A stretch of DNA of 64,000 nt from Takakia lepidozioides (GCA_030704615.1 CM060731.1:79422001-79486000); one strand, 5' to 3'. Shown: positions 1 to 64,000, numbered from the stretch's first letter. Numbers and translations are program-made. Notes: a model not told the origin generated them from the letters alone.

Positions 1-9
1 TAACTTCCA

Positions 10-1050
10 GTGGAGTTTTTATTACCTACTATGAGAACTGAATGGGGAAGAAGAATGGAATTGGAAGATTCAATTAAGGTCAGGAAACATGAATTATACC
101 ATATGGAGGAAGTACGAGCTGATGCAGCTGACAACATGACGAGAATACAGATGAAAAGGAAGGATCAGTTTGATGAAGAGAAGTTGAAGACTTTCAAAAC
201 AGGAGATTTGGTTTTGTGGTTGCAGAAGAAGGGAAAGATTAAGGCTTCTAAGCTTAAATCGCCATGGAAGGGACCTTATGTCATACAAAAGATGTATGAT
301 AACAACACGACCATGTTACAAACCATTAACAAAGAAATGCTGGGCAGGGTCAATGCCAACAAGTTGAAAGGATACAGTGGTATCCATGACAAGCCATTGA
401 GGCACGATTTGCATATAGAACCACAGGAGCAAATACAGGCTGTTCCAGTAACACCAACGGAGCATAGAATACTTGTCGTTAAACCGGTGAGGAGCGGAAA
501 ACACAGATGTTTAAATAGCTATCACAGCCCAACACAGGGTCACACAGCCCATCACAGCCCAACACAGGGTCACACAGCCTATCATAGCCCAGCACAGTGT
601 CACACAGTCGTGCACAGCCTAGCACAGGGTGGCACAGCTTGTCACAGCCTCACACAGCCAATCAGAATTACACAGTCCATAGGATTAGTGACAGGTGGAC
701 GAAAGAAAACATCAGGGAAATGGCCAGTGGAAGAAAGGGCGGAAGTCAGTTTAAAAGTGGACGCGTGGAAGTCAGGCCGTGACGCACAGCTGAGAAGGAG
801 CTGCAAGAACAAGTGTCATCAAGAAAAAGGACTGGAGTGGCCATCAAAGTACCTACCTACTACGTCAAAGAGGATGGATGGCGGGCCCATTAATGCATAC
901 GGAAAAAGGGTAACGGAACATACGGCGAGTACAGAAAAACAAATTTCTTGTCACGTGTGTTATCCTAGTGGACAAGCCAGCAGGGAAAATCCACTAAAGA
1001 AAATTAATTCTAAAATCCAGTCACAGCGGTTACAGCCAATCATGAAGTAG
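10..1050 (+). CDS. Integrase C-terminal (GPY/F, SH3-like) region plus low-complexity tail, 5'-partial
   Basis: GDLVLW...WKGPYVI...VNANKLKGY; tail includes HSPTQGHTA repeats. Confidence 0.75.
   Translation: MEFLLPTMRTEWGRRMELEDSIKVRKHELYHMEEVRADAADNMTRIQMKRKDQFDEEKLKTFKTGDLVLWLQKKGKIKASKLKSPWKGPYVIQKMYDNNTTMLQTINKEMLGRVNANKLKGYSGIHDKPLRHDLHIEPQEQIQAVPVTPTEHRILVVKPVRSGKHRCLNSYHSPTQGHTAHHSPTQGHTAYHSPAQCHTVVHSLAQGGTACHSLTQPIRITQSIGLVTGGRKKTSGKWPVEERAEVSLKVDAWKSGRDAQLRRSCKNKCHQEKGLEWPSKYLPTTSKRMDGGPINAYGKRVTEHTASTEKQISCHVCYPSGQASRENPLKKINSKIQSQRLQPIMK
521..660 (+). repeat. ~30-bp tandem repeat built of CACAG units
   Basis: atcacagcccaacacagggtcacacagccc x~4.5, degenerating toward the 3' end. Confidence 0.85.
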
Positions 1051-1371
1051 GAGCAACTTCAAGAAAGTAAAAAGGTTCTGAGCGTAAGAGTCGGCGTTGT
1101 TCCAAGTAACGGGCGTCTCGACGGGACAGACAATCAATGTGATAGTTTTGAAGCTATGAGGGAACTAGCAGATTATACGCTCGCGATACTACTCACGCAG
1201 TGGCGAGGAAACAGAAGAACAGAGAGTAACTTTTCTCTTGATCAATGCTTGCAAGCCCCGCAGGTTTACAGGACACTACCCATAGCATTTTGTGGCAATC
1301 ATACGTTTGTGCTTTGTGCTCTGCAAGCAATACTTCAGTTGTTACAGCCACAGCCTTACGGTTTCTCTAAA

Positions 1372-4300
1372 ATGAAGAGAGTAAGAGGGATGGAGGACAT
1401 CAAGGTGAAAAGCACCACAATCCTGCAGAAACAGACGATTGCGACGCCATACGCGGTGAAGTTACTAGAGGAACTGCGATTACAATGATTGCAAAACAAG
1501 GATTGGACATTGCACCATCGGAAGTACATGTTAGAATTCTTGCAGAACTTTGACCCAAAGACAGGAGCCACAATGGTGAAGGGAGTTGAATTAGAACTTA
1601 CTCCCTTATACCTACAGCAATTGTTTTCATTGCCAGCAGGTCAGGTTCATGTGGACGAGCACAGGGCTAGATTGCAGATGAAAGATTTGTTTGAAGAAGG
1701 GAGTTTCTTTAAAACTCAAGGCTATGCTTGTACCAAAGCGGTGTACCCAGGGCTCAAGGAGGTAGGCCAGATATTGAACGTTCTGTTTGCCATGAAACAG
1801 AACCAGCAGTATTTGAGCAGATCCTTCACAGAGGAAATACTCAAAGGCCTGAGAGAAGAAGAGGTAGCATGGGAGAACATCATGTACAACGGACTGGTAG
1901 AGGAGATGGAAAGATTGTAGGGAACTGCCGCTAAATCTCCTATCATAGTATCTGGGCCAGTCATTGCACAAATCATCCTAGACTCATGCGTACTTGATGC
2001 GAGAGAAAGGAAGGAAATGGGAGTGTTTGAAATAACAACCATTACCATAGAAGAGCAAGGTTCTTCACAGGGTGAAGGAGGATTGGCAGAGCATCAACAG
2101 CCCAAAAGACAGAGGAAAGGGATCACGTTGGAAGCCGAACCATTAGCTACAGGCAGCAGGAGGAAGAAGTTACTCAAGCTCTTGTGCAGGAGAGGGTACA
2201 GCAGCACAGAGATCAAGGGTTACAAACAGCACAACCTGTGGAGAGGGAACATGAAGTCAATTCAGTATCACAGCCATCACAGCCAGGTGAACGGCTTGCC
2301 AAAGAGTTACCACAAGTGGTCCATGCGGTTCCTCCACAAATAATAGATTTGGAAACAGAAGGGTTAGATATTCCAACTACAGAGCAAGTGGTGGCAGAGA
2401 TTGAGAGAGGTGATCTTCTCTATGAAGACTCTAGTTTGCTCAGAGAGAGAGTGGAGCCAGAGGTCCAAAATCTGTCCAGTGAACTTCTTGATGTGCAGGT
2501 AATACCCCCACCAGCACCACAAGTTCCAGAAGAGGAACATCAGGACACAGCAGCATCTGGGAGAAATGAGGAAATTGAGAAGGAGGATCTGGTGGAGTAG
2601 TGGCCTAAGTGGTTTGTGAGGCATCATCCTATGGATGAGAGGGGTGAACAGCAGCATGTTAACCATGATGGGCCTCAGCAGGCTATGCTGATGAACTCCA
2701 TAAGCCGAACCCTCAATTTGTTGGGAACTTACATGAAGTCACATGTTCCAGTGACTCAGTTGGAAGTTCTGAAGGAGGAACTCAGAAAAGAGTTCGAAAA
2801 TCGGTTGGTAACCAAGTGTGTTAACAAAGTTGAGATGGAAGTGCATTTGCAGTTGCAACAGGAGTTGAGGGAAACAAAGAATGCTCTGCAATTTGCTAAG
2901 CAGCAACTGATTGAGGGGGGTCTGGAGCAAGACCATCTGCAGGAGATACACAAGCAGCAATTATTTCAATTGCAGAACAAGCATGAGGATGAGATGCAAG
3001 GACTAAAAGAACAACAGGCAAAGTTGGAGGTAGTACATCAAAGGATGACGGTGCAATGTGCCACCCTCACAAATGTTCTAGAGCAAGCCACAACAGAAGC
3101 CAACCAGCAGAGGGAACGATGTGTAAGGGCAGAAACGGAGGTAGTGGAGCAAGCCAAATTCATTGTGGACCTCAAAGATACAATATGTCACAATGAGGGT
3201 GCTTTACAGCAATACAAACAGGTTGAGGCTAACCAAGAGAAGTACATTGTGGAGTTACAACAGACCCTTATGTCGAATAGGAATCAACTCTCTGTAGCTA
3301 ACAAGACAGCGAGGGAAGCCAATAATCTGGCTGCAGCTTATGCCAATTTAGTTGAACCTCATGAGAAGCGCATGCAAGGATTGCAACAGCAGTTAGATGC
3401 CTACAGACTCAAGGAGGAGCAGAGTCTCAGAGATGTTACACAGGACAGAGTGGATGACCAACTTTTAAAAGTATGGTTAGCACAAGGGCCAGTGGAAGGG
3501 AAAACACCGAGAAAGCTCACCTAGGGGGAGATGAATGACCTGAGGCTGCAAGTGCAAAATATTGCCACCACTACTATAGACAATGTCTATAGTAGAATAG
3601 GAGAGCTCCAAGAGGATGTGGATACACTGCAGACTCAAGTGGAGGACTTGAGTTCAAACATAGACCAAAGGCTCATGATTCCTGAAGAACATCTCATTGA
3701 GGCGTATTTGAGGGCCAGAACTCTAGTTTTCGGGTCTTCTTCGCAAGAAGTGCAGGGGATGCCAATGGTGGAAACACCAATAGAACCAGTTTCACAGCAG
3801 GTGGCTGTACAGGTTACTGAATCTCCTATGACAGCAGTTGCACGGCCTGAGGTATGGGGAAATGCTGCTTTCAAACCACCCAAGACTCATGCTGCACGGG
3901 AATACAACCGAGCAATGATCATGCCCTTCAATGAAATTCCAAATAGCTTGGATTTGGCTTGGAATCAATTTGGTCCTCCACAATCCTTTCCACACTTCTA
4001 CCAAATAATGCGCATTTGGTTGCCAGTGGCCACTCGGACTAAGATTCTGGCAATGAAACAGCTCATTGAGGATCATCATTTTTCAAGGTACTGGTCTGAG
4101 GCAGGCACCATGTTGAAGGAGTTAATAGCTTTCCAGGTTGTTCATGGGCACATTCACACCAAAACAAAGGAAGTAGCGAGTTTGGTCATGGGCTGTGGAA
4201 TTTATTATACTGCTTGTTTCATTGCACGTTACCACATTGAGCAGCAAAAGATGCAGTCCAGATTTCTGACTTATTCCACTACAGATCATTGGACCTTACA

Positions 4301-4928
4301 TGTGGTGCCGCATCATACGTATTTATATGATGTGAAAATCATGTTACAGAGGGATTCACAACTCCGTTCATGGTTTAACATGGCCTGGAACAACTTGAGC
4401 AACGAAAAACGGCATATTGACGACATTTTTAATAAGGAGCAGACAGCTTGGCAATACCTATACTGCTCCAAAGTTACTGGCACACCTCTCACCTATACTG
4501 AGAAGGAATTGTTGAAGTTCAATCAACTTGCTTTCAACAGGTTACACAACGTTGTGAAGCTTAAGGTTCCTGACATGGTGGGGCCACACTGTATGCCAAT
4601 TTTCATTCCAGAGAAACCAAGAAAGGCAAGAAAACCAAAAAACTGCAGGACTGAAGCAGATTCGGACACAACAGCTGAAACTTCAGAACAAACTCTTGAC
4701 ATATGGGAGGAATATGATCAAGCACTGCACGACAAGAAACGACGGGGATCTCCCACACCAGAGCCATTACAGCCGGTTCAGTCAAAGGGCAACAAATCAG
4801 GTTCAAATATAGCTCAAGCATCTCCAGCAAGCAGTCATAGAACTCGGGCACGTACAGAGAGCCCTCCACGGCACTCTCACAAACAGACAGGACCACGTTC
4901 ACAAAGATTTACTGATCCTAAGCAGTAA
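1372..4928 (+). pseudogene. Extra 3' (env-position) ORF of the retroelement: plant-transposon-protein-like N-terminus, long coiled coil, unknown C-terminal domain; disrupted
   Basis: Consecutive ORFs 1372-1488, 1489-1920, 2017/2184-2600, 2616-3524 and 3531-4928 are separated by single stops or one frameshift; EFLQNFD...VKGVELELTP..LQQLFSLP motif; heptad-rich 2700-3450. Confidence 0.65.
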
Positions 4929-4949
4929 ACCGTGAGGACACGGCTTTTT

Positions 4950-4966
4950 GAGAGGGGAAAGGGTAA
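4950..4966 (+). promoter_or_regulatory. Polypurine tract
   Basis: GAGAGGGGAAAGGGTAA immediately 5' of the LTR TG. Confidence 0.85.
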
Positions 4967-5932
4967 TGTTAGGAGGCAGTCTGGGACTTAGGCATTTTTA
5001 TGGGTTCTGTGGAGTCTGGGACTTAGACACTTCTATGGGTTCTGAGGGGTACCCTTAATTTTTTGAGATAGCCCGTCACAGCCCGTCACAGCCATACACA
5101 GCCCGGCACAGCCCGGCACAGCCAGTCACAGCCCGACACAGTCACAGCCCATCACAGCCATACACAGCCCGGCACAGCCAGTCACAGCCCGACACAGTCA
5201 CAGCCCGTCACAGCCATACACAGCCAGTCACAGCCCGACACAGCCTGAAACAGCCGTCACAGTCTGACACAGTCGCACAGTCAGTCACAGCTGTCACAGT
5301 CGTAGGGAACGGTTATCATGACAGGGAACGACTGTGGGGAACAACATCTGCCGGGGAACATGTAATTCACGGAGGACGGTTAGTGAAGGAAAACGGTTAG
5401 AACAGGGGGGAAGAAGATAAAGCGGGCAGCGGAGACGGGAGGGGACTTTTTGGGGATGGAGATCACTGCTGGGGGACTTTAGCCACGGAGATCACTCCTG
5501 GGGAAGGACTAAGATCGAAGGAAGGGAAGCTGGCGAGGAGGAAGGAGATACTATAGGACAGAGTTAGTACGAGATGTAGGATTACTTAGAGGGATAGATT
5601 AGAGAAGTTAGGACATCAGCATGTATCCGATTATGATTAATCTGATTCTCATCCGATACAAACACCTTGTGTTGAGAGACTTGAGTGAAGCTGTGTATGA
5701 ATGAAATCAGGGGGCCCAAGAAGCAATCTGACGCTTAAAAAGATACCTGGTCATGATAAACAGGGAATATAAACTGATAACGAATATAATTGGAAACCCA
5801 ACAATGATTCACTAGCTGCAGGTCATGACTGATTGTTTCACGCGGGCTGAATGCTTAGAGATATCCAACTCTTCTATCTTGGAGTTTCCCCCTCGGATAG
5901 CGAAGGGATGGGTGAGTAAAAGCCGTGTGACA
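4967..5932 (+). repeat. 3' LTR (TGTTAGG...TGTGACA) with internal CACAGCC-type heptamer tract (~5070-5300)
   Basis: TG..CA termini; inverted homolog at 11247-12148. Confidence 0.92.
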
Positions 5933-5935
5933 GAT

Positions 5936-8711
5936 CTACCCTGCTGTGATTGGCCATTGCCAATCTAACCAATCATTTGCACTTCCCTGCACCTCCACGG
6001 CAAATAAGCTCGCATCTGGTAATTGATCATCTACTCTTGTGGCTGGTTCACCTGTTGATAACCATGACAAGTGGTCCGCCACAAGATGCAGCCTCCCAGG
6101 CTTGTAAACAACCTCAAACTCAAATTCGTGTAAGATTATCAACCATCTTGCTATTCTTCCGCTTATCAGAGGTTTGTTTACCAAGTATATCAAAGCTTGG
6201 TGATCCACATAGAACATAAACTTCTTACCCAACAGGTAATGCCTGAATTTCTTCACTGCATAGATCATTGCGCTTCTCTTTCTGTTGTGCTATAATTTCT
6301 TTCAGCATTGTTCATTAATCGGCTAGCATAGTACACAGGTGAATCTATCATTCCTGTAACATTTTGGGCTAGCACCGCTCCCAATGCTTCTCCTGAAGCA
6401 TCACAGTGAACATGGAACATTTCCTGCCAGTGAGGATTAATCAATACAGGTGTAGTTGTCATTGACAATGTCAGTTCCTCAAAAGCCTGTTGACATTCAT
6501 CTGTCCATGCAAACATTGCGTCTTTTTTTAAAAGTTTGCTCAGTAGCTGGTTTGTCCCAGGAATCTCCTTAGACTCTTAGCATTTACTGGAGGTGGGGAG
6601 GCTTTAATGGCCTCCGTCTTTCTGGGATCCACTAGAAGTCCCTTTTTACACACTATGTGTCCCAAAAGTACCCCTGAGTTCACACAGAAAGTACATTTCT
6701 CTGGATTTAGGCCCAGACCTCTCATCCTGCATCTCGCCAAGCACAACTCCAATTTATGTAAGTGCTCACTCTTATAGCTATACACACTGAAATCATCCAA
6801 GAACACCTGCATGAAATCATCAAGGTACTCCTGAAAAGATTCACTTATAACTCTCTGGAAAGTTGCTGGTGCATTACAAAGTCCAAAAGGCATGACTTTG
6901 TATGCATAAGCACCCCAGTCTGTGATGAAAGTTATTTTTCCTTGATCTTCCTCTGCCACCTGTACTTGATTATAACCACTGAAGCCATCCATGAATGAAT
7001 ACATTTCATGGCCTACCACAGTGTCCAATACTGCTTCTGTGAATGGTAGAGGAAAAGGATCCTTCCTCGTACAAGCATTCAGCTTCTTGTAGTTCACACA
7101 AACTAGTTTGCCATTTTTCTTGGGGACTATCACAATGGGTGACAACCAAGTTGTGTACTCTATCGGGTATATAAATTTAGCTTCAGCCAACTTTTTGATC
7201 TCTTCTCCAACCTTCTCTGCATAGTTGGGATTCATCCTGTATCTCGCCTGTTTAACTGGTATTGATCCTGGTTCCAGTTCAATCTTATGTTGACAGATCG
7301 CAGGTGGTATCCCCTTCAGATCCTCATAGCTCCAAGCAAATACATCTCTGTATTTAATGAACAGACTCTTTGCTTCCTCAAAGAATTCTGGCTCTAGATC
7401 CGCCCCTACCTTCACCATCCTTGGTTCCTTCTCAGTTCCCACATTCACTTCCCTCACCTGCTCATCAGCTGTGATTGTCCAACCAGTTACTATTTCATCC
7501 TGTAGACTTACAATGGCTGGTTCCTCTAGGATATCAATCTCTCCTTCCCTTTCCTCATAAAAATGTGGTGGGTAACTATTTATTTCCTCCTCAATTGGGG
7601 TTGTTGTCACTGCACCACAGTAGATACTTTTTAAACAACTCAAGCCTTCTAATTGCATCTCTGCAACATGTTCCCACTCTGGGTGTGCAGCGAACAAAGT
7701 AGCTTCCTGTTCCTCATCCAGTCCTTCTTTCCAATCATACTCTCTGACCCCTCTTGGTCTTCTTGTAGCAGATAGTCTTTCAGATTTCTTAGTGGTGATT
7801 TGTATCTTGTTCAACCCATCCTGCACAGTCAGTAACTGTGAATTCCAATCATGAGACACTTTGGCCTGTTTCAGCCATGGTCTTCCCAACAATAAGGAAT
7901 AAGCTTCCAGGACTTCATTCATCTTCAACACAGTTACTGTGATCTTAAAGATCATCTCTTGAATCTGGATTTTAACTCCTCTGATCAATCCCAATGGCTG
8001 TACACTCCTGTGGTCTGCCATGGTTACTGTAAATGGGGCTGGTTTCATGTTGTTTAGACCTAGCTTCTGCCTCAATTGGTCTGTCATGATATTCACACCA
8101 GAGCCTCCATCTATCAGTACATCTGCCAGCTCTGTGCTTCCAATTCTCAGCTGGATAACTGGCATAGAATCATCAAAATCCATGATTGTTTCTTGCCCTT
8201 CTGGCCTCACATTATAACTGGTCACCTTGCTGTTCAGGTCTGTGTTCTCTGTCAAATGGGCAATCCTGTTGATTGCTTGATACAGCCTGTGTCTACAATA
8301 AGGTGCCACAGCTAATAGCTGTCCAATGGTAATTTCCACTTTGGACTGGCATATCACTTCAGCCAATGTCCCTTCCTTACCGTGCACTTCTGCGGCTTCC
8401 CTCTTTCATTCTTCCTCACTGACTTCTTCTTCTCCTTCAGAGTCTGAGGAGTCTACCATGGGAATATCAGTACTCTTCTGCATTTCCTGTATGGTATCCG
8501 CCACTTCCTTGTGCAGTTCCTTCTCATCTCTCCAAGCCTCATCATCTTCAGGCACATCACTGCCATCTTCATTATCATCAACTTCATCTTCCACTGGAGG
8601 TACTAATTTGGCTCTGCTTCTTGTTACTATCATTGTACTCACTTCCGGTACAATACATGGCCTAACCATGTGGGCTGCCACTACTGGCCCCTCATTCCCA
8701 GGAGCTCTCAT
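5936..8711 (-). pseudogene. pol: aspartic protease, RT, RNase H (frameshifted/stops)
   Basis: VLIDGGSGVNIM; DGFSGYNQ, MPFGLCNAPATFQ, FLDDF; HCDASGEALGAVL, NYSTTERE, VDHQAL. Confidence 0.92.
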
Positions 8712-10637
8712 CTCATTCTGGTGTCTGATCCAGAATGGACAAGCCGCCTTACAATGTCCTGCCTGATTACAATAGTAACACAGTTCTTCTCCATTGGGTC
8801 CTCACCCTTGGTCTGTTCTGGGATTATTTCTGTAATCCTGATTCCCTGGCTGGTAATTCCCTCTTGGATTACCCTGATAGCCACCCCTGGGATGTCCCTG
8901 GTAATTCCCTCTTGGATTACCTCTCCTTTCCATGCCATTGTTATAACCACCTGTCCTACCATAGTGGTCTTGATCATTGTTTCTTCTTGGCTGGGGTTGC
9001 ACTTGATGCACCCTTACCTGCCTAGGCTCTCTTACTGCTGTTCTTCTGTTGTAGTAACAATTCTCAGTAGAATGGTTATCCATTTTACAGATAGTGCAAT
9101 GTTTCTCCTTCATGTGGCATTCAGTAGTGCACACCCTTCATTCTGGCATTTTGCACACCAAACACCCTTCCTCCAATGTGTTGCAGCCTCTGTGGCATAC
9201 TTTTTCAAGATTTCTTCTAATCTCTTCTCATAATTTTCCCTCTTCATCTTTTCCTTCTTTTTACTCTTCTTTTTATGCTCCATCTCCTCTTCTTCTTCTG
9301 ACTCATCCTCAGAGTCCTCTTCATCTCTTTTCTCCTTCCTGAGCATTCCACCCTGCTCAATTCTGTTTGCTGTTTCAAATGCCTCCTCCACTGTATTGTG
9401 GGGTAACATGTCTACTTTCTTTTGCAACTCTGGCCTTAGTCCATTCACAAACCAAGCCTTCTGCAATCCTGGTGCTGGTATAGCAGCCAACTTTTTCATC
9501 ATCAACTCCATTTTCTCCATATACTCTTCAATAGTTTCATGCTTCTTCTGCTTCAGCTGCTGTAAACTCCCATACACTTCATCCTCAGTTTTACTGGTCC
9601 TGAACCTATTTTGGAACGCTGTACTCAAGCCATTCCAGGTTAGGAAATGATTATCAGGGAATCTTGCATACCATTCACTGGCTTTCTTTATAAGTGAACA
9701 CGGAAACAGTCTCATCTTGGCATCATCGCCATTCTCATTGTTCACTATACACATGTGCTCAAATTGGCTAATGTGTACATCAGGATCCCCTTTCCCTGAA
9801 TATATCGGAAAAGGTGGTTTAGCCCGTGTTGGTTGTAACGCCATCTGCGACCCTACACCCTGCCCCCTGACAGTTGTTGGCCTTTTGGCTGATGCTAGTC
9901 CCTGTGGACCTATAGTATTTGTGGTGGTTCTACCACCAATTACTGGCCCCTGAACCCTTCATGCTCCTGGCCTTTCTATATTCATAGTATTCCCAGCCTC
10001 AGTTGCACTACTTTCCACACTCTCTGTCCCCCCAGAGCCAGATCCAGGTCTTTCGCCTGATCCCTCTGAGCCGACACCTTCGTTGGCCTGTGATCCAAGT
10101 GCTCCACTTGATCCATGTCCAACGGGTTGGGATGTCCTGGTTGTAGTCTCAACCTCAGCTGCTGGGTCTACTTCTTCATATTCCTCATCTTCCAATTTCT
10201 TTCCTTGGTTTTCTTCTTCTTCACTCATGTAACTATTTTGTAATAATGTTGGAGAGTTTGAACTCTCCGCTGGTTCTGCATCCTCATCTTCTGCTCCCGA
10301 AACTGGAGTTCCTGCTCTTGGTGTTCCATGCCAATTCTTATCAAAGATTTCTGCCAAATCTTTTATCCAGGGATGTACCTCAGATCTTTCACCTCGTGGT
10401 TGATCTTCTTCCTCTGCCAAGTCCCTTAATCTTTCTTGCAAAGAAAAAAGAAGGTGTGGTATCCAACTCTAGCTCCTCTGGTATAGGTGATGAACTCCCT
10501 GATCTCAATGGTGTGAGAGGTCCAGATGATTCCCCAATGTCTATTCCTCTCTCCCACAGATATGGATAATGAGCTTTCAGATAACTTTCTCTTTTTGCTG
10601 AATATCTTTGGAGTCTAGCTTCTCTTTCATCACTCAT
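8708..10637 (-). pseudogene. gag (capsid domain + two CCHC knuckles), frameshifted
   Basis: YSGKGDPDVHI...FPCSL...QKKHETIEEY...FVNGLRPEL; CAKC..H..C and CTICKMDNHSTENC. Confidence 0.85.
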
Positions 10638-10658
10638 GTCCCATATCTTTCATTTCTT

Positions 10659-11354
10659 TTAGTGTGGCAACAACCAAAATTCTCTCCTGTAGTATCTCTC
10701 ATATATGCCTGGGTTTCTTTCCAGCTTCAATGTACCTCTGGCTATACTGGAAGTCTCTGTTACCATATAACCATATGGTAAACAAGTCTGAAAAGCTGTT
10801 TTTGGTGTAAGTTTGATCCACAAGATATCCTTTGCAATCCAATTCTTTACCAATACAAGCTCCTCATGCATATGAGTGTAAACATTCACTTTCCTTTCCT
10901 CCCAGCTTTCAAACTCTACCCGCTTGATAGATAGTAAGGCTATCACATAAACCAGTGTTGGTAACCACCGTGCTCTTCCTCTACAGGCTACCTGATAAAT
11001 CTTTATCACTCCTTTCTCCAGACCCCATTCCGGATCAGCATCATGCACTCGCTTAAGAATATTTTCTTTACAACCGTCTGACAATTCCAAGAACCTTTGA
11101 AAGAATTGTTTGGACAATCTTTCTTCCTTCGTTCCACAGGGAATTTGATTCACTTCAAATTCTTTAATCCTCCAACCACCATGATCCCACCAGATGCCTG
11201 TCACATCTGGTTGTTCATGACTCAGTTCCCCAGTATGGTCGCCAAATGTCACACGGCTTTTACTCACCCATCCCTTCGCTATCCGAGGGGGAAACTCCAA
11301 GATAGAAGAGTTGGATATCTCTAAGCATTCAGCCCGCGTGAAACAATCAGTCAT
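10659..11354 (-). CDS. Extra 231-aa ORF upstream of gag, beginning inside the 5' LTR and crossing the PBS
   Basis: Uninterrupted ORF ending 21 bp before the gag ATG; function unknown. Confidence 0.5.
   Translation of the reverse strand: MTDCFTRAECLEISNSSILEFPPRIAKGWVSKSRVTFGDHTGELSHEQPDVTGIWWDHGGWRIKEFEVNQIPCGTKEERLSKQFFQRFLELSDGCKENILKRVHDADPEWGLEKGVIKIYQVACRGRARWLPTLVYVIALLSIKRVEFESWEERKVNVYTHMHEELVLVKNWIAKDILWIKLTPKTAFQTCLPYGYMVTETSSIARGTLKLERNPGIYERYYRREFWLLPH
11227..11244 (-). promoter_or_regulatory. Primer binding site, tRNA-Arg-like
   Basis: TGGCGACCATACTGGGGA 2 nt after the LTR CA, resembling the Arg-type PBS (TGGCGACTCCACTGGGGA) of Tat/Ogre elements. Confidence 0.75.
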
Positions 11355-12148
11355 GACCTGCAGCTAGTGAATCATTGTTGGGTTTCCAATTATATTCCTT
11401 ATCAGTTTATATTCCCTGTTTATCATGACCAGGTATCTTTTTAAGCGTCAGATTGCTTCTTGGGCCCCCTGATTTCATTCATACACAGCTTCATTCAAGC
11501 CTCTCAACACAAGGTGTTTGTATCGGATGAGAATCAGATTAATCATAATCGGATACATGCTGATGTCCTAACTTCTCTAATCTATCCCTCTAAGTAATCC
11601 TACATCTCGTACTAACTCTGTCCTATAGTATCTCCTTCCTCCTCGCCAGCTTCCCTTCCTTCGATCTTAGTCCTTCCCCAGGAGTGATCTCCGTGGCTAA
11701 AGTCCCCCAGCAGTGATCTCCATCCCCCAAAAAGTCCCCTCCCGTCTCCGCTGCCCGCTTTATCTTCTTCCCCCCTGTTCTAACCATTTTCCTTCACTAA
11801 CCGTCCTCCGTGAATTACATGTTCCCCGGCAGATGTTGTTCCCCACAGTCGTTCTCTGTCATGATAACCGTTCCCTACGACTTTGCGACTGTGTCAGACT
11901 GTGACGGCTGTTTCGGGCTGTGTCGGGCTGTGACTGGCTGTGTATGGCTATGACGGGCTGTGACTGTTTCGGGCTGCGACAAGCTGTGACGGGCTGTGAC
12001 TGGCTGTGCCGGGCTGTGTATGGCTGTGACGGGCTGTGACGGGCTATCTCAAAAAATTAAGAGTACCCCTCAGAACCCATAGAACTGTCTAAGTCCAGGA
12101 CTCCACAGAACCCATAAAAATGCCTAAGTCCCAGACTGCCTCCTAACA
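11247..12148 (-). repeat. 5' LTR
   Basis: Reverse complement of 4967-5932 apart from substitutions and a shorter CACAG tract. Confidence 0.92.
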
Positions 12149-12157
12149 AGATCCAAA

Positions 12158-12703
12158 CGTTCGCAACCAATAAAAGTAAAATTGCACAATCAAGAAGTTG
12201 GAAGCTCGGATATTTTACAACAGCATCAAGTGTATGTCCAACGTTGAGAGATGTGGAAATCCAACAAGGTTGTGGAATTCTCATGTGGGCTAATTTGAGC
12301 AACGACGGCCTGTCTGAAATGACATGTCGCCGCCTCTCCATACATGTATCCGATGGTGGCATTGCAGTATTGGCGTGAAACATATTACCACTTGGAAGTT
12401 GATCCAAACTATTGTTGGTTTCATCCGTATGACAAACATTTTCCATCCATGTGCAGCTTAATAATTATAGATCGTCGATCTTAAACGTGACCACTTGCCA
12501 TTTTACAGCCTATCCTGACTTTGACGGAGTCCAACTTGTCAGAAGGACAAGTAGCTCAATGTAGTCGAAGAGGGTTCTCATGATATGCCCCCGACATCCT
12601 ACAGGTGAGCCCGCATTTATTTGGATCCAGACTTGCACCATCGACGTGGGCCTTGTCAGACCTTATGCATATCTTAGAGAATCGTCGAGAGCACGCCAAC
12701 ACC
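12158..12703. repeat. ~545-bp dispersed repeat, copy 1 (copy 2 at 50429-50968)
   Basis: Direct alignment; ORFs 12057-12446 and 50289-50717 share most of their translation. Confidence 0.9.
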
Positions 12704-13289
12704 GACACACCGAACACCACATGTAAGTTTGCGCATTAGGTTGTATTAAATGTGTGTGATGCACAAGTGACCTTATATAATTAGTCACGCACCATATCTT
12801 TCCACAACCCACATGGCTGTACAACTTCATCTAGCATTGTGTACATGTAAAACAAAGCTCTAGATCTTGCCATATTTCTGTTCGACGTACTAGAGTGCGG
12901 CCAAGTCAAACAAGCTTGAGATCAATTCCGATCCAAACAATTGCATGTATTGAGTAGCTAGATGTGCACGCCTCTTTTCTAATCCATCATATTGCTCCTA
13001 ATTCCCGAACAAGAATTTGCTTAGAAAATACCAGAGGTGGTCGTACGTGGGTCTACGTCGGACCACATGCCCCATATATTTTGTTGAACATTCAACATAT
13101 CTCTAGCTATAATCGCTTGAAAGTTCTATAAAACAACCACCCCGGCCACCTACTAGCATGTCGCACCCACCCACAGTTCATATCATGGCCCACCCCCAAA
13201 AACGGGGCAATATCAGCCGAAAATGCAAAGTGCAGGTTCTTATGTACGGCGCCCGTGGCCGAAGTCGTGTCTCTCCGCTATATGAAATG

Positions 13290-13440
13290 CATTCTCTCCA
13301 TTGGAGTGCACACCGCAAGATGCTCAAGAAAGGTTTTGTTAGGGAGGCTGTTTGAGATTTATCATGAACACGCGGTACATGAGGCAGTGAGGCCCAACGA
13401 TATCACATTCATGTCTATTCTAGAGGCATGGCCAATGTAG
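13290..13440 (+). pseudogene. PPR-motif gene fragment
   Basis: ..EAVRPNDITFMSILEA(W) resembles the PLS-type PPR motif (V.PN.ITF+S+L.AC). Confidence 0.45.
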
Positions 13441-13479
13441 GCTCGCCGGAGAAAAGGTTTATAATTTAACGTAAGGCCT

Positions 13480-14150
13480 CAGATAGGGCTAAAAGTTATG
13501 CAGATAAGAAACGCACTTTCATGGAATTCAAGGTGGGGGACAAAGTGTTTCTATTGATACCCATCACCTTCACCTACCCTTGTGAAAGGGAAAGGTAAGA
13601 AGAAAAGTACGTGAGAAGTTATCTCCTCGAGGTATTGCGGACCTTGGTTGATTATGAAACGCATTAACGATGCTGCATATAAGCTAGAGCTTCCAGAGTC
13701 ATGTAAGATACATCCAGTGTTTCATGTTAGCAAGCTTAAGAGGTATTTACATGATGGGGACAATTTGATAGAATGAACTATACTTTTACAAGTTCTACTT
13801 GGGCCGGAGAGTGACCGACACGGACCTCCGCGGATTTTGGACAGATTTAGAGAACGCACATTGCGCAGTCGTCTCATCAAGGAGTGTTTGGTTGCATGGC
13901 ACGGGCTTCCTTTGACCGATGCTACTTGGGGGTCTGAGCAGACACTAAGACAGAATTACCCAGACTTTCTCATTGAGGACAATGACCAAGCTTTGAAGGG
14001 GTAGAGAATGTCACAGCCTAGATTAGCAAAAGTCAGTTACATGGGCTTAAGCGAGCCATAAATAGTAAGAATATAAGAAAGGCTTCAAGCAAAGCCATAT
14101 ACAGGAAAAACCTATGTGTAGACTGAAGCAAAGTCAGAATTGTCCAATGG
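13480..14150 (+). mobile_element. Chromovirus 3' relic: integrase tail, chromodomain, PPT and start of LTR (TG at 14009)
   Basis: YADKKRTFMEFKVGDKVFL; AYKLELPESCKIHPVFHVSKLK; LVAWHGLPLTDATW; GAAGGGGTAGAGAA|TGTCACA; right end approximate. Confidence 0.8.
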
Positions 14151-14619
14151 TTAAGAAAAATCACGCTTGTTTTTATTATTTTTAAAACGTGTTTTGCAAG
14201 TCAATGTGTGGAAACATAAACCTTGGATATATGCCGTTCGTTTAGGGAATTTGGGACCAAATTGACTGAGTCCGAATGTCTTGTCGAGTCTCCAACAATT
14301 ACAAAAATGAACATACTTTGATTTTATATACAATAAGAAACAAATAATCTAGTATATAAGCTCTAAAACTTTGGCACATTTTTAGATCACACAAACATTG
14401 TGCCTAAACTAAACAATCTCCAAAATCCAATAATCCAGTTTAGGCTCTAAATAGAAGCTCGCCATTACGAGGGGGAAAAAATAAATAAAACACACCTTCG
14501 AATCCGTTAGCGGGTCCTACACTTGTGTACAAATTTTTTTACATCATACATTTGAAGATCATCTACATGTTAATTGCAATTTATCTTCTATTAAAACCAA
14601 GTAGCACACATTTGAGCCC

Positions 14620-15327
14620 TTATGCATCTGACCATGTGATGTCCATCCATCCGTAGCGATTGTCGTCGGAACCCACTCCGAGAGCCTTCCACACTGTGGG
14701 GGATGCATCGACGTCATTGTTGATGCAAGGTGGTTGATAATCGTGATCTGCGTCGCAACCATGCATGGAATCGCATTCGTCGACCACCATGGCTCGCACG
14801 CTCTTCCCATTTCCGTGTATGGTGATATGATTGCCGCAACGGCTACCTCCATTGTACCAACCCGTTGAAAGAGCAACCACGAGTGTGGAATCCGAATGAT
14901 AATGATTATCACACTCTGATGCGGCGCCTCCTGAACCCCCTTTTTGAAAACTGTTGAGGGTTAGAATGGCAGAATTTGTACTTGGTGAACACGTGTAGGT
15001 AGCATATTGTTTGCCTGTCTTGCAACATTCGGAACTCTGCGCTGTGTTGCAACCGTTCGGTAGGTTATTGGGACCTATGAGATAGCCGGCCAACCTACAA
15101 GAATGATCGGATCCCTCTCCTGGAGATGACGTGGGAGGTGAACTACATATTTGGGTGCCCACTTTAGGATCGTCGTTGCATTTATTGGCCATGCATGCAA
15201 GCTGGCCACTGCAATCATCGTCACTAGTGCACGATGTTCCGCAACCACTTTGAGCAACTGCAGAGTTCGTAACAAGGTTGCCTACCAGTATAACTAGAGC
15301 TAGAACAGAACGTGAAAGATTGGCCAT
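14620..15327 (-). CDS. Kiwellin / ripening-related protein with N-terminal kissper domain, secreted, intronless, 235 aa
   Basis: Hydrophobic signal peptide [19 protein letters not shown]; kissper [25 protein letters not shown]; [57 protein letters not shown]. Confidence 0.95.
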
Positions 15328-16597
15328 TCTTGTATTCTTCTTCCGAGCTACTACTTGCTTAAGATCGTGTATATGTATGCGGAGGGAGCCGAGTTTGAGA
15401 TGTGAAAGGTGGATGTGATCAAGTCTAATCAAGCGAGTAAAAAAACGTCATGTTTTCAACGAGTAATTAAGTACAGAGTCGTTGCTTCTTTCCACATGGG
15501 TTTGTGACTCATAAACAAAAGATGTTGACATGGCGTTGACAGCTACAAACATATATTACTCACGGCAAGTAAGTTGTATAAGCAATATATATTCTACAAA
15601 ACAAGCACAAAACCAGTAATGAGCACAAATGAATGTCGGTTCGATGCTCGGGGGGTGGATTAAAGAGATATTGGCTAGTGCATGCCTTATATACATAACC
15701 TCGGCACACCCTTAGAATTTTCAGAAGACATGAGATGTTGCTTCCTAGATGGCTGCAACTTTGGAATCACGTTGCAGCCGATCAACTTTGACCCATAAAT
15801 TGAATTTTCCAGCAGGGTAGGTTACTATATTTATAATAGCCAAGTCTACATACAGTTAAGCACGAACTTACAATGATGTCGAGACTATGCCATGTTTTCC
15901 GTAAAGAATTTGCCGACTGTTTTAAAACTTAATGTAAAATACAAGGTCGGGGCCATCGTCGCTGCATATCCTCACCATGGTTTCCTTTCATGTGTCTCCA
16001 AACTGTGAAGCCTTCGTGGAGCAATTGGATCGAACCAGTTTATTTCATGCCTAGTGGGTTGATGGCAAGGTGGACGTCATTTTGCACACCACACAATCCC
16101 TTATTAAGGTCTCCAGAGCTCTCACAAGTTTACAGAAGTTTGCAAGTTAAACAAGTCAGAAGCTGTCATGTTTCAGCAATATTACCTCGCTGTTGGGAAG
16201 TATGTGATGTGCGGCCCTTCACGAGCACCTACCCTGTTCCATGGAAGTACTAATAATGCTGGGATACTGCAGTAAAATGGAATTCCAAATCTGCTCCAAA
16301 TTTGCTAAATGAGGGAGGCTGCATATGACACATTCTAAACCCATAATCACATTGCACATATACCATTTCGAAACATGATGCAAGACACGACCAATGTAGC
16401 CACATGCAAATGGACGTCCTCTTTATCAGCCACTTCTCCCAAGACTTGCCATGGAAACGACATCACCATATGCCTACAAAACATAATCATCTTTTTCCAT
16501 AAGTTCCTACCATTCCCAGAGAGACAGTGCGATTGTACTCTCATGCACCGATGGTCGGAACTTTGCCAGGAAGGCGACACCATTAGCGAAATCACTG

Positions 16598-17265
16598 CTA
16601 ATAAGTAGACACGCCAGTACATGCAGTGCCCGTCGTCACAACACTTTCGGCGTCCGACACATGGTCGTCGTTGCAGTGACGTTCGTTTACAGTTTCCCAC
16701 TTGACGAGCTTGTAATCCCATTCATACTCAGGAAGGACGACTTGCACATGTTGCGAAGGCCTTGCCCACTCCAAGAAACGATGATCCCAACGGAAAATCT
16801 CAATATGATGTTGAAGTGGGTTTGCTTTCCAGTCTGGCTGTACACAAATGAAGGCAATGGGTCGCATTCTAGAAATGTCCAATTGCGACATGAATGAAAC
16901 AGCAAGGGATCCTAGCCGAAAAGCGTGGGGGCTGACAAAGCAGTGTATTCAAACACGGTCAGAACGATGAACTGCTCATTCTCAACACCCGGATCTGCTC
17001 CCATAATCCATGGTCCCCAATTCTCCCCGGGCACGCCATAAAACCTGCAACGCAGAACAACCGTGTTTGCTGACCTTGCCAATGCATCGTCTTCAGTATA
17101 ATAGAACCCCTTGATACGAATCTGCCCTCCACTTAAATTGACGACAATATCTCCAGCCATGGGTCTGTCTCTTGGAAGAGTAAGCTTGTCCATTCTAGAC
17201 AATCTATCAGCAACAAGCGGAGTTGCCCTCGCCAAGTCCATATTTTGCGGCAGGGGAAACGGCAA
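16598..17265 (-). pseudogene. Unknown Trp-rich protein, copy 1 (paralog of 21465-22092)
   Basis: RFYGVPGENWGPWIMGADP..NEQFIV and QPDWKANPL..FRWD..PEYEWDYK align with copy 2. Confidence 0.6.
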
Positions 17266-17710
17266 GGAATGACGAACGTCGCAATAAAAAGCAACGACAG
17301 CACCTCTGCGGTGTGGCGGAATCGTGCATGTGCGTAAGACATCCGTGACATGAATGAGATGGGGGAGGCGGAGTTATGACGCCTTCCATGTCCGCCCCAC
17401 CACTGCAGCTAGCGAGCAATGGGGATTTATGCTGGGATTGTGGCGCCGGAGAAAATTATAGCAAATACGCGTGCCATGTACTGCAAACGAGAAGGTGCAC
17501 ATGACTAACTATTGTGGTTTCATTCATCCATTGTTGATTTCATTAATGTCATGTGCGGCAGAGGCGCCGAAATCGTTCACCAAGAATGAGGAAGGTTGCG
17601 GCCATTATGTGGTGTTGTGCAATGCATGCAACAGATGTGGTCGGCCATGTTGTCCCAAACGTGCGAACAGAGGTGTGGCCTCCACATTTCTAATCACACT
17701 ACATTGTCAA

Positions 17711-20700
17711 TGTTAGAAACTTTTCCGCGAACGCGCTTTCGCTCGTACATGTGGAGTCGTTTAGCGTATTTGTAGTCTTGCTGCGCTCCCTCCAGAGTCC
17801 CGCCCACATTCTCCTCTTGCAGGCAGGTCGTCGTCACACAATTTCGACAATGTCTGCTGCACCATCTGTGTCGCGCACCTCACTTCGGTAAGCTCCCCCC
17901 TCAAGTCATAGTTACTCACTTGATGCGCGCGCCTAACTCCCAACCTGGCCGCCGGGCCAACTTGGAGCTCCGGTTGCTCACCGGGGCATAACGGTCCCCC
18001 TTTGATCTCCCAAAGAACCCTCCAATGATTTGGAACCAGCGGAATTCCCTTTGGTAGTTGGCAGTCTGGAACAGCTCCCCACTCTTTGGTCGCTTTCCGG
18101 CTCGCTCGCTTACTCACTAGTTTTTGGTCACCAACGGGCTTGCACCGTTCTCGGGGTTACTACTCCCTATATATACTTCTGTAGCTGTCCGCGGGGGTTT
18201 CACAAACAACCATGCCATTTTATGGCGAACCACCACGAACACCCTCGACTCCCGGTGATGAGTCGCGGTGAGTCTTGGCCCACCCACCACCGCCCCTATG
18301 GACCGTGATGAGTCCCAAGACTCCCCACGACTCCCACCACGAGGTCTCCGCCCCATGGTGAGTCCTATGCCACCCCCACTAAGTCCCGCTAAGCTACCAC
18401 CACCCCTTGTGGAGCCACCCCCACCGCAACCCGGTGTGCGGGGCTCCACCTAGTGAGCGCCTCCGCCTCCTTGAGTGCTTTGGGCACTCAAGGGTGCTTC
18501 AGCCCCCCATACCTATCGCTGCCACTGCCCCCACCACAGGGGCAACCCCTCTTGTGTCCCGACCCCCTGCCCTCAAGGCAAAGGGTCGCGACACACACCC
18601 CTACCAAAAGGGAGTCGATGTCCTCATCGGCTTGTCCATTTTGTGGAAACGAACATCCAAGTTGTGGCGTCCCACATCAAAGGAGTTTGTTTCCGTAACA
18701 TGGCGTCCCATGGCAAAGAACCAAACCCCACACTTGACTCTACTCTCCACTAGCTAGTTCGGCCGACTTCCTCCAAGTCCCGGCCAAGGGTGGAGCCTCT
18801 CAAGCTCCTCCCAGTGCACTCTTCTTGGCCTACTTCAAGGCCAAGGAACGATCCTCCCCGAGGATCGAATTGCCTTACTGCAACAACATTGCTTGCGACC
18901 GCTCATGATGCCGCTTTTGGCATCACCTTGAGCAAGGGTTCACCTCGAACCCTCTTTGACTAGGAAGATAACCTTGAACCAACCGCGCGCCCCAATCACT
19001 ACAATTGGGTCCGCCTTGGAATGCTGGCCTGAGGTACGGGAACACGCCGAAGCCGCACTTCGACTTCGTCCCGAGGCTACACGATTATAATACGTGAACG
19101 GAAGCACGTAGCTTCCGCGTTAGCCCACACTACAAAGCAACCCCCTCGGTAGCGCAGTTATAGTATGCGCACGCGCCAGGTGCGCACTAACACGTGAACT
19201 CCTAAAGAAGGCGCAAGTTTCCTTGCCCCTTGGATGGGAGTCACCCGATTTCGGCACTGCGCAAACACACGATTAACCCAATTTACCTCTCCCACTTTTG
19301 TAAGCTAGCATGCATTCTACACATTAGCCAACCACACCATGCATCACCATTCCAAACAAAATAGGACGCACAACATTTGGAACCCATTTCCTTTATAACA
19401 ATTTTTTGTACAATACAAGTTTTTGCAATCGGATTCCTAAGTTAGCTAAACCGGGCTAAGCATGCATTTCCTCCCCCACGCTCCAAGGTTGATGTCCCCA
19501 TCAACGCTTCTTCCACTTTTGAGGTCGCCCTTCGAAAACTGCAACCGCCTCGGATGCGTTTCCCATTTCTGAGGCACGCACCCAAGATGCCTCCACATGA
19601 TGATAGCCCTTCCATTTGACGAAATACTCTGTTTCTCGGTTCTTGAACCTCCTCGACTTAAGTACTGCCTCCACCTCGTACTCAGGTTCATTTTCATGAT
19701 CCAACAGCACAGGTGGCGGACGCAACACTTGATGCCGATTAGGACGCGCTTCATCTTTGAAGTAAGGCTTCAAAAGGGAGACGTGGAATACTGGATGCAC
19801 CTTGTTGTTTGCCGGCAGCTCCAATTCATACACATCCTCATTCATAACCTTCCGGATGCGAAAGGGTCCCGCATACGGAGGTACGAACTTTGGACTCACT
19901 TCCAGAGGTAGTCGGAAATTCTTGATGTTCAACCAGACCTCCGTGCCTGCCTCAAACTTCACTTCCCTCCGCTTCCGATTCGCCTGCCTTTCATACCGTT
20001 TCCTAGCTTTGGCAATGTTGTACTTTGCGAGCTTCAACAAACGCTCGCATTCTTCCAGTACCGCCGCTACTGCCGGTTCCTCAACGTCCTGGGCGGCCCA
20101 ACTTGTCGGCACCAAAGGTGCTTTTCCATAGACCAATACGAAAGGGGAAACTCCCGTTGCGGAGTGTTCTGTGTTATTATAACAGAACTCTACCGCGTCT
20201 AAGTGTTCCGCCCAGTCTGTTTGGTCTGCCGACACGTAATTCCGCAAGATCTGCTTCACTACGGAATTCACTCTTTCTGTTTGGCCGTCGGTCGTAGGTC
20301 AGAAGGCGGTGCTCATCTTCAGTCTCGTCCCCATCTTCTTCCAAAGTGCCCTCCAAAATTTACTCGTAAACTTTGGATCGCGGTCCGAGACAATATCCTT
20401 CGGGACTCCATGATGCTTTAAGACGTGGGCGAAGTAAAGTCACCCTGTTTCCTGTGTCGTTGCCGTCTCCTTGGTGGGGATGAAATGGCCCATTTTACTG
20501 AACCTATCTACCACCACCATGATTGCATCGAATCCTTTTGACAGCGGCATAGCAGTCATGAAATCCATTGAGACGCTTTCCCTTCCCGCAATTTCTGGAA
20601 CACCCTTTTGAGGTGCTCCAGGTGCTCCTCCTTTGTTTTCAAATACACCAAGATGTCGTCGATGTACACGATCACAAAGTCATCCAACCACTCCTGGAAA

Positions 20701-20870
20701 AGGTTGTTCATCAGCGTGCTAAAGGTCGCGGGAGCGTTGGTGAGTCCAAAAGGCATCACCAAGAACTCATATGAACCATACCTTGTCTTGCACGCGGTCT
20801 TCTCTTCATCTCCTTCCGCCACTCGAATTTGATGATAGCCGGAGCGCAGATCGATCCGGCTGAAATACTT
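17711..20870 (-). mobile_element. Internally deleted, 5'-truncated chromovirus: RT fragment joined to integrase, chromodomain, PPT, long GC-rich 3' LTR (~17711-19466)
   Basis: [13 protein letters not shown]; ESVSMDF, EFCYNN, GPFRI; EYEVEAVL..EYFVKWKGY..ASW; GGGGGAGGAAA|TGCATG at 19466; LTR distal end at 17711 (..CTAACA) tentative. Confidence 0.8.
19501..20271 (-). CDS. Integrase C-terminal half + chromodomain
   Basis: Motifs as above, open for 256 codons. Confidence 0.85.
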   Translation of the reverse strand: MNSVVKQILRNYVSADQTDWAEHLDAVEFCYNNTEHSATGVSPFVLVYGKAPLVPTSWAAQDVEEPAVAAVLEECERLLKLAKYNIAKARKRYERQANRKRREVKFEAGTEVWLNIKNFRLPLEVSPKFVPPYAGPFRIRKVMNEDVYELELPANNKVHPVFHVSLLKPYFKDEARPNRHQVLRPPPVLLDHENEPEYEVEAVLKSRRFKNRETEYFVKWKGYHHVEASWVRASEMGNASEAVAVFEGRPQKWKKR

Positions 20871-21089
20871 GGATCCCTCTCCTGGAGATGACGTGGGAGG
20901 TGAACTACATATTTGGGTGCCCACTTTAGGATCGTCGTTGCATTTATTGGCCATGCATGCAAGCTGGCCACTGCAATCATCGTCACTAGTGCACGATGTT
21001 CCGCAACCACTTTGAGCAACTGCAGAGTTCGTAACAAGGTTGCCTACCAGTATAACTAGAGCTAGAACAGAACGTGAAAGATTGGCCAT
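20556..21089 (-). CDS. Chimeric ORF: kiwellin signal peptide + kissper fused in frame to gypsy RT fragment (177 aa)
   Basis: ..SSPGEGS|[21 protein letters not shown]; junction at GGATCC. Confidence 0.8.
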
Positions 21090-21464
21090 TCTTGTATTCT
21101 TCTTCCGAGCTACTACTTGCTTAAGATCGTGTATATGTATGCGGAGGGAGCCGAGTTTGAGATGTGAAAGGTGGATGTGATCAAGTCTAATCAAGCGAGT
21201 AAAAAAACGTCATGTTTTCAACGAGTAATTAAGTACAGAGTCGTTGCTTCTTTCCACATGGGTTGGTGACTCATAAACAAAAGATGTTGACATGGCGTTG
21301 ACAGCTACAAACATATATTACTCACGGCAAGTAAGTTGTATAAGCAATATATATTCTACAAAACAAGCACAAAACCAGTAATGAGCACAAATGAATGTCG
21401 GTTCGATGCTCGGGGGGTGGATTAAAGAGATATTGGCTAGTGCATGCCTTATATACATAACCTC
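20871..21464. repeat. 594-bp duplicate of 15109-15702 (kiwellin 5' CDS and upstream region)
   Basis: One mismatch seen by eye (gggtttgtg vs gggttggtg). Confidence 0.95.
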
Positions 21465-22092
21465 TTCTCCTTCAGCAATTTCGATGTCCAGGCTGATCGA
21501 CATGGATTCATTGGTGCAGTCTAAATCGCCTCTCTCTGGCGATTTCTTGATCTATGCTGATGCATGCGAACAGATCGTGCGCTGGGTTTGCTTTTGACAC
21601 TCTGGAAGAGAGGACCTGGCGAAATCCCCCAACTGCGTCGTTGTGCGTTTCCGGTTCTACGGTGTTCCAGGAATGCAGTGGGGGCCCCAGATGCTGGGAC
21701 TTGATCCAGAATCACCAAACGACCAGTTTGTTGTTGTGACATTGCTCCATTGGGCAAGCGACAAATGGGTTGAGACCAAAATTCTCGATCGTATGCCTCG
21801 TGATCCCCATGTCGACCCCCTGCAGGTGGTGAGGCCCAAGACATGCCCTGGCGATTTGTGTTGCACGATCGCAGGAGGGGATATGGTGGTAACGTTCGCC
21901 TCCACCATACAACTGCAGCACAACATGTCAAGCATGTTCTTCCATGTCATTCCCCGGTGGAGGGAGAACCCGCTGATTCAGGACGTGCGATTGTGGCGAT
22001 GGGACATGGACACACGAAGCTGGAAGAAAGGATTGGGAGTGGAGACAACCACCGTACCTACGTATGCTTGGGACTTCAAGAATATCGACTAG
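21465..22092 (+). pseudogene. Unknown Trp-rich protein, copy 2, 5'-truncated by the kiwellin duplicate
   Basis: RFYGVPGMQWGPQMLGLDP..NDQFVV; IPRWRENPL..WRWD..PTYAWDFK. Confidence 0.6.
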
Positions 22093-23007
22093 CTTTCAGA
22101 CTGAGGGTGTTTGTCGTCTTTCCCCGATGGTGTTGGGCATGCCCTGGTTAGGTTCATGTAGCCTAAATCTTGTTATCGTGACATGGACAGTTTAATATCT
22201 TGTGTTGCAAGTGCGCCAGACATTTTGGGATAAATTTATATGGCTTCTTGTCTGGTTCGTGCATACGGGTTTTCACTGTAGGCATGGGGTATAACAGTTC
22301 TCTTCTGTTGTGCGGGTCTTCCTTCATGTATGCCAATGACTGATGCTTTCAAATCCCTCCATGTACGTGTTGTGGCAAAGAAGAATGTTCATTATGCACC
22401 GATTTGCAGACTTGCATGCTACTGCTGGACAGTGAAGGGGATCTATTAAGATTAGAAAACACACACCCATCTTCATTTGTGTCTAGGGATTCCAGTGGAA
22501 CATACTTTGTCGTGTGCGTATCTTATATGATATAGGGAGCATGGGTGTAAACTTTAAACGCATGCAATGCATAAATTGGCCTAACCCGCACAATGTCCAA
22601 TTCAGATGCAGTATATGAAAACGATGACAATGCACATTATGCACCAATTTGCAGAATTGCATGGTACCCCCCCCCACCCTGAAGGGGATCTGCAGATAAT
22701 GGAAAAAGTGAAGTGCATTTCTTGAGTGACTACAACTGAACTTCCTTCTGTGTATACATCATTCAATCACATAGGCATACTTCTGACCTGTAATGCAAAG
22801 TCGTGCAGGCATACCACTGTCCTATAATGCAAAGTCCCCATCTGGAAATGGAGTTCGAAGGCTCAGTTACTTTATTTTTGAAGGACAGTACATGCCACAG
22901 GAGAGTTCTTATTCATCATCGCGCAACAACACAAAGGAGGCTACACAGGATCAGTACAGAGTAGTCCGGCCTGCGCCATACTGACACGTGCAAGGTAATT
23001 ATGAGGT

Positions 23008-24033
23008 CTACACTGGCAACATGAAAAGAGGAGTGTCCTCCCCGTCAGGAACTGCACTCTTCACAACATGGGGCAGCCCATGTGGAGTAAGGCCTTTCAA
23101 CTCCTTGTCCACCATAGATTGCATTTCAACCCTCTTCTACAAAGCATCCTCCACAGGAAACCAGGCGTTGTCCAGTTGCACATTACAAATGAGCATATAA
23201 ACAAACAGGAGACACGGGTGTAAACATATATAATATAGACAGTTTGCACATGATGGGGTGGTCAAAACTGGTGCATACCTGAACAGCCCCATTTGGACGA
23301 CGGTTCACAAATGTTTGATCGAGGTACAGGTCAATGTAGTGGATAGAAAAGAACCCACACTCCCAAATGGAATCCTGCTGGGGGATAGAAGGTCTCAACC
23401 ATCGGGCTGTGGACGTTGCCCACTTCCATTCAGGTGAAGTTGGGATGAGGCCATGTAGCACAGCCCACATTTTGGCAACATCAGAGCGGAGGCTAGGATC
23501 CGCATGAAAGCTTTTGATGGAGTTCAGATGCAGGTACCTGTGCGCCTCCATAATAAGGACGCTCCAGTGACAACTACACAAACACTTCGTCATTAATATC
23601 ATGCATGCACACATGGGTGGAGAAACAGTGAATGGGACATGGTGGAAAATGGCTTGGGAGGTTAATGAACTTACTCCAAGTACACAGGTATAATTAGAGC
23701 TTCTATGCCAAAGACCGTCTGCGGCCGGAAACGTGCCTTCGTCCATGAAAGAATGGACTCAAGATCACTGCCATGCATCAAACAATGCTCACGTAGTCCA
23801 ATCATCGCAAAGGAATGTAAAGCAAGGTATTTACTTGAAACACATTGAGGGAGAGATAAGCCTTTTGAGGCAATCCAAAAATCAATCATCCTATCACTAG
23901 TCCAACCCCTTGGGTTCAGAAGATCGTCTATATCGTCAAGGCGCAGTGGCACTTGCTTAGGCATGACATTTGTGAAGAACCAGACATCGGTGCTTCTCCT
24001 ACGCATTTCTCCATGTGCTTTCTTGCAAAACAA
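23008..24033 (-). pseudogene. Ulp1/SENP-like (peptidase C48) protease, copy a, multi-exon
   Basis: LRLDDIDDLLNPRGWTSDRMIDFW; HWSVLI..HLNS; PQQDSIWECGFF (His, Gln and Cys motifs; N at the usual Asp position); in-frame stop in the last exon. Confidence 0.75.
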
Positions 24034-24429
24034 TTACAGTATGAGGAAAAGTTGTTCCCGATGTGGTGGTCGTTACAGAACTGCATAGCACACAATATTC
24101 CTGCAGCAAAAGCTCTCCATTTCACAAAAAAAGCACAAAATACATTGGGAAGCCCCCAGGAAAAATGTTGGATACTTGTGGGTAGAATTATGGCGTTCTT
24201 ACACCACAACACAGATGCAAAGTATACCATGTGAATGGAAGAAAAATGGGGTTGATGACGTTGTTGGACTCACAGTACGGCCTCCATGCCTTCATGCAAA
24301 CTGCACACACAAACCCGGGATACAAATGTTAGTCTACATGGTGCATTTGTGTGAATTGACTGTAATTGAGAGATAGCACATAGGAACTACTCATGTCATG
24401 TAATGAAGGTCCCTCACATATACCTGCTA

Positions 24430-27330
24430 GATGCAGGTTTGAGTTTTCCGGCCTTTCCTTTCGGAACCTTCGAGCCCTTGGAGCTCTGCGCATCCAGCAG
24501 TGTCAACTAAACTGCTTTGGCCGATGTTGGTGGAGATGTGGCATTCAAGAGAATTATAAAGTTGTTCCCTAATGTGATTGGTTCGTGCCTAAGTTGTTGG
24601 AGGAACCTTGCACCCTGCGCCACACCTCCAATCACATCCCCATCAAACCGCCTTGAGGCCAACGTGCTAGCCGGCTCACCCCAGAAGCACATCTGCGTGG
24701 GTGTGGTGGGGTCCATGTTGTGGCTGATTCCATAGAGAAGAACGGTTCAGGAGGGGCAGGTGCCATGATGACCCCACAACTGCGAGAGCACCTACCATGT
24801 GTGGGGTGCCCAATGTGGGACGGACAGGGGTAGGTGTCATGGGGGAAGATGCATGCGGGCAGAGAATTCTGGGCCACGTGGATTGGAGGATCAAGCAAAT
24901 GAACCTGTGATTCCTGCAATTGCATCTCCATTTGCGTCAATGCCCCGAGCAAGTCCATGTGAGAGATGAGAAGGTCATACCCAGTATGGATGTTCGTATC
25001 GGCGGCTGTTGTGGTGTGCAGTTCCCGAATCCCTGGCATTTCCGCATGAACAAGGGCAGATTGTCTTTTTCCACGTACGTGAAGGTCATGCATTTCTGCA
25101 ATTCCTTCAACTTCTTCAGTTTCTTCAACCGCTGTCAATGGCCTAGGGTTGGAATTGAGAATGTTGAGTTCCATGCCTTCAGCCCGATGTGAGACTACAG
25201 CCTCAACAAGTGCGGGGTCTTGTGCAGCAGGTACGTCACCTTGCATAGTGCGGGTCACCGTGCGCCATACATCATCATGCGCATGTCCAGATGCAGCCTG
25301 ATTAGTACAGCATGTCTTCCTGTCCACTGCACTGAGAATTTGCCACAGCTTGTGTAATGCGTTGCGGGCAACATTGGTCGATTCATGAACATCAGCATCT
25401 TTGAATGTATATTCCTCACCTATAAAACATTGCACAAAGTCAGAATTGGAACACATAGAACTATGAGGTTCACAGGCAAATGCACAGGTAAACGAGAGAC
25501 ATGCATGTACCTCGAGAAATGCGGACGTAACCTATCCATATAACCTCCCGCTGCTTGAGGCAGTTGTGAAATACTTCCAAGGACGCTTCTCTGGCATCGC
25601 GGTTGTCAGTCCCGCACCACAGCGCCTTAAAGTGATTGGGATACGATATTGCCATGTCTCCGACAGCTGTTATTCTTATCAGCGAAACAGTGTCATGTAT
25701 TTTCTGCAATGCACGGCTCCGATTGATTTCACAATCTCCAGTGGGGGTTGTTTTTCTATGAGCACTGAACACCAAAAAGCATGAGCAGAACCCCAAAAAA
25801 GAATATTTTTTGCATATTTCTGCGAATATTTCCAGGTTTTCGACCATCCGAACGAGTTTTTCAGTGTTACAAGTGCACAATTTTCCCTCATCATAGAACA
25901 ATCAGGTTAGGTTTGGATGCAAAGCTAAGTTCGGGAATTCCCCATATTAATGGAAACTCCGGAATACTTTAGCAGGCACCTGACTTGGCTGTATCTAAGG
26001 CGAAACGGACATTGCTACAGTGTACACGAGATTCAGCGCAATATTCCTCAGTCGAGAAGATATACGAGACTGGGTTGCTAGGCCACATATAAGATGTCCT
26101 ATCTGTATGTTGCAGTATGGAAACCCAAATGGGTCTGACCGGTGCTCCATCATACGCCATTGCGACCAACATACCTCTTCTTGGGTTAATGTGCATGAAG
26201 CCCTTGCATTTGTGGTTACGTCAATACTGGATATTGAGAATGGTAAGACATCCTTTTTATAATGTTTTTGTTCAAGCATGATTTGCTTAAATTGGCCGGA
26301 TTGCCTTTGTTTGTTTTGCATGCAATTATAGATATTTGCATGGTGACGAACCTTTAATGTCATATATTACATGGTGCATCGTCTTGCGAAATTTCGGTCT
26401 GTCCACTAAATTGATGATGTTTCCAGAACCATGCAGATGGTCAGGCGCCTGCTGTGGAAAGCTCCCAGTGACCAGAGTTAGGACTAGCAAGTGCACATCC
26501 CATGCAACTGGTGGACTTTTCGAACATGGGCCGCGACCCCCCTCTCCCCATTGGACGCCCCGTCAAACGAATCAAATAATCAATCTTAATAATTGGCCAC
26601 AAACAAAAATTCGCACTTCCAAGACTAGAGATTCCACGGAACTGCGTAGATGCTTGAAACATTTCAGGTCACCCCCTCTCTCCATGGGACAGCCCGCATG
26701 CATGTTTGAAATAACCTCTTGTAAAAGTTTAGCATGTAGGAGCCCTTCTGATACTGCACATTCCACAAAACTGCTTGCATGGCTCAAACATTGGGGCGAT
26801 CCCCCCTGTAGGCAGTGGGGACCCCGTATGCATGTGCCAAACAACCTTCCATTGGAATTTTTGGGTGAACCACATGAAATACTTGAAAAGAAATGCACTT
26901 TGTTGTCACCACATGACATGGCACATGAACCTAGGGCATGGCTGACAGCAGGCAGGGAATGCGTGGAAACATTGTTGCGAATGTTTGAAGCGGACCTGTC
27001 TGGAAAAGCTACTGAATGTGGGTGGGACTGTACGCTATGAAGGCATCAGTGTATAAAGAAGCAATGTATCCCCAGTATGTATCCTCATTACAGGCTTCAA
27101 CGATTTTTGCGCGCACAATTTCACCGGCTGTGCCGCACATGGAAACAATAAATTCATGATTGGATGAATGAAACCACGATGGTCCATTACATACAGGTAA
27201 TAGTTGCAGGACATGGCCTGCGAATTGCCTGTCATTTTCTACAGCGCCACAAAGCCTGAGTAAATCCCCTTTCTGGGCATGCTCGCCCCATGCAGTGCCG
27301 TCATGACCCCCCCCCCCCCGCCACATTCAT
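24430..27330 (-). pseudogene. Unknown multi-exon gene(s), disrupted
   Basis: Chain of - strand ORFs with a GT..AG intron (IGYVRISRG|EEYTFKD); no recognisable family. Confidence 0.3.
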
Positions 27331-27901
27331 GTGATGGACACATGAAGGAGTGTATGGTGCGGGACAGATGGTGTGGTCAATGCACATTGTGTCCGCCCTT
27401 GTCTTTCCCGCCAATGGGTTTTAGCAATGTTCGTTAGGCTTTGACGTATCAATCATATCCCCTGCCGATGTACTAGTTATTGAACTGGTGTTATGTTCTG
27501 GAACACACGCAATTGTACTTCATGGGATGCCCCTTGAATGTGTGGGGAGTTGTCCTTGTCATGACGAGCAATTGAAATGCAATGGGCGTCCTGGTCAGTG
27601 GAGGTCTACGGTGGAATGCACGCAGTCGTGAATGTGTAACGGGAAATCCATATGAGTACATGATGACATAAGAGCACGTGAAGGATTTGAACATTCAGAC
27701 AACCACACCACAATCATGTATTGCAAAAGTCTATGTGATGTGGCGACACAGAAGGGAAGTATGAGAAACTCGAACAACAATTTGAATATGTCTGAAGCAC
27801 TCGTCTACACTAGAAATGCCTTCATGTGAATGGGGACAGACTGCAAACTGAAGTACAGAACAAAATGTCAGAGCATGCTACAATTGACTGACATGAATGA
27901 A

Positions 27902-29640
27902 CTAGAACGGAAGGAGGATATGGGGGTACTCGTCCTCGTCAGGCGCGCCAATTTTGTCCACGTTGGGCAGCCTATGTGGAGTGTGCCCTTTCAACTCCAT
28001 TCCAACCAGACGTTGCATCTCCTGCCTCTTGTGAAGAGCATCTTGTACAGGAAACCACGTCTTGTCGAACTGCGCATTGCAAATAAGCAAAAAACGGTAA
28101 GGAAAGAGGGCTGAAAACATATGAGGCAGCCAAATTGTAGCAGCAGAAATGCAGAGGTCTTACCGGACCCGCCCCATTTGGACGGGGTTGAACAAACGTT
28201 TCATGGAAACACAGGTCAATGTAATGGGTGCAAAAGTAACCACATTCCCAATTCGAAGGCTGTTGGGGCAAAGGCCGCAACCACCGGGCTGAGGAACATT
28301 CCCACTTCCATTCTGGTGATGCAGGGAACAGGCCGCGTAGCACGGCCCACAATTTAGTGACATATTGGTGGAGGTGACGATCCTTATGTGACTTGTGGAC
28401 AGAGTTCAGGTTCTGGAACCTGTGAGCCTCCAGAATAAGCACGCTCCAGTGGGAACTACAAAAAAACTAACAATATGTGAGCATGTAAAAAACATGTATG
28501 TTCAGACATACAAAACGGTAATGGATGGGATAAGGACTTCACATGCGATACACAAAACAGGCAATGGGGATGAAGAGCACTTACTCATAAAAGACGGGCA
28601 CAATAAGAGCATGAATGCCAGAAACCATCAAATTCCGGAAACGTTTCTCCTTCCATGTTCTTATGGACTCACCTGTACTACCATACTTCTTACAATGCTG
28701 TCGAAGTCGCAACCAAGTAGAGGAATGCAAAGCTACATATCTAGACGTTACATGGTGGGGAAGAGATAAGCCCTTCCACGTAATCCAAAAATCTACCATT
28801 CTACAACTAGTCCAACCCCTTGGACGTTGAAGATTATCCATGTCTTCCAGGCGCAAAGGCACCTGCATAGCTGGAAAATTTGTGAGGAACCACACATCAG
28901 TGCTTATGTTGTTGTCTTGTCCATGCCGCCTCCTGCAAACAAATACATTCATGCACGTTAGTATGGAAAACACGGTCACTGTACATGATCCACCCACTGT
29001 GCACACCCCTAAACGACACCATCAGATATAAATGGTATGCCAATATATGCATGAAATCCTTGTATACTGTTTGGTAATACAATCAAGGCTATTGTGCGCC
29101 GACATTTTCATGCCTCCGTCATGTGGACGCGTACTGCCACTGTAACAATTGTGAAGACCCCTCCATCCACCACACATTCCACTTCCCAGTACAAATTTAC
29201 ATGCCTAACATGCACCCATCGTCCAAAATTTTATTGAATGTGAGGCTCCAAATTTAATTGCGCCGGCATGTCCATATGTCGTGTCTCAAGATCGGCAGCC
29301 ACCTACCTGTCAACGTGGGTGCATCCGGCACATGACATGAGTAGGACATGACATTGAGTCCGCATGAGGTGGGCGGGACATGGAGCTATAAGTTGGACAT
29401 TGGTTGTCCCTTTGCTGATGGTCTTGGGGGGGGTGGGGATGATGTGCTGTCACTCTCGGGGGAAGAGATATCGGTTGTCTCTCGGGGGAAGAGATTGCGG
29501 GAGTCTCTCGATGGAAGAGACTGCGCCTGTCTCTTGGGCACATCAGCAGCAGTTGTCATTCTCGGACGCACCGGATTGGGCACTATATGAGCATCAATGC
29601 ATGATGAGCATCCCACACCTCTCATTTGGGTTTGCTGCAC
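27902..29640 (-). pseudogene. Ulp1/SENP-like protease, copy b, multi-exon
   Basis: LRLEDMDNLQRPRGWTSCRMVDFW; HW..LILE..NLNS; PQQPSNWECGYF; same exon layout and last exon as copy a; 5' extent approximate. Confidence 0.75.
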
Positions 29641-29926
29641 CCATGCACTTTCCCGTCTGCTCTTCCCTTCTGCTGCAGGTTTTTAGTTTTTGCTCTTGCT
29701 TGTGCTCCGGAGTATTTGGTTTTCATTGTGCCCTTCTTTCCCTTCTGGTACATGCTTTTGATATTTCTTCTCTGCAGCACCTACTTTTCCCTCACCCAGT
29801 TCTGTCGTTGTGCAGCCGAGTTTTTTTGTCTTTGAATCACTATACATTTTTTTCTCTTATTTCTGCTCATAAGACATTCCATTACACATACCGTTATTTC
29901 ATTACTTCCGCCATCCCCATCTGACA

Positions 29927-30364
29927 ATGGACTCTGAGGCCCTTGTGAGCTCAATCATCGAGAAAGGCCTTATTGCTTGCTACGCGTTGCCTTGCGACGA
30001 CATCAGAGTTAATGTTTTGCGCCACATTCAGAGCTATGAAGGGTAGGACAAAGTTTGGATATACAGAGGGGACAAGGGCGTTCGAACCATGGTCGTTGAG
30101 CTGGGGGAGCTGGAGCACGTGTACACGATGGATGAGGAGGAGCAGATCGCCGTCATCCTCCTGCATGTGCTACTGGGGGAGGTGGACAGGCTTGTCTTCC
30201 GCACATACAAATCAATGGGGCAGAGGTATGAGGGCATGTATATCAAGCATGGGGAGCACATTTTCATGGACGCTCCGTGGATGCAGGCCATAATTCAAAG
30301 AATTCCCCCTTCGAAGAGGCATATCGTGCAAGTAGATTCGTCTGCAGTGTATGGTGCAGAGTAG
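29927..30364 (+). pseudogene. Small unknown ORF (~145 codons, one internal TAG), divergent from Ulp1-b
   Basis: MDSEALVSSIIEKGLIACY..YEG*DKVW..MVVELGELEH.. in one frame. Confidence 0.4.
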
Positions 30365-30939
30365 GCGTGGACTTTGCTGTCCATAGACACCAGATTGGGT
30401 CATTTTTTGACTCTGTAGGTGTTTGGTCTTTCATAGTAATTCGAGACAATGTGGACAAGTCATAATCCAAGCAACTCTGTGTAAAGAGAAGTTTCAGATT
30501 ACATGCGGAATGTTTGAGCATGGAATGTAATCTTTCCTATAAATGCACCTAAATGAAACGTTGGAAATGGATTTCCATGTATGGTGTTTGTGTTGTTGTT
30601 TGTGTGCTGTTTTCAACCAATGTACTTGATTCAGAACTGCTTGAGGTCTGCTGCCACTTCATGTGGTCTTACTGGCAAGTTATTGCCTTCATTTTAGTTG
30701 GCATATGGCTCATTAGTCTTATCCGCAAGAACACCAATTATTTGGTCTTCTGGGGAAGGCGATCACCCTATAGAAATGGCAGAGGTTGAGGACTGAGAGG
30801 AAGTTGAGAGGGGTGCGATGGGCATCTTGGAGAACGACGAAAGGTACATAATGCTGCTACAATGCTCAGGTTCGGGGAATTTTCTGGTAAAAATAGTACC
30901 AGGTAAAATACTGCCACTTAAGCAGCCACGTCGCCGACA

Positions 30940-31900
30940 CGGTGGCGGTGGCAAATACATTTTGAAAATTAACAAAATGAACGCGACCGCCAATTATGGC
31001 GGTCGCTTTGTTTTCGAAATTAAAAAAGAAATAGCGACCGTCATATTTGGCGGTCACTTCAATTTATTTAAAAAAAAAAGCAAGATTGGCGGTCGCACTG
31101 GCGGTCGCTTTATTTTCGAATTAAAAAAAGAAATAGCGACCGTTATCTTGGCGGTCGCTTCAATTTATTTTTAAAAAAAAACAAGATTGGCGGTCGCCTA
31201 ATTTAAAAAAAGAAAACAAGCGACTGCCGTATTGGCGGTCGCACAATTTTGTAAATATGTACAGAACAAGCGACTGCTATATGGCGGTCGGATAATTTCA
31301 AAAATATATTAAAAAAACAATGACCGCCATTGGGCGGTCGTTTAATTTAAAAAATATATAGAAAAACAAACGACCGCCATATGGCGGTCAGTAAATTTAA
31401 AATTATATAAATAAAACAAGCGACATATGAAAATAAAAGCGACCGCCACACCGGTGGTCGCCTGTTTTAAAACAGTACAATATTTGTGATCATCAAACCG
31501 GCGGTCGCGTCAATTTTAAAATATATATTAAGCTTAAGCGACCGTCAGCCTGGAGGTCGCTTAAACTTGAAAATATAAAGATTAAAAACGACCGCCTTAC
31601 TGGCGGTCACGTTTTTTTTTAAATATTAAAAATAAAAGCGACCACCATATTGGCGGTCGCTTTATTTTAAATATATTAGCAAATGAAGCGACCGCCATAC
31701 CGGCAGTCGCATTATATTTTGAAATTTAAAACAATAGCGACTGCCATACGGGCGGTCGCTTAAATTTAAAAATATACAAAATAGAAGTGACCGCAATATT
31801 GCACAAAATGAAAGGAAATAAAAGCGACCGCAGTAGTGGCGGTCGCTTGTTTTTCATAAAAAAAATATAAATAGCGACCGTAGTATTAGCGGTCGCTTAA
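30940..31900. repeat. Array 1 of palindromic GCGACCGCC-N(3-7)-GGCGGTCGC units with AT-rich spacers, ~50-bp period
   Basis: About 19 full or half units, e.g. at 31220, 31270, 31321, 31370, 31538, 31588, 31638, 31688, 31737. Confidence 0.92.
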
Positions 31901-32299
31901 TTTCAAAATTATAACAAATATGGTTGTACAGCATTTTTCTGGTGTGCGCTATTGGTTCGTCATTTATTCATTTCACTTTCATTTCACTTTCATCCTTCTT
32001 GGATCATATATAAGGGATGAGGGTCACCAAACTCCTCACTTCTTTTGACGTAAACACTTGAGATTGCTTTGGATGTTCTCTTCCATTGAACGAGAGTGTA
32101 GCCCAAGAGGAGAATGCGCACATTTTCCCGTTGTGGCTTCCACCAAAGCTACTTCAGCAGATTGTGTATAAGCTCAACACTACAATCCACATCGATCCAC
32201 TTGGGTTGCTGATAGGTGTAGAAATGTTGGGCTATCGCATTGCACTCTATATTCACAACATATTCATTTATAGGTGACTGTTTTTTGTTGCTTACATCG

Positions 32300-34000
32300 C
32301 TAGGGCCCAGGGGAGTGGATATTGGGTGAAGATGAGGGAGGAATGGAGCCCTTGGTATACGACGGTCCCGAACACTGTCAGTGCCACTGGTAGTGTTGAG
32401 TGCAACCTATGTGGATTAAAGCTTTATTATCGTAAGAATCGGTTGCTCGCTCACCTCGGCTATAAAGGTGTGAAGAGCATCGGGGTGGGTTTATGCCCTA
32501 AAACATTTATGCGGGTAAAAAACCACTTTGCCCAGTGTGGAAGCAATATTCCAATGTCTTTGGATCTAGACATGACCTCTGAGTAGGACACTCCATCTTC
32601 CCGTCAGGATGCCCCGATTAGTACCAAGGGCGACTCTTGTGAGGCTTTGGGTGTCCTTGGACAAGTGGGTTGTGCCGAAGCAATACCTGCTTCAACACCT
32701 CTTTGTACCCCTACTCTTCAACGGAGTAGAGGATTACGGCAGCAATCCATGTAGGAAGGTCTTAACTTGTCTTCGAAAAGACAGTTGGATAAAAAATGGG
32801 CGCAATTTTTCTTCGATGCCAACATACCATTTAATGTGGCAAAGCGACATTTATTTCTGTCGTTAGAGCAACCTCGTCATAGTAAAGAAAACTGGAAAAT
32901 GGCAGGTGAGAGAGAAAGAGCTCAATATGTTGCCACATGAATGGTGGGATCTGATTGGAGCTGAAGCAAGAACATTGGCTTCCATTGCGAAGCGTATTCT
33001 TGCTCAAGTGTGCTCTTCCTCATTTTGCGAACGCAATTGGAGCAGTTACTCATTTGTTCACAACAAGATTCGCAATACGTTGAATCCCGCGAGGGTTGAC
33101 AAATTGGTGTATGTATATACCAATTGCCGACTGCTACGTGAGAGAGCAGCGGATGATGCTACAGCATGGTATGAGAGGAATTTGCATTCCGAATAGTCTG
33201 CTTCTGAGGTAGATTTGATGAGTGACGATACTGAGCCTCAGAGAGAATCATCTGCCGATGATAGTGAAGATGGATCCGATGATGCTCCCGAAAATGCGTA
33301 TGATCCGTTTACATTCACAGAGGAAGATGCTTATATCCAGTCGACCTTTGATGACCTACTTGAAGAAATGCGTATCGTAGATGAAGGTGAAGCTGCAATT
33401 GTGTCATCCCCAGACCCTCAAAATGAAGTTGGGGTCGACCCTCGCCCCCCACTACATGCTGAAGCCACCGGTAGTGCCCCAATGGAGCTTAGGGGTGATG
33501 AACTTCCAGGACCGAACGACGTACGCAACCCTGTTCATACAAACAATGGTGTCGAACCCATTGTACAGTCAACGGGACGGGATCATGCCTCACCGATACG
33601 ACCAGGTCCATCACAATGTCAAAACCGATCCAGCTCCCCATCAACACAACGGGCATTAAGGAACAACATGGTTGATCTGTTTTCCACACGCACGCATCAT
33701 TCTGCTGCATTGGACCGAGCGGAAGTTGAAGCCTTGGATGATGACAATCTGCCACTACAATTCCACCTTAACCGACGATGTGTTGCGCAACAAACCCGTG
33801 GTTCCTCACATGCCGGACCATCTAATGCCGGTCCATCTCGGGCAGACCCCCCTCCGGTACCTCCTTCAAGACCACCTTTGATTGCGTCCCAAGTCCATAA
33901 ACGACAGAGAACAGTCCAACCTTTTGTAAGCGATCGGCCCACAAACAGGCCAGATACCGTGGATGATATTCAAGACCGGAGTGGGAGTCGACCTTAGAGA
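32300..34000 (+). pseudogene. hAT transposase, internally deleted (BED-type finger, DUF659-adjacent region, C-terminal dimerisation domain, acidic tail)
   Basis: VECNLC..RLLAHLG..GLCPK; FFFDANIPFNVA; PHEWWDLIG..AKRILAQVCSSSFCERNWS..HNKIRNTL..KLVYVYTN. Confidence 0.85.
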
Positions 34001-34459
34001 GAACTAAATGTGGTTCGAGGTCGCTTGCAGATTCAAAGGCCCGGACATATGAGGTCGGATAGGGAGGGCGATTCCAGCACTGATTATGGCAATGGTGGTG
34101 AAGTCGAGGGTGACCTGGATTTTCAACCCATCGGAGCATTAGGATTAGGATCTTCTTTGTCCCGCCGTCGAAGCAGTAGAAGGAATTGAAGCAAAACAGC
34201 TATAGGCATGCATCAGCACATTTTAGTAGACATGTTTATATTTCTGTAGTGAAGTAATACCAGTGTGATCATTGTCACTATGAGTATTTGTATTGATGTT
34301 GTGTATGTGTTGGAAAATAAAAGATGTTGCCCATGTGTATACCAGCCAAAATGTCGCCCAAAGGCATCGTCACTTGCTCATGTTTGTGTTCGATGATTTG
34401 CTTGTGGAATGGAAATCAATTGTGCCATGCTTCCAACTCTGCATTCATTTTTATTTTAA

Positions 34460-35340
34460 TGCAACGACCGACATCACTGGCGGTCGCATTTGTTTTTCTT
34501 CTTTGTAAATACCGTGAACACGATGTAATAACGATCGTCTTTTGTTTCTTCGTAAAATTACTGGTGGTCGCTTTAATTTCTGTTTTAAAAAAAAAATCCA
34601 ACGACCGCCAATAGTTGCGGTCGGTTGTTTTTTTAATTTTAAAAAATGAATCGACCGTCATATTTTGCAGTTGTTTTTTTGGGATTTTTAAATGGAGCGA
34701 CCGCCAAGGTGGCGGTCGCTTCTACGAAGTGTGCCCTGCGCATGGAACGAGGAATGAGGCGGGGGGAGGGGGGCATATAAGCTCGGACTCATTCTCCCCT
34801 CATTTCCATTTCAGGTGGTCGTTTGAAGTTTTTTTTTGTTTTTATAAATGCAGCGACCGCCATTACTGGCGGTCGTTTTTTTTTTTTTTTTTGCGAAATG
34901 GAGCGACCGCCATTTGTGGCAGTCATTTTTTTTTGTTTTTAAATGGAGCGACCGCCAAGGTGGCGGTTGCTTCTACGAGGTCTGCCCTGCGCGTGGAGTG
35001 AAGAATGAAGGGGGGGGGGGGCATATAAGCTCCCAGTCATTCTCCCCTCACTTGCATTACTGGCAATTTTTGTTTTTATAAAATGCAGCGACCGCCATTT
35101 CTGGAGGTCGCTGTAATGGTTATTTTTTTAAATGCAGCGACCGCCATTATTGGCGGCGGTCGTTTTTTATTTATTTAAATGGAGTGACCACGAAGGTGGC
35201 GGTCGCTTCTACGAGGTCTGTCCTGCGCGTGGAGCGAGGAATGAGGGGGGGATATACACGGCGGTCGCTTTACTTTATTTACTTTACTTTTATTTTAATT
35301 ATTTTGGAAATGAAGCGACCACCGTTACTGGCGGTCGCTT
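34460..35340. repeat. Array 2 of the same palindromic motif, with a ~245-bp higher-order triplication
   Basis: Units at 34602, 34697, 34853, 34903, 34948, 35088, 35137, 35184, 35315; ttctacga.gt.tg.cctgcgc.tgga..gaatga.ggggg three times. Confidence 0.9.
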
Positions 35341-35483
35341 TTTTGTTTTTTGGAGGAAAATTTATTCTACAAAATTAACTTTTAAGAACTATTTTGACAT
35401 CTACTCAAACTCGTTTAGGATGAAGGGTTTAGAGTTACGTCTTATTAGTAAACCTCGTTTAGTGTTGCTCCGATTGTTGCAGA

Positions 35484-37816
35484 ATGGCAGAGGGCTAGGA
35501 CGATGACCGTCATGGAAGAGATGACCCCAATGAACATGGACCGCCCCCTAAGAAAATCAAAGGGTCAAGGCAAGACTTGAATTGGTATATGGTGACCCTA
35601 GCATACTAACAGAAGAGGGCTGGGAGGATGTTCCAGAAGAATTCAGGTGGCCGATGGCGAAATGTAAAAAATTCGTGAAATGGTACCACATCAATCGATT
35701 GTGGCCTTTGGATAGGCATGACGTGCAAACCGGAAACAATTACGCAGAGTCCAGATCTTGCACGAACTTGCATTTCCAGCATAGAGCGAATGAGGTGCAT
35801 TGCACATTGTGGGGTCAACCTCTCTTAAAGGGCCAAATCCCGTACACCTTGGCAGCCATATTGTACGTGGAGGTCATACTCTTGTGTCCAGTGAATTGAC
35901 AAACTGCTAGTAGGAGGAACGCAAGGTTGTTATATGATTTGGAGTACATCCCGGACACGTTCGGAATACAACCGGCTGCAACGTTAGAGGAACCACTGGC
36001 GGAAAGAGACCAGCGAATCAGGACCCTGCAGGACCGACTAGATTGGCAAACATTGCGTATAGCCGAGTTGGAAGCTAGATTGCAAGACATGCGTCCAAAC
36101 AATGAAAGCACTGTTGTCCACAATGAGGATCGAACAAACGTCGTGGACATGGACGCGGAGTTTGTGATGCCCGATCGCAGTATTGACCTCATCATTCACG
36201 AAATTACGGACGTCCTTGACCCTGTGGCCGATGAAACCATGGTTGAGGAACAGCGAATTGCGGATGAGAGAATGATGAAAGGAAAAGAACCAGTACTGGA
36301 AACCGGGGAATGCTCGAGGGTCGCCATTCAATCCGAGATGTACCCGATATTAGATGTCGACCGCGTTACAAAAGAGCGGGACATTGCTATGGCAACTGCA
36401 TGGCGCTTGTCCAAAACGCTGGAGATTCGGGCATGGGTCCCATTGAATGGCGATTGAGAGAATTAGATACAATGGGCGATCCATTTGACCTCCAGAGAAG
36501 CACGGGTAGAGCGGGCACTGTCAGGCTTGCAACGTGTCGCATGCATGTCGAACCGTAGCGTGGATAGCATTTATGCCAACATGCAAAGATATAACAATCT
36601 CCGCATCGCATCAAGCGTGTTCGCCGGGTATACCAATTGGGCAGATGTGGATTCTATGTTCGATCGATATGAGCACAGAATTTTGGGGTCAAACAGAAGC
36701 ATAAACTGGGAATTGGAGATAGAAGAAGAGTGGGACACCACAATAAAGATGACCAACCTCATAAAACCGGCCCAGAGAGAAGAGATACCACGAGGCGTTT
36801 TGCCGTCATGGATATCAGATGACACAGTTTGTTCGATGTGTAGGAATCCATACGGCCCAGAGGGACGTCATGTGTTTGGATCATGTGGACATATGTTCCA
36901 TCTCACATGTCTTATCCCACAAGCCTTGCGGATGAGCGCTTGCCCAGAATGTCGTGCATCAATCCATCGCCGTTTCTAGGAGCTGGTGGGCTTTGGAAGA
37001 ACGGATGCCCATAGGTTTTGAATACAATCGACACAACCTCCCATTGGATGGGCTACTATTCACATTTCTGAATTGTGTGCATTGGGGCAAGAACTTGGTA
37101 TAGGATGTAGACATAGAGATGCATGGCATACATGCCGGAAACCCGATATACATAAAAGATCCCCAGTATTTCTGGATCACATCTGACTGGGAGATAACCA
37201 TACGTGCGGGAGACATTCGAGATTGGTGGGAGAGATAGCAGTTTTGCCGCAATTTGGGAGGGCATTTGAGTCAAAGAAGGTCCAGGTTTATCCGGCTCCC
37301 ACAGGTTCCATGGGTGCCGGAGGAGAACGAATTGTATGACCAACAACCGATTGGGAGACGTTTGTTGCTGTCCAAACTGGAAGATGCTATAATATATCAA
37401 CTCCGAATGAATGAGGCGTACAAGGTGGCTTATCGTTGAAACAACACAATGATTAGGGACAGGGCCCGCGAGAGGCAGTTGGAAAGTTTCAAAGTACTAT
37501 CAAGGCAGTATAGAGAAATGGAGGCGATTATGGACAGATCGTTATCATCGTGTTTCGGGGCTCTATTGCCGGATGTGGACGGCCTCGTTGCCGATTAGCA
37601 TGCAGCCTGAGCACTTGTTCTTGATCCACCTCCGCCACATCGTGAGAGTGAAGAAGAAAGTCAACTTTCGCCGCGAAGTAGGCGGATGCAGGCCATAATT
37701 GATCACATGCCATTGGGCCCCTAATTGACCATGAGATCGCGGTCGCAAGCTCTAGCAATTGGCAGTGCAAATCAGGCCACAACATCAAAATCCTTGTCCT
37801 CGGACAGTGACGACTA
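35484..37816 (+). pseudogene. RING-H2 finger / coiled-coil protein, disrupted by stops and frameshifts
   Basis: CSMC..(x14)..CGHMFHLTC..(x10)..CPEC = C3H2C3; coiled coil RDQRIRTLQDRL..IAELEARLQ. Confidence 0.75.
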
Positions 37817-38260
37817 GGCTTTTAATGACTGGCAGCGTAGTACATATACAATGTGCATTTTTGTTGTACCTTGAATATTGTTGGAAAACACAGTGATGGC
37901 ATTCCGCCAATTTTGTATATCACCAATTTTGTTAATACACAATGCACATGTGCGGCACCTGCCAATTTCAATTGCATAAGCAGCGTTTTCTTCACATTTA
38001 CACTCGTGTGATGAGGAAGAAGTAGTTCACCCTGTAAACAAATTTACAATGGTGTCATATTTGGTCATGACGTGTATGTGGGTATTTGCAATGAACTCCG
38101 AAAACTGGAGAACAAGGAAAATTGATGTTAATCAATAAGTTATAACGAGTTACGAACGGTCATCTTCCAAACAAATTTCGCCTGGTATTTCATAATCATT
38201 TCGCAAAATCTATGATCTTTCTACGAACATACCCACAAAGTTCTCAAAGCACAAAATAAT

Positions 38261-38662
38261 TTCAATTAATCTCATATTACACTGGGACGTATCAGAAGGT
38301 GCATTGAACATACTGGCCAAGTCTCAAAGCGAACGAAAATCATTTGGATGGGCAACCATCCGTTGGCCTATTGAACAAATTTTGATTGATCTCATATTAC
38401 TTTGGGGCCTCTTACATGGCACATTGAACATAGTGGCCAAGTCTCAAAGCGAACCAAAATCATTTCGATGGCCAACCATCCGTTGAGCCATCGAATGAAT
38501 TTGGATTGATCTCATATTAGTCTAGGACCTGATATATGGTATGTTGAACATAGTGGCAAAGATTGAAAGCAAACAAAAATCATTCAGATGGGCAACCATT
38601 CAATCACCTATTGAATGAATGGGGTTTTGTCTTCGATTATACTGGGACCTGTTACATGGTAT
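38261..38662. repeat. 120-bp tandem repeat x~3.3
   Basis: ctcatatta at 38271, 38391 and 38511; ttgaacata.tggc.aa in each unit. Confidence 0.9.
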
Positions 38663-38674
38663 GCCCTTTGAAGC

Positions 38675-40257
38675 TCTTTTTGTAGTGTCTCTTGCCTCGT
38701 AATGCGGTGCTTATTCATGTCCACTTTATCTAATATGTTGATATTCTCCATTTGGAACAGATCCACACATGTGTGTAGAAATCCTTAAATAAGCAAATGA
38801 CCATCTCCACTTTTATAAGCCTCATCCCCAGCTTCCAGTTTTGATGGTCATTTGGTTTTTTAAATCTTTATATACGCATGTGTGGATATGTTCCAGATGG
38901 AAGATATTAACATTGGAAAAATAAGAGTTGGAGAAGCACCTCATTACGAAGCAAGAGACATTACAGAAGACCTCAGCATGTTGAACATCTGGATGAAGAA
39001 CCTTGCCCATCGTCGCTTCAAAATTCAAGCGCTTCTGAAATGATCACATTTTTGTTGGTGGAAGCAGATCGCCACATTGATCTCGTACCCATCGAAGACT
39101 CTCGTAGGCCACATGGAACGGTTCATGTGATACATTTTCACAAATGCGATGTGATACATTTGTAAAATGGTATCACATCAACCGTTTAATGTGGCCAATG
39201 CACCTCTTCTACACCATGGCGGAAATGTTCGCCACTTGAAAGCACAAACACAAATACTCCGTGCAAACAATCTCAAGAATCATATGTATTGCAAGGTGTT
39301 TCATACTGCCCATGTTCATGTAGTTGAATTCTTTAGGAATCGTTTTGCTACTCCCATGCCAATAACATCAGGTCCACTGCGACTGCCATATTCTGAATTC
39401 CGTATCAGCAACCACGGACATGAAACCAGGAACTTCGCACAAAATTATCTCCAATTCATTCAATTTATGGTGGGCCATGGCTGCAGCCTGCAAGCTGGCC
39501 AGGGTGGCTGATACGTTCGTTTGAACATGACAGTCTCAGAGGACGTTAGCATGGGAATAGCAAAAAGAGTATTACAGAATTCAGCTAGAGGAACAACAAT
39601 AGCATGAAACACCTTACCGTAAATATGATTGTTGACATTGACAGCTCTAATCAATAGAGAACTCGCATCATTAGTTGTGCTCGAGCAGCACTACCGGTCC
39701 CCTGAGTAAGTAAATTTCTGTTGTAAATAATAAATTGCATACGCTCGAACCTCACAGATGTCATTGCAACAAAACCGGCTGTGTATTGTGGCACTGTTTG
39801 TAACTTCGAATGTTTCAATGTTTCTGACAGGGTACTGAGAAAATGATATATTGGCTCCATAGGAGTTAGACAACAAACATTCCATATCTCGTTCAAATGT
39901 CGACACTACCATGAGTGACATGGATCAAAAAGTAATAGGTGTACATGCGACCTCCGGACGTTCAAGTAGACCATTCGCTGGACCTAGTATCAAACGTTCG
40001 GAGTTCGCATGTGCACTTATTACTTTCTGATCCATGCCTCTCATGGTAGTGTCGCACAGTTGAATGAGATGTGAGATGTTTGTTGTCTAACTCCTACGAA
40101 ATTAATACATCGTTTTCTCATAACCCTATCCGAAAGCTTGGAACATTACAAATATAAACAGTGAGCCAGTACACAAACCATTTATGTTACGATGACAGGT
40201 GCCAGGGTCGAGCATATGCAATGTAGTATTTACAATGAGACTTTATTTATTACATGC
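38675..40257. repeat. Four consecutive imperfect inverted repeats (38675-38970; 39107-39196; 39255-39650; 39700-40257)
   Basis: Arms paired by eye, e.g. tgtagtgtctcttgcctcgtaatg / cattacgaagcaagagacattaca; ggccacatggaacggttcatgtgatac / gtatcacatcaaccgtttaatgtggcc; cgacactaccatgag / ctcatggtagtgtcg. Confidence 0.85.
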
Positions 40258-40332
40258 ACGATCAAAATTGATTTATGTCTTCATAAAAGAACCATTGTAC
40301 TGCCACAAATCTCATATCTACGAGACTATGGT

Positions 40333-41780
40333 CTACTCCGTCCTATATATGTCTTTCGGCTCAGGCCAATTGAATGGCTTGCTCATGAGCCGAAGTACTA
40401 CATGGGCTAATGTGACTCTCTCATTCTTATTGTTGTCGTACAACCTTTGTAGCATTGAATGCCAACAACCTCCCGTAAATTGGTTCTCGAACATACTTTG
40501 ATCATAATGAGCGCCGCTATTTATTCGTACCGCTATTTTCCCAACGGCAAAGGTCTCCGACGTCATGTCCTTGGGGGGGGGTGGCATTCGCATTGAAAAC
40601 TGATGCAATATCTTTTTCCACCCACTATTTTTTTGGCGAATTCCCGGTCCAGCTTGTCTTGGTTTTCAAACTGGTACGACGAGGCTTTGCGTATGCCCAA
40701 TGGGATGGCTAAGCCCCAATCACACACCCCAATCTTGATCTCCTCGGTGCCATCTGGAAAATGCAACAAGATGTTGTCGGGGGACAAGTCGTTGTGCATG
40801 ACACCGTTCTTGTGGACAACATCCATGATGCACACCAGTGCCCATGTAAGTTTACTGCGCACTTTCCAGAAACGAAGCAAGTGATCGCATTCCTGGAACT
40901 CTGCTTCCGTTCCCTTTTGTTCCAAAATCACCCTGTTGTCCGAATCGTTGCCCCATTTTCAGTCAAGGTTCATCATGTCGCGTATTGTCCCCCCATTCTA
41001 CCAGCGAGTATAACCCTCTACCTCACGTGCATTCACAACAAAATATAAGATAACACCCGGGTGCTGGAACTTCACTGCCAAACACTCCTCGTTATGTTGT
41101 CTCAACACCTTTTCTGGATTTTTGGACTTGGGTTTTTTTCCCGCTAGTTCCCAAGGCTCCGGTATTCTAGAATCGCCAACAATCCTATACTGACGGACCT
41201 TAGCATACACTCCTTATTTGTAAGGGCCAATATCTACCACCTTCGCAGTAGAGTTCAGGTAATAAAGACCAGTTGTGCCTCCCCCGCCCGATGACCCCGC
41301 CTTCCAAGGGACAACCCTAGTCCGGCGATGTGAATTCTGACTTGCCGAGCAAGCCCAATACTCAACACGCCGCATTAACTCAGCTTCGGCGGAGGGCACT
41401 CGACCCTCGGTTGCTCTACTCTTCCATGTCTTCATTAGCTGCCTCAAATTCCACGTGGCGTCTTTCGCCCTGCTTTGAATCCACCGATTGAACTTCGGCT
41501 TGTCCCTGTCCGCCGTCCACTTAGCCCCCGCCAAAGCGTTTGTCATTTTCCTCTCCATTTTTTGTTGGAAAATCTGAAACCCCTCCCATCCATGCCTGAC
41601 ATAAGCACTCTCCGGCCTCATCATGTCCCTACCCTTGAAATAATCCACTACCACTTCTTTCACCCTATCCAAGGCATCTGGTCCCGGGTAGTCTGGATTG
41701 TTGACCTGGCTATCCCGCTCGTGGGCACGTTTTCTCTTCCTCCGACCCCCAGACGACCCCGCCCCAGAACTTGAATTCAC
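40333..41780 (-). pseudogene. Protein kinase (atypical HNDLSPDN catalytic loop, DWG), disrupted
   Basis: IGPYK*GVYAKV (Gly loop), LAGKK, HNEECLAV, VMHNDLSPDNILL, IGVCDWGLA; basic NLS-like RRKRKR at the N-terminus. Confidence 0.85.
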
Positions 41781-42279
41781 AACCCCTGAGATTGTATAAA
41801 CCTTTGCCCACTACAGGGTCCAAAACCTCAGAAAACGGCAATGAACGCGTGTGGATGGTGTCTTCGTAGTTTTCTGCAAAAAAACAGCCCGCCGGAGATC
41901 CGAAAACGGCAAAATGGTGATACGATGATTGAACCGCGAACAAGTATGTGGGACTGACCAATAGAAAATCGACAAACCCACCCCCCCCCCCCCCGGCCCA
42001 AATAATCACCTTTGCACCTCCCGTTGACAGTGCCAAGCAACGAATTCCGAAAGGACTACTTGATGCTAAGGAACCGCACCACGAGAGGGGCAAAAGTGAT
42101 CAGAAAAGGAGGGGGGAATGGTTTATATAGGGTTCAAAACCACCTTCCCCCATCCCATTTGTTTCGTTTTTCCTGACCCGTGGCACCTCGCCACGTGGCT
42201 GGCCAGGCGCCGCTTCATGATTAAAAAATTAAAAACAAAACGCCACACGGCGGGTCCCTGGATTTCTAAGGAAAAAAAA

Positions 42280-42950
42280 ACACGCGACCGCCGCATAACG
42301 GTCGCTATATTTATAAAAACAAGAAGAGCGACCGCCACATGGCGGTCGTTGTTTTTATAAAAAAAAATTTAAATAAGCGACCGCCTACTGGCCTACTCGC
42401 TTAATTCAAGATTCAAAATATAAATAAGCGACCGCCACTAAATGACGGTCGCTTCATTTAAAAATATATATTAAGTAAGCGACTGCCAAACGGGGGTCGC
42501 TTAATTTAAGAATCAAAATCAAATCGAGCGACCGCCTCCAAATGGCGGTCGCTGTATTCTTTATTGACAAAAATAGCGACGGCCGCCAAATGGCGGTCGC
42601 TGCATTTTTCAAAAATTAACTGAAGAAGCGACCGCCAAACGGCGGTCGCTTTATTTAAGAATAAAATTAAAAGTAAACGACCGCTGCTAAATGGCGGTCG
42701 CTAAATTTAAAATATATATATAGCGATCGCCACATGGCGGTAGATGTATTTTTACAGAATATATCAAAGATATAATAATAATAATATAATAAAGTGCGAG
42801 CGACCGCCAATCTGGGCGGTCGCTTCATTTAAAACATAATAAACTTCACCCGACCGCCAATATAGGCGGTCGCTTATTTTAAAATATAATACAGTACAAT
42901 TTATTTTAAAAATAATAAATTATATGCGACCGCCAATATAGGCGGACATT
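42280..42950. repeat. Array 3 of the palindromic motif, ~50-bp period
   Basis: About 13 units, e.g. 42328, 42377, 42428, 42479, 42528, 42576, 42628, 42677. Confidence 0.92.
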
Positions 42951-43449
42951 TTTTTTAAAGAATTAATAAATATTAATAATTGGCCACGTTTGTTTGATAC
43001 CGTGGCTGCCATGTCATTACAAAGGGTAGAAGTAAATCGTATAAGTCAAATGTAAAAAACATTACATGGATAAACGTCCAGATTCGACGTGATGGCCAAC
43101 GTGTCAGCGCCACGTCACGTCAGGAATGATAACTAGGTTCCATGGGACTGTGCCATCGAGAAATTGAAATGTCATCTCCAGACTACGAATTTATGCGAGT
43201 TGCATGGAGAAGCGCAACTATCTGGTGTTGAACAGAAGTGCAGGGCCAAAATCCCGCGCAGTCCTTCTTTGCGAGGGCATGAGGATGGTGAGGAGCTTAT
43301 AAGTCCCTCAGCCTTAGCCCATTGATAAACCAAGTCTTCTGTAGATCTTCATGTGGCACATCTGTTAACTGTTTAATTAACAGACCCATTTTCTTGAAGT
43401 ACTTTTCTACTGACTCATGTTTCTTCTGCCTTAACTGTTGAAGGCCACT

Positions 43450-43619
43450 GACAACCAAGTTGTAGCCTAGTGGTAATGGGCACATACCACCTCGGAAGTG
43501 GTTGTGGGTTCAATCCACCCTTGGTGTCACAAAGGTGTCCACCTTCTTAGCGGAAGGCAGTAGCCCTTCGGGGTGAAGTGACTCCATAAGTTACGCTTCC
43601 TATGAGAGGCGTCATACTT
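43450..43619 (+). mobile_element. tRNA-derived SINE (170 bp) with 12-bp TSD
   Basis: A box TAGCCTAGTGG, B box GGTTCAATCC; TSD TTGAAGGCCACT at 43438-43449 and 43620-43631; removing it restores gag. Confidence 0.85.
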
Positions 43620-43755
43620 TTGAAGGCCACTCTAGACTTCTCTTGTCGTCCTACTTGTTCCGAATCTTCTTTAGAAGGCTGTTCTTAACGCATTCCAAGT
43701 AGGGTGTTTTGGAACTGAGCATATCACTCGGTAGCTCGTTTTGTTAATGAGCAAG

Positions 43756-44526
43756 CACTACAACAGATCACGATATTTATCACTGTATATATGAACTACA
43801 GTCAGATGAACCAAGTGATATCTCTCACTGTAGTCATATATACCATACTGCAGTCGCCGCTGCCGCGCTACGTGGCGAGGCGCAATTGATTAAAAAAATA
43901 AAGATTTAAGATTTAAAAACATTACAAAAATATTTATTTTTATTTTTAAATGTCAAACGCCGCGTCGCACCGCGTTGTGCCATGTGGCATAATGCATGTT
44001 TATAATAGTTTTAAAAAACCACGTGGCAGTGGTCCATCTAGTATACCACGTGCTATCCCTAGCTCGCCTACTAATCCTAGGGCCATCTTATATATTTGAT
44101 TGTACTTGAAAGAGTTTGAACCTGCAACCTCTTCGCTACAAAATTTAGAGTTCACTACTTGCTAACCAATACACCCGTTACTCATTCGTGTGATAATATA
44201 GTGTTTTAATTGTATTATACACACAATATTACAAAATTCCCAGTAGTCCTCATGACTATGTAACCTCATCCATGCTCACTGTAGTCATGAAAATGATTAT
44301 GAGTGGTGCTAACTCTGGTGAATTGCCGTTGACCAGCCTTCCGCCCATTCCGGAGTCATGTAGTCATATAGACGACTACTTAGATAGTCGTTCATATGAC
44401 TACAGTCGTATAAACGACTACGGAGGTCAATTTCATATTAAAAAAACATGGTGCAGTCATGGTCAAAGTCAGGAAAACCATGACTACCGCGGGTTGGCAG
44501 TCATACTACCGCGATCTGTTGTAGGG
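43756..44526. mobile_element. Non-autonomous CACTA (En/Spm) element, 771 bp
   Basis: TIRs CACTACAACAGATC / GATCTGTTGTAGGG; 3-bp TSD AAG; subterminal GTAGTCAT/ATGACTAC repeats. Confidence 0.9.
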
Positions 44527-44795
44527 AAGGAAATTTCCTCAACCTTGCTGCATCATCATTCTCATTATTAACAATGCATATATGTTCAAACTGAATGATC
44601 AATGTGAACATCTGGGTCACCATTTCCACTATAGGGATAGATGGTCTCATCCTCGTATAAGCAACCAGTGTTGTCATAACTTGTCGTACTAGTGTGCACA
44701 GGTCATGCTATCCTTCCTGGACCCTATGTTCCTAAAAGTTGTAGTTATTACTGTTAGATTACTGTCGGATCCCCTTCAATTGGTCCTAGGAGAAG

Positions 44796-47700
44796 TGTAA
44801 CACCCAGGATCTACGCAGACTATAATTGAAGTGTTTGTCAACTTTTTCCCAAAACACTCGATGTCTTCTAGGCTTTCATTGCAGGTTTATATAGCCTTCA
44901 CAATATGATTATTTTAAAGGTTTGACTTGAGAGCATCAAATCAAAACTTCCTGAAGTCAACATTCTTAGGTTTGACATATTCTCCACAATATGACTTTCT
45001 CAAACATTTGACCTACTCTTCATAATATGAATATCTTATAGGATTGACTTGAGAGCCTCAAGTCAAACTTCCTTAAGTCAAACTTCTGAGGAACCTTCCT
45101 AATTATTTTGAAAACTTCTAGGGAACTTTCTTCCTCCATCTAGAACCTTCTAGATTCTATCATGTTACAATCCTCTCCTCTTTCAAGAAGTAACGTCCTC
45201 GTTGTTCGAATTTTCAAAAGCTTGAATTGTCAATTGAGCATTTGTGAGATTTTTCACCGGTTCCCACGTAGCTTCATGTAATGGAAATCATTTCCAGAAA
45301 ACCAAATATTCCAACGCATCATGTCGCCCTCGTTTGTATGTGCGTTTTTTTAGAACACGGTCGACCTCCAACTCTTCATTTTCGTCTATCAACTCTGGTA
45401 AAGGTTGCGGTTCTTGAGTATCTTTGAATATTGATGGTCGAGGTTCGTAACGACGTAGTAGAGAAACGTGAAACACCAGGTGGATCTTCATTTGTGGTGG
45501 TAACTCCAGCTTGTATGCTACTGCTCCAATACGTTTAATGATCGAAAAAAGACCAATGAACAGTGCCCCTAGTTTTCACGATCCAATGATGTGTAAGTTG
45601 ATTGTAGACAACCACACTTGATCCCCGACTGCAAACTCCTCATCCCATCGATGTGCATTTGCATACTGCTTTTGGCGATTTTGGGCAACCATCAGCTTCT
45701 CTTTAGTTTGACGTATTCCCCGTCGAATTTGTTGTACAAATGCGTTAGTTGCGGTTACCTTGGATAACTCTTGAACTTTGTAAGAGTTGTTGGCACATTT
45801 GGATGTTCGCCATACATTAAAAAGAAATGAGTCTCTTTGGTTGACACATTGACCGAATTATTGTCGGGGATCCAAAGCTTACCTTCCTAGAAAAACAACC
45901 CTCGAACTTTAGTCACTTTGTCCTTCTTCTTAGCGTCCACGATGTCCCCATCCTCTTTAGAAGCTTTCGCTATCTTGTTCCACCAATCGGGTTGAATGTT
46001 GACCTCTGTCAATGAGTTTATGCGCGGCATCATTGTCATTGCATCCGCTAATTGTCGTTTCCCCTCCACGTAGATAATCTTCATGTTAAACTGTTGTCGT
46101 CACTCCGCCCAACGAATTTGTCTCTTCGATAGATCTTTCTGTGTCTCCAAGTACACCAACGGTTTATGGTCTGTCTTCACTATGAACTCTTTGTCTCCAA
46201 GATAATGCCTCCAATGTTTTGTGGCCAAAACAATAACCAATTTTTCTCGCTCAGTTGTATGGTAATTCTGTTCCGCAGGTAATAATTTACGAGAAAATTA
46301 TGTCACTAGGTGTCATCCGTCTTCCCGTTCCTGTTGTAACACCCTACCCACTGTTGAGTCTGACGCATCTACCGAGAGCTTGATTGGTCTTGTCGTATCA
46401 TACCATTTCAAGATCGGAGCATGAAGCAACGCATCTTTCAAGGCCTAAAATGTTAACTCATCTTCTGTAGCCCACTTCCATCTAATTCAAAAGATTTGTC
46501 AATGGTTGGGCGATCTTTGAGAATGCTCGTACAAATCGTCTGTAGAATCCGGTAAAGCCAAAAAAACTCCTTAATTGGGTGATGTCTTCAGGTGCTATCC
46601 ACTGCTGAATAGCTTCTATTTTATCACTCATCACCTCAATTCCCTTCTTACTCATGCGATGCCCCAAATAATCTACTTCTTGTTTTCCAAACTCACATTT
46701 AGATGTTTTGGCATATAGCTGATTCTCACGGAGAACTTGTAGTACTTGTTTGAGGTGGTTTCTATATTCGACAAGGCTGTTACTGTAGATCAAAATATCA
46801 TCTAAAAAGACTATCACAAATCTATCTAAGAATGGGTGGAAGATATCATTCATGAGATCCATGAATGTGGCTGGGGCATTTGTGAGACGAAATGACATAA
46901 CCATGTATGCAAAATATCCATACCTAGTGCGGAAGGCGGTCTTATATACATCTTCATCGGCGACTCGAATTTGGTTGTATTTACTCCTCAAATCAAGCTT
47001 CGTAAAGTATTTTGCTCCTCGCAGTTCGTCAAATAAATCGTCCATGCGTGGTAATGGGTATCTATTCTTCACTGTCTGCTGCTTGAGTGCTCGATAATCA
47101 ATGCATATCCGCATTGCTCCATCATTTTTCTTCACAGACAACATCGGCGCTCCATACGGGGACACACTTGGTCTTATAAAGCCATTTGATAGTAGGTCCT
47201 CGACTTGAGCCTTACATTCTTCCAATTCGTTTGGTGCTAATTAATAAGGGACTTTACAAGAAGGAGTACTACTTGGAACAACCTCAATCTCATGATCTAC
47301 TCTTCTCTTTGGCGGAAACCGTGCTGGTAGGTCATCTGGAAATACATCTTTGAACTCTTTCAATACACTCTGTAATTCTATAGGGACCTCACTCATGTTT
47401 TTTTATAGATTTTCCACGTCTCTTATTAAACCTACAAATAATAAGTCTTTCTTATATGTGGCTGTAGTACCTATAACAAACGATGGTAGGTTTCGATATG
47501 GCGTCCTCACTCAATCTCCCCATATTTTCCAATTCTGGGTTTTGACTATCTTTCGATGCCAATCAACATGGGGTTGTGAGATTCCATCCAAGGCATGCCT
47601 AATATTACGTCATATCTAGCTAGTCTGACCACTCACCATTCTAAGGTTTCTCTATATTTACCGACCGTCAACTCTGTGCTTTTAGGTAGTGTCTCAATGG

Positions 47701-49982
47701 CCTCTGTATATCCATTTGGCATTTCTACGTCCTTTCTTTCATCTTTCTCTAAGGGGAGTCCTAGTTTCAAGGCAGCCTCTCTAGATAAATTTTTTTTTGT
47801 TGCCCCAAGGTCTATCAATATTCTCACATGAATACCTTCCAAAGTTCCATCTGCCACAATTAACTGCGTCTCTTTCTTGCCCGCACGGTTGATCTGTCTC
47901 TTCTCCTTGTAGAGCCCCTCGCATTTCTTCTTATTTGTAGAACCAGTAAGACCGCGAGGTCTACTTACTGGTTGTCCTCGTTTTCCTACTCATTTTGATG
48001 TTTGTCATTTTCTCCTCTCCTTAAACTATTAAGAGGTCTTCGATACGTTTGTCGATTGGACCTTCCACTTCGACAGTTGGCCGCAAGATGTCCGTATTTT
48101 CCACAGTTGTAACATTGTCTGGTTTCCCTTTGTCCTTCTGCTCGTGGGAATGTTGAGGAGGTCATATCCTTGTCGTTTGTTTCATTCGTCGTTGTATGTT
48201 ATCTTCCCCATATCTGATTCCCAGCCTATTTCTTTGATAATATTGGAAGTTTTTCCGTCTTCGAAGATTTCCAAGCTCCATAGGCATTGGTCCGTACTGG
48301 TTCAATGGAACGTGTGTACCTTCATCATCGTATCTTGGTAGCGTCCCTTCAATCTTTTGGGCCAATGAAATTGCTTCGTGGACATCAACCGGGTTGCGTA
48401 GAATCACCTCTCCTTGATTTTTTTTCTTCAATCATCTTTTGAAGTTGTCTAATGCTTCTACATGACTCATGTCTTCGATTTGGACTTGAAGATTCAAAAA
48501 ATCTTCAATGTACCATAGTAAAGGTTCTCTTTTTGCGATCTATCTTCTTTCCCATGTACGTAACCAAGTTGAAGCATTGTCGAGTAAGAAAGATCGTATG
48601 AACATTCCGTGGTCCAAATCGCTCGATGTAGGGAAATATGATAGATGTACCTCCATCCGATAAATCTATCTTTCCAGCACTCCCATGGCGCGACTTCCTT
48701 TATACGGCTCGACCTTGCACGTCTTCGTCATCTTTTGTAGTAATGTCTCCAACCCACCAACAACCAATCCCGAGGCGGTTAATTGTCTTACTTGTATAAC
48801 CTCATCCATCAACACGTTGTTTTGTTGTTGGGTCGTAACGAGAGCATTCTGTAAGTCGTGTAAGCGTTCCATTATCCACACCGTCTGATCATTGGTTTGA
48901 TGGGTAGTGTGTGTGTTGTCCACCATTTCTTCATTGTCCGCCATCTCGCTCCACTACTCCTTGCTTCGTAGTGTTTATCTTCTAAGATTAATGTATACTA
49001 TATTTATTCCCTTATCCTAATATAGTATGCAAATAGTACAATCCCAAACCATCCCGTACGTGACTATTGGTAATACGAAAGAAACGTTTGAACTCATGAC
49101 AAGGTTCATGAATTCTACTCCAAATTCTGCAACTAAAAATCTTACAAGATGATGTTTGTCAATTGCGCGCACATTGATACTAAATACATTTGGCGGTGGA
49201 AAATTGGGCGGTATGTATCTACCTCGATCCATGAACTATGTATATACACATATGTACACCTTCCAATTTCTAATAATATGAAAGACGATAGGTCGTGGGT
49301 TTTGTAACACTTCTTGATATCGTTCCTCTCCAAATATCCGTACTATCATATCTCTAATTTCTGCCTTACGTCGACATATAATTTTAAATTCACACTAAGA
49401 AGGAAAATCACGGAAAGGGGGTCGATTTAGGTCCATAAAATTTTTACCCTATCGCTATGACACACCATCACTACTACATATTATTACAACACCAAAAAAA
49501 TATTAACAACCATAATCCTTCAATATATATATATATATCTATCTTTATCGTATCATCCCCAAGAGGGTATTAACTCTCAACTTCCAGAAAGACTAGGCTC
49601 TGATACCTTTGTAACACCCAGGATCTACACAGACTATAATTGAAGTGCTTGTCAACTTTTCCCAAAACACTCGATGCCTTCTAGGCTTTCATTGCAGGCT
49701 TATATAGCCTTCACAATATGATTATTTTAAAGGTTTGATTTGAGAGCCTCAAGTCAAAACTTCCTAAAGTCAACCTTCCTAGGTTTGACATATTCTCCAC
49801 AATATGATTTTCTCAAACATTTGACCTACTCTCCATAATATGAATATCTTATAGGTTTGACTTGAGAGCCTCAAGTCAAACTTCCTTAAATCAAACTTCT
49901 TAGGAACCTTCCTAATTATTTTGAAAACTTCTAGGGAACTTTTCTCCTCCATCTAAAACCTTCTAGATTCTACCCTGTTAAA
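44796..49982 (-). mobile_element. Chromovirus Ty3/gypsy element with both LTRs (44796-45169, 49610-49982), decayed, integrase core deleted
   Basis: PBS GGTATCAGAGCC (iMet); CYNC..H.AANC knuckle; LIDLGA; FLDD; chromodomain LEYLVFWK..ATWEP; PPT; TSD AGAAG/ATAAG; LTRs differ at ~20 sites by eye. Confidence 0.93.
46482..47225 (-). CDS. Reverse transcriptase fragment
   Basis: [35 protein letters not shown]. Confidence 0.9.
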
Positions 49983-50428
49983 ATAAGAGACCCAAGACTT
50001 ACGCTTGTTCCTCCTCCTATACTCCCGCTACCAGTCAGTAATCCAAGTGCTCTACTTGATTTTGCTGCAGGGGGTAAGGGTCCTCTAGTGTCTGATCATT
50101 CAGTCTCTACTTGCTCTAATTCATCTTTTGGTCCCCCCGAGATCCCGATATCTTGAGGTCATTCATTTTCACTCACTAGACAGTTCAAAGTCACTGCTGT
50201 AGTATAAGAAGATGTACTTCATTCTACTATTTCATCCTCTGATGGCTGATTGAATAGATGTAGGTGATTCTCTTCTTGGGGTTCCCTCCTATGTAGTATA
50301 TTTGAAGATTTCGTCAAACTCTTGTGCAAATTTTCTGGCTACTTGTTGGGTGTCTTCAGTCTGTTCCTGTAAAGCTAACTCCCAGAATCTCTCTTGTAAA
50401 TTGTATGAAGGTGTTGCTCCTCCCGCTC

Positions 50429-50968
50429 CGTTCACAACCAATAAAAGTAAAATTGCACAATCAAGAAATTGGAAGCTCGGAAATTCTACAATAGCATCAA
50501 GTGTATGTCCAACGTTGAGAGATATAGAAATCCAACAAGGCTGTGGAATTCTCATGTGGGCTAATTTGAGCAACGATGGCCTGTCTGAAATGACATGTCG
50601 CCGCCTCTCCATATATGTATCCGATGATGGCATTGCAGTATTGGCGTAAAATATATAACCACTTGGAAGTTGATCCAAACTATTGTTGGTTTCATCCGTA
50701 TGACAAACATTTTCCATCCATGTGCAGCTTCATAATTATAGATCGTCGATCTTAAACGTGACCACCATTTTACAGCCTATCATGACTTTGACAGAGTCCA
50801 ACTTATTAGAAGGACAAGTAGCTCAATGTAGTCGAAGAGGGTTCTCATGATATGCCCCCGACATCCTACAGGTGAGCCCGCATTTATTTGGATCCGGACT
50901 TGCACCATCGACGTGCCTTGTCACACCTTATGCATATCTTAGAGAATCATCGAGAGCACGCCAACACC
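50429..50968. repeat. ~540-bp dispersed repeat, copy 2
   Basis: Aligns with 12158-12703. Confidence 0.9.
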
Positions 50969-51518
50969 TTCACGCCAAGTAATAGAAGTGCCCGGGGAGT
51001 TGAATGCCCTGACACCCCTGTCAACGCCCTCAGCCCTGGCCCACCTGGCCCTCGTTGGGGCCCATCCCCCTCCGCGGTCGCTCGCCCCACCGCGGTGAAC
51101 TACATAACTACATGAACTGCCCCACATGACCGAATGTCCCCCCATGCCCACCATCCCCCCTATGAGTACCATGCATGCTCATTCCCATGCATACTCTGAA
51201 TCCTACTGAAAGCCATACATGACATGCCTGCGAAGACATGCTTGGGGTTTACGAAAATTTGAATTTCAAATTCCCAAAAAAAAAACGGCGGACGTTCCCG
51301 CCGGCTGTATTTGCATTGATGTCTTGAATTGGAAGCTCCCATCCCGCGGTTTAGCATTGCATTGCTCTTCCAAACAGCATATACGTTTGTTCTTTCTTTA
51401 CTGGCATGTCGCTCTCCAAAGACGTTGTTGTTCCTCGCTTGGTCGCACAATTGCGAAGCGCCGTTCAAACCCCTTTCATAGGCCCCTTCTCACACCACGC
51501 ACTATCCTGGAGGGAGCA

Positions 51519-54240
51519 ATGGCACGGAGGTGCGGCTGATTGTAGCAGGGCGGAAATGGCTTTTGTTCCGTGGAATCGTGTGGAAAACTTCATTGCAGGA
51601 GAGTCGGCGCGCCCAGATGCCCCTTGTAAATTCATCAAACAGCGGCAATCTATGACACAAGAAGGTGGGCCCTGCAGGCACCACGCATGAACAGCTGCTT
51701 GCAAATGACTAGGTTTATTTTCAATCGTAGTTTTTCATGTATTTCCGGCAGTTTGTTTCCTGTTGTGTTTCGTGTTGTCGTGTCGTGCAATATGTCTGTA
51801 CTTACATTCCTCGCCTTGTGGTTTGGAATTTGCGATGCGACCTTTGGTACCAACGAGAAAAAGGTGCGGTGCCACTATGTTTTGTCCTTCCCACCGTGAT
51901 TCCCTGTCTGTATGCTACCCTCTTCTCCATGTATATATTCTACTTCATGACCTCATCGCTGCCTATCCTTCCTCAATGATTGTTACGTATTGTGTTTCTC
52001 CTTGTCGCCTCCACTTCCTACAGTACTCCCACACTAACATTTTTCTTCTCCACTCACACAAACCACTCTTGATGCGATCTTCCTGGATCTGGATTACGAG
52101 ACTCCCCAATTTCGGCTTGCAATTTCGTGACCAAAAGTATACATCAAGCCCACCCGCGCACCAACTGATGACAATGTCGACAGACCTTCCCACAAACACA
52201 CCTTCAATATGGCTCCCTTTCCAGACCCAATGGCCGGTGAAAGACCTCGGAGGACGTCTGCGCATAGTTCCGACCCACGGTCTCTTCCCACTATTTCCTG
52301 TCTTTGCTTCATGACCACCACATGCAGCTTCTCCAACTTCCCGTCTCCGTAATGCAGGTGACGGTTTGCGTGCCCTCTCTTATTTCTAGATCCACAATAG
52401 ATAGTACGAAACAGGCTGTCCCCTTTCTGGTCAGTTCCTCCGCTTCTTCCGTGCTGCACATCTTTGCACTCATCTTCTTCTCTCCTTCTTTCTACACCAC
52501 TACATCGTCTGCTCGTGAAACATATGGCTCCATCATGCGTTGTCAAACAGTTACGGGCGGACGTCTCTTATATGCGGAAAGTCATCCGGCCAGTAGCCAC
52601 GGTCCATATTTTGAATTCAAATTTCTCCTGTTATGTGTTATGAAATACATGAAGTCTGAATCCACTAAGAATTTGTGCTGTGCTGGTGCAGTACCCACTG
52701 TACACTATGATGGTATTCGACCAATGGCTTAATGGAATCCTAGTGGCATATGTTGTCACAGCAAGGAGCAAGACAGTCGACCTGGAACCATGGATGTTGG
52801 CGCTCAATGTACGAATGACTGCTGCTCATCCGCTTTGGCGTCCAAATGCGTTTATTGTGGACGATGCGAATGTTGAAATCAATGCCATCAGGTATGCTCA
52901 AAATACATCCCTATATGGCCAGTCACCGAATACATGAGTATGACTGCCTGGATTCAAGAATTTTGTTTCGTGCATGACATCATCTACTCTCAAGATGTTT
53001 TCACTGTGTTCTCCTGTGCTGGCTGCAAATTCGGAGCAGATCGGTTTGGGGCGACTCCGCTATTTTTTTGTGCTTGTGGCATGTGCGTAGAGCATGGTTG
53101 AAAAATGCGGTGGCAAAGATTAAAGATCCAGCAATGCGTGCCTCGGTTTTGCACGACTTGGGCGAAATTATGTACGACTCCAGAGGGATATCCGGACATG
53201 CAGTTGCTGCCTGGGCCGTGTACAAACTTATTAGCTTGAGGGAGAAGTACCCTAGTTGGCACGAGTTCATGCATTACATGGAGACATACTGGCTGCCGAA
53301 GGTGGACATGTGGATAATGGGGTCTCAAAAGATCCCCCATGCTTCTCAAGATACAAACTCAGCAATTGAGGCGTACCATGGAAATCTGAAAGCCCAACTT
53401 AAGAGCACGAAGTGCACCCTCACCAGCTGCCGTGTCGACTGGCTGGTCTCAGAGCTTGTTGGCGATGTTCTCACTCACTACTGGTACATGACTCAGCTGA
53501 AAGAATATGGGTTTGTGCGCAACAAAAGACAAGAGGGATTTGTTTGCAGTTCCTTTTGGCGGCCCGTGAAATTCCAGATGCGAACGTCAAATTGCCCGAA
53601 GAACCGGGTGGTGCTGCTATTGTCAAATGTGACCTCCGGCCTAACACAACGTACACCATTCACAAACCGGAATCCACGTGGGCATGTTGTGACTGTACCT
53701 GGGCACATAAGGGGAATTTGTGTGCACACCAAGTGAAAGTATTGCAAATGCTTCATCCGCACTTGGAGGAGGGACTCATTGCCAAATTTTGTGGTTCGTT
53801 ACTTGGGGCGAAAGAAGGGGCCCTGGTCCGTCTCATTGCAGGCCCAACCACAATTCTTCCTCCAAATTCAACGTCAGCATCATCTCCCAACCCTGCAGGC
53901 AAGTCCACTTCCACTCAAAAGCCCATCAACAGACTTGAACGCATGTATACAATCTGAAATACATGACCTTCTAGAAGTCACTTACGGAAACGTCCGTCTC
54001 CAACAACATTTTCTTGCGATGTTGCGACTTGCCCGGGGAAAAATTATGGGACTGAAATCACAGATCCTTGAGGGAATCGCTCACCCGGCCAGTGAGCCCA
54101 CTCTCTCCGTTGTGAACGATGGGAAAGGCAAATCCCTTGCTCGTTTGAAAGACTTCTTGGAGGGCCCTGGTAAGCGATGCCGCCGTAACGACACCACAGA
54201 TCTTTCTCCTTCAGCCCGTAAACGCCTCTACGACTACTGA
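51519..54240 (+). pseudogene. MULE-type transposase with SWIM zinc finger, multi-exon, frameshifted
   Basis: AFVPWNRVENFIAGE; YPLYTMMVFD..PNAFIVDDANVEINAIR; LCLWHVRRAW; DTNSAIEAYHGNLK; CDC..GNLCAHQ (SWIM). Confidence 0.85.
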
Positions 54241-54317
54241 CCTGCACAGACAGTTTCTTTCATTCTATGTAGTGATGTTTCTTCATTGTATGTATTGATT
54301 ATTGAGCTTACCATGAA

Positions 54318-54610
54318 ATTTACTTACGGTGTGGCGCCATGTCGATTTGTGCCATTCCGTCGACTTGCATGTGACCTTCAGAAGCCCCCTTTGAGGTCGT
54401 TCACATACATTGAATCCAAACTGGCATTCCCCTGCACAGATAGTTCCTTTCTTTCGCCTTCTTTCTATGTACTTTAATACTGTCCATACCATCTAATTTA
54501 CTTGCGGTGTGGCGCCTTACCCATTTGGTGTGTCTGTCGACTTGCATGTCACCCTTCACAAGCCCATTTTCAGGACGTTCGCATATATTGAATGCAAACT
54601 ACCATTCCCA
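54318..54610. repeat. Two diverged ~110-bp direct repeats ~180 bp apart
   Basis: tactt.cggtgtggcgcc...gtcgacttgcatgt...attgaat.caaact at 54321 and 54500. Confidence 0.75.
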
Positions 54611-56959
54611 CATCCTTCGAACACGGTCCATCCATATACACGGATGGCAGTTACACATGTCAAATCGGATGGGAACACCCTCAAGTCTCATTCATCCTGT
54701 GCAAAAATTTAACCTCCCCTTTCAGTTGGAAATTGGTGGGATTCCGAAAGTCCTCATAATTCAATGTCAATGTTAACGTTATTAACTTGTCCACGCAGTA
54801 TACCTGGTCCGGCCGTGGCCTTGCTCTTCCTCCACCCGGCCAACAGACTCACGAAGCCCTCCAGTGGGCCCCAGGCAGTATGACACCTTCACAAACTCCT
54901 CATGAAACACACATAAACTCGTTGGTTCTCCCTTATCAACGCTGACACTTATCAAGGGCGATCCCTTGATCATACTACTTCGACATTGCTGCTCCCATGT
55001 CATTGCCCCACCATACTGCGCAACTAGGCTATGCCCATACATACTCCTAGTTATTGGACTGCCTCTCAATGGTACCCCCCGTACTGCCCCCTCATACAAT
55101 CTTATCATCCATATTGTAGAATACACCTAGTGCCATGGGCGACACCCCAACACAACCATCTTAATTTAACGCGAAAAATACGCACATCTCATCCTTGCAA
55201 TTAGACAGCAAGGATGGTGCACTGGCCCCTTAACAATAATCATAGTATGAACCAGAGGTGGTATCCACAATGTTAGCTAGCCTACATGCTCTACATAACA
55301 ACTTCAAAATCCGTACTACACATTTCCATCAATGCTTAAAAAATATCCATCTCACTACCATCAGATCCCTTACTGCCATCATCACTAACAAACGTAAACT
55401 ATAACAAACACACACATAAAATAACGGTTACGGGCGCAACGACCCTTTTGCTTCTATATGGCCCACCCCCGAAAGGGGGAAGTAGCCACAAGGCGAAGTG
55501 GCTCTTAGATACACCGGTGGCCTGCCATCAACGGTGGTGGACACTGGATTTTCTTGCCCCCTGGCACTTTGGAAAATTCTAGGGAGCATGGCATTTATTA
55601 TTTTAGGGCGCTGAAAATTCCCACTTCTGCTCCTCCCTAACCTGTACATTTTCTCTTTAGGGTTCACTTCCATCCACTATCATCCATGAAAGCTCGATCG
55701 TGGCAAAAATCTGATGCGACCGGATTCGGGTCGCGTCGTCCTTTAAGGGTTAAGGAAACAGAGAGAATCATTGCACGATTAGAGACAGGAGATAGACATT
55801 ATCTTCAGTGATATATATACAATGAGCGGCATTGAAGGTAATTTGAAAGAAATCACTGCATAAGAGTGGCGGCAGAGGAAGATGGCCTCAACAATTAGCC
55901 TGAAATGGAAATAATATAAATAACCAGCAAATAAGCAGCTTCCTGTGGGCCCTATGCTTTTTTGTGTTACTGCACCGTGCCTACTCTCTCTCTTGTCTGG
56001 GGATGGTGCTCTTCCCATCTATGTGTAGTGGGAATGATATTGGTTTTCTCTACTGGGACACAATCACAAGCCTTGTGAAACAAGATGCATTGTAGGAAGA
56101 ACCAACGACATAATAACTAATGCTAGCTCTCATTTCAGAGGATCGGGATCGGAAAACAATAGGAATAATGTAAGAACTTAATGCAAACGTGCGATATCTT
56201 TCCAACATGTCACCCCTCTTCAGAGTGACACAGATTAATGGGGTGACATGCAATGCGTGACATCATCCAGAGCGACACCAAACACCGGGGTGACATGGAA
56301 GGGAGTGTCTCTCCAATCGAGGTAACTCCCACTTGGTGTCATTGTCATGGAATTTGACTAATTATAAAGATTACTAGGAGGAAGTTACAACAGACATGGG
56401 GTGACACAAACCACGCAAGTTGGGGTGACACCACTGGCCAGCCAAGAATCAAACCCCGCACCTCATAGCTACTACTCCACACTGCATAGATAGAACCCAC
56501 CTGCATTCTGAAATAGTGAGTCCTGCCTAATAAGAGGGGATGGCGAGGATTTGACAGAGGGCCTGAAGCGGGCGAAAGTACCATCAGATTTCTCGCATGA
56601 ATTAAGTTTGATACATTATTCCTATTGTTTTCCGTGGCTGTGTACTTCCAGCGATTTTTTTGTGAATAGCTAACATGTTTAGCATATGTCTCTTGACCTC
56701 AAACGGCTCAATGGCTCAAGCGGGAAGGTGGACACCTTTGTGACATCATTCGGTGGATTGAACCCACATCCACTTCCGAGGTGGTATGTGCCCATTACCC
56801 ATGGGGCACAACTTGGTTGTCGTGAGTGGCCACAATTATATGGACCCAACTTCCACGTTTTCAAGGAAAATCATGAGAGATTTTGTGAACGACATGACAT
56901 GAAACCGTGAATCCTTTGTTCCTGCGATGGTTTCAAAGGATTCGTTCTAAGGAAGTCCT

Positions 56960-57250
56960 AAAAAATCGTCATCCTTGATGGTCATGGGTCTCACGTATAA
57001 TCTCAGAAGTTGCTACCATGGGTTTAGATTTGTTCGTGATACCTCCGTACACCTCTCATGCATTGCAACCGTTGGACATTGCAGCCTTTTCATTTAGTGG
57101 CATTTAGATTGGATCGCTGACTGACACTTCGGTACCAATTTCGAGAACGCAGCCTTAGCTAGGATAGTTAGTCGAGCACTGACTTGTACTCGTACTCGTA
57201 GCTGTAATGCTACCGGCTTTCGGGCAATTTGCTTATGGCCACTGAATCCC
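56960..57250 (+). pseudogene. pogo/Tigger-like DDE_1 transposase relic
   Basis: VILDGHGSHV; FVIPPYTSHALQPLDIAAF; TGFRAICLWPLNP. Confidence 0.75.
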
Positions 57251-58029
57251 TCTACATGTGCAAACAAATTTGGACAAAGTGAGTCTTACGTGGAAGCAGC
57301 TTGCAGAGAAGAATGTTGTAAGCTTGACTTAGGCTTTTCGCCGTAAGTCCATGTGAACGAACTAGAAGTGGATGATAGAGAAACAAATTTGTAGGCAGCT
57401 TAATTAGAAGTGGGTATACAAAACGATTGACATGACAGGTTATATGATCTGGATCCTACAACACCATATATATAACCAGAATCAAGACTCGAGGAGGAGC
57501 AAGATGTAGACCTGCATGTGTTGTGTGCGAATGTGCGAAACAAAACAACACTAAACGAATCAGTGCATGCGGGATCGGAGTAGGATGATGATATGTCTGC
57601 ATGTGTGCAAAAAGAGAGTGATGATGTCTTTCTTAATATGCATTTGAGAATAACGTTTATGGAGTCGATGGAGTTGTACGAGAACAAAGCAGAACTCAAT
57701 TCCCAATGGACTACTGTCCAGAGTCCAGACATCTTCTAATGTACCTACCCAGCCGACCCTGGGCCGCCTTGAAGTATCCACACACGTTATGGGACCATGG
57801 ACTTACTGACCCCTCTTGTGCATGGTTTGAGTGATCATGGTGGGTGACATCCAGCATACCTACCTATATTGTTTTGACCCACAAAATATTTGCAAAATGA
57901 TCCTAACCATTCTTGATGCTTGAAAGCTACCTCTAGATCAGACAGAAAAAGAAGAAGAAAGAAAAAGAGAAACCGAGTACATACTTCCATGTGGGAGTAT
58001 TTGCTAGATTTCTCACGAGTGGCCATGAA

Positions 58030-61000
58030 TAGCTCTCAAGTGGGCTCAATCCTGACTACCACATCTTGAAAAATTTTAATAGGAATAGACGTGGTAATTT
58101 GCACGTCCAATGAAGTTTGGTCAACCTCCAAAATCAGTTCAACTGGTTCCTTTGCACTCTCGGTACACCTCAGTAGAGTCTTTAGGATTTTGAGAGAAGT
58201 TGGAAAGCACCCTGCAACGGATTTGTGGGTTTTCCGTTTCATGTAAGGTAGCCTCCAGAGCTATGATTCTTACGTATGATTTGAAAGGGCCATATCGCAC
58301 AGGAAGAAGACAGAAAGCAGAAAGGTGAGATGACAACAGGTGTATTTGGAAAAGCAAACTACAGCTGACAGTGGCGTCATTTTGTGGGATGTCGCACTTG
58401 CACCATTTTGAGAACCTTAGGGCCACCGTCTGATGAGTCCGGAACAAAAGGAACCGTGTCCGACTCTGTCCGGCTCACCCTTCTTAACTGCTCAACACCG
58501 GTTTTTGGATATACTTTAGGAAAAGACCAGATCTATCCTTCCCTGCATACAAAGTACACATCGAAAAGCTTCCATTGGACCTCTTTTGAAGCTATAACTT
58601 TACGAGATCTATCCCTCTATCTCCTGTACTGAGATTTGATTGGAAATAGATGGGCAAAACTACTAGCAACTGAAGTCACTTAAGGTTGAATTAGCTAGCC
58701 AGTACCTCCCCACACTGCCAAGGACCCCAAACTTCAGCGAGGCGCTTAAATCTGTGACCCAGAGTCTATTTACCGGCATCTGTGATTCTAATTCCTTTGT
58801 AACATCGTCACATGCAGGCCTCTGGAAGCAGGGTTAAATGCTGGCCCCATGCTGGCTACTTTGAAGCAATTCCACCATGACGCTACAGTAGTGTCCATGC
58901 CAGAAAAGGTGAAAGCGCACTTGCACGGCAATAGGCCCCGCGCTCCGCTCCCGGATTGATCCCATAAAGAGAGACTTAAGACAGGAGCTGGAGGCCTCCA
59001 GGGGAGCTGGAGCTGTAGACCCCATGGGGTCCGGCAGGCTCGCTTATGGAGAGAGAGAAAGCGACAGTCCTACCGATGTGGAAGCTTATCCACATTCCAG
59101 CATCCCCTTTTTGATAGCTACATAGCTAGCAAGTGTATCTGCGGAACTGAAGCCTCCAAACTGCTCCATCAAACCCCGTCATCCTCGTGTCACCTCTCGT
59201 TTTTTCGCTGTCTTTGTTTGTTATTCATGGAGCTGCGTCTCATAAGACTGCCAGGGGTCTTTCAGGTGCGGGGTTTTGGACTGGTCAGTGGATCATCTTC
59301 TCATGAACGCTAATTGCGTAGTGGGGTGCTCTTTTGACCCTCTTTGTACCCACTTGGGCTCGCCATGGATCACTTCTTTACTCTCCACACAAGCTCCCTG
59401 ATGAAATTGCCAGAACAGTTGAAACTTGAAACCATCTGTAACTATGTTCAGATATATCAATTGGAACCTTTAACCGATACATCCCTTCTTCATCCCAAGA
59501 AGGGTTAATTCGTGTTTTGTGTTGACAAGGGCAGTTTCGTGTTGGTAATCGCAGAACGGAACGTGGCAGCTTGATCGTCGCCACGTCGTTGCACCTACAG
59601 GGGCATTCAGCGGGGACCTGGGGTAACCAGTAACTGTTTAAGAACTCACCATTCTGACCATGGTACTGAATTGCAACTTAGTCATGAATTGAGATCAGGC
59701 GGTTGAATCTGATGGCGTGCAAAACATCACCTGCTGTTCATCAGAGTTCATATAGTCCTGGGCTCGGCCTTTTGATGTCGACCGAGATAAAGTCTAGGTC
59801 GTTTTGGTGGATAAGTTTGTAAAGCCTGTTGAATCTGATGGCGGATTCAGATGATGTGCAGACTGCAGAGCTGTCCGTGATCCCATTAGCTCATGTACCC
59901 ACAAGCGATCGAGTTGTTACCGACACAGATTATGTGGCCGTCCTCCACTGATAGCTGACGGACGGCCAGCAGCCGTAGAAGCAGCTCAATCCCACGGCCC
60001 ACCGGAAGACCATCTTCTCCGAGACAAACGTCGTGACCACTGACCCGTTGTGGGTATGTGGGTACTGCACATACTTGCACACAGCAAGGATAAAGTGGAA
60101 TCTCGCACGTGAGGAGGTTTCAGAGCCACTTGGAGGTTGCAGGTCGCAGGTACCCTCTAGCGAAAATTGAAGAACAAAAGTACATTTCAAACCTCTTCAT
60201 GTTTAATGTTGCGCTAGTGTCCAGATTGACATTACCCACGGTCCGGTTGGATGTCACTCTTACCAGATCGATTGATTACTGACTTCTCATGATCGCTTTT
60301 GCCGTCAATAAATGTGAGGGCTGTGCATTCAGGCCCGTGCGAGGTGAGTTGCTGAATTTGGCAGCTGTGCCGGTCATGCATTTCTCATGCTCCAGGAACT
60401 ACTACTCAGAATAACTCCTTTGCACACAACTGAGCGTTCAGGGATGATACCTACACAGACGCGGCAATCTTGAATCTTATAAAGTTCTTTGGAGCCCGAC
60501 GCAACTGCATTCATTCATATGGCATTCTTTCATTGAATAACTGAATGGAAGAATGCAAGTGTTGATCCAGTCCCAGTTACAGGAATGATGGTACCTTCCT
60601 TTACAATTGATCATTTACGAAGATACACAAAATCTAAGAACATATATAGCATGAATAAGGAATGGACCAATTCTATCATTAGCTTGTCATAGATCTTGTT
60701 GTGTTTCTTTAACAGATTTTGGGCCAAGTCGGACTGGGGAGTTTACAACATTCCCTTAGATTGCCCAGGAAACCGTCACGGTTTACAGAATTGAAGTACC
60801 TAGAATTGAAGATTGACTAGGTAGGTACTTCTTGAGGATATCGGTGCAGACAAATCTCCCCTATCTATCAACTTATCATGAGCATTTATAAGCAAACTGA
60901 AATGTTGAAACAATCGTGTGATGGATGCAAAATGACCCTCCTCAGGGATGAGAATATAAGCCTCACTGGCTGATGCCATAATTTCTGCCAATATTCAATG

Positions 61001-63500
61001 ACTCATTGTTCATCGCAGTGAATGAGCTGCTGATTCTAACTCAAAATTCTCTGTCTCAGTGTACTCGAGTGTAGTGTACCTAGTAGTCAAGTGCAGTCCT
61101 GTCATACCTGCTGTGCCGTCTTTGCACTGCGCCCTTGTAAGTTTGCAAACCTAACCAACTGGGCTGTCACAGTGTAAACAAGGGGTCAATTATAGGGGTG
61201 CTTGTAATTGTTTCTCATTTCAGCCCTCAGCGCCCACTGTCCTTGTATTATAAATTCTGACCTTGAAAGGATGCTCCATCATAATAAGGCCATCTTCTCC
61301 CCTTTTGTTTGTGCTTGACGCCTCATGGCGAGGTTGTAATGAAAGAGGTGGTTTTCTCCTCCAACTATGGAGCTGCGTATTTCTCCAGAGTGTTTCACTT
61401 TTAAAAAATAAAAAATAAAAATAAAAAATGCGAACTTAAATTGATGGGATGGACCAAACACAGTGGGACTAGCCTAGCGCATGAGGTCCCAATATATAAC
61501 AAAATCAATAGTGGGATTCTTGTACATACAGATGATAAGAATAAGAACCCAATTTCATCCATCTAATCATATATATACCCATACATTTGGTACTCTCTAT
61601 AAATGATTGTCACTTTTCTTGCATCAGTATCCGGAAACTCCCAAAGTGTGTCCAAACTTCACCCATGAATGGCAAAAGCTCAGATGTACTCATTTGTGGT
61701 ACTAGAGAACATCCAAACGGTGATGTCACCGTGCCCTTTCGAACCAATGCACCATTTTTAAAGCAGGTGGGGCATCGCGTAGGAAGAGTCAAACATCAAA
61801 TGAAGGGTCCCTTGTCGGCATTTCCATGAACTTGGCTTGGCCCAATTCCATTACAAGGGCCGTCCTTGCCTCCAGGAATAGTAGGAGCCATCGAGCTGGT
61901 CGCAAGGGCCAACTCGATCCTCTCCAATGAGTATGGATGAACGGCTATTCACCGCACAATGATCGTAGCCAGCCTCATGACCCTCTGTGGGTACGAATTC
62001 GGGCTGGCAAACATCTTTTGCTGTGGATTGTTTAGGCTTATCGACCAACCCATGTGAGAGGGCAACTATTCCTTCTCCCTGTGAAAGTGAGGAGTTAGTA
62101 GTCCGACAGTGTCACTCAACTCAACACTTCTCCAAACAAGATGTTGATCCTGCATGCACATACAGACTGTCCCACTGTAATTTATAATGCTTTTCCTGTC
62201 ATACATGTCACGATTTGACCAAGGTCTCTTGGGACCTTGGTAACTCTCATCATTATCAGTCCCATGCGGGAAGAATTTATAAAGTGCTTTCTTTCTGATA
62301 GACTTTAAAACTGAAAAGCCCAACCTTGTCATGGAAATTCTTTGGTCAATGGCAGAGGAACATGAAGTTTCATCAGGCTAATCGTGCCGCCAGTTGTCAC
62401 GATGGTCTTATAAGTAATATTTTTTAAACACGCATATGACAAAGATACTGTGAAGGATGCAGACGCTTATTTCTGCGTGACCCCCTCCAGAGATTGGGTC
62501 ACCGGTTGCTGCTCACACGAAAGGATTGGCTGTAGATTGCAGGTTGTAGAGATTGAAAAGGCCTGCTATTAAGGGTGCTGGGTATTTGACGACAATTACT
62601 GCGCCCTCCACTTCAGGGGGTGAGGGGCTACATGCCACTACAAGAGTGTTCTTACCCCTCCATCACTAGATGGCCCCAATTGGACTTGGGAATTTGAGCA
62701 TTGGACACTTTGTTCACGAGCCCGGCAGAGTTGATCCGTTTGAACACCTTCTCGAAAATCCATTGTGTTTGCCCAGATTGTACTAATAAAGATGACATAT
62801 TCTGTAAGCCATTATTAGACAAAACTGTAATAATGCCTGCACTCTATGTAAATACATATTGGAGTTGAGATGCATGCATCCTCGGCTTTATGTGACGGCC
62901 CATTAGTCTAATCATCAATGGTAGGGTATGGGCCCTGAAAGGTTGGGGTGCCCCCCAACTGGCAGGTTTTTACATAATCTGTTCACAAATTGAAGTATTA
63001 ATTGCACATTGACCATATCGCCAGCTTATAGAATGGTTTATCCACTGGATTCACGCAGAGGGAACAAAGGGAATCCCACTACCTACTTACTGGTGCACAC
63101 GCACAACGTCTTTCCTTAAAACCCTATTCCCACCTTCGCCTGTTAGATTTTGTCAGGAGCGCCTCAGTGTGTCGTGCTGATATTGGTCACACGCCGCTAA
63201 GACTAGCAGACGAGCTGAGCCTTTGGCCTGCTCTCTCTCTCCACTCAAAACTTTTCCTGCTCTGACCTCTCCCGCTAGCGTGGATCACACCTTTTGATCC
63301 ACGTGAGCGGGCCACGTCACTGCGTTGGGCTATGTGCCAAGATGCAGAGGATGAAGCCAGTCCGCAGAGGCAGGAGGCAGGCAGCAAGGGAAAGGTGTTG
63401 GAGGAACAAAGGGAGGATGTTGGAAAAGGGCATGGGTGGCATGTTTAGGAACTGTGGCAGAAGAGCCCGCGACGAGGAGGAGGAAGGTGGTGGGGCGGGG
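58030..63500 (-). other. Probable multi-exon gene or pseudogene of unknown product
   Basis: Short AG..GT-bounded exon-like segments on the - strand (e.g. 58705-58780, 59732-59863) below a CpG island; no recognisable domain. Confidence 0.3.
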
Positions 63501-63539
63501 CAGTGCGAGGAGCAGGAGAGGGCGGGGCCGGGGCAGACG

Positions 63540-64000
63540 GAGTAGGTAGTAAGCCCTACAATAATTGGGAGAGAGCCACCAAAGTATCTAACGTGCGCGC
63601 TTTTTCCCGACACGCTGCCACCGCACGCTGCGGGATCGCCCAACCGGGCACCGCCACGGAGGCGCGGGGCAGCCAGTCGCAGGTCCCACGTGGCACACGT
63701 TTCTCGTCGCGCTGCGAGGCAGTCGTCGCGCGGGTACGATGGGGCGCGCGGGCGGGCCCCGCCCGCGCGCTCACACGAATGCGCGCTGCGCGGAAAAGCG
63801 CGCGGGCGCGGAGGCGGGCCAATGAGGCGCGCGCGTGTCGCGCGATAGTCGGTGCGCCGTGCAGCCCCGCCCGCGCCCCGCGGCACCGCACGACTCCGCG
63901 CCTGCCCGGCTGCCTGCCCGGCTGCCCGCCCTGCGCGACTGGAGGCGCGTGACGGTGGGCAGCGTGGGAGGTAGGCGAGTAGGGTCGCGGGCCCGATAGG
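63540..64000. promoter_or_regulatory. CpG-island-like GC-rich promoter region
   Basis: Dense CG/CGCG, G-box CACGTG (~63687), CCAAT (~63819), GC boxes. Confidence 0.55.

What the first reader, a model, noticed from the sequence alone, without database searches (positions are those of the whole stretch)
30900..43000. Candidate cargo-carrying hAT element: transposase + RING-H2 + protein kinase, each headed by the same palindromic motif array
Seen: three arrays of one inverted-pair motif (GCGACCGCC-N-GGCGGTCGC). Each lies immediately 5' of a gene: array 1 before the hAT transposase (+), array 2 before the RING-H2 gene (+), array 3 before the kinase (-). Arrays of this motif occur nowhere else in the window, tying the three genes into one ~12-kb unit. 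Known: hAT transposases bind repeated subterminal motifs, and Arabidopsis VANDAL elements amplify short motif arrays upstream of their genes as targets of the VANC anti-silencing protein. Inference: a mobile unit encoding its own ubiquitin ligase and kinase, co-regulated or de-silenced by an element-encoded dimeric DNA binder. TIRs and an 8-bp TSD were not identified.
Basis: partly seen in the sequence, partly recalled or inferred. Interest (0 to 1): 0.85.

Follow-up and report, generated by a model that had tools for sequence, protein, structure and literature searches.

The report
hAT transposon carrying kinase and RING genes
This 12-kb stretch is a dead copy of an abundant plant "cut-and-paste" transposon whose intact relatives always carry, besides their transposase, a protein kinase and a RING ubiquitin-ligase-like gene, each switched on from behind an array of a short DNA motif that is private to each transposon lineage.

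Summary
GCGACCGCC occurs 38 times against 0.16 expected, all in three arrays (30983-31896, 34464-35338, 42284-42940). Each array lies 5' of a TATA box and one gene.

The unit is real and mobile. Contigs from this organism pile up several hundred-fold starting at 30866. Distant relatives (moss Ceratodon purpureus and four metagenome lineages) keep hAT transposase, RING protein and kinase linked. Every gene there is headed by an array of a lineage-private motif. Two lineages show identical 13-bp TIRs (CAGGGTTGTCTAT); two copies of one of them have 8-bp target duplications (7/8 each).

The window copy (30866-43137) is defunct:
- about 40 bp with the left TIR are missing;
- the transposase core is deleted at about 32915-32920;
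- the RING and kinase genes carry stops and frameshifts;
- C>T decay is evident.

The binder of the arrays is not identified. The arrays diverge while the TIRs stay fixed, which points to a VANC/TnpA-like regulatory or anti-silencing role rather than end recognition (inferred).

I found no description of such a hAT family in the library searched. Other first-stage notes in this genome (s1-447858, s1-447868) appear to have flagged further copies.

The parts
30866..43137 (.). Defective copy of the hAT-kinase-RING transposon (12,272 bp). About 40 bp including the left TIR are missing. The right end is probable to within a few bases.
   Evidence: Summed contig depth rises from about 50-170 to 4,000-60,000 at 30866, and a consensus loose end there shows that other copies continue leftwards. 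The right end is set by register with the relatives' ends.
30866..30982 (+). Left subterminal region with CGTCACG/GTGGC-type short motifs; the terminal inverted repeat itself is lost.
   Evidence: The family consensus preceding 30866 is AGACCTGACGCTGACGGGACCTCCGTCACG, and it is absent anywhere in the window.
30983..31896 (.). Array 1: about 15-18 inverted-pair units at about 50-bp spacing.
32007..32013 (+). TATA box of the transposase gene.
32278..32583 (+). BED-like N-terminal exon of the transposase.
   Evidence: No Pfam hit. It is homologous to the BED exons of L005 (E 2.7e-6) and L008 (E 3.7e-7). The L005 exon has a weak zf-BED hit, E 0.01.
32755..32937 (+). Start of the DUF659 (RNase-H-like core) region. 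The rest of the core, about 385 aa, is deleted at about 32915-32920.
   Evidence: 66% identical to L002 hAT residues 44-78. Loose ends at 32885/32915 (before) and 32920 (behind) show that other copies carry extra sequence here.
32867..33193 (+). hAT C-terminal dimerisation domain.
   Evidence: Pfam PF05699, E 3.5e-9. 65% identical to the L002 hAT.
33197..33994 (+). Acidic, low-complexity C-terminal tail of the transposase, in frame after one stop.
   Evidence: A similar acidic, low-complexity tail follows the hATC domain in the L002 and L005 proteins.
34464..35338 (.). Array 2, inverted relative to arrays 1 and 3. It holds 8 clear units and three copies of a 245-bp unit, each with a TATA-like box.
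35552..37436 (+). RING-protein pseudogene: conserved N-terminal helical domain (35552-35896), coiled-coil part, RING-H2 finger (ORF 36467-36976) and C-terminal pieces. It has at least 2 in-frame stops and 1 frameshift.
   Evidence: Pfam RING, E 1e-6. Four pieces match the 1000-aa Ceratodon protein L004:18330-21329. Frames.
38258..40257 (.). Internal non-coding block: 120-bp tandem repeat (38258-38663) and four foldbacks (38675-40257).
   Evidence: L005 has analogous internal repeats and inverted arrays at 7570-8615.
40336..41810 (-). Atypical protein-kinase pseudogene, colinear with the 450-650-aa intronless relatives. The catalytic motifs ELAGK, HNDLSPDN and CDWG are still readable. It is broken by in-frame stops and one frameshift.
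   Evidence: Pfam Pkinase, E 1.2e-7. Frames. Four colinear matches to L002, L004, L005 and L008 kinases. Alignment A1.
42123..42129 (-). TATA box of the kinase gene, with a G-box-like GCCACGTGGC about 60 bp upstream.
42284..42940 (.). Array 3: about 12 units, same orientation as array 1.
43118..43137 (-). Probable right terminal inverted repeat. Read on the minus strand it is CCTAGTTATCATTC followed by CTGACG.
   Evidence: It has the same register as the relatives (14 nt, then CTG(A/T)CGTGACG), and is unique in the window.

Best explanation
Window 30866-43137 is a dead, non-autonomous copy of a high-copy hAT-superfamily DNA transposon.

Shown:
- Autonomous members of this family group are 14-15 kb long, with short CAGGG-type TIRs; 8-bp target-site duplications were seen at the two copies where both flanks could be read.
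- They carry three conserved intronless genes, or four where the RING gene is duplicated: a BED/DUF659/hATC transposase of about 1000-1100 aa, a RING-H2 protein of about 700-1000 aa with a conserved helical N-terminal domain, and an atypical protein kinase of about 450-650 aa with an intact catalytic signature.
- Every gene has its own TATA promoter. Directly upstream of that promoter lies an array of 7-30 copies of one short GC-rich, CpG-containing motif.
- The motif is the same for all genes of one element but differs between lineages, while the TIRs stay the same.

Inferred:
- The arrays are cognate sites for an element-encoded sequence-specific factor that switches on, or keeps unmethylated, all genes of its own family at once. 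This would work like VANC on VANDAL repeats, TnpA on Spm, or a transposase acting as activator.
- The nuclear kinase and RING ligase act on host proteins, plausibly silencing or chromatin factors, or on the transposase itself, to favour transposition.

In this window copy the system is switched off for good. The left TIR is lost, the transposase core is deleted, the RING and kinase genes are pseudogenes, and there is heavy C>T decay.
For: Arrays. Enrichment and position were confirmed.

High copy number and left boundary. 6,969 contigs of run X1 were laid on 29500-35499. Summed depth jumps several hundred-fold at 30866, where a consensus loose end sits.

Decay of the window copy:
- The window has T or A where the family has C or G (T>C 73 and A>G 72, against C>T 28 and G>A 29).
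- Deletion loose ends lie at 32885-32920.
- The reading frames are broken.

Conserved linkage:
- L005, L006 and L007 are three copies 90-93.5% alike over 14.3 kb, holding RING, kinase and hAT with three arrays (L006 lacks its left end and first array).
- L008 is a complete 15.09-kb element with four intact genes and four arrays.
- L002 has an array, the kinase and a convergent hAT gene.
- Ceratodon L004 has a TIR-like end, an array with the kinase, and an array with the RING gene.

hAT hallmarks:
- DUF659 plus hATC domains.
- TIR CAGGGTTGTCTAT in L005-L009.
- 8-bp TSDs matching 7/8 in L005 and L007.

Mobility in a named species. At least 126 near-identical kinase sequences (nearly all 491 aa in the 15 listed) lie on chromosomes 1, 2, 3, 4, 12, U and V of two Ceratodon assemblies.

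Accessory genes look functional:
- The kinase Lys, HNDxxxxN and DWG motifs are near-invariant.
- dN/dS between copies is 0.43-0.54 for the kinase and 0.64 for the transposase.
- The RING finger is kept in all lineages.

Promoter position. A TATA box lies 13-155 bp behind the array in 10 of 14 array-gene pairs; an 11th pair (the L004 RING fragment) has its only TATA match about 350 bp away.

Regulatory rather than end-recognition role. L005 and L008 share an identical TIR but have unrelated array motifs, and internal genes have arrays too.
Against: - No protein has been shown to bind the arrays.
- The only recognisable DNA-binding domain is the weak BED finger of the transposase.
- No RNA run holds the locus, so neither promoter activity nor co-regulation is shown.
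- Gene order differs between lineages. The RING gene lies between hAT and kinase here, but at the far end in L005 and L008.
- The window's right end rests on register and resemblance only (8 of 15 bases shared with the relatives' TIR).
- The left end is absent, so no TSD can be read in this genome.
- The L008 flanks do not form a TSD; it is a short-read metagenome contig that may mix copies.
- Another first-stage note (s1-447858) places kinase-foldbacks-gene-hAT next to a MULE transposase, and a MULE/SWIM remnant lies 10 kb to the right here. An association with MULEs is therefore not excluded.
Confidence: 0.75

Rival explanations
1. The arrays are classical hAT subterminal transposase-binding repeats, like AAACGG in Ac or GTGGC in Hermes. 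They would serve end recognition and synapsis, and their promoter position would be secondary.
For: The two outer arrays lie about 120-270 bp inside the ends, both in the window and in L005 and L008. That hAT transposases bind such repeats through the BED domain is my own knowledge of Ac and Hermes. A recent preprint argues that transposases are intrinsic sequence-specific activators (10.64898/2026.08.24.746577), so both roles could coincide.
Against: - Internal arrays stand in front of internal genes: array 2 here, L005 8873-9264, and L008 3745-3886 and 7468-7701.
- The outer arrays are direct, not mirror-symmetric.
- L005 and L008 keep identical TIRs, similar CGTGAC-type subterminal motifs and a 60%-identical BED exon, yet their array motifs are unrelated.
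Confidence: 0.25
2. The arrays are ordinary promoter-proximal enhancers bound by host transcription factors. They were expanded by slippage, and no element-encoded binder exists.
For: They sit just upstream of TATA boxes. Their unit number varies between copies through gain and loss of units (joints). Host-type G-box-like sequences are also present near the kinase promoter.
Against: The motif is completely different in each lineage, yet identical for all genes within one element. That pattern is expected for co-evolution with a private binder and is hard to explain with conserved host factors.
Confidence: 0.2
3. The 12-kb unit is not an element of its own. It is an internal module of a giant Mutator-like element, the MULE/SWIM transposase at 52978-53954, as proposed for other loci of this genome.
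For: A MULE/SWIM-like ORF lies 10 kb to the right. Note s1-447858 lists MULE transposase, kinase, foldbacks, gene and hAT together elsewhere. Other notes report MULEs with private palindrome arrays in this genome.
Against: - Relatives have their own hAT TIRs, and two copies have 8-bp TSDs enclosing exactly these genes.
- The repeat boundary at 30866 is sharp and the sequence to its left is low-copy.
- A SINE, a complete LTR retrotransposon and unrelated sequence separate the unit from the MULE ORF.
- The motif is absent around the MULE ORF.
Confidence: 0.07
4. The arrays are an independent satellite or MITE that landed three times by chance near unrelated genes.
For: The array units are tandem and AT-rich between motifs, like many satellites.
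Against: Array depth in contigs is equal to or lower than that of the intervening genes. The same gene-array architecture recurs in five other lineages with different motifs.
Confidence: 0.02

Closest known systems
hAT superfamily DNA transposons (Ac/Ds, Tam3, Tag1, Hermes); specifically the plant BED + DUF659 + hATC group
   Same: The hATC dimerisation domain is present here. In relatives there are also the DUF659 core and a BED-like finger, 13-14-bp TIRs beginning CAGGG (as in Ac), 8-bp TSDs, and short subterminal repeats. The window copy is an internally deleted, Ds-like derivative.
   Different: Autonomous members are 14-15 kb and carry two or three further conserved genes (kinase, and one or two RING proteins), each with its own promoter. 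Known hAT elements, to my knowledge, encode only the transposase. Long motif arrays stand in front of every gene, including internal ones. The nearest annotated seed-plant and fern proteins (Glycine, Pinus, orchids, Ceratopteris) are only 26-29% identical.
VANDAL (Mutator-like) elements with VANC anti-silencing protein and its tandem-repeat targets (Hosaka 2017, PMC5735166; Sasaki 2023, PMC10398659)
   Same: Multi-gene DNA transposon. Short motifs are amplified as tandem repeats in the non-coding regions. The motifs differ sharply between related elements, which suggests a private recognition system.
   Different: The superfamily is different (hAT, not MULE). No VANC/DUF1985-like protein was detected by Pfam. 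The accessory genes are a kinase and a RING protein, not VANB/VANC. Loss of methylation was not tested.
En/Spm (CACTA) TnpA and its subterminal 12-bp motif arrays; transposases as sequence-specific activators (bioRxiv 10.64898/2026.08.24.746577)
   Same: An element-encoded factor binds repeated motifs near the ends and promoter, partly as inverted dimers, and controls the element's own transcription and methylation.
   Different: Here each of three or four genes has its own array. No TnpA-like protein is recognisable, and the binder is unknown.
Cargo-carrying DNA transposons (Pack-MULEs, Ulp1-carrying KI-MULEs/VANDALs, gene-capturing CACTA and Helitrons)
   Same: Non-transposase genes travel inside a class II element.
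   Different: The kinase and RING genes are not recent host fragments. They are full-length, intronless, under constraint, and kept together with the transposase across lineages whose proteins are 26-50% identical.

Membership tests
hAT superfamily transposon | hAT C-terminal dimerisation domain (PF05699) in the transposase | tested here: met
   Window 32906-33196, E 3.5e-9. Relatives.
hAT superfamily transposon | RNase-H-like DDE catalytic core (DUF659 region in this plant group) | tested here: not met
   In the window copy only the first ~60 codons remain (32755-32937); the core is deleted at about 32915-32920. The core is present and intact in relatives: L002 DUF659 E 4.7e-42, also L005 and L008. 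The window copy is therefore a non-autonomous member.
hAT superfamily transposon | N-terminal BED zinc finger | tested here: inconclusive
   The window exon 32278-32583 has no Pfam hit. It is homologous to the L005 and L008 N-terminal exons. The L005 exon has a sub-threshold zf-BED hit, E 0.01.
hAT superfamily transposon | 8-bp target-site duplication | tested here: inconclusive
   It cannot be read in the window because the left end is missing. In relatives: L005 GGTCAGAG/GGTTAGAG and L007 CCAAAGAC/CCAAATAC, 7/8 each. The L008 flanks do not match.
hAT superfamily transposon | Short terminal inverted repeats of (C/T)AG-type | tested here: inconclusive
   Relatives carry CAGGGTTGTCTAT at both ends in L007 and L008 (L005's right end has one mismatch) and at one end in L006 and L009. 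In the window only a probable right TIR is present, at 43118-43137.
VANDAL/VANC-type anti-silencing system | Mutator-like (VANA) transposase | tested here: not met
   The transposase is hAT-type.
VANDAL/VANC-type anti-silencing system | VANC-family (DUF1985) protein encoded by the element | tested here: not met
   No such Pfam hit in any ORF of the window unit or of L005, L007 and L008. The RING-protein N-terminal domain has no fold match.
VANDAL/VANC-type anti-silencing system | Tandem arrays of a short motif in non-coding regions that differ between related elements | tested here: met
   Five different private motifs in six lineages, each confined to arrays 5' of the element's genes.
VANDAL/VANC-type anti-silencing system | Binding of the element protein to the motif and sequence-specific loss of DNA methylation | not testable with these tools
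   This needs ChIP, DAP-seq or EMSA, plus bisulfite data.
Eukaryotic protein kinase superfamily (the cargo kinase) | Catalytic Lys (beta3), catalytic loop HxD-x4-N, Mg-binding DxG | tested here: met
   FAGK Lys, HNDLSPxN and CDWG are near-invariant in alignment A1 and still readable in the window pieces. Pfam Pkinase E 1.2e-7 to 2.5e-15. Activity was not assayed.
RING-H2 E3 ligase (the cargo RING protein) | C3H2C3 zinc-binding pattern | tested here: met
   Window ORF 36467-36976 has the pattern C-x2-C...C-x-H-x2-H-x2-C...C-x2-C. Pfam zf-RING_5/zf-RING_2/zf-rbx1. Same in L004, L007 and L008. Ligase activity was not assayed.

The most novel reading that the evidence does not exclude
A deep-branching group of plant hAT transposons, found in mosses and in this plant, has kept for a very long time its own kinase and RING E3 ligase as a counter-defence pair. 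The pair would phosphorylate and/or ubiquitinate host silencing or chromatin proteins. The group also has fast-evolving self-recognition motif arrays in front of every gene, bound by one of the element's own proteins. That would be a second, independently evolved VANC-like anti-silencing system, and the first in which a transposon brings post-translational-modification enzymes of its own.
Probability: 0.3. Interest if true: 0.85.

Novelty: new variant of a known kind. Interest (0 to 1): 0.7.

Why it matters
Class II transposons are usually thought to need only a transposase. The few known accessory proteins (VANC, TnpA, Ulp1-like VANB) have been informative about how transposons fight host silencing.

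Here a hAT lineage keeps a catalytically intact kinase and a RING-H2 protein across lineages whose proteins are only 26-50% identical. It also places a lineage-private motif array in front of each gene. Three consequences follow:
- It gives a clean, testable case of transposon self-recognition outside the Mutator superfamily.
- It points to transposon-encoded phosphorylation and ubiquitination as a possible way to manipulate the host.
- It explains part of the hAT load of a moss genome. Ceratodon carries at least 126 near-identical kinase copies, and its U and V chromosomes are reported to be hAT-enriched (PMC8245031).

Intact, apparently young copies exist (L008, L005-L007, Ceratodon), so experiments are feasible in a transformable moss.

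Tried and rejected
- **TIR/TSD candidate inside the window.** A scan gave TSD GCCACGTC at 30925-32 and 43109-16, with TIRs GCCGACACGGTGGC and GCTGACACGTTGGC (expected by chance about 0.008). I rejected it because family similarity starts 67 bp further left, at 30866, with a consensus beyond that. The match reflects inverted subterminal motifs.
- **108-bp inverted repeat as MULE TIRs.** The repeat at 43443-43546 and 56724-56831 consists of two tRNA-derived SINE copies.
- **Search for the lost left end elsewhere in the window.** None found.
- **Pfam on the MULE-like ORFs at 50-54 kb.** No hits. Only the Atlas feature search suggested Mutator/SWIM.
- **RING-protein N-terminal domain.** Its residues 40-150 were modelled with pLDDT 80-94. 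Pfam, the Atlas feature search, Foldseek against PDB and the Atlas shape search gave no credible match; the best was TM 0.44 to an ATHILA-ORF-like cluster.
- **RNA evidence.** No RNA run holds the locus.
- **Literature.** Five word searches found no description of a hAT element with kinase and RING genes. This is absence in the searched library only; Repbase was not available.
- **Helical phasing of array periods.** I considered periods of 11, 20-21 and about 50 bp and dropped the idea, because 50 bp is not an integral number of helical turns.

Full report
**1. Observation**

The nonamer GCGACCGCC occurs 38 times on both strands of the 64-kb window, against 0.16 expected. All matches fall in three clusters. 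With one mismatch allowed, the clusters hold 30, 18 and 21 half-sites, and only 8 scattered singletons lie elsewhere.

The half-sites form about 35 inverted pairs, GCGACCGCC-N4-7-GGCGGTCGC, repeated every ~50 bp and separated by AT-rich spacers. Many variant half-sites differ by C>T or G>A.

Outside the motif the arrays are only ~70% alike. Arrays 1 and 3 are in direct orientation and array 2 is inverted.

Each array is followed by a TATA box and a gene:
- 32007 (+), before the BED-like/hAT gene;
- three TATA-like boxes inside a 245-bp higher-order repeat of array 2, before the RING gene;
- 42129 (-), before the kinase gene.

**2. The genes in the window are wrecks**

Transposase:
- Pfam finds the hAT dimerisation domain at 32906-33196 (E 3.5e-9), a RING finger at 36485-36979 and a kinase fragment at 40563-40931.
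- The 'transposase' consists of a BED-like exon (32278-32583), the first ~60 codons of DUF659 (32755-32937), the hATC domain and an acidic tail.
- About 385 residues of catalytic core are missing.

RING gene (35552-37436): one frame carries at least two in-frame stops and then a frameshift.

Kinase gene (41810-40336, minus strand): it shows the same kind of damage.

**3. The unit is a high-copy repeat in this organism**

I laid Logan contigs from three runs of the same organism and from one plant metagenome on 29500-35499.
- Thousands of contigs at 88-99% likeness were placed (6,969 for X1).
- Summed depth rises from about 50-170 left of 30700 to 4,000-60,000 right of 30866. The tool warns that this is not a copy number, but the step is several hundred-fold and sharp.
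- At 30866 the other copies continue leftwards with a shared consensus (AGACCTGACGCTGACGGGACCTCCGTCACG, agreement 0.8-0.93). The window copy has therefore lost its left tip.
- Loose ends at 32885/32915 (before) and 32920 (behind) show that most other copies hold sequence where the window copy has the core deletion.
- The window copy has T or A where the family has C or G far more often than the reverse (73+72 against 28+29). This is the signature of deamination of methylated cytosines.
- The arrays are not more abundant than the genes, and many joints inside arrays show gain and loss of units between copies (all).
- A Logan contig from another run holds a 95% copy of the kinase 5' part joined to LTR-retrotransposon sequence.

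**4. The three genes travel together elsewhere**

The kinase piece has only 307 hits at E<1e-3 among 1.8 billion representatives. It belongs to a small atypical family of ~450-650-aa proteins. Fetching their contigs gave the following.

*L002* (10.9 kb). A 20-bp motif array is followed 13 bp later by a TATA box and then the kinase. This gene converges on a BED/DUF659/hATC gene that is 65% identical to the window's hATC domain.

*L005, L006 and L007.* These are three copies from one long-read metagenome assembly, 90-93.5% alike over 14.3 kb.
- They carry a RING-protein homologue, the kinase and hAT.
- Three arrays of a ~21-bp motif (GGGGAACGGGGTCGGACTGG) each stand 5' of one gene; L006 lacks its left end and first array.

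*L008.* This is a complete 15.09-kb element.
- It has four intact genes: RING1, kinase, RING2 and a 1,106-aa transposase including the BED part.
- Four arrays of an 11-bp motif (GCGGGCTGG(T/C)C) stand one before each gene.

*L004* (Ceratodon purpureus, chromosome V).
- A TIR-like end is followed by an array and the kinase.
- Further arrays precede a RING fragment and a 1000-aa RING protein.
- That protein matches the window's 35552-37436 in four colinear pieces.

The Ceratodon kinase cluster has at least 126 near-identical sequences (nearly all 491 aa in the 15 listed). They lie on chromosomes 1, 2, 3, 4, 12, U and V of two assemblies.

**5. It is a hAT transposon**

- Aligning L005, L006 and L007 gives sharp ends: CAGGGTTGTCTAT... 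on the left and its reverse complement on the right.
- 8-bp flanking duplications are present: GGTCAGAG/GGTTAGAG in L005 and CCAAAGAC/CCAAATAC in L007.
- The same 13-mer ends L008 (84 and 15177) and one end of L009.
- The transposases carry DUF659 plus hATC.
- Their nearest annotated relatives outside this group are BED/DUF659 proteins of soybean, pine, orchids and Ceratopteris, at 26-29% identity.
- In all lineages the 14-nt end is followed by CTG(A/T)CGTGACG-type subterminal motifs.
- The window has the same register at 43118-43137: read on the minus strand, CCTAGTTATCATTC then CTGACGTGACG. This sequence is unique in the window.
- The left consensus seen starts with ...AGAC CTGACGCTGACGG.

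I therefore place the window copy at 30866-43137, lacking about 40 bp on the left. The right end is probable, not proven.

**6. What the arrays are likely to do**

Shown:
- Every gene of every element examined has an array of the element's own motif upstream.
- A TATA box lies 13-155 bp behind the array in 10 of 14 array-gene pairs; an 11th pair has one ~350 bp away.
- The motif is confined to these arrays.
- The motif differs completely between lineages (window, L002, L004, L005, L008). Yet L005, L008 and L009 share identical TIRs, and L005 and L008 also share similar subterminal motifs and a 60%-identical BED exon.
- The number of units varies between sister copies.

Inferred:
- The arrays are a fast-evolving regulatory or self-recognition module, not the sites used to recognise transposon ends.
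- The closest precedents are the tandem-repeat targets of VANC in VANDAL elements (PMC5735166, PMC10398659), TnpA sites in Spm, and the recent proposal that transposases are themselves sequence-specific activators (bioRxiv 10.64898/2026.08.24.746577).
- The inverted-pair form of the motif here and in Ceratodon suggests a dimeric binder. In L005 and L008 the motif is a direct repeat.
- The binder is unknown. The BED transposase is the only protein with a recognisable DNA-binding domain.
- The conserved helical N-terminal domain of the RING protein (pLDDT 80-94) has no fold match.

**7. The accessory genes look functional in intact copies**

- The kinase keeps the beta3 Lys (FAGK), HNDLSPxN and CDWG.
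- dN/dS between the L005, L006 and L007 copies is 0.43-0.54 for the kinase and 0.64 for the transposase.
- The RING-H2 pattern is kept in all lineages.
- The kinases (alignment A1) and the RING proteins (alignment A2) carry basic NLS-like stretches near the N-terminus. I read this as nuclear localisation, which is inference.
- What they modify is unknown. Host silencing or chromatin proteins, or the transposase itself, are the obvious candidates.

**8. Rivals**

- An Ac-like end-recognition role for the arrays is possible for the outer arrays. It does not explain the internal arrays, or motif turnover under constant TIRs.
- Host-factor enhancers do not explain lineage-private motifs shared by all genes of one element.
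- A giant-MULE module is suggested by a MULE/SWIM remnant at 52978-53954 and by note s1-447858. However, relatives have their own hAT ends, the left boundary here is sharp, and a SINE and a complete LTR retrotransposon lie between.
- An independent satellite is excluded.

**9. Novelty**

Word searches of the library found no description of a hAT element with kinase and RING genes. The Ceratodon genome paper reports hAT enrichment on the U and V chromosomes but no such gene content. Repbase could not be consulted.

I rate this a new variant of a known kind: a hAT transposon with a conserved kinase/RING accessory set and VANC-like private arrays. The copy in the window itself is an ordinary dead transposon; the interest lies in the family it reveals.

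**10. Limits**

- The organism's name is coded. The relatives other than Ceratodon come from metagenome assemblies of unknown species.

Noticed in passing
window 43443-43546 and 56724-56831: Two inverted copies (88% alike) of a tRNA-derived SINE, with A-box and B-box-like TAGCCTAGTGGTAA ... GGTTCAATCCACC. At first sight they mimic TIRs around the MULE region.
   Followed up: partly
window 44796-49984: Complete Ty3-type LTR retrotransposon. Its 376-bp LTRs are 94% alike and an RT ORF lies at 46485-47240 (-). It sits between the hAT element and the MULE remnant.
   Followed up: partly
window 52978-53954: C-terminal part of a Mutator/SWIM-type transposase (CxWH, TNxxE and CxC...CxH motifs). It was recognised by the Atlas feature search (0.93-0.94) but by no Pfam model, and no N-terminal catalytic part was found upstream.
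   Followed up: partly
window 23186-24033 and 27975-29021 (minus strand): Two Ulp1-like (Peptidase_C48, sub-threshold) genes, about 68% alike at the DNA level over 1 kb. The stretch 29500-30700, just right of the second copy, is low-copy in the contigs. They are therefore not part of the hAT repeat, contrary to note s1-446383.
   Followed up: partly
window 12158-12711 and 50429-50976: A 554-bp direct repeat, 94% alike, 38 kb apart. One copy abuts the head-to-head LTR element at 4967-12148 and the other lies just right of the LTR retrotransposon at 44796-49984. Its nature was not determined.
   Followed up: no
L001 (Logan SRR327418 contig, 1962 bp): Bases 1-465 are a 95% copy of the kinase gene's 5' part (window 41827-41363). 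Bases 474-1200 match LTR-retrotransposon sequence of window 18593-17868 at 91%. This is either another copy of the element hit by a retrotransposon or a chimeric contig.
   Followed up: partly
L006 17580-19578: A piggyBac-like gene (DDE_Tnp_1_7) lies 1.5 kb outside the right end of the hAT element in one metagenome copy, so there is a neighbouring transposon of another superfamily.
   Followed up: no
window 38258-40257; L005 7570-8615: Both the window element and L005 hold, between the RING and kinase genes, a block of tandem repeats flanked by inverted short-unit arrays and foldbacks. The sequences are unrelated but the position is analogous. Function unknown.
   Followed up: no
L008 982-3375 and 8147-10321: This lineage carries two paralogous RING-protein genes, each with its own array. 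The Ceratodon locus L004 has a full gene plus an inverted N-terminal fragment (14002-13637) that also has an array.
   Followed up: partly
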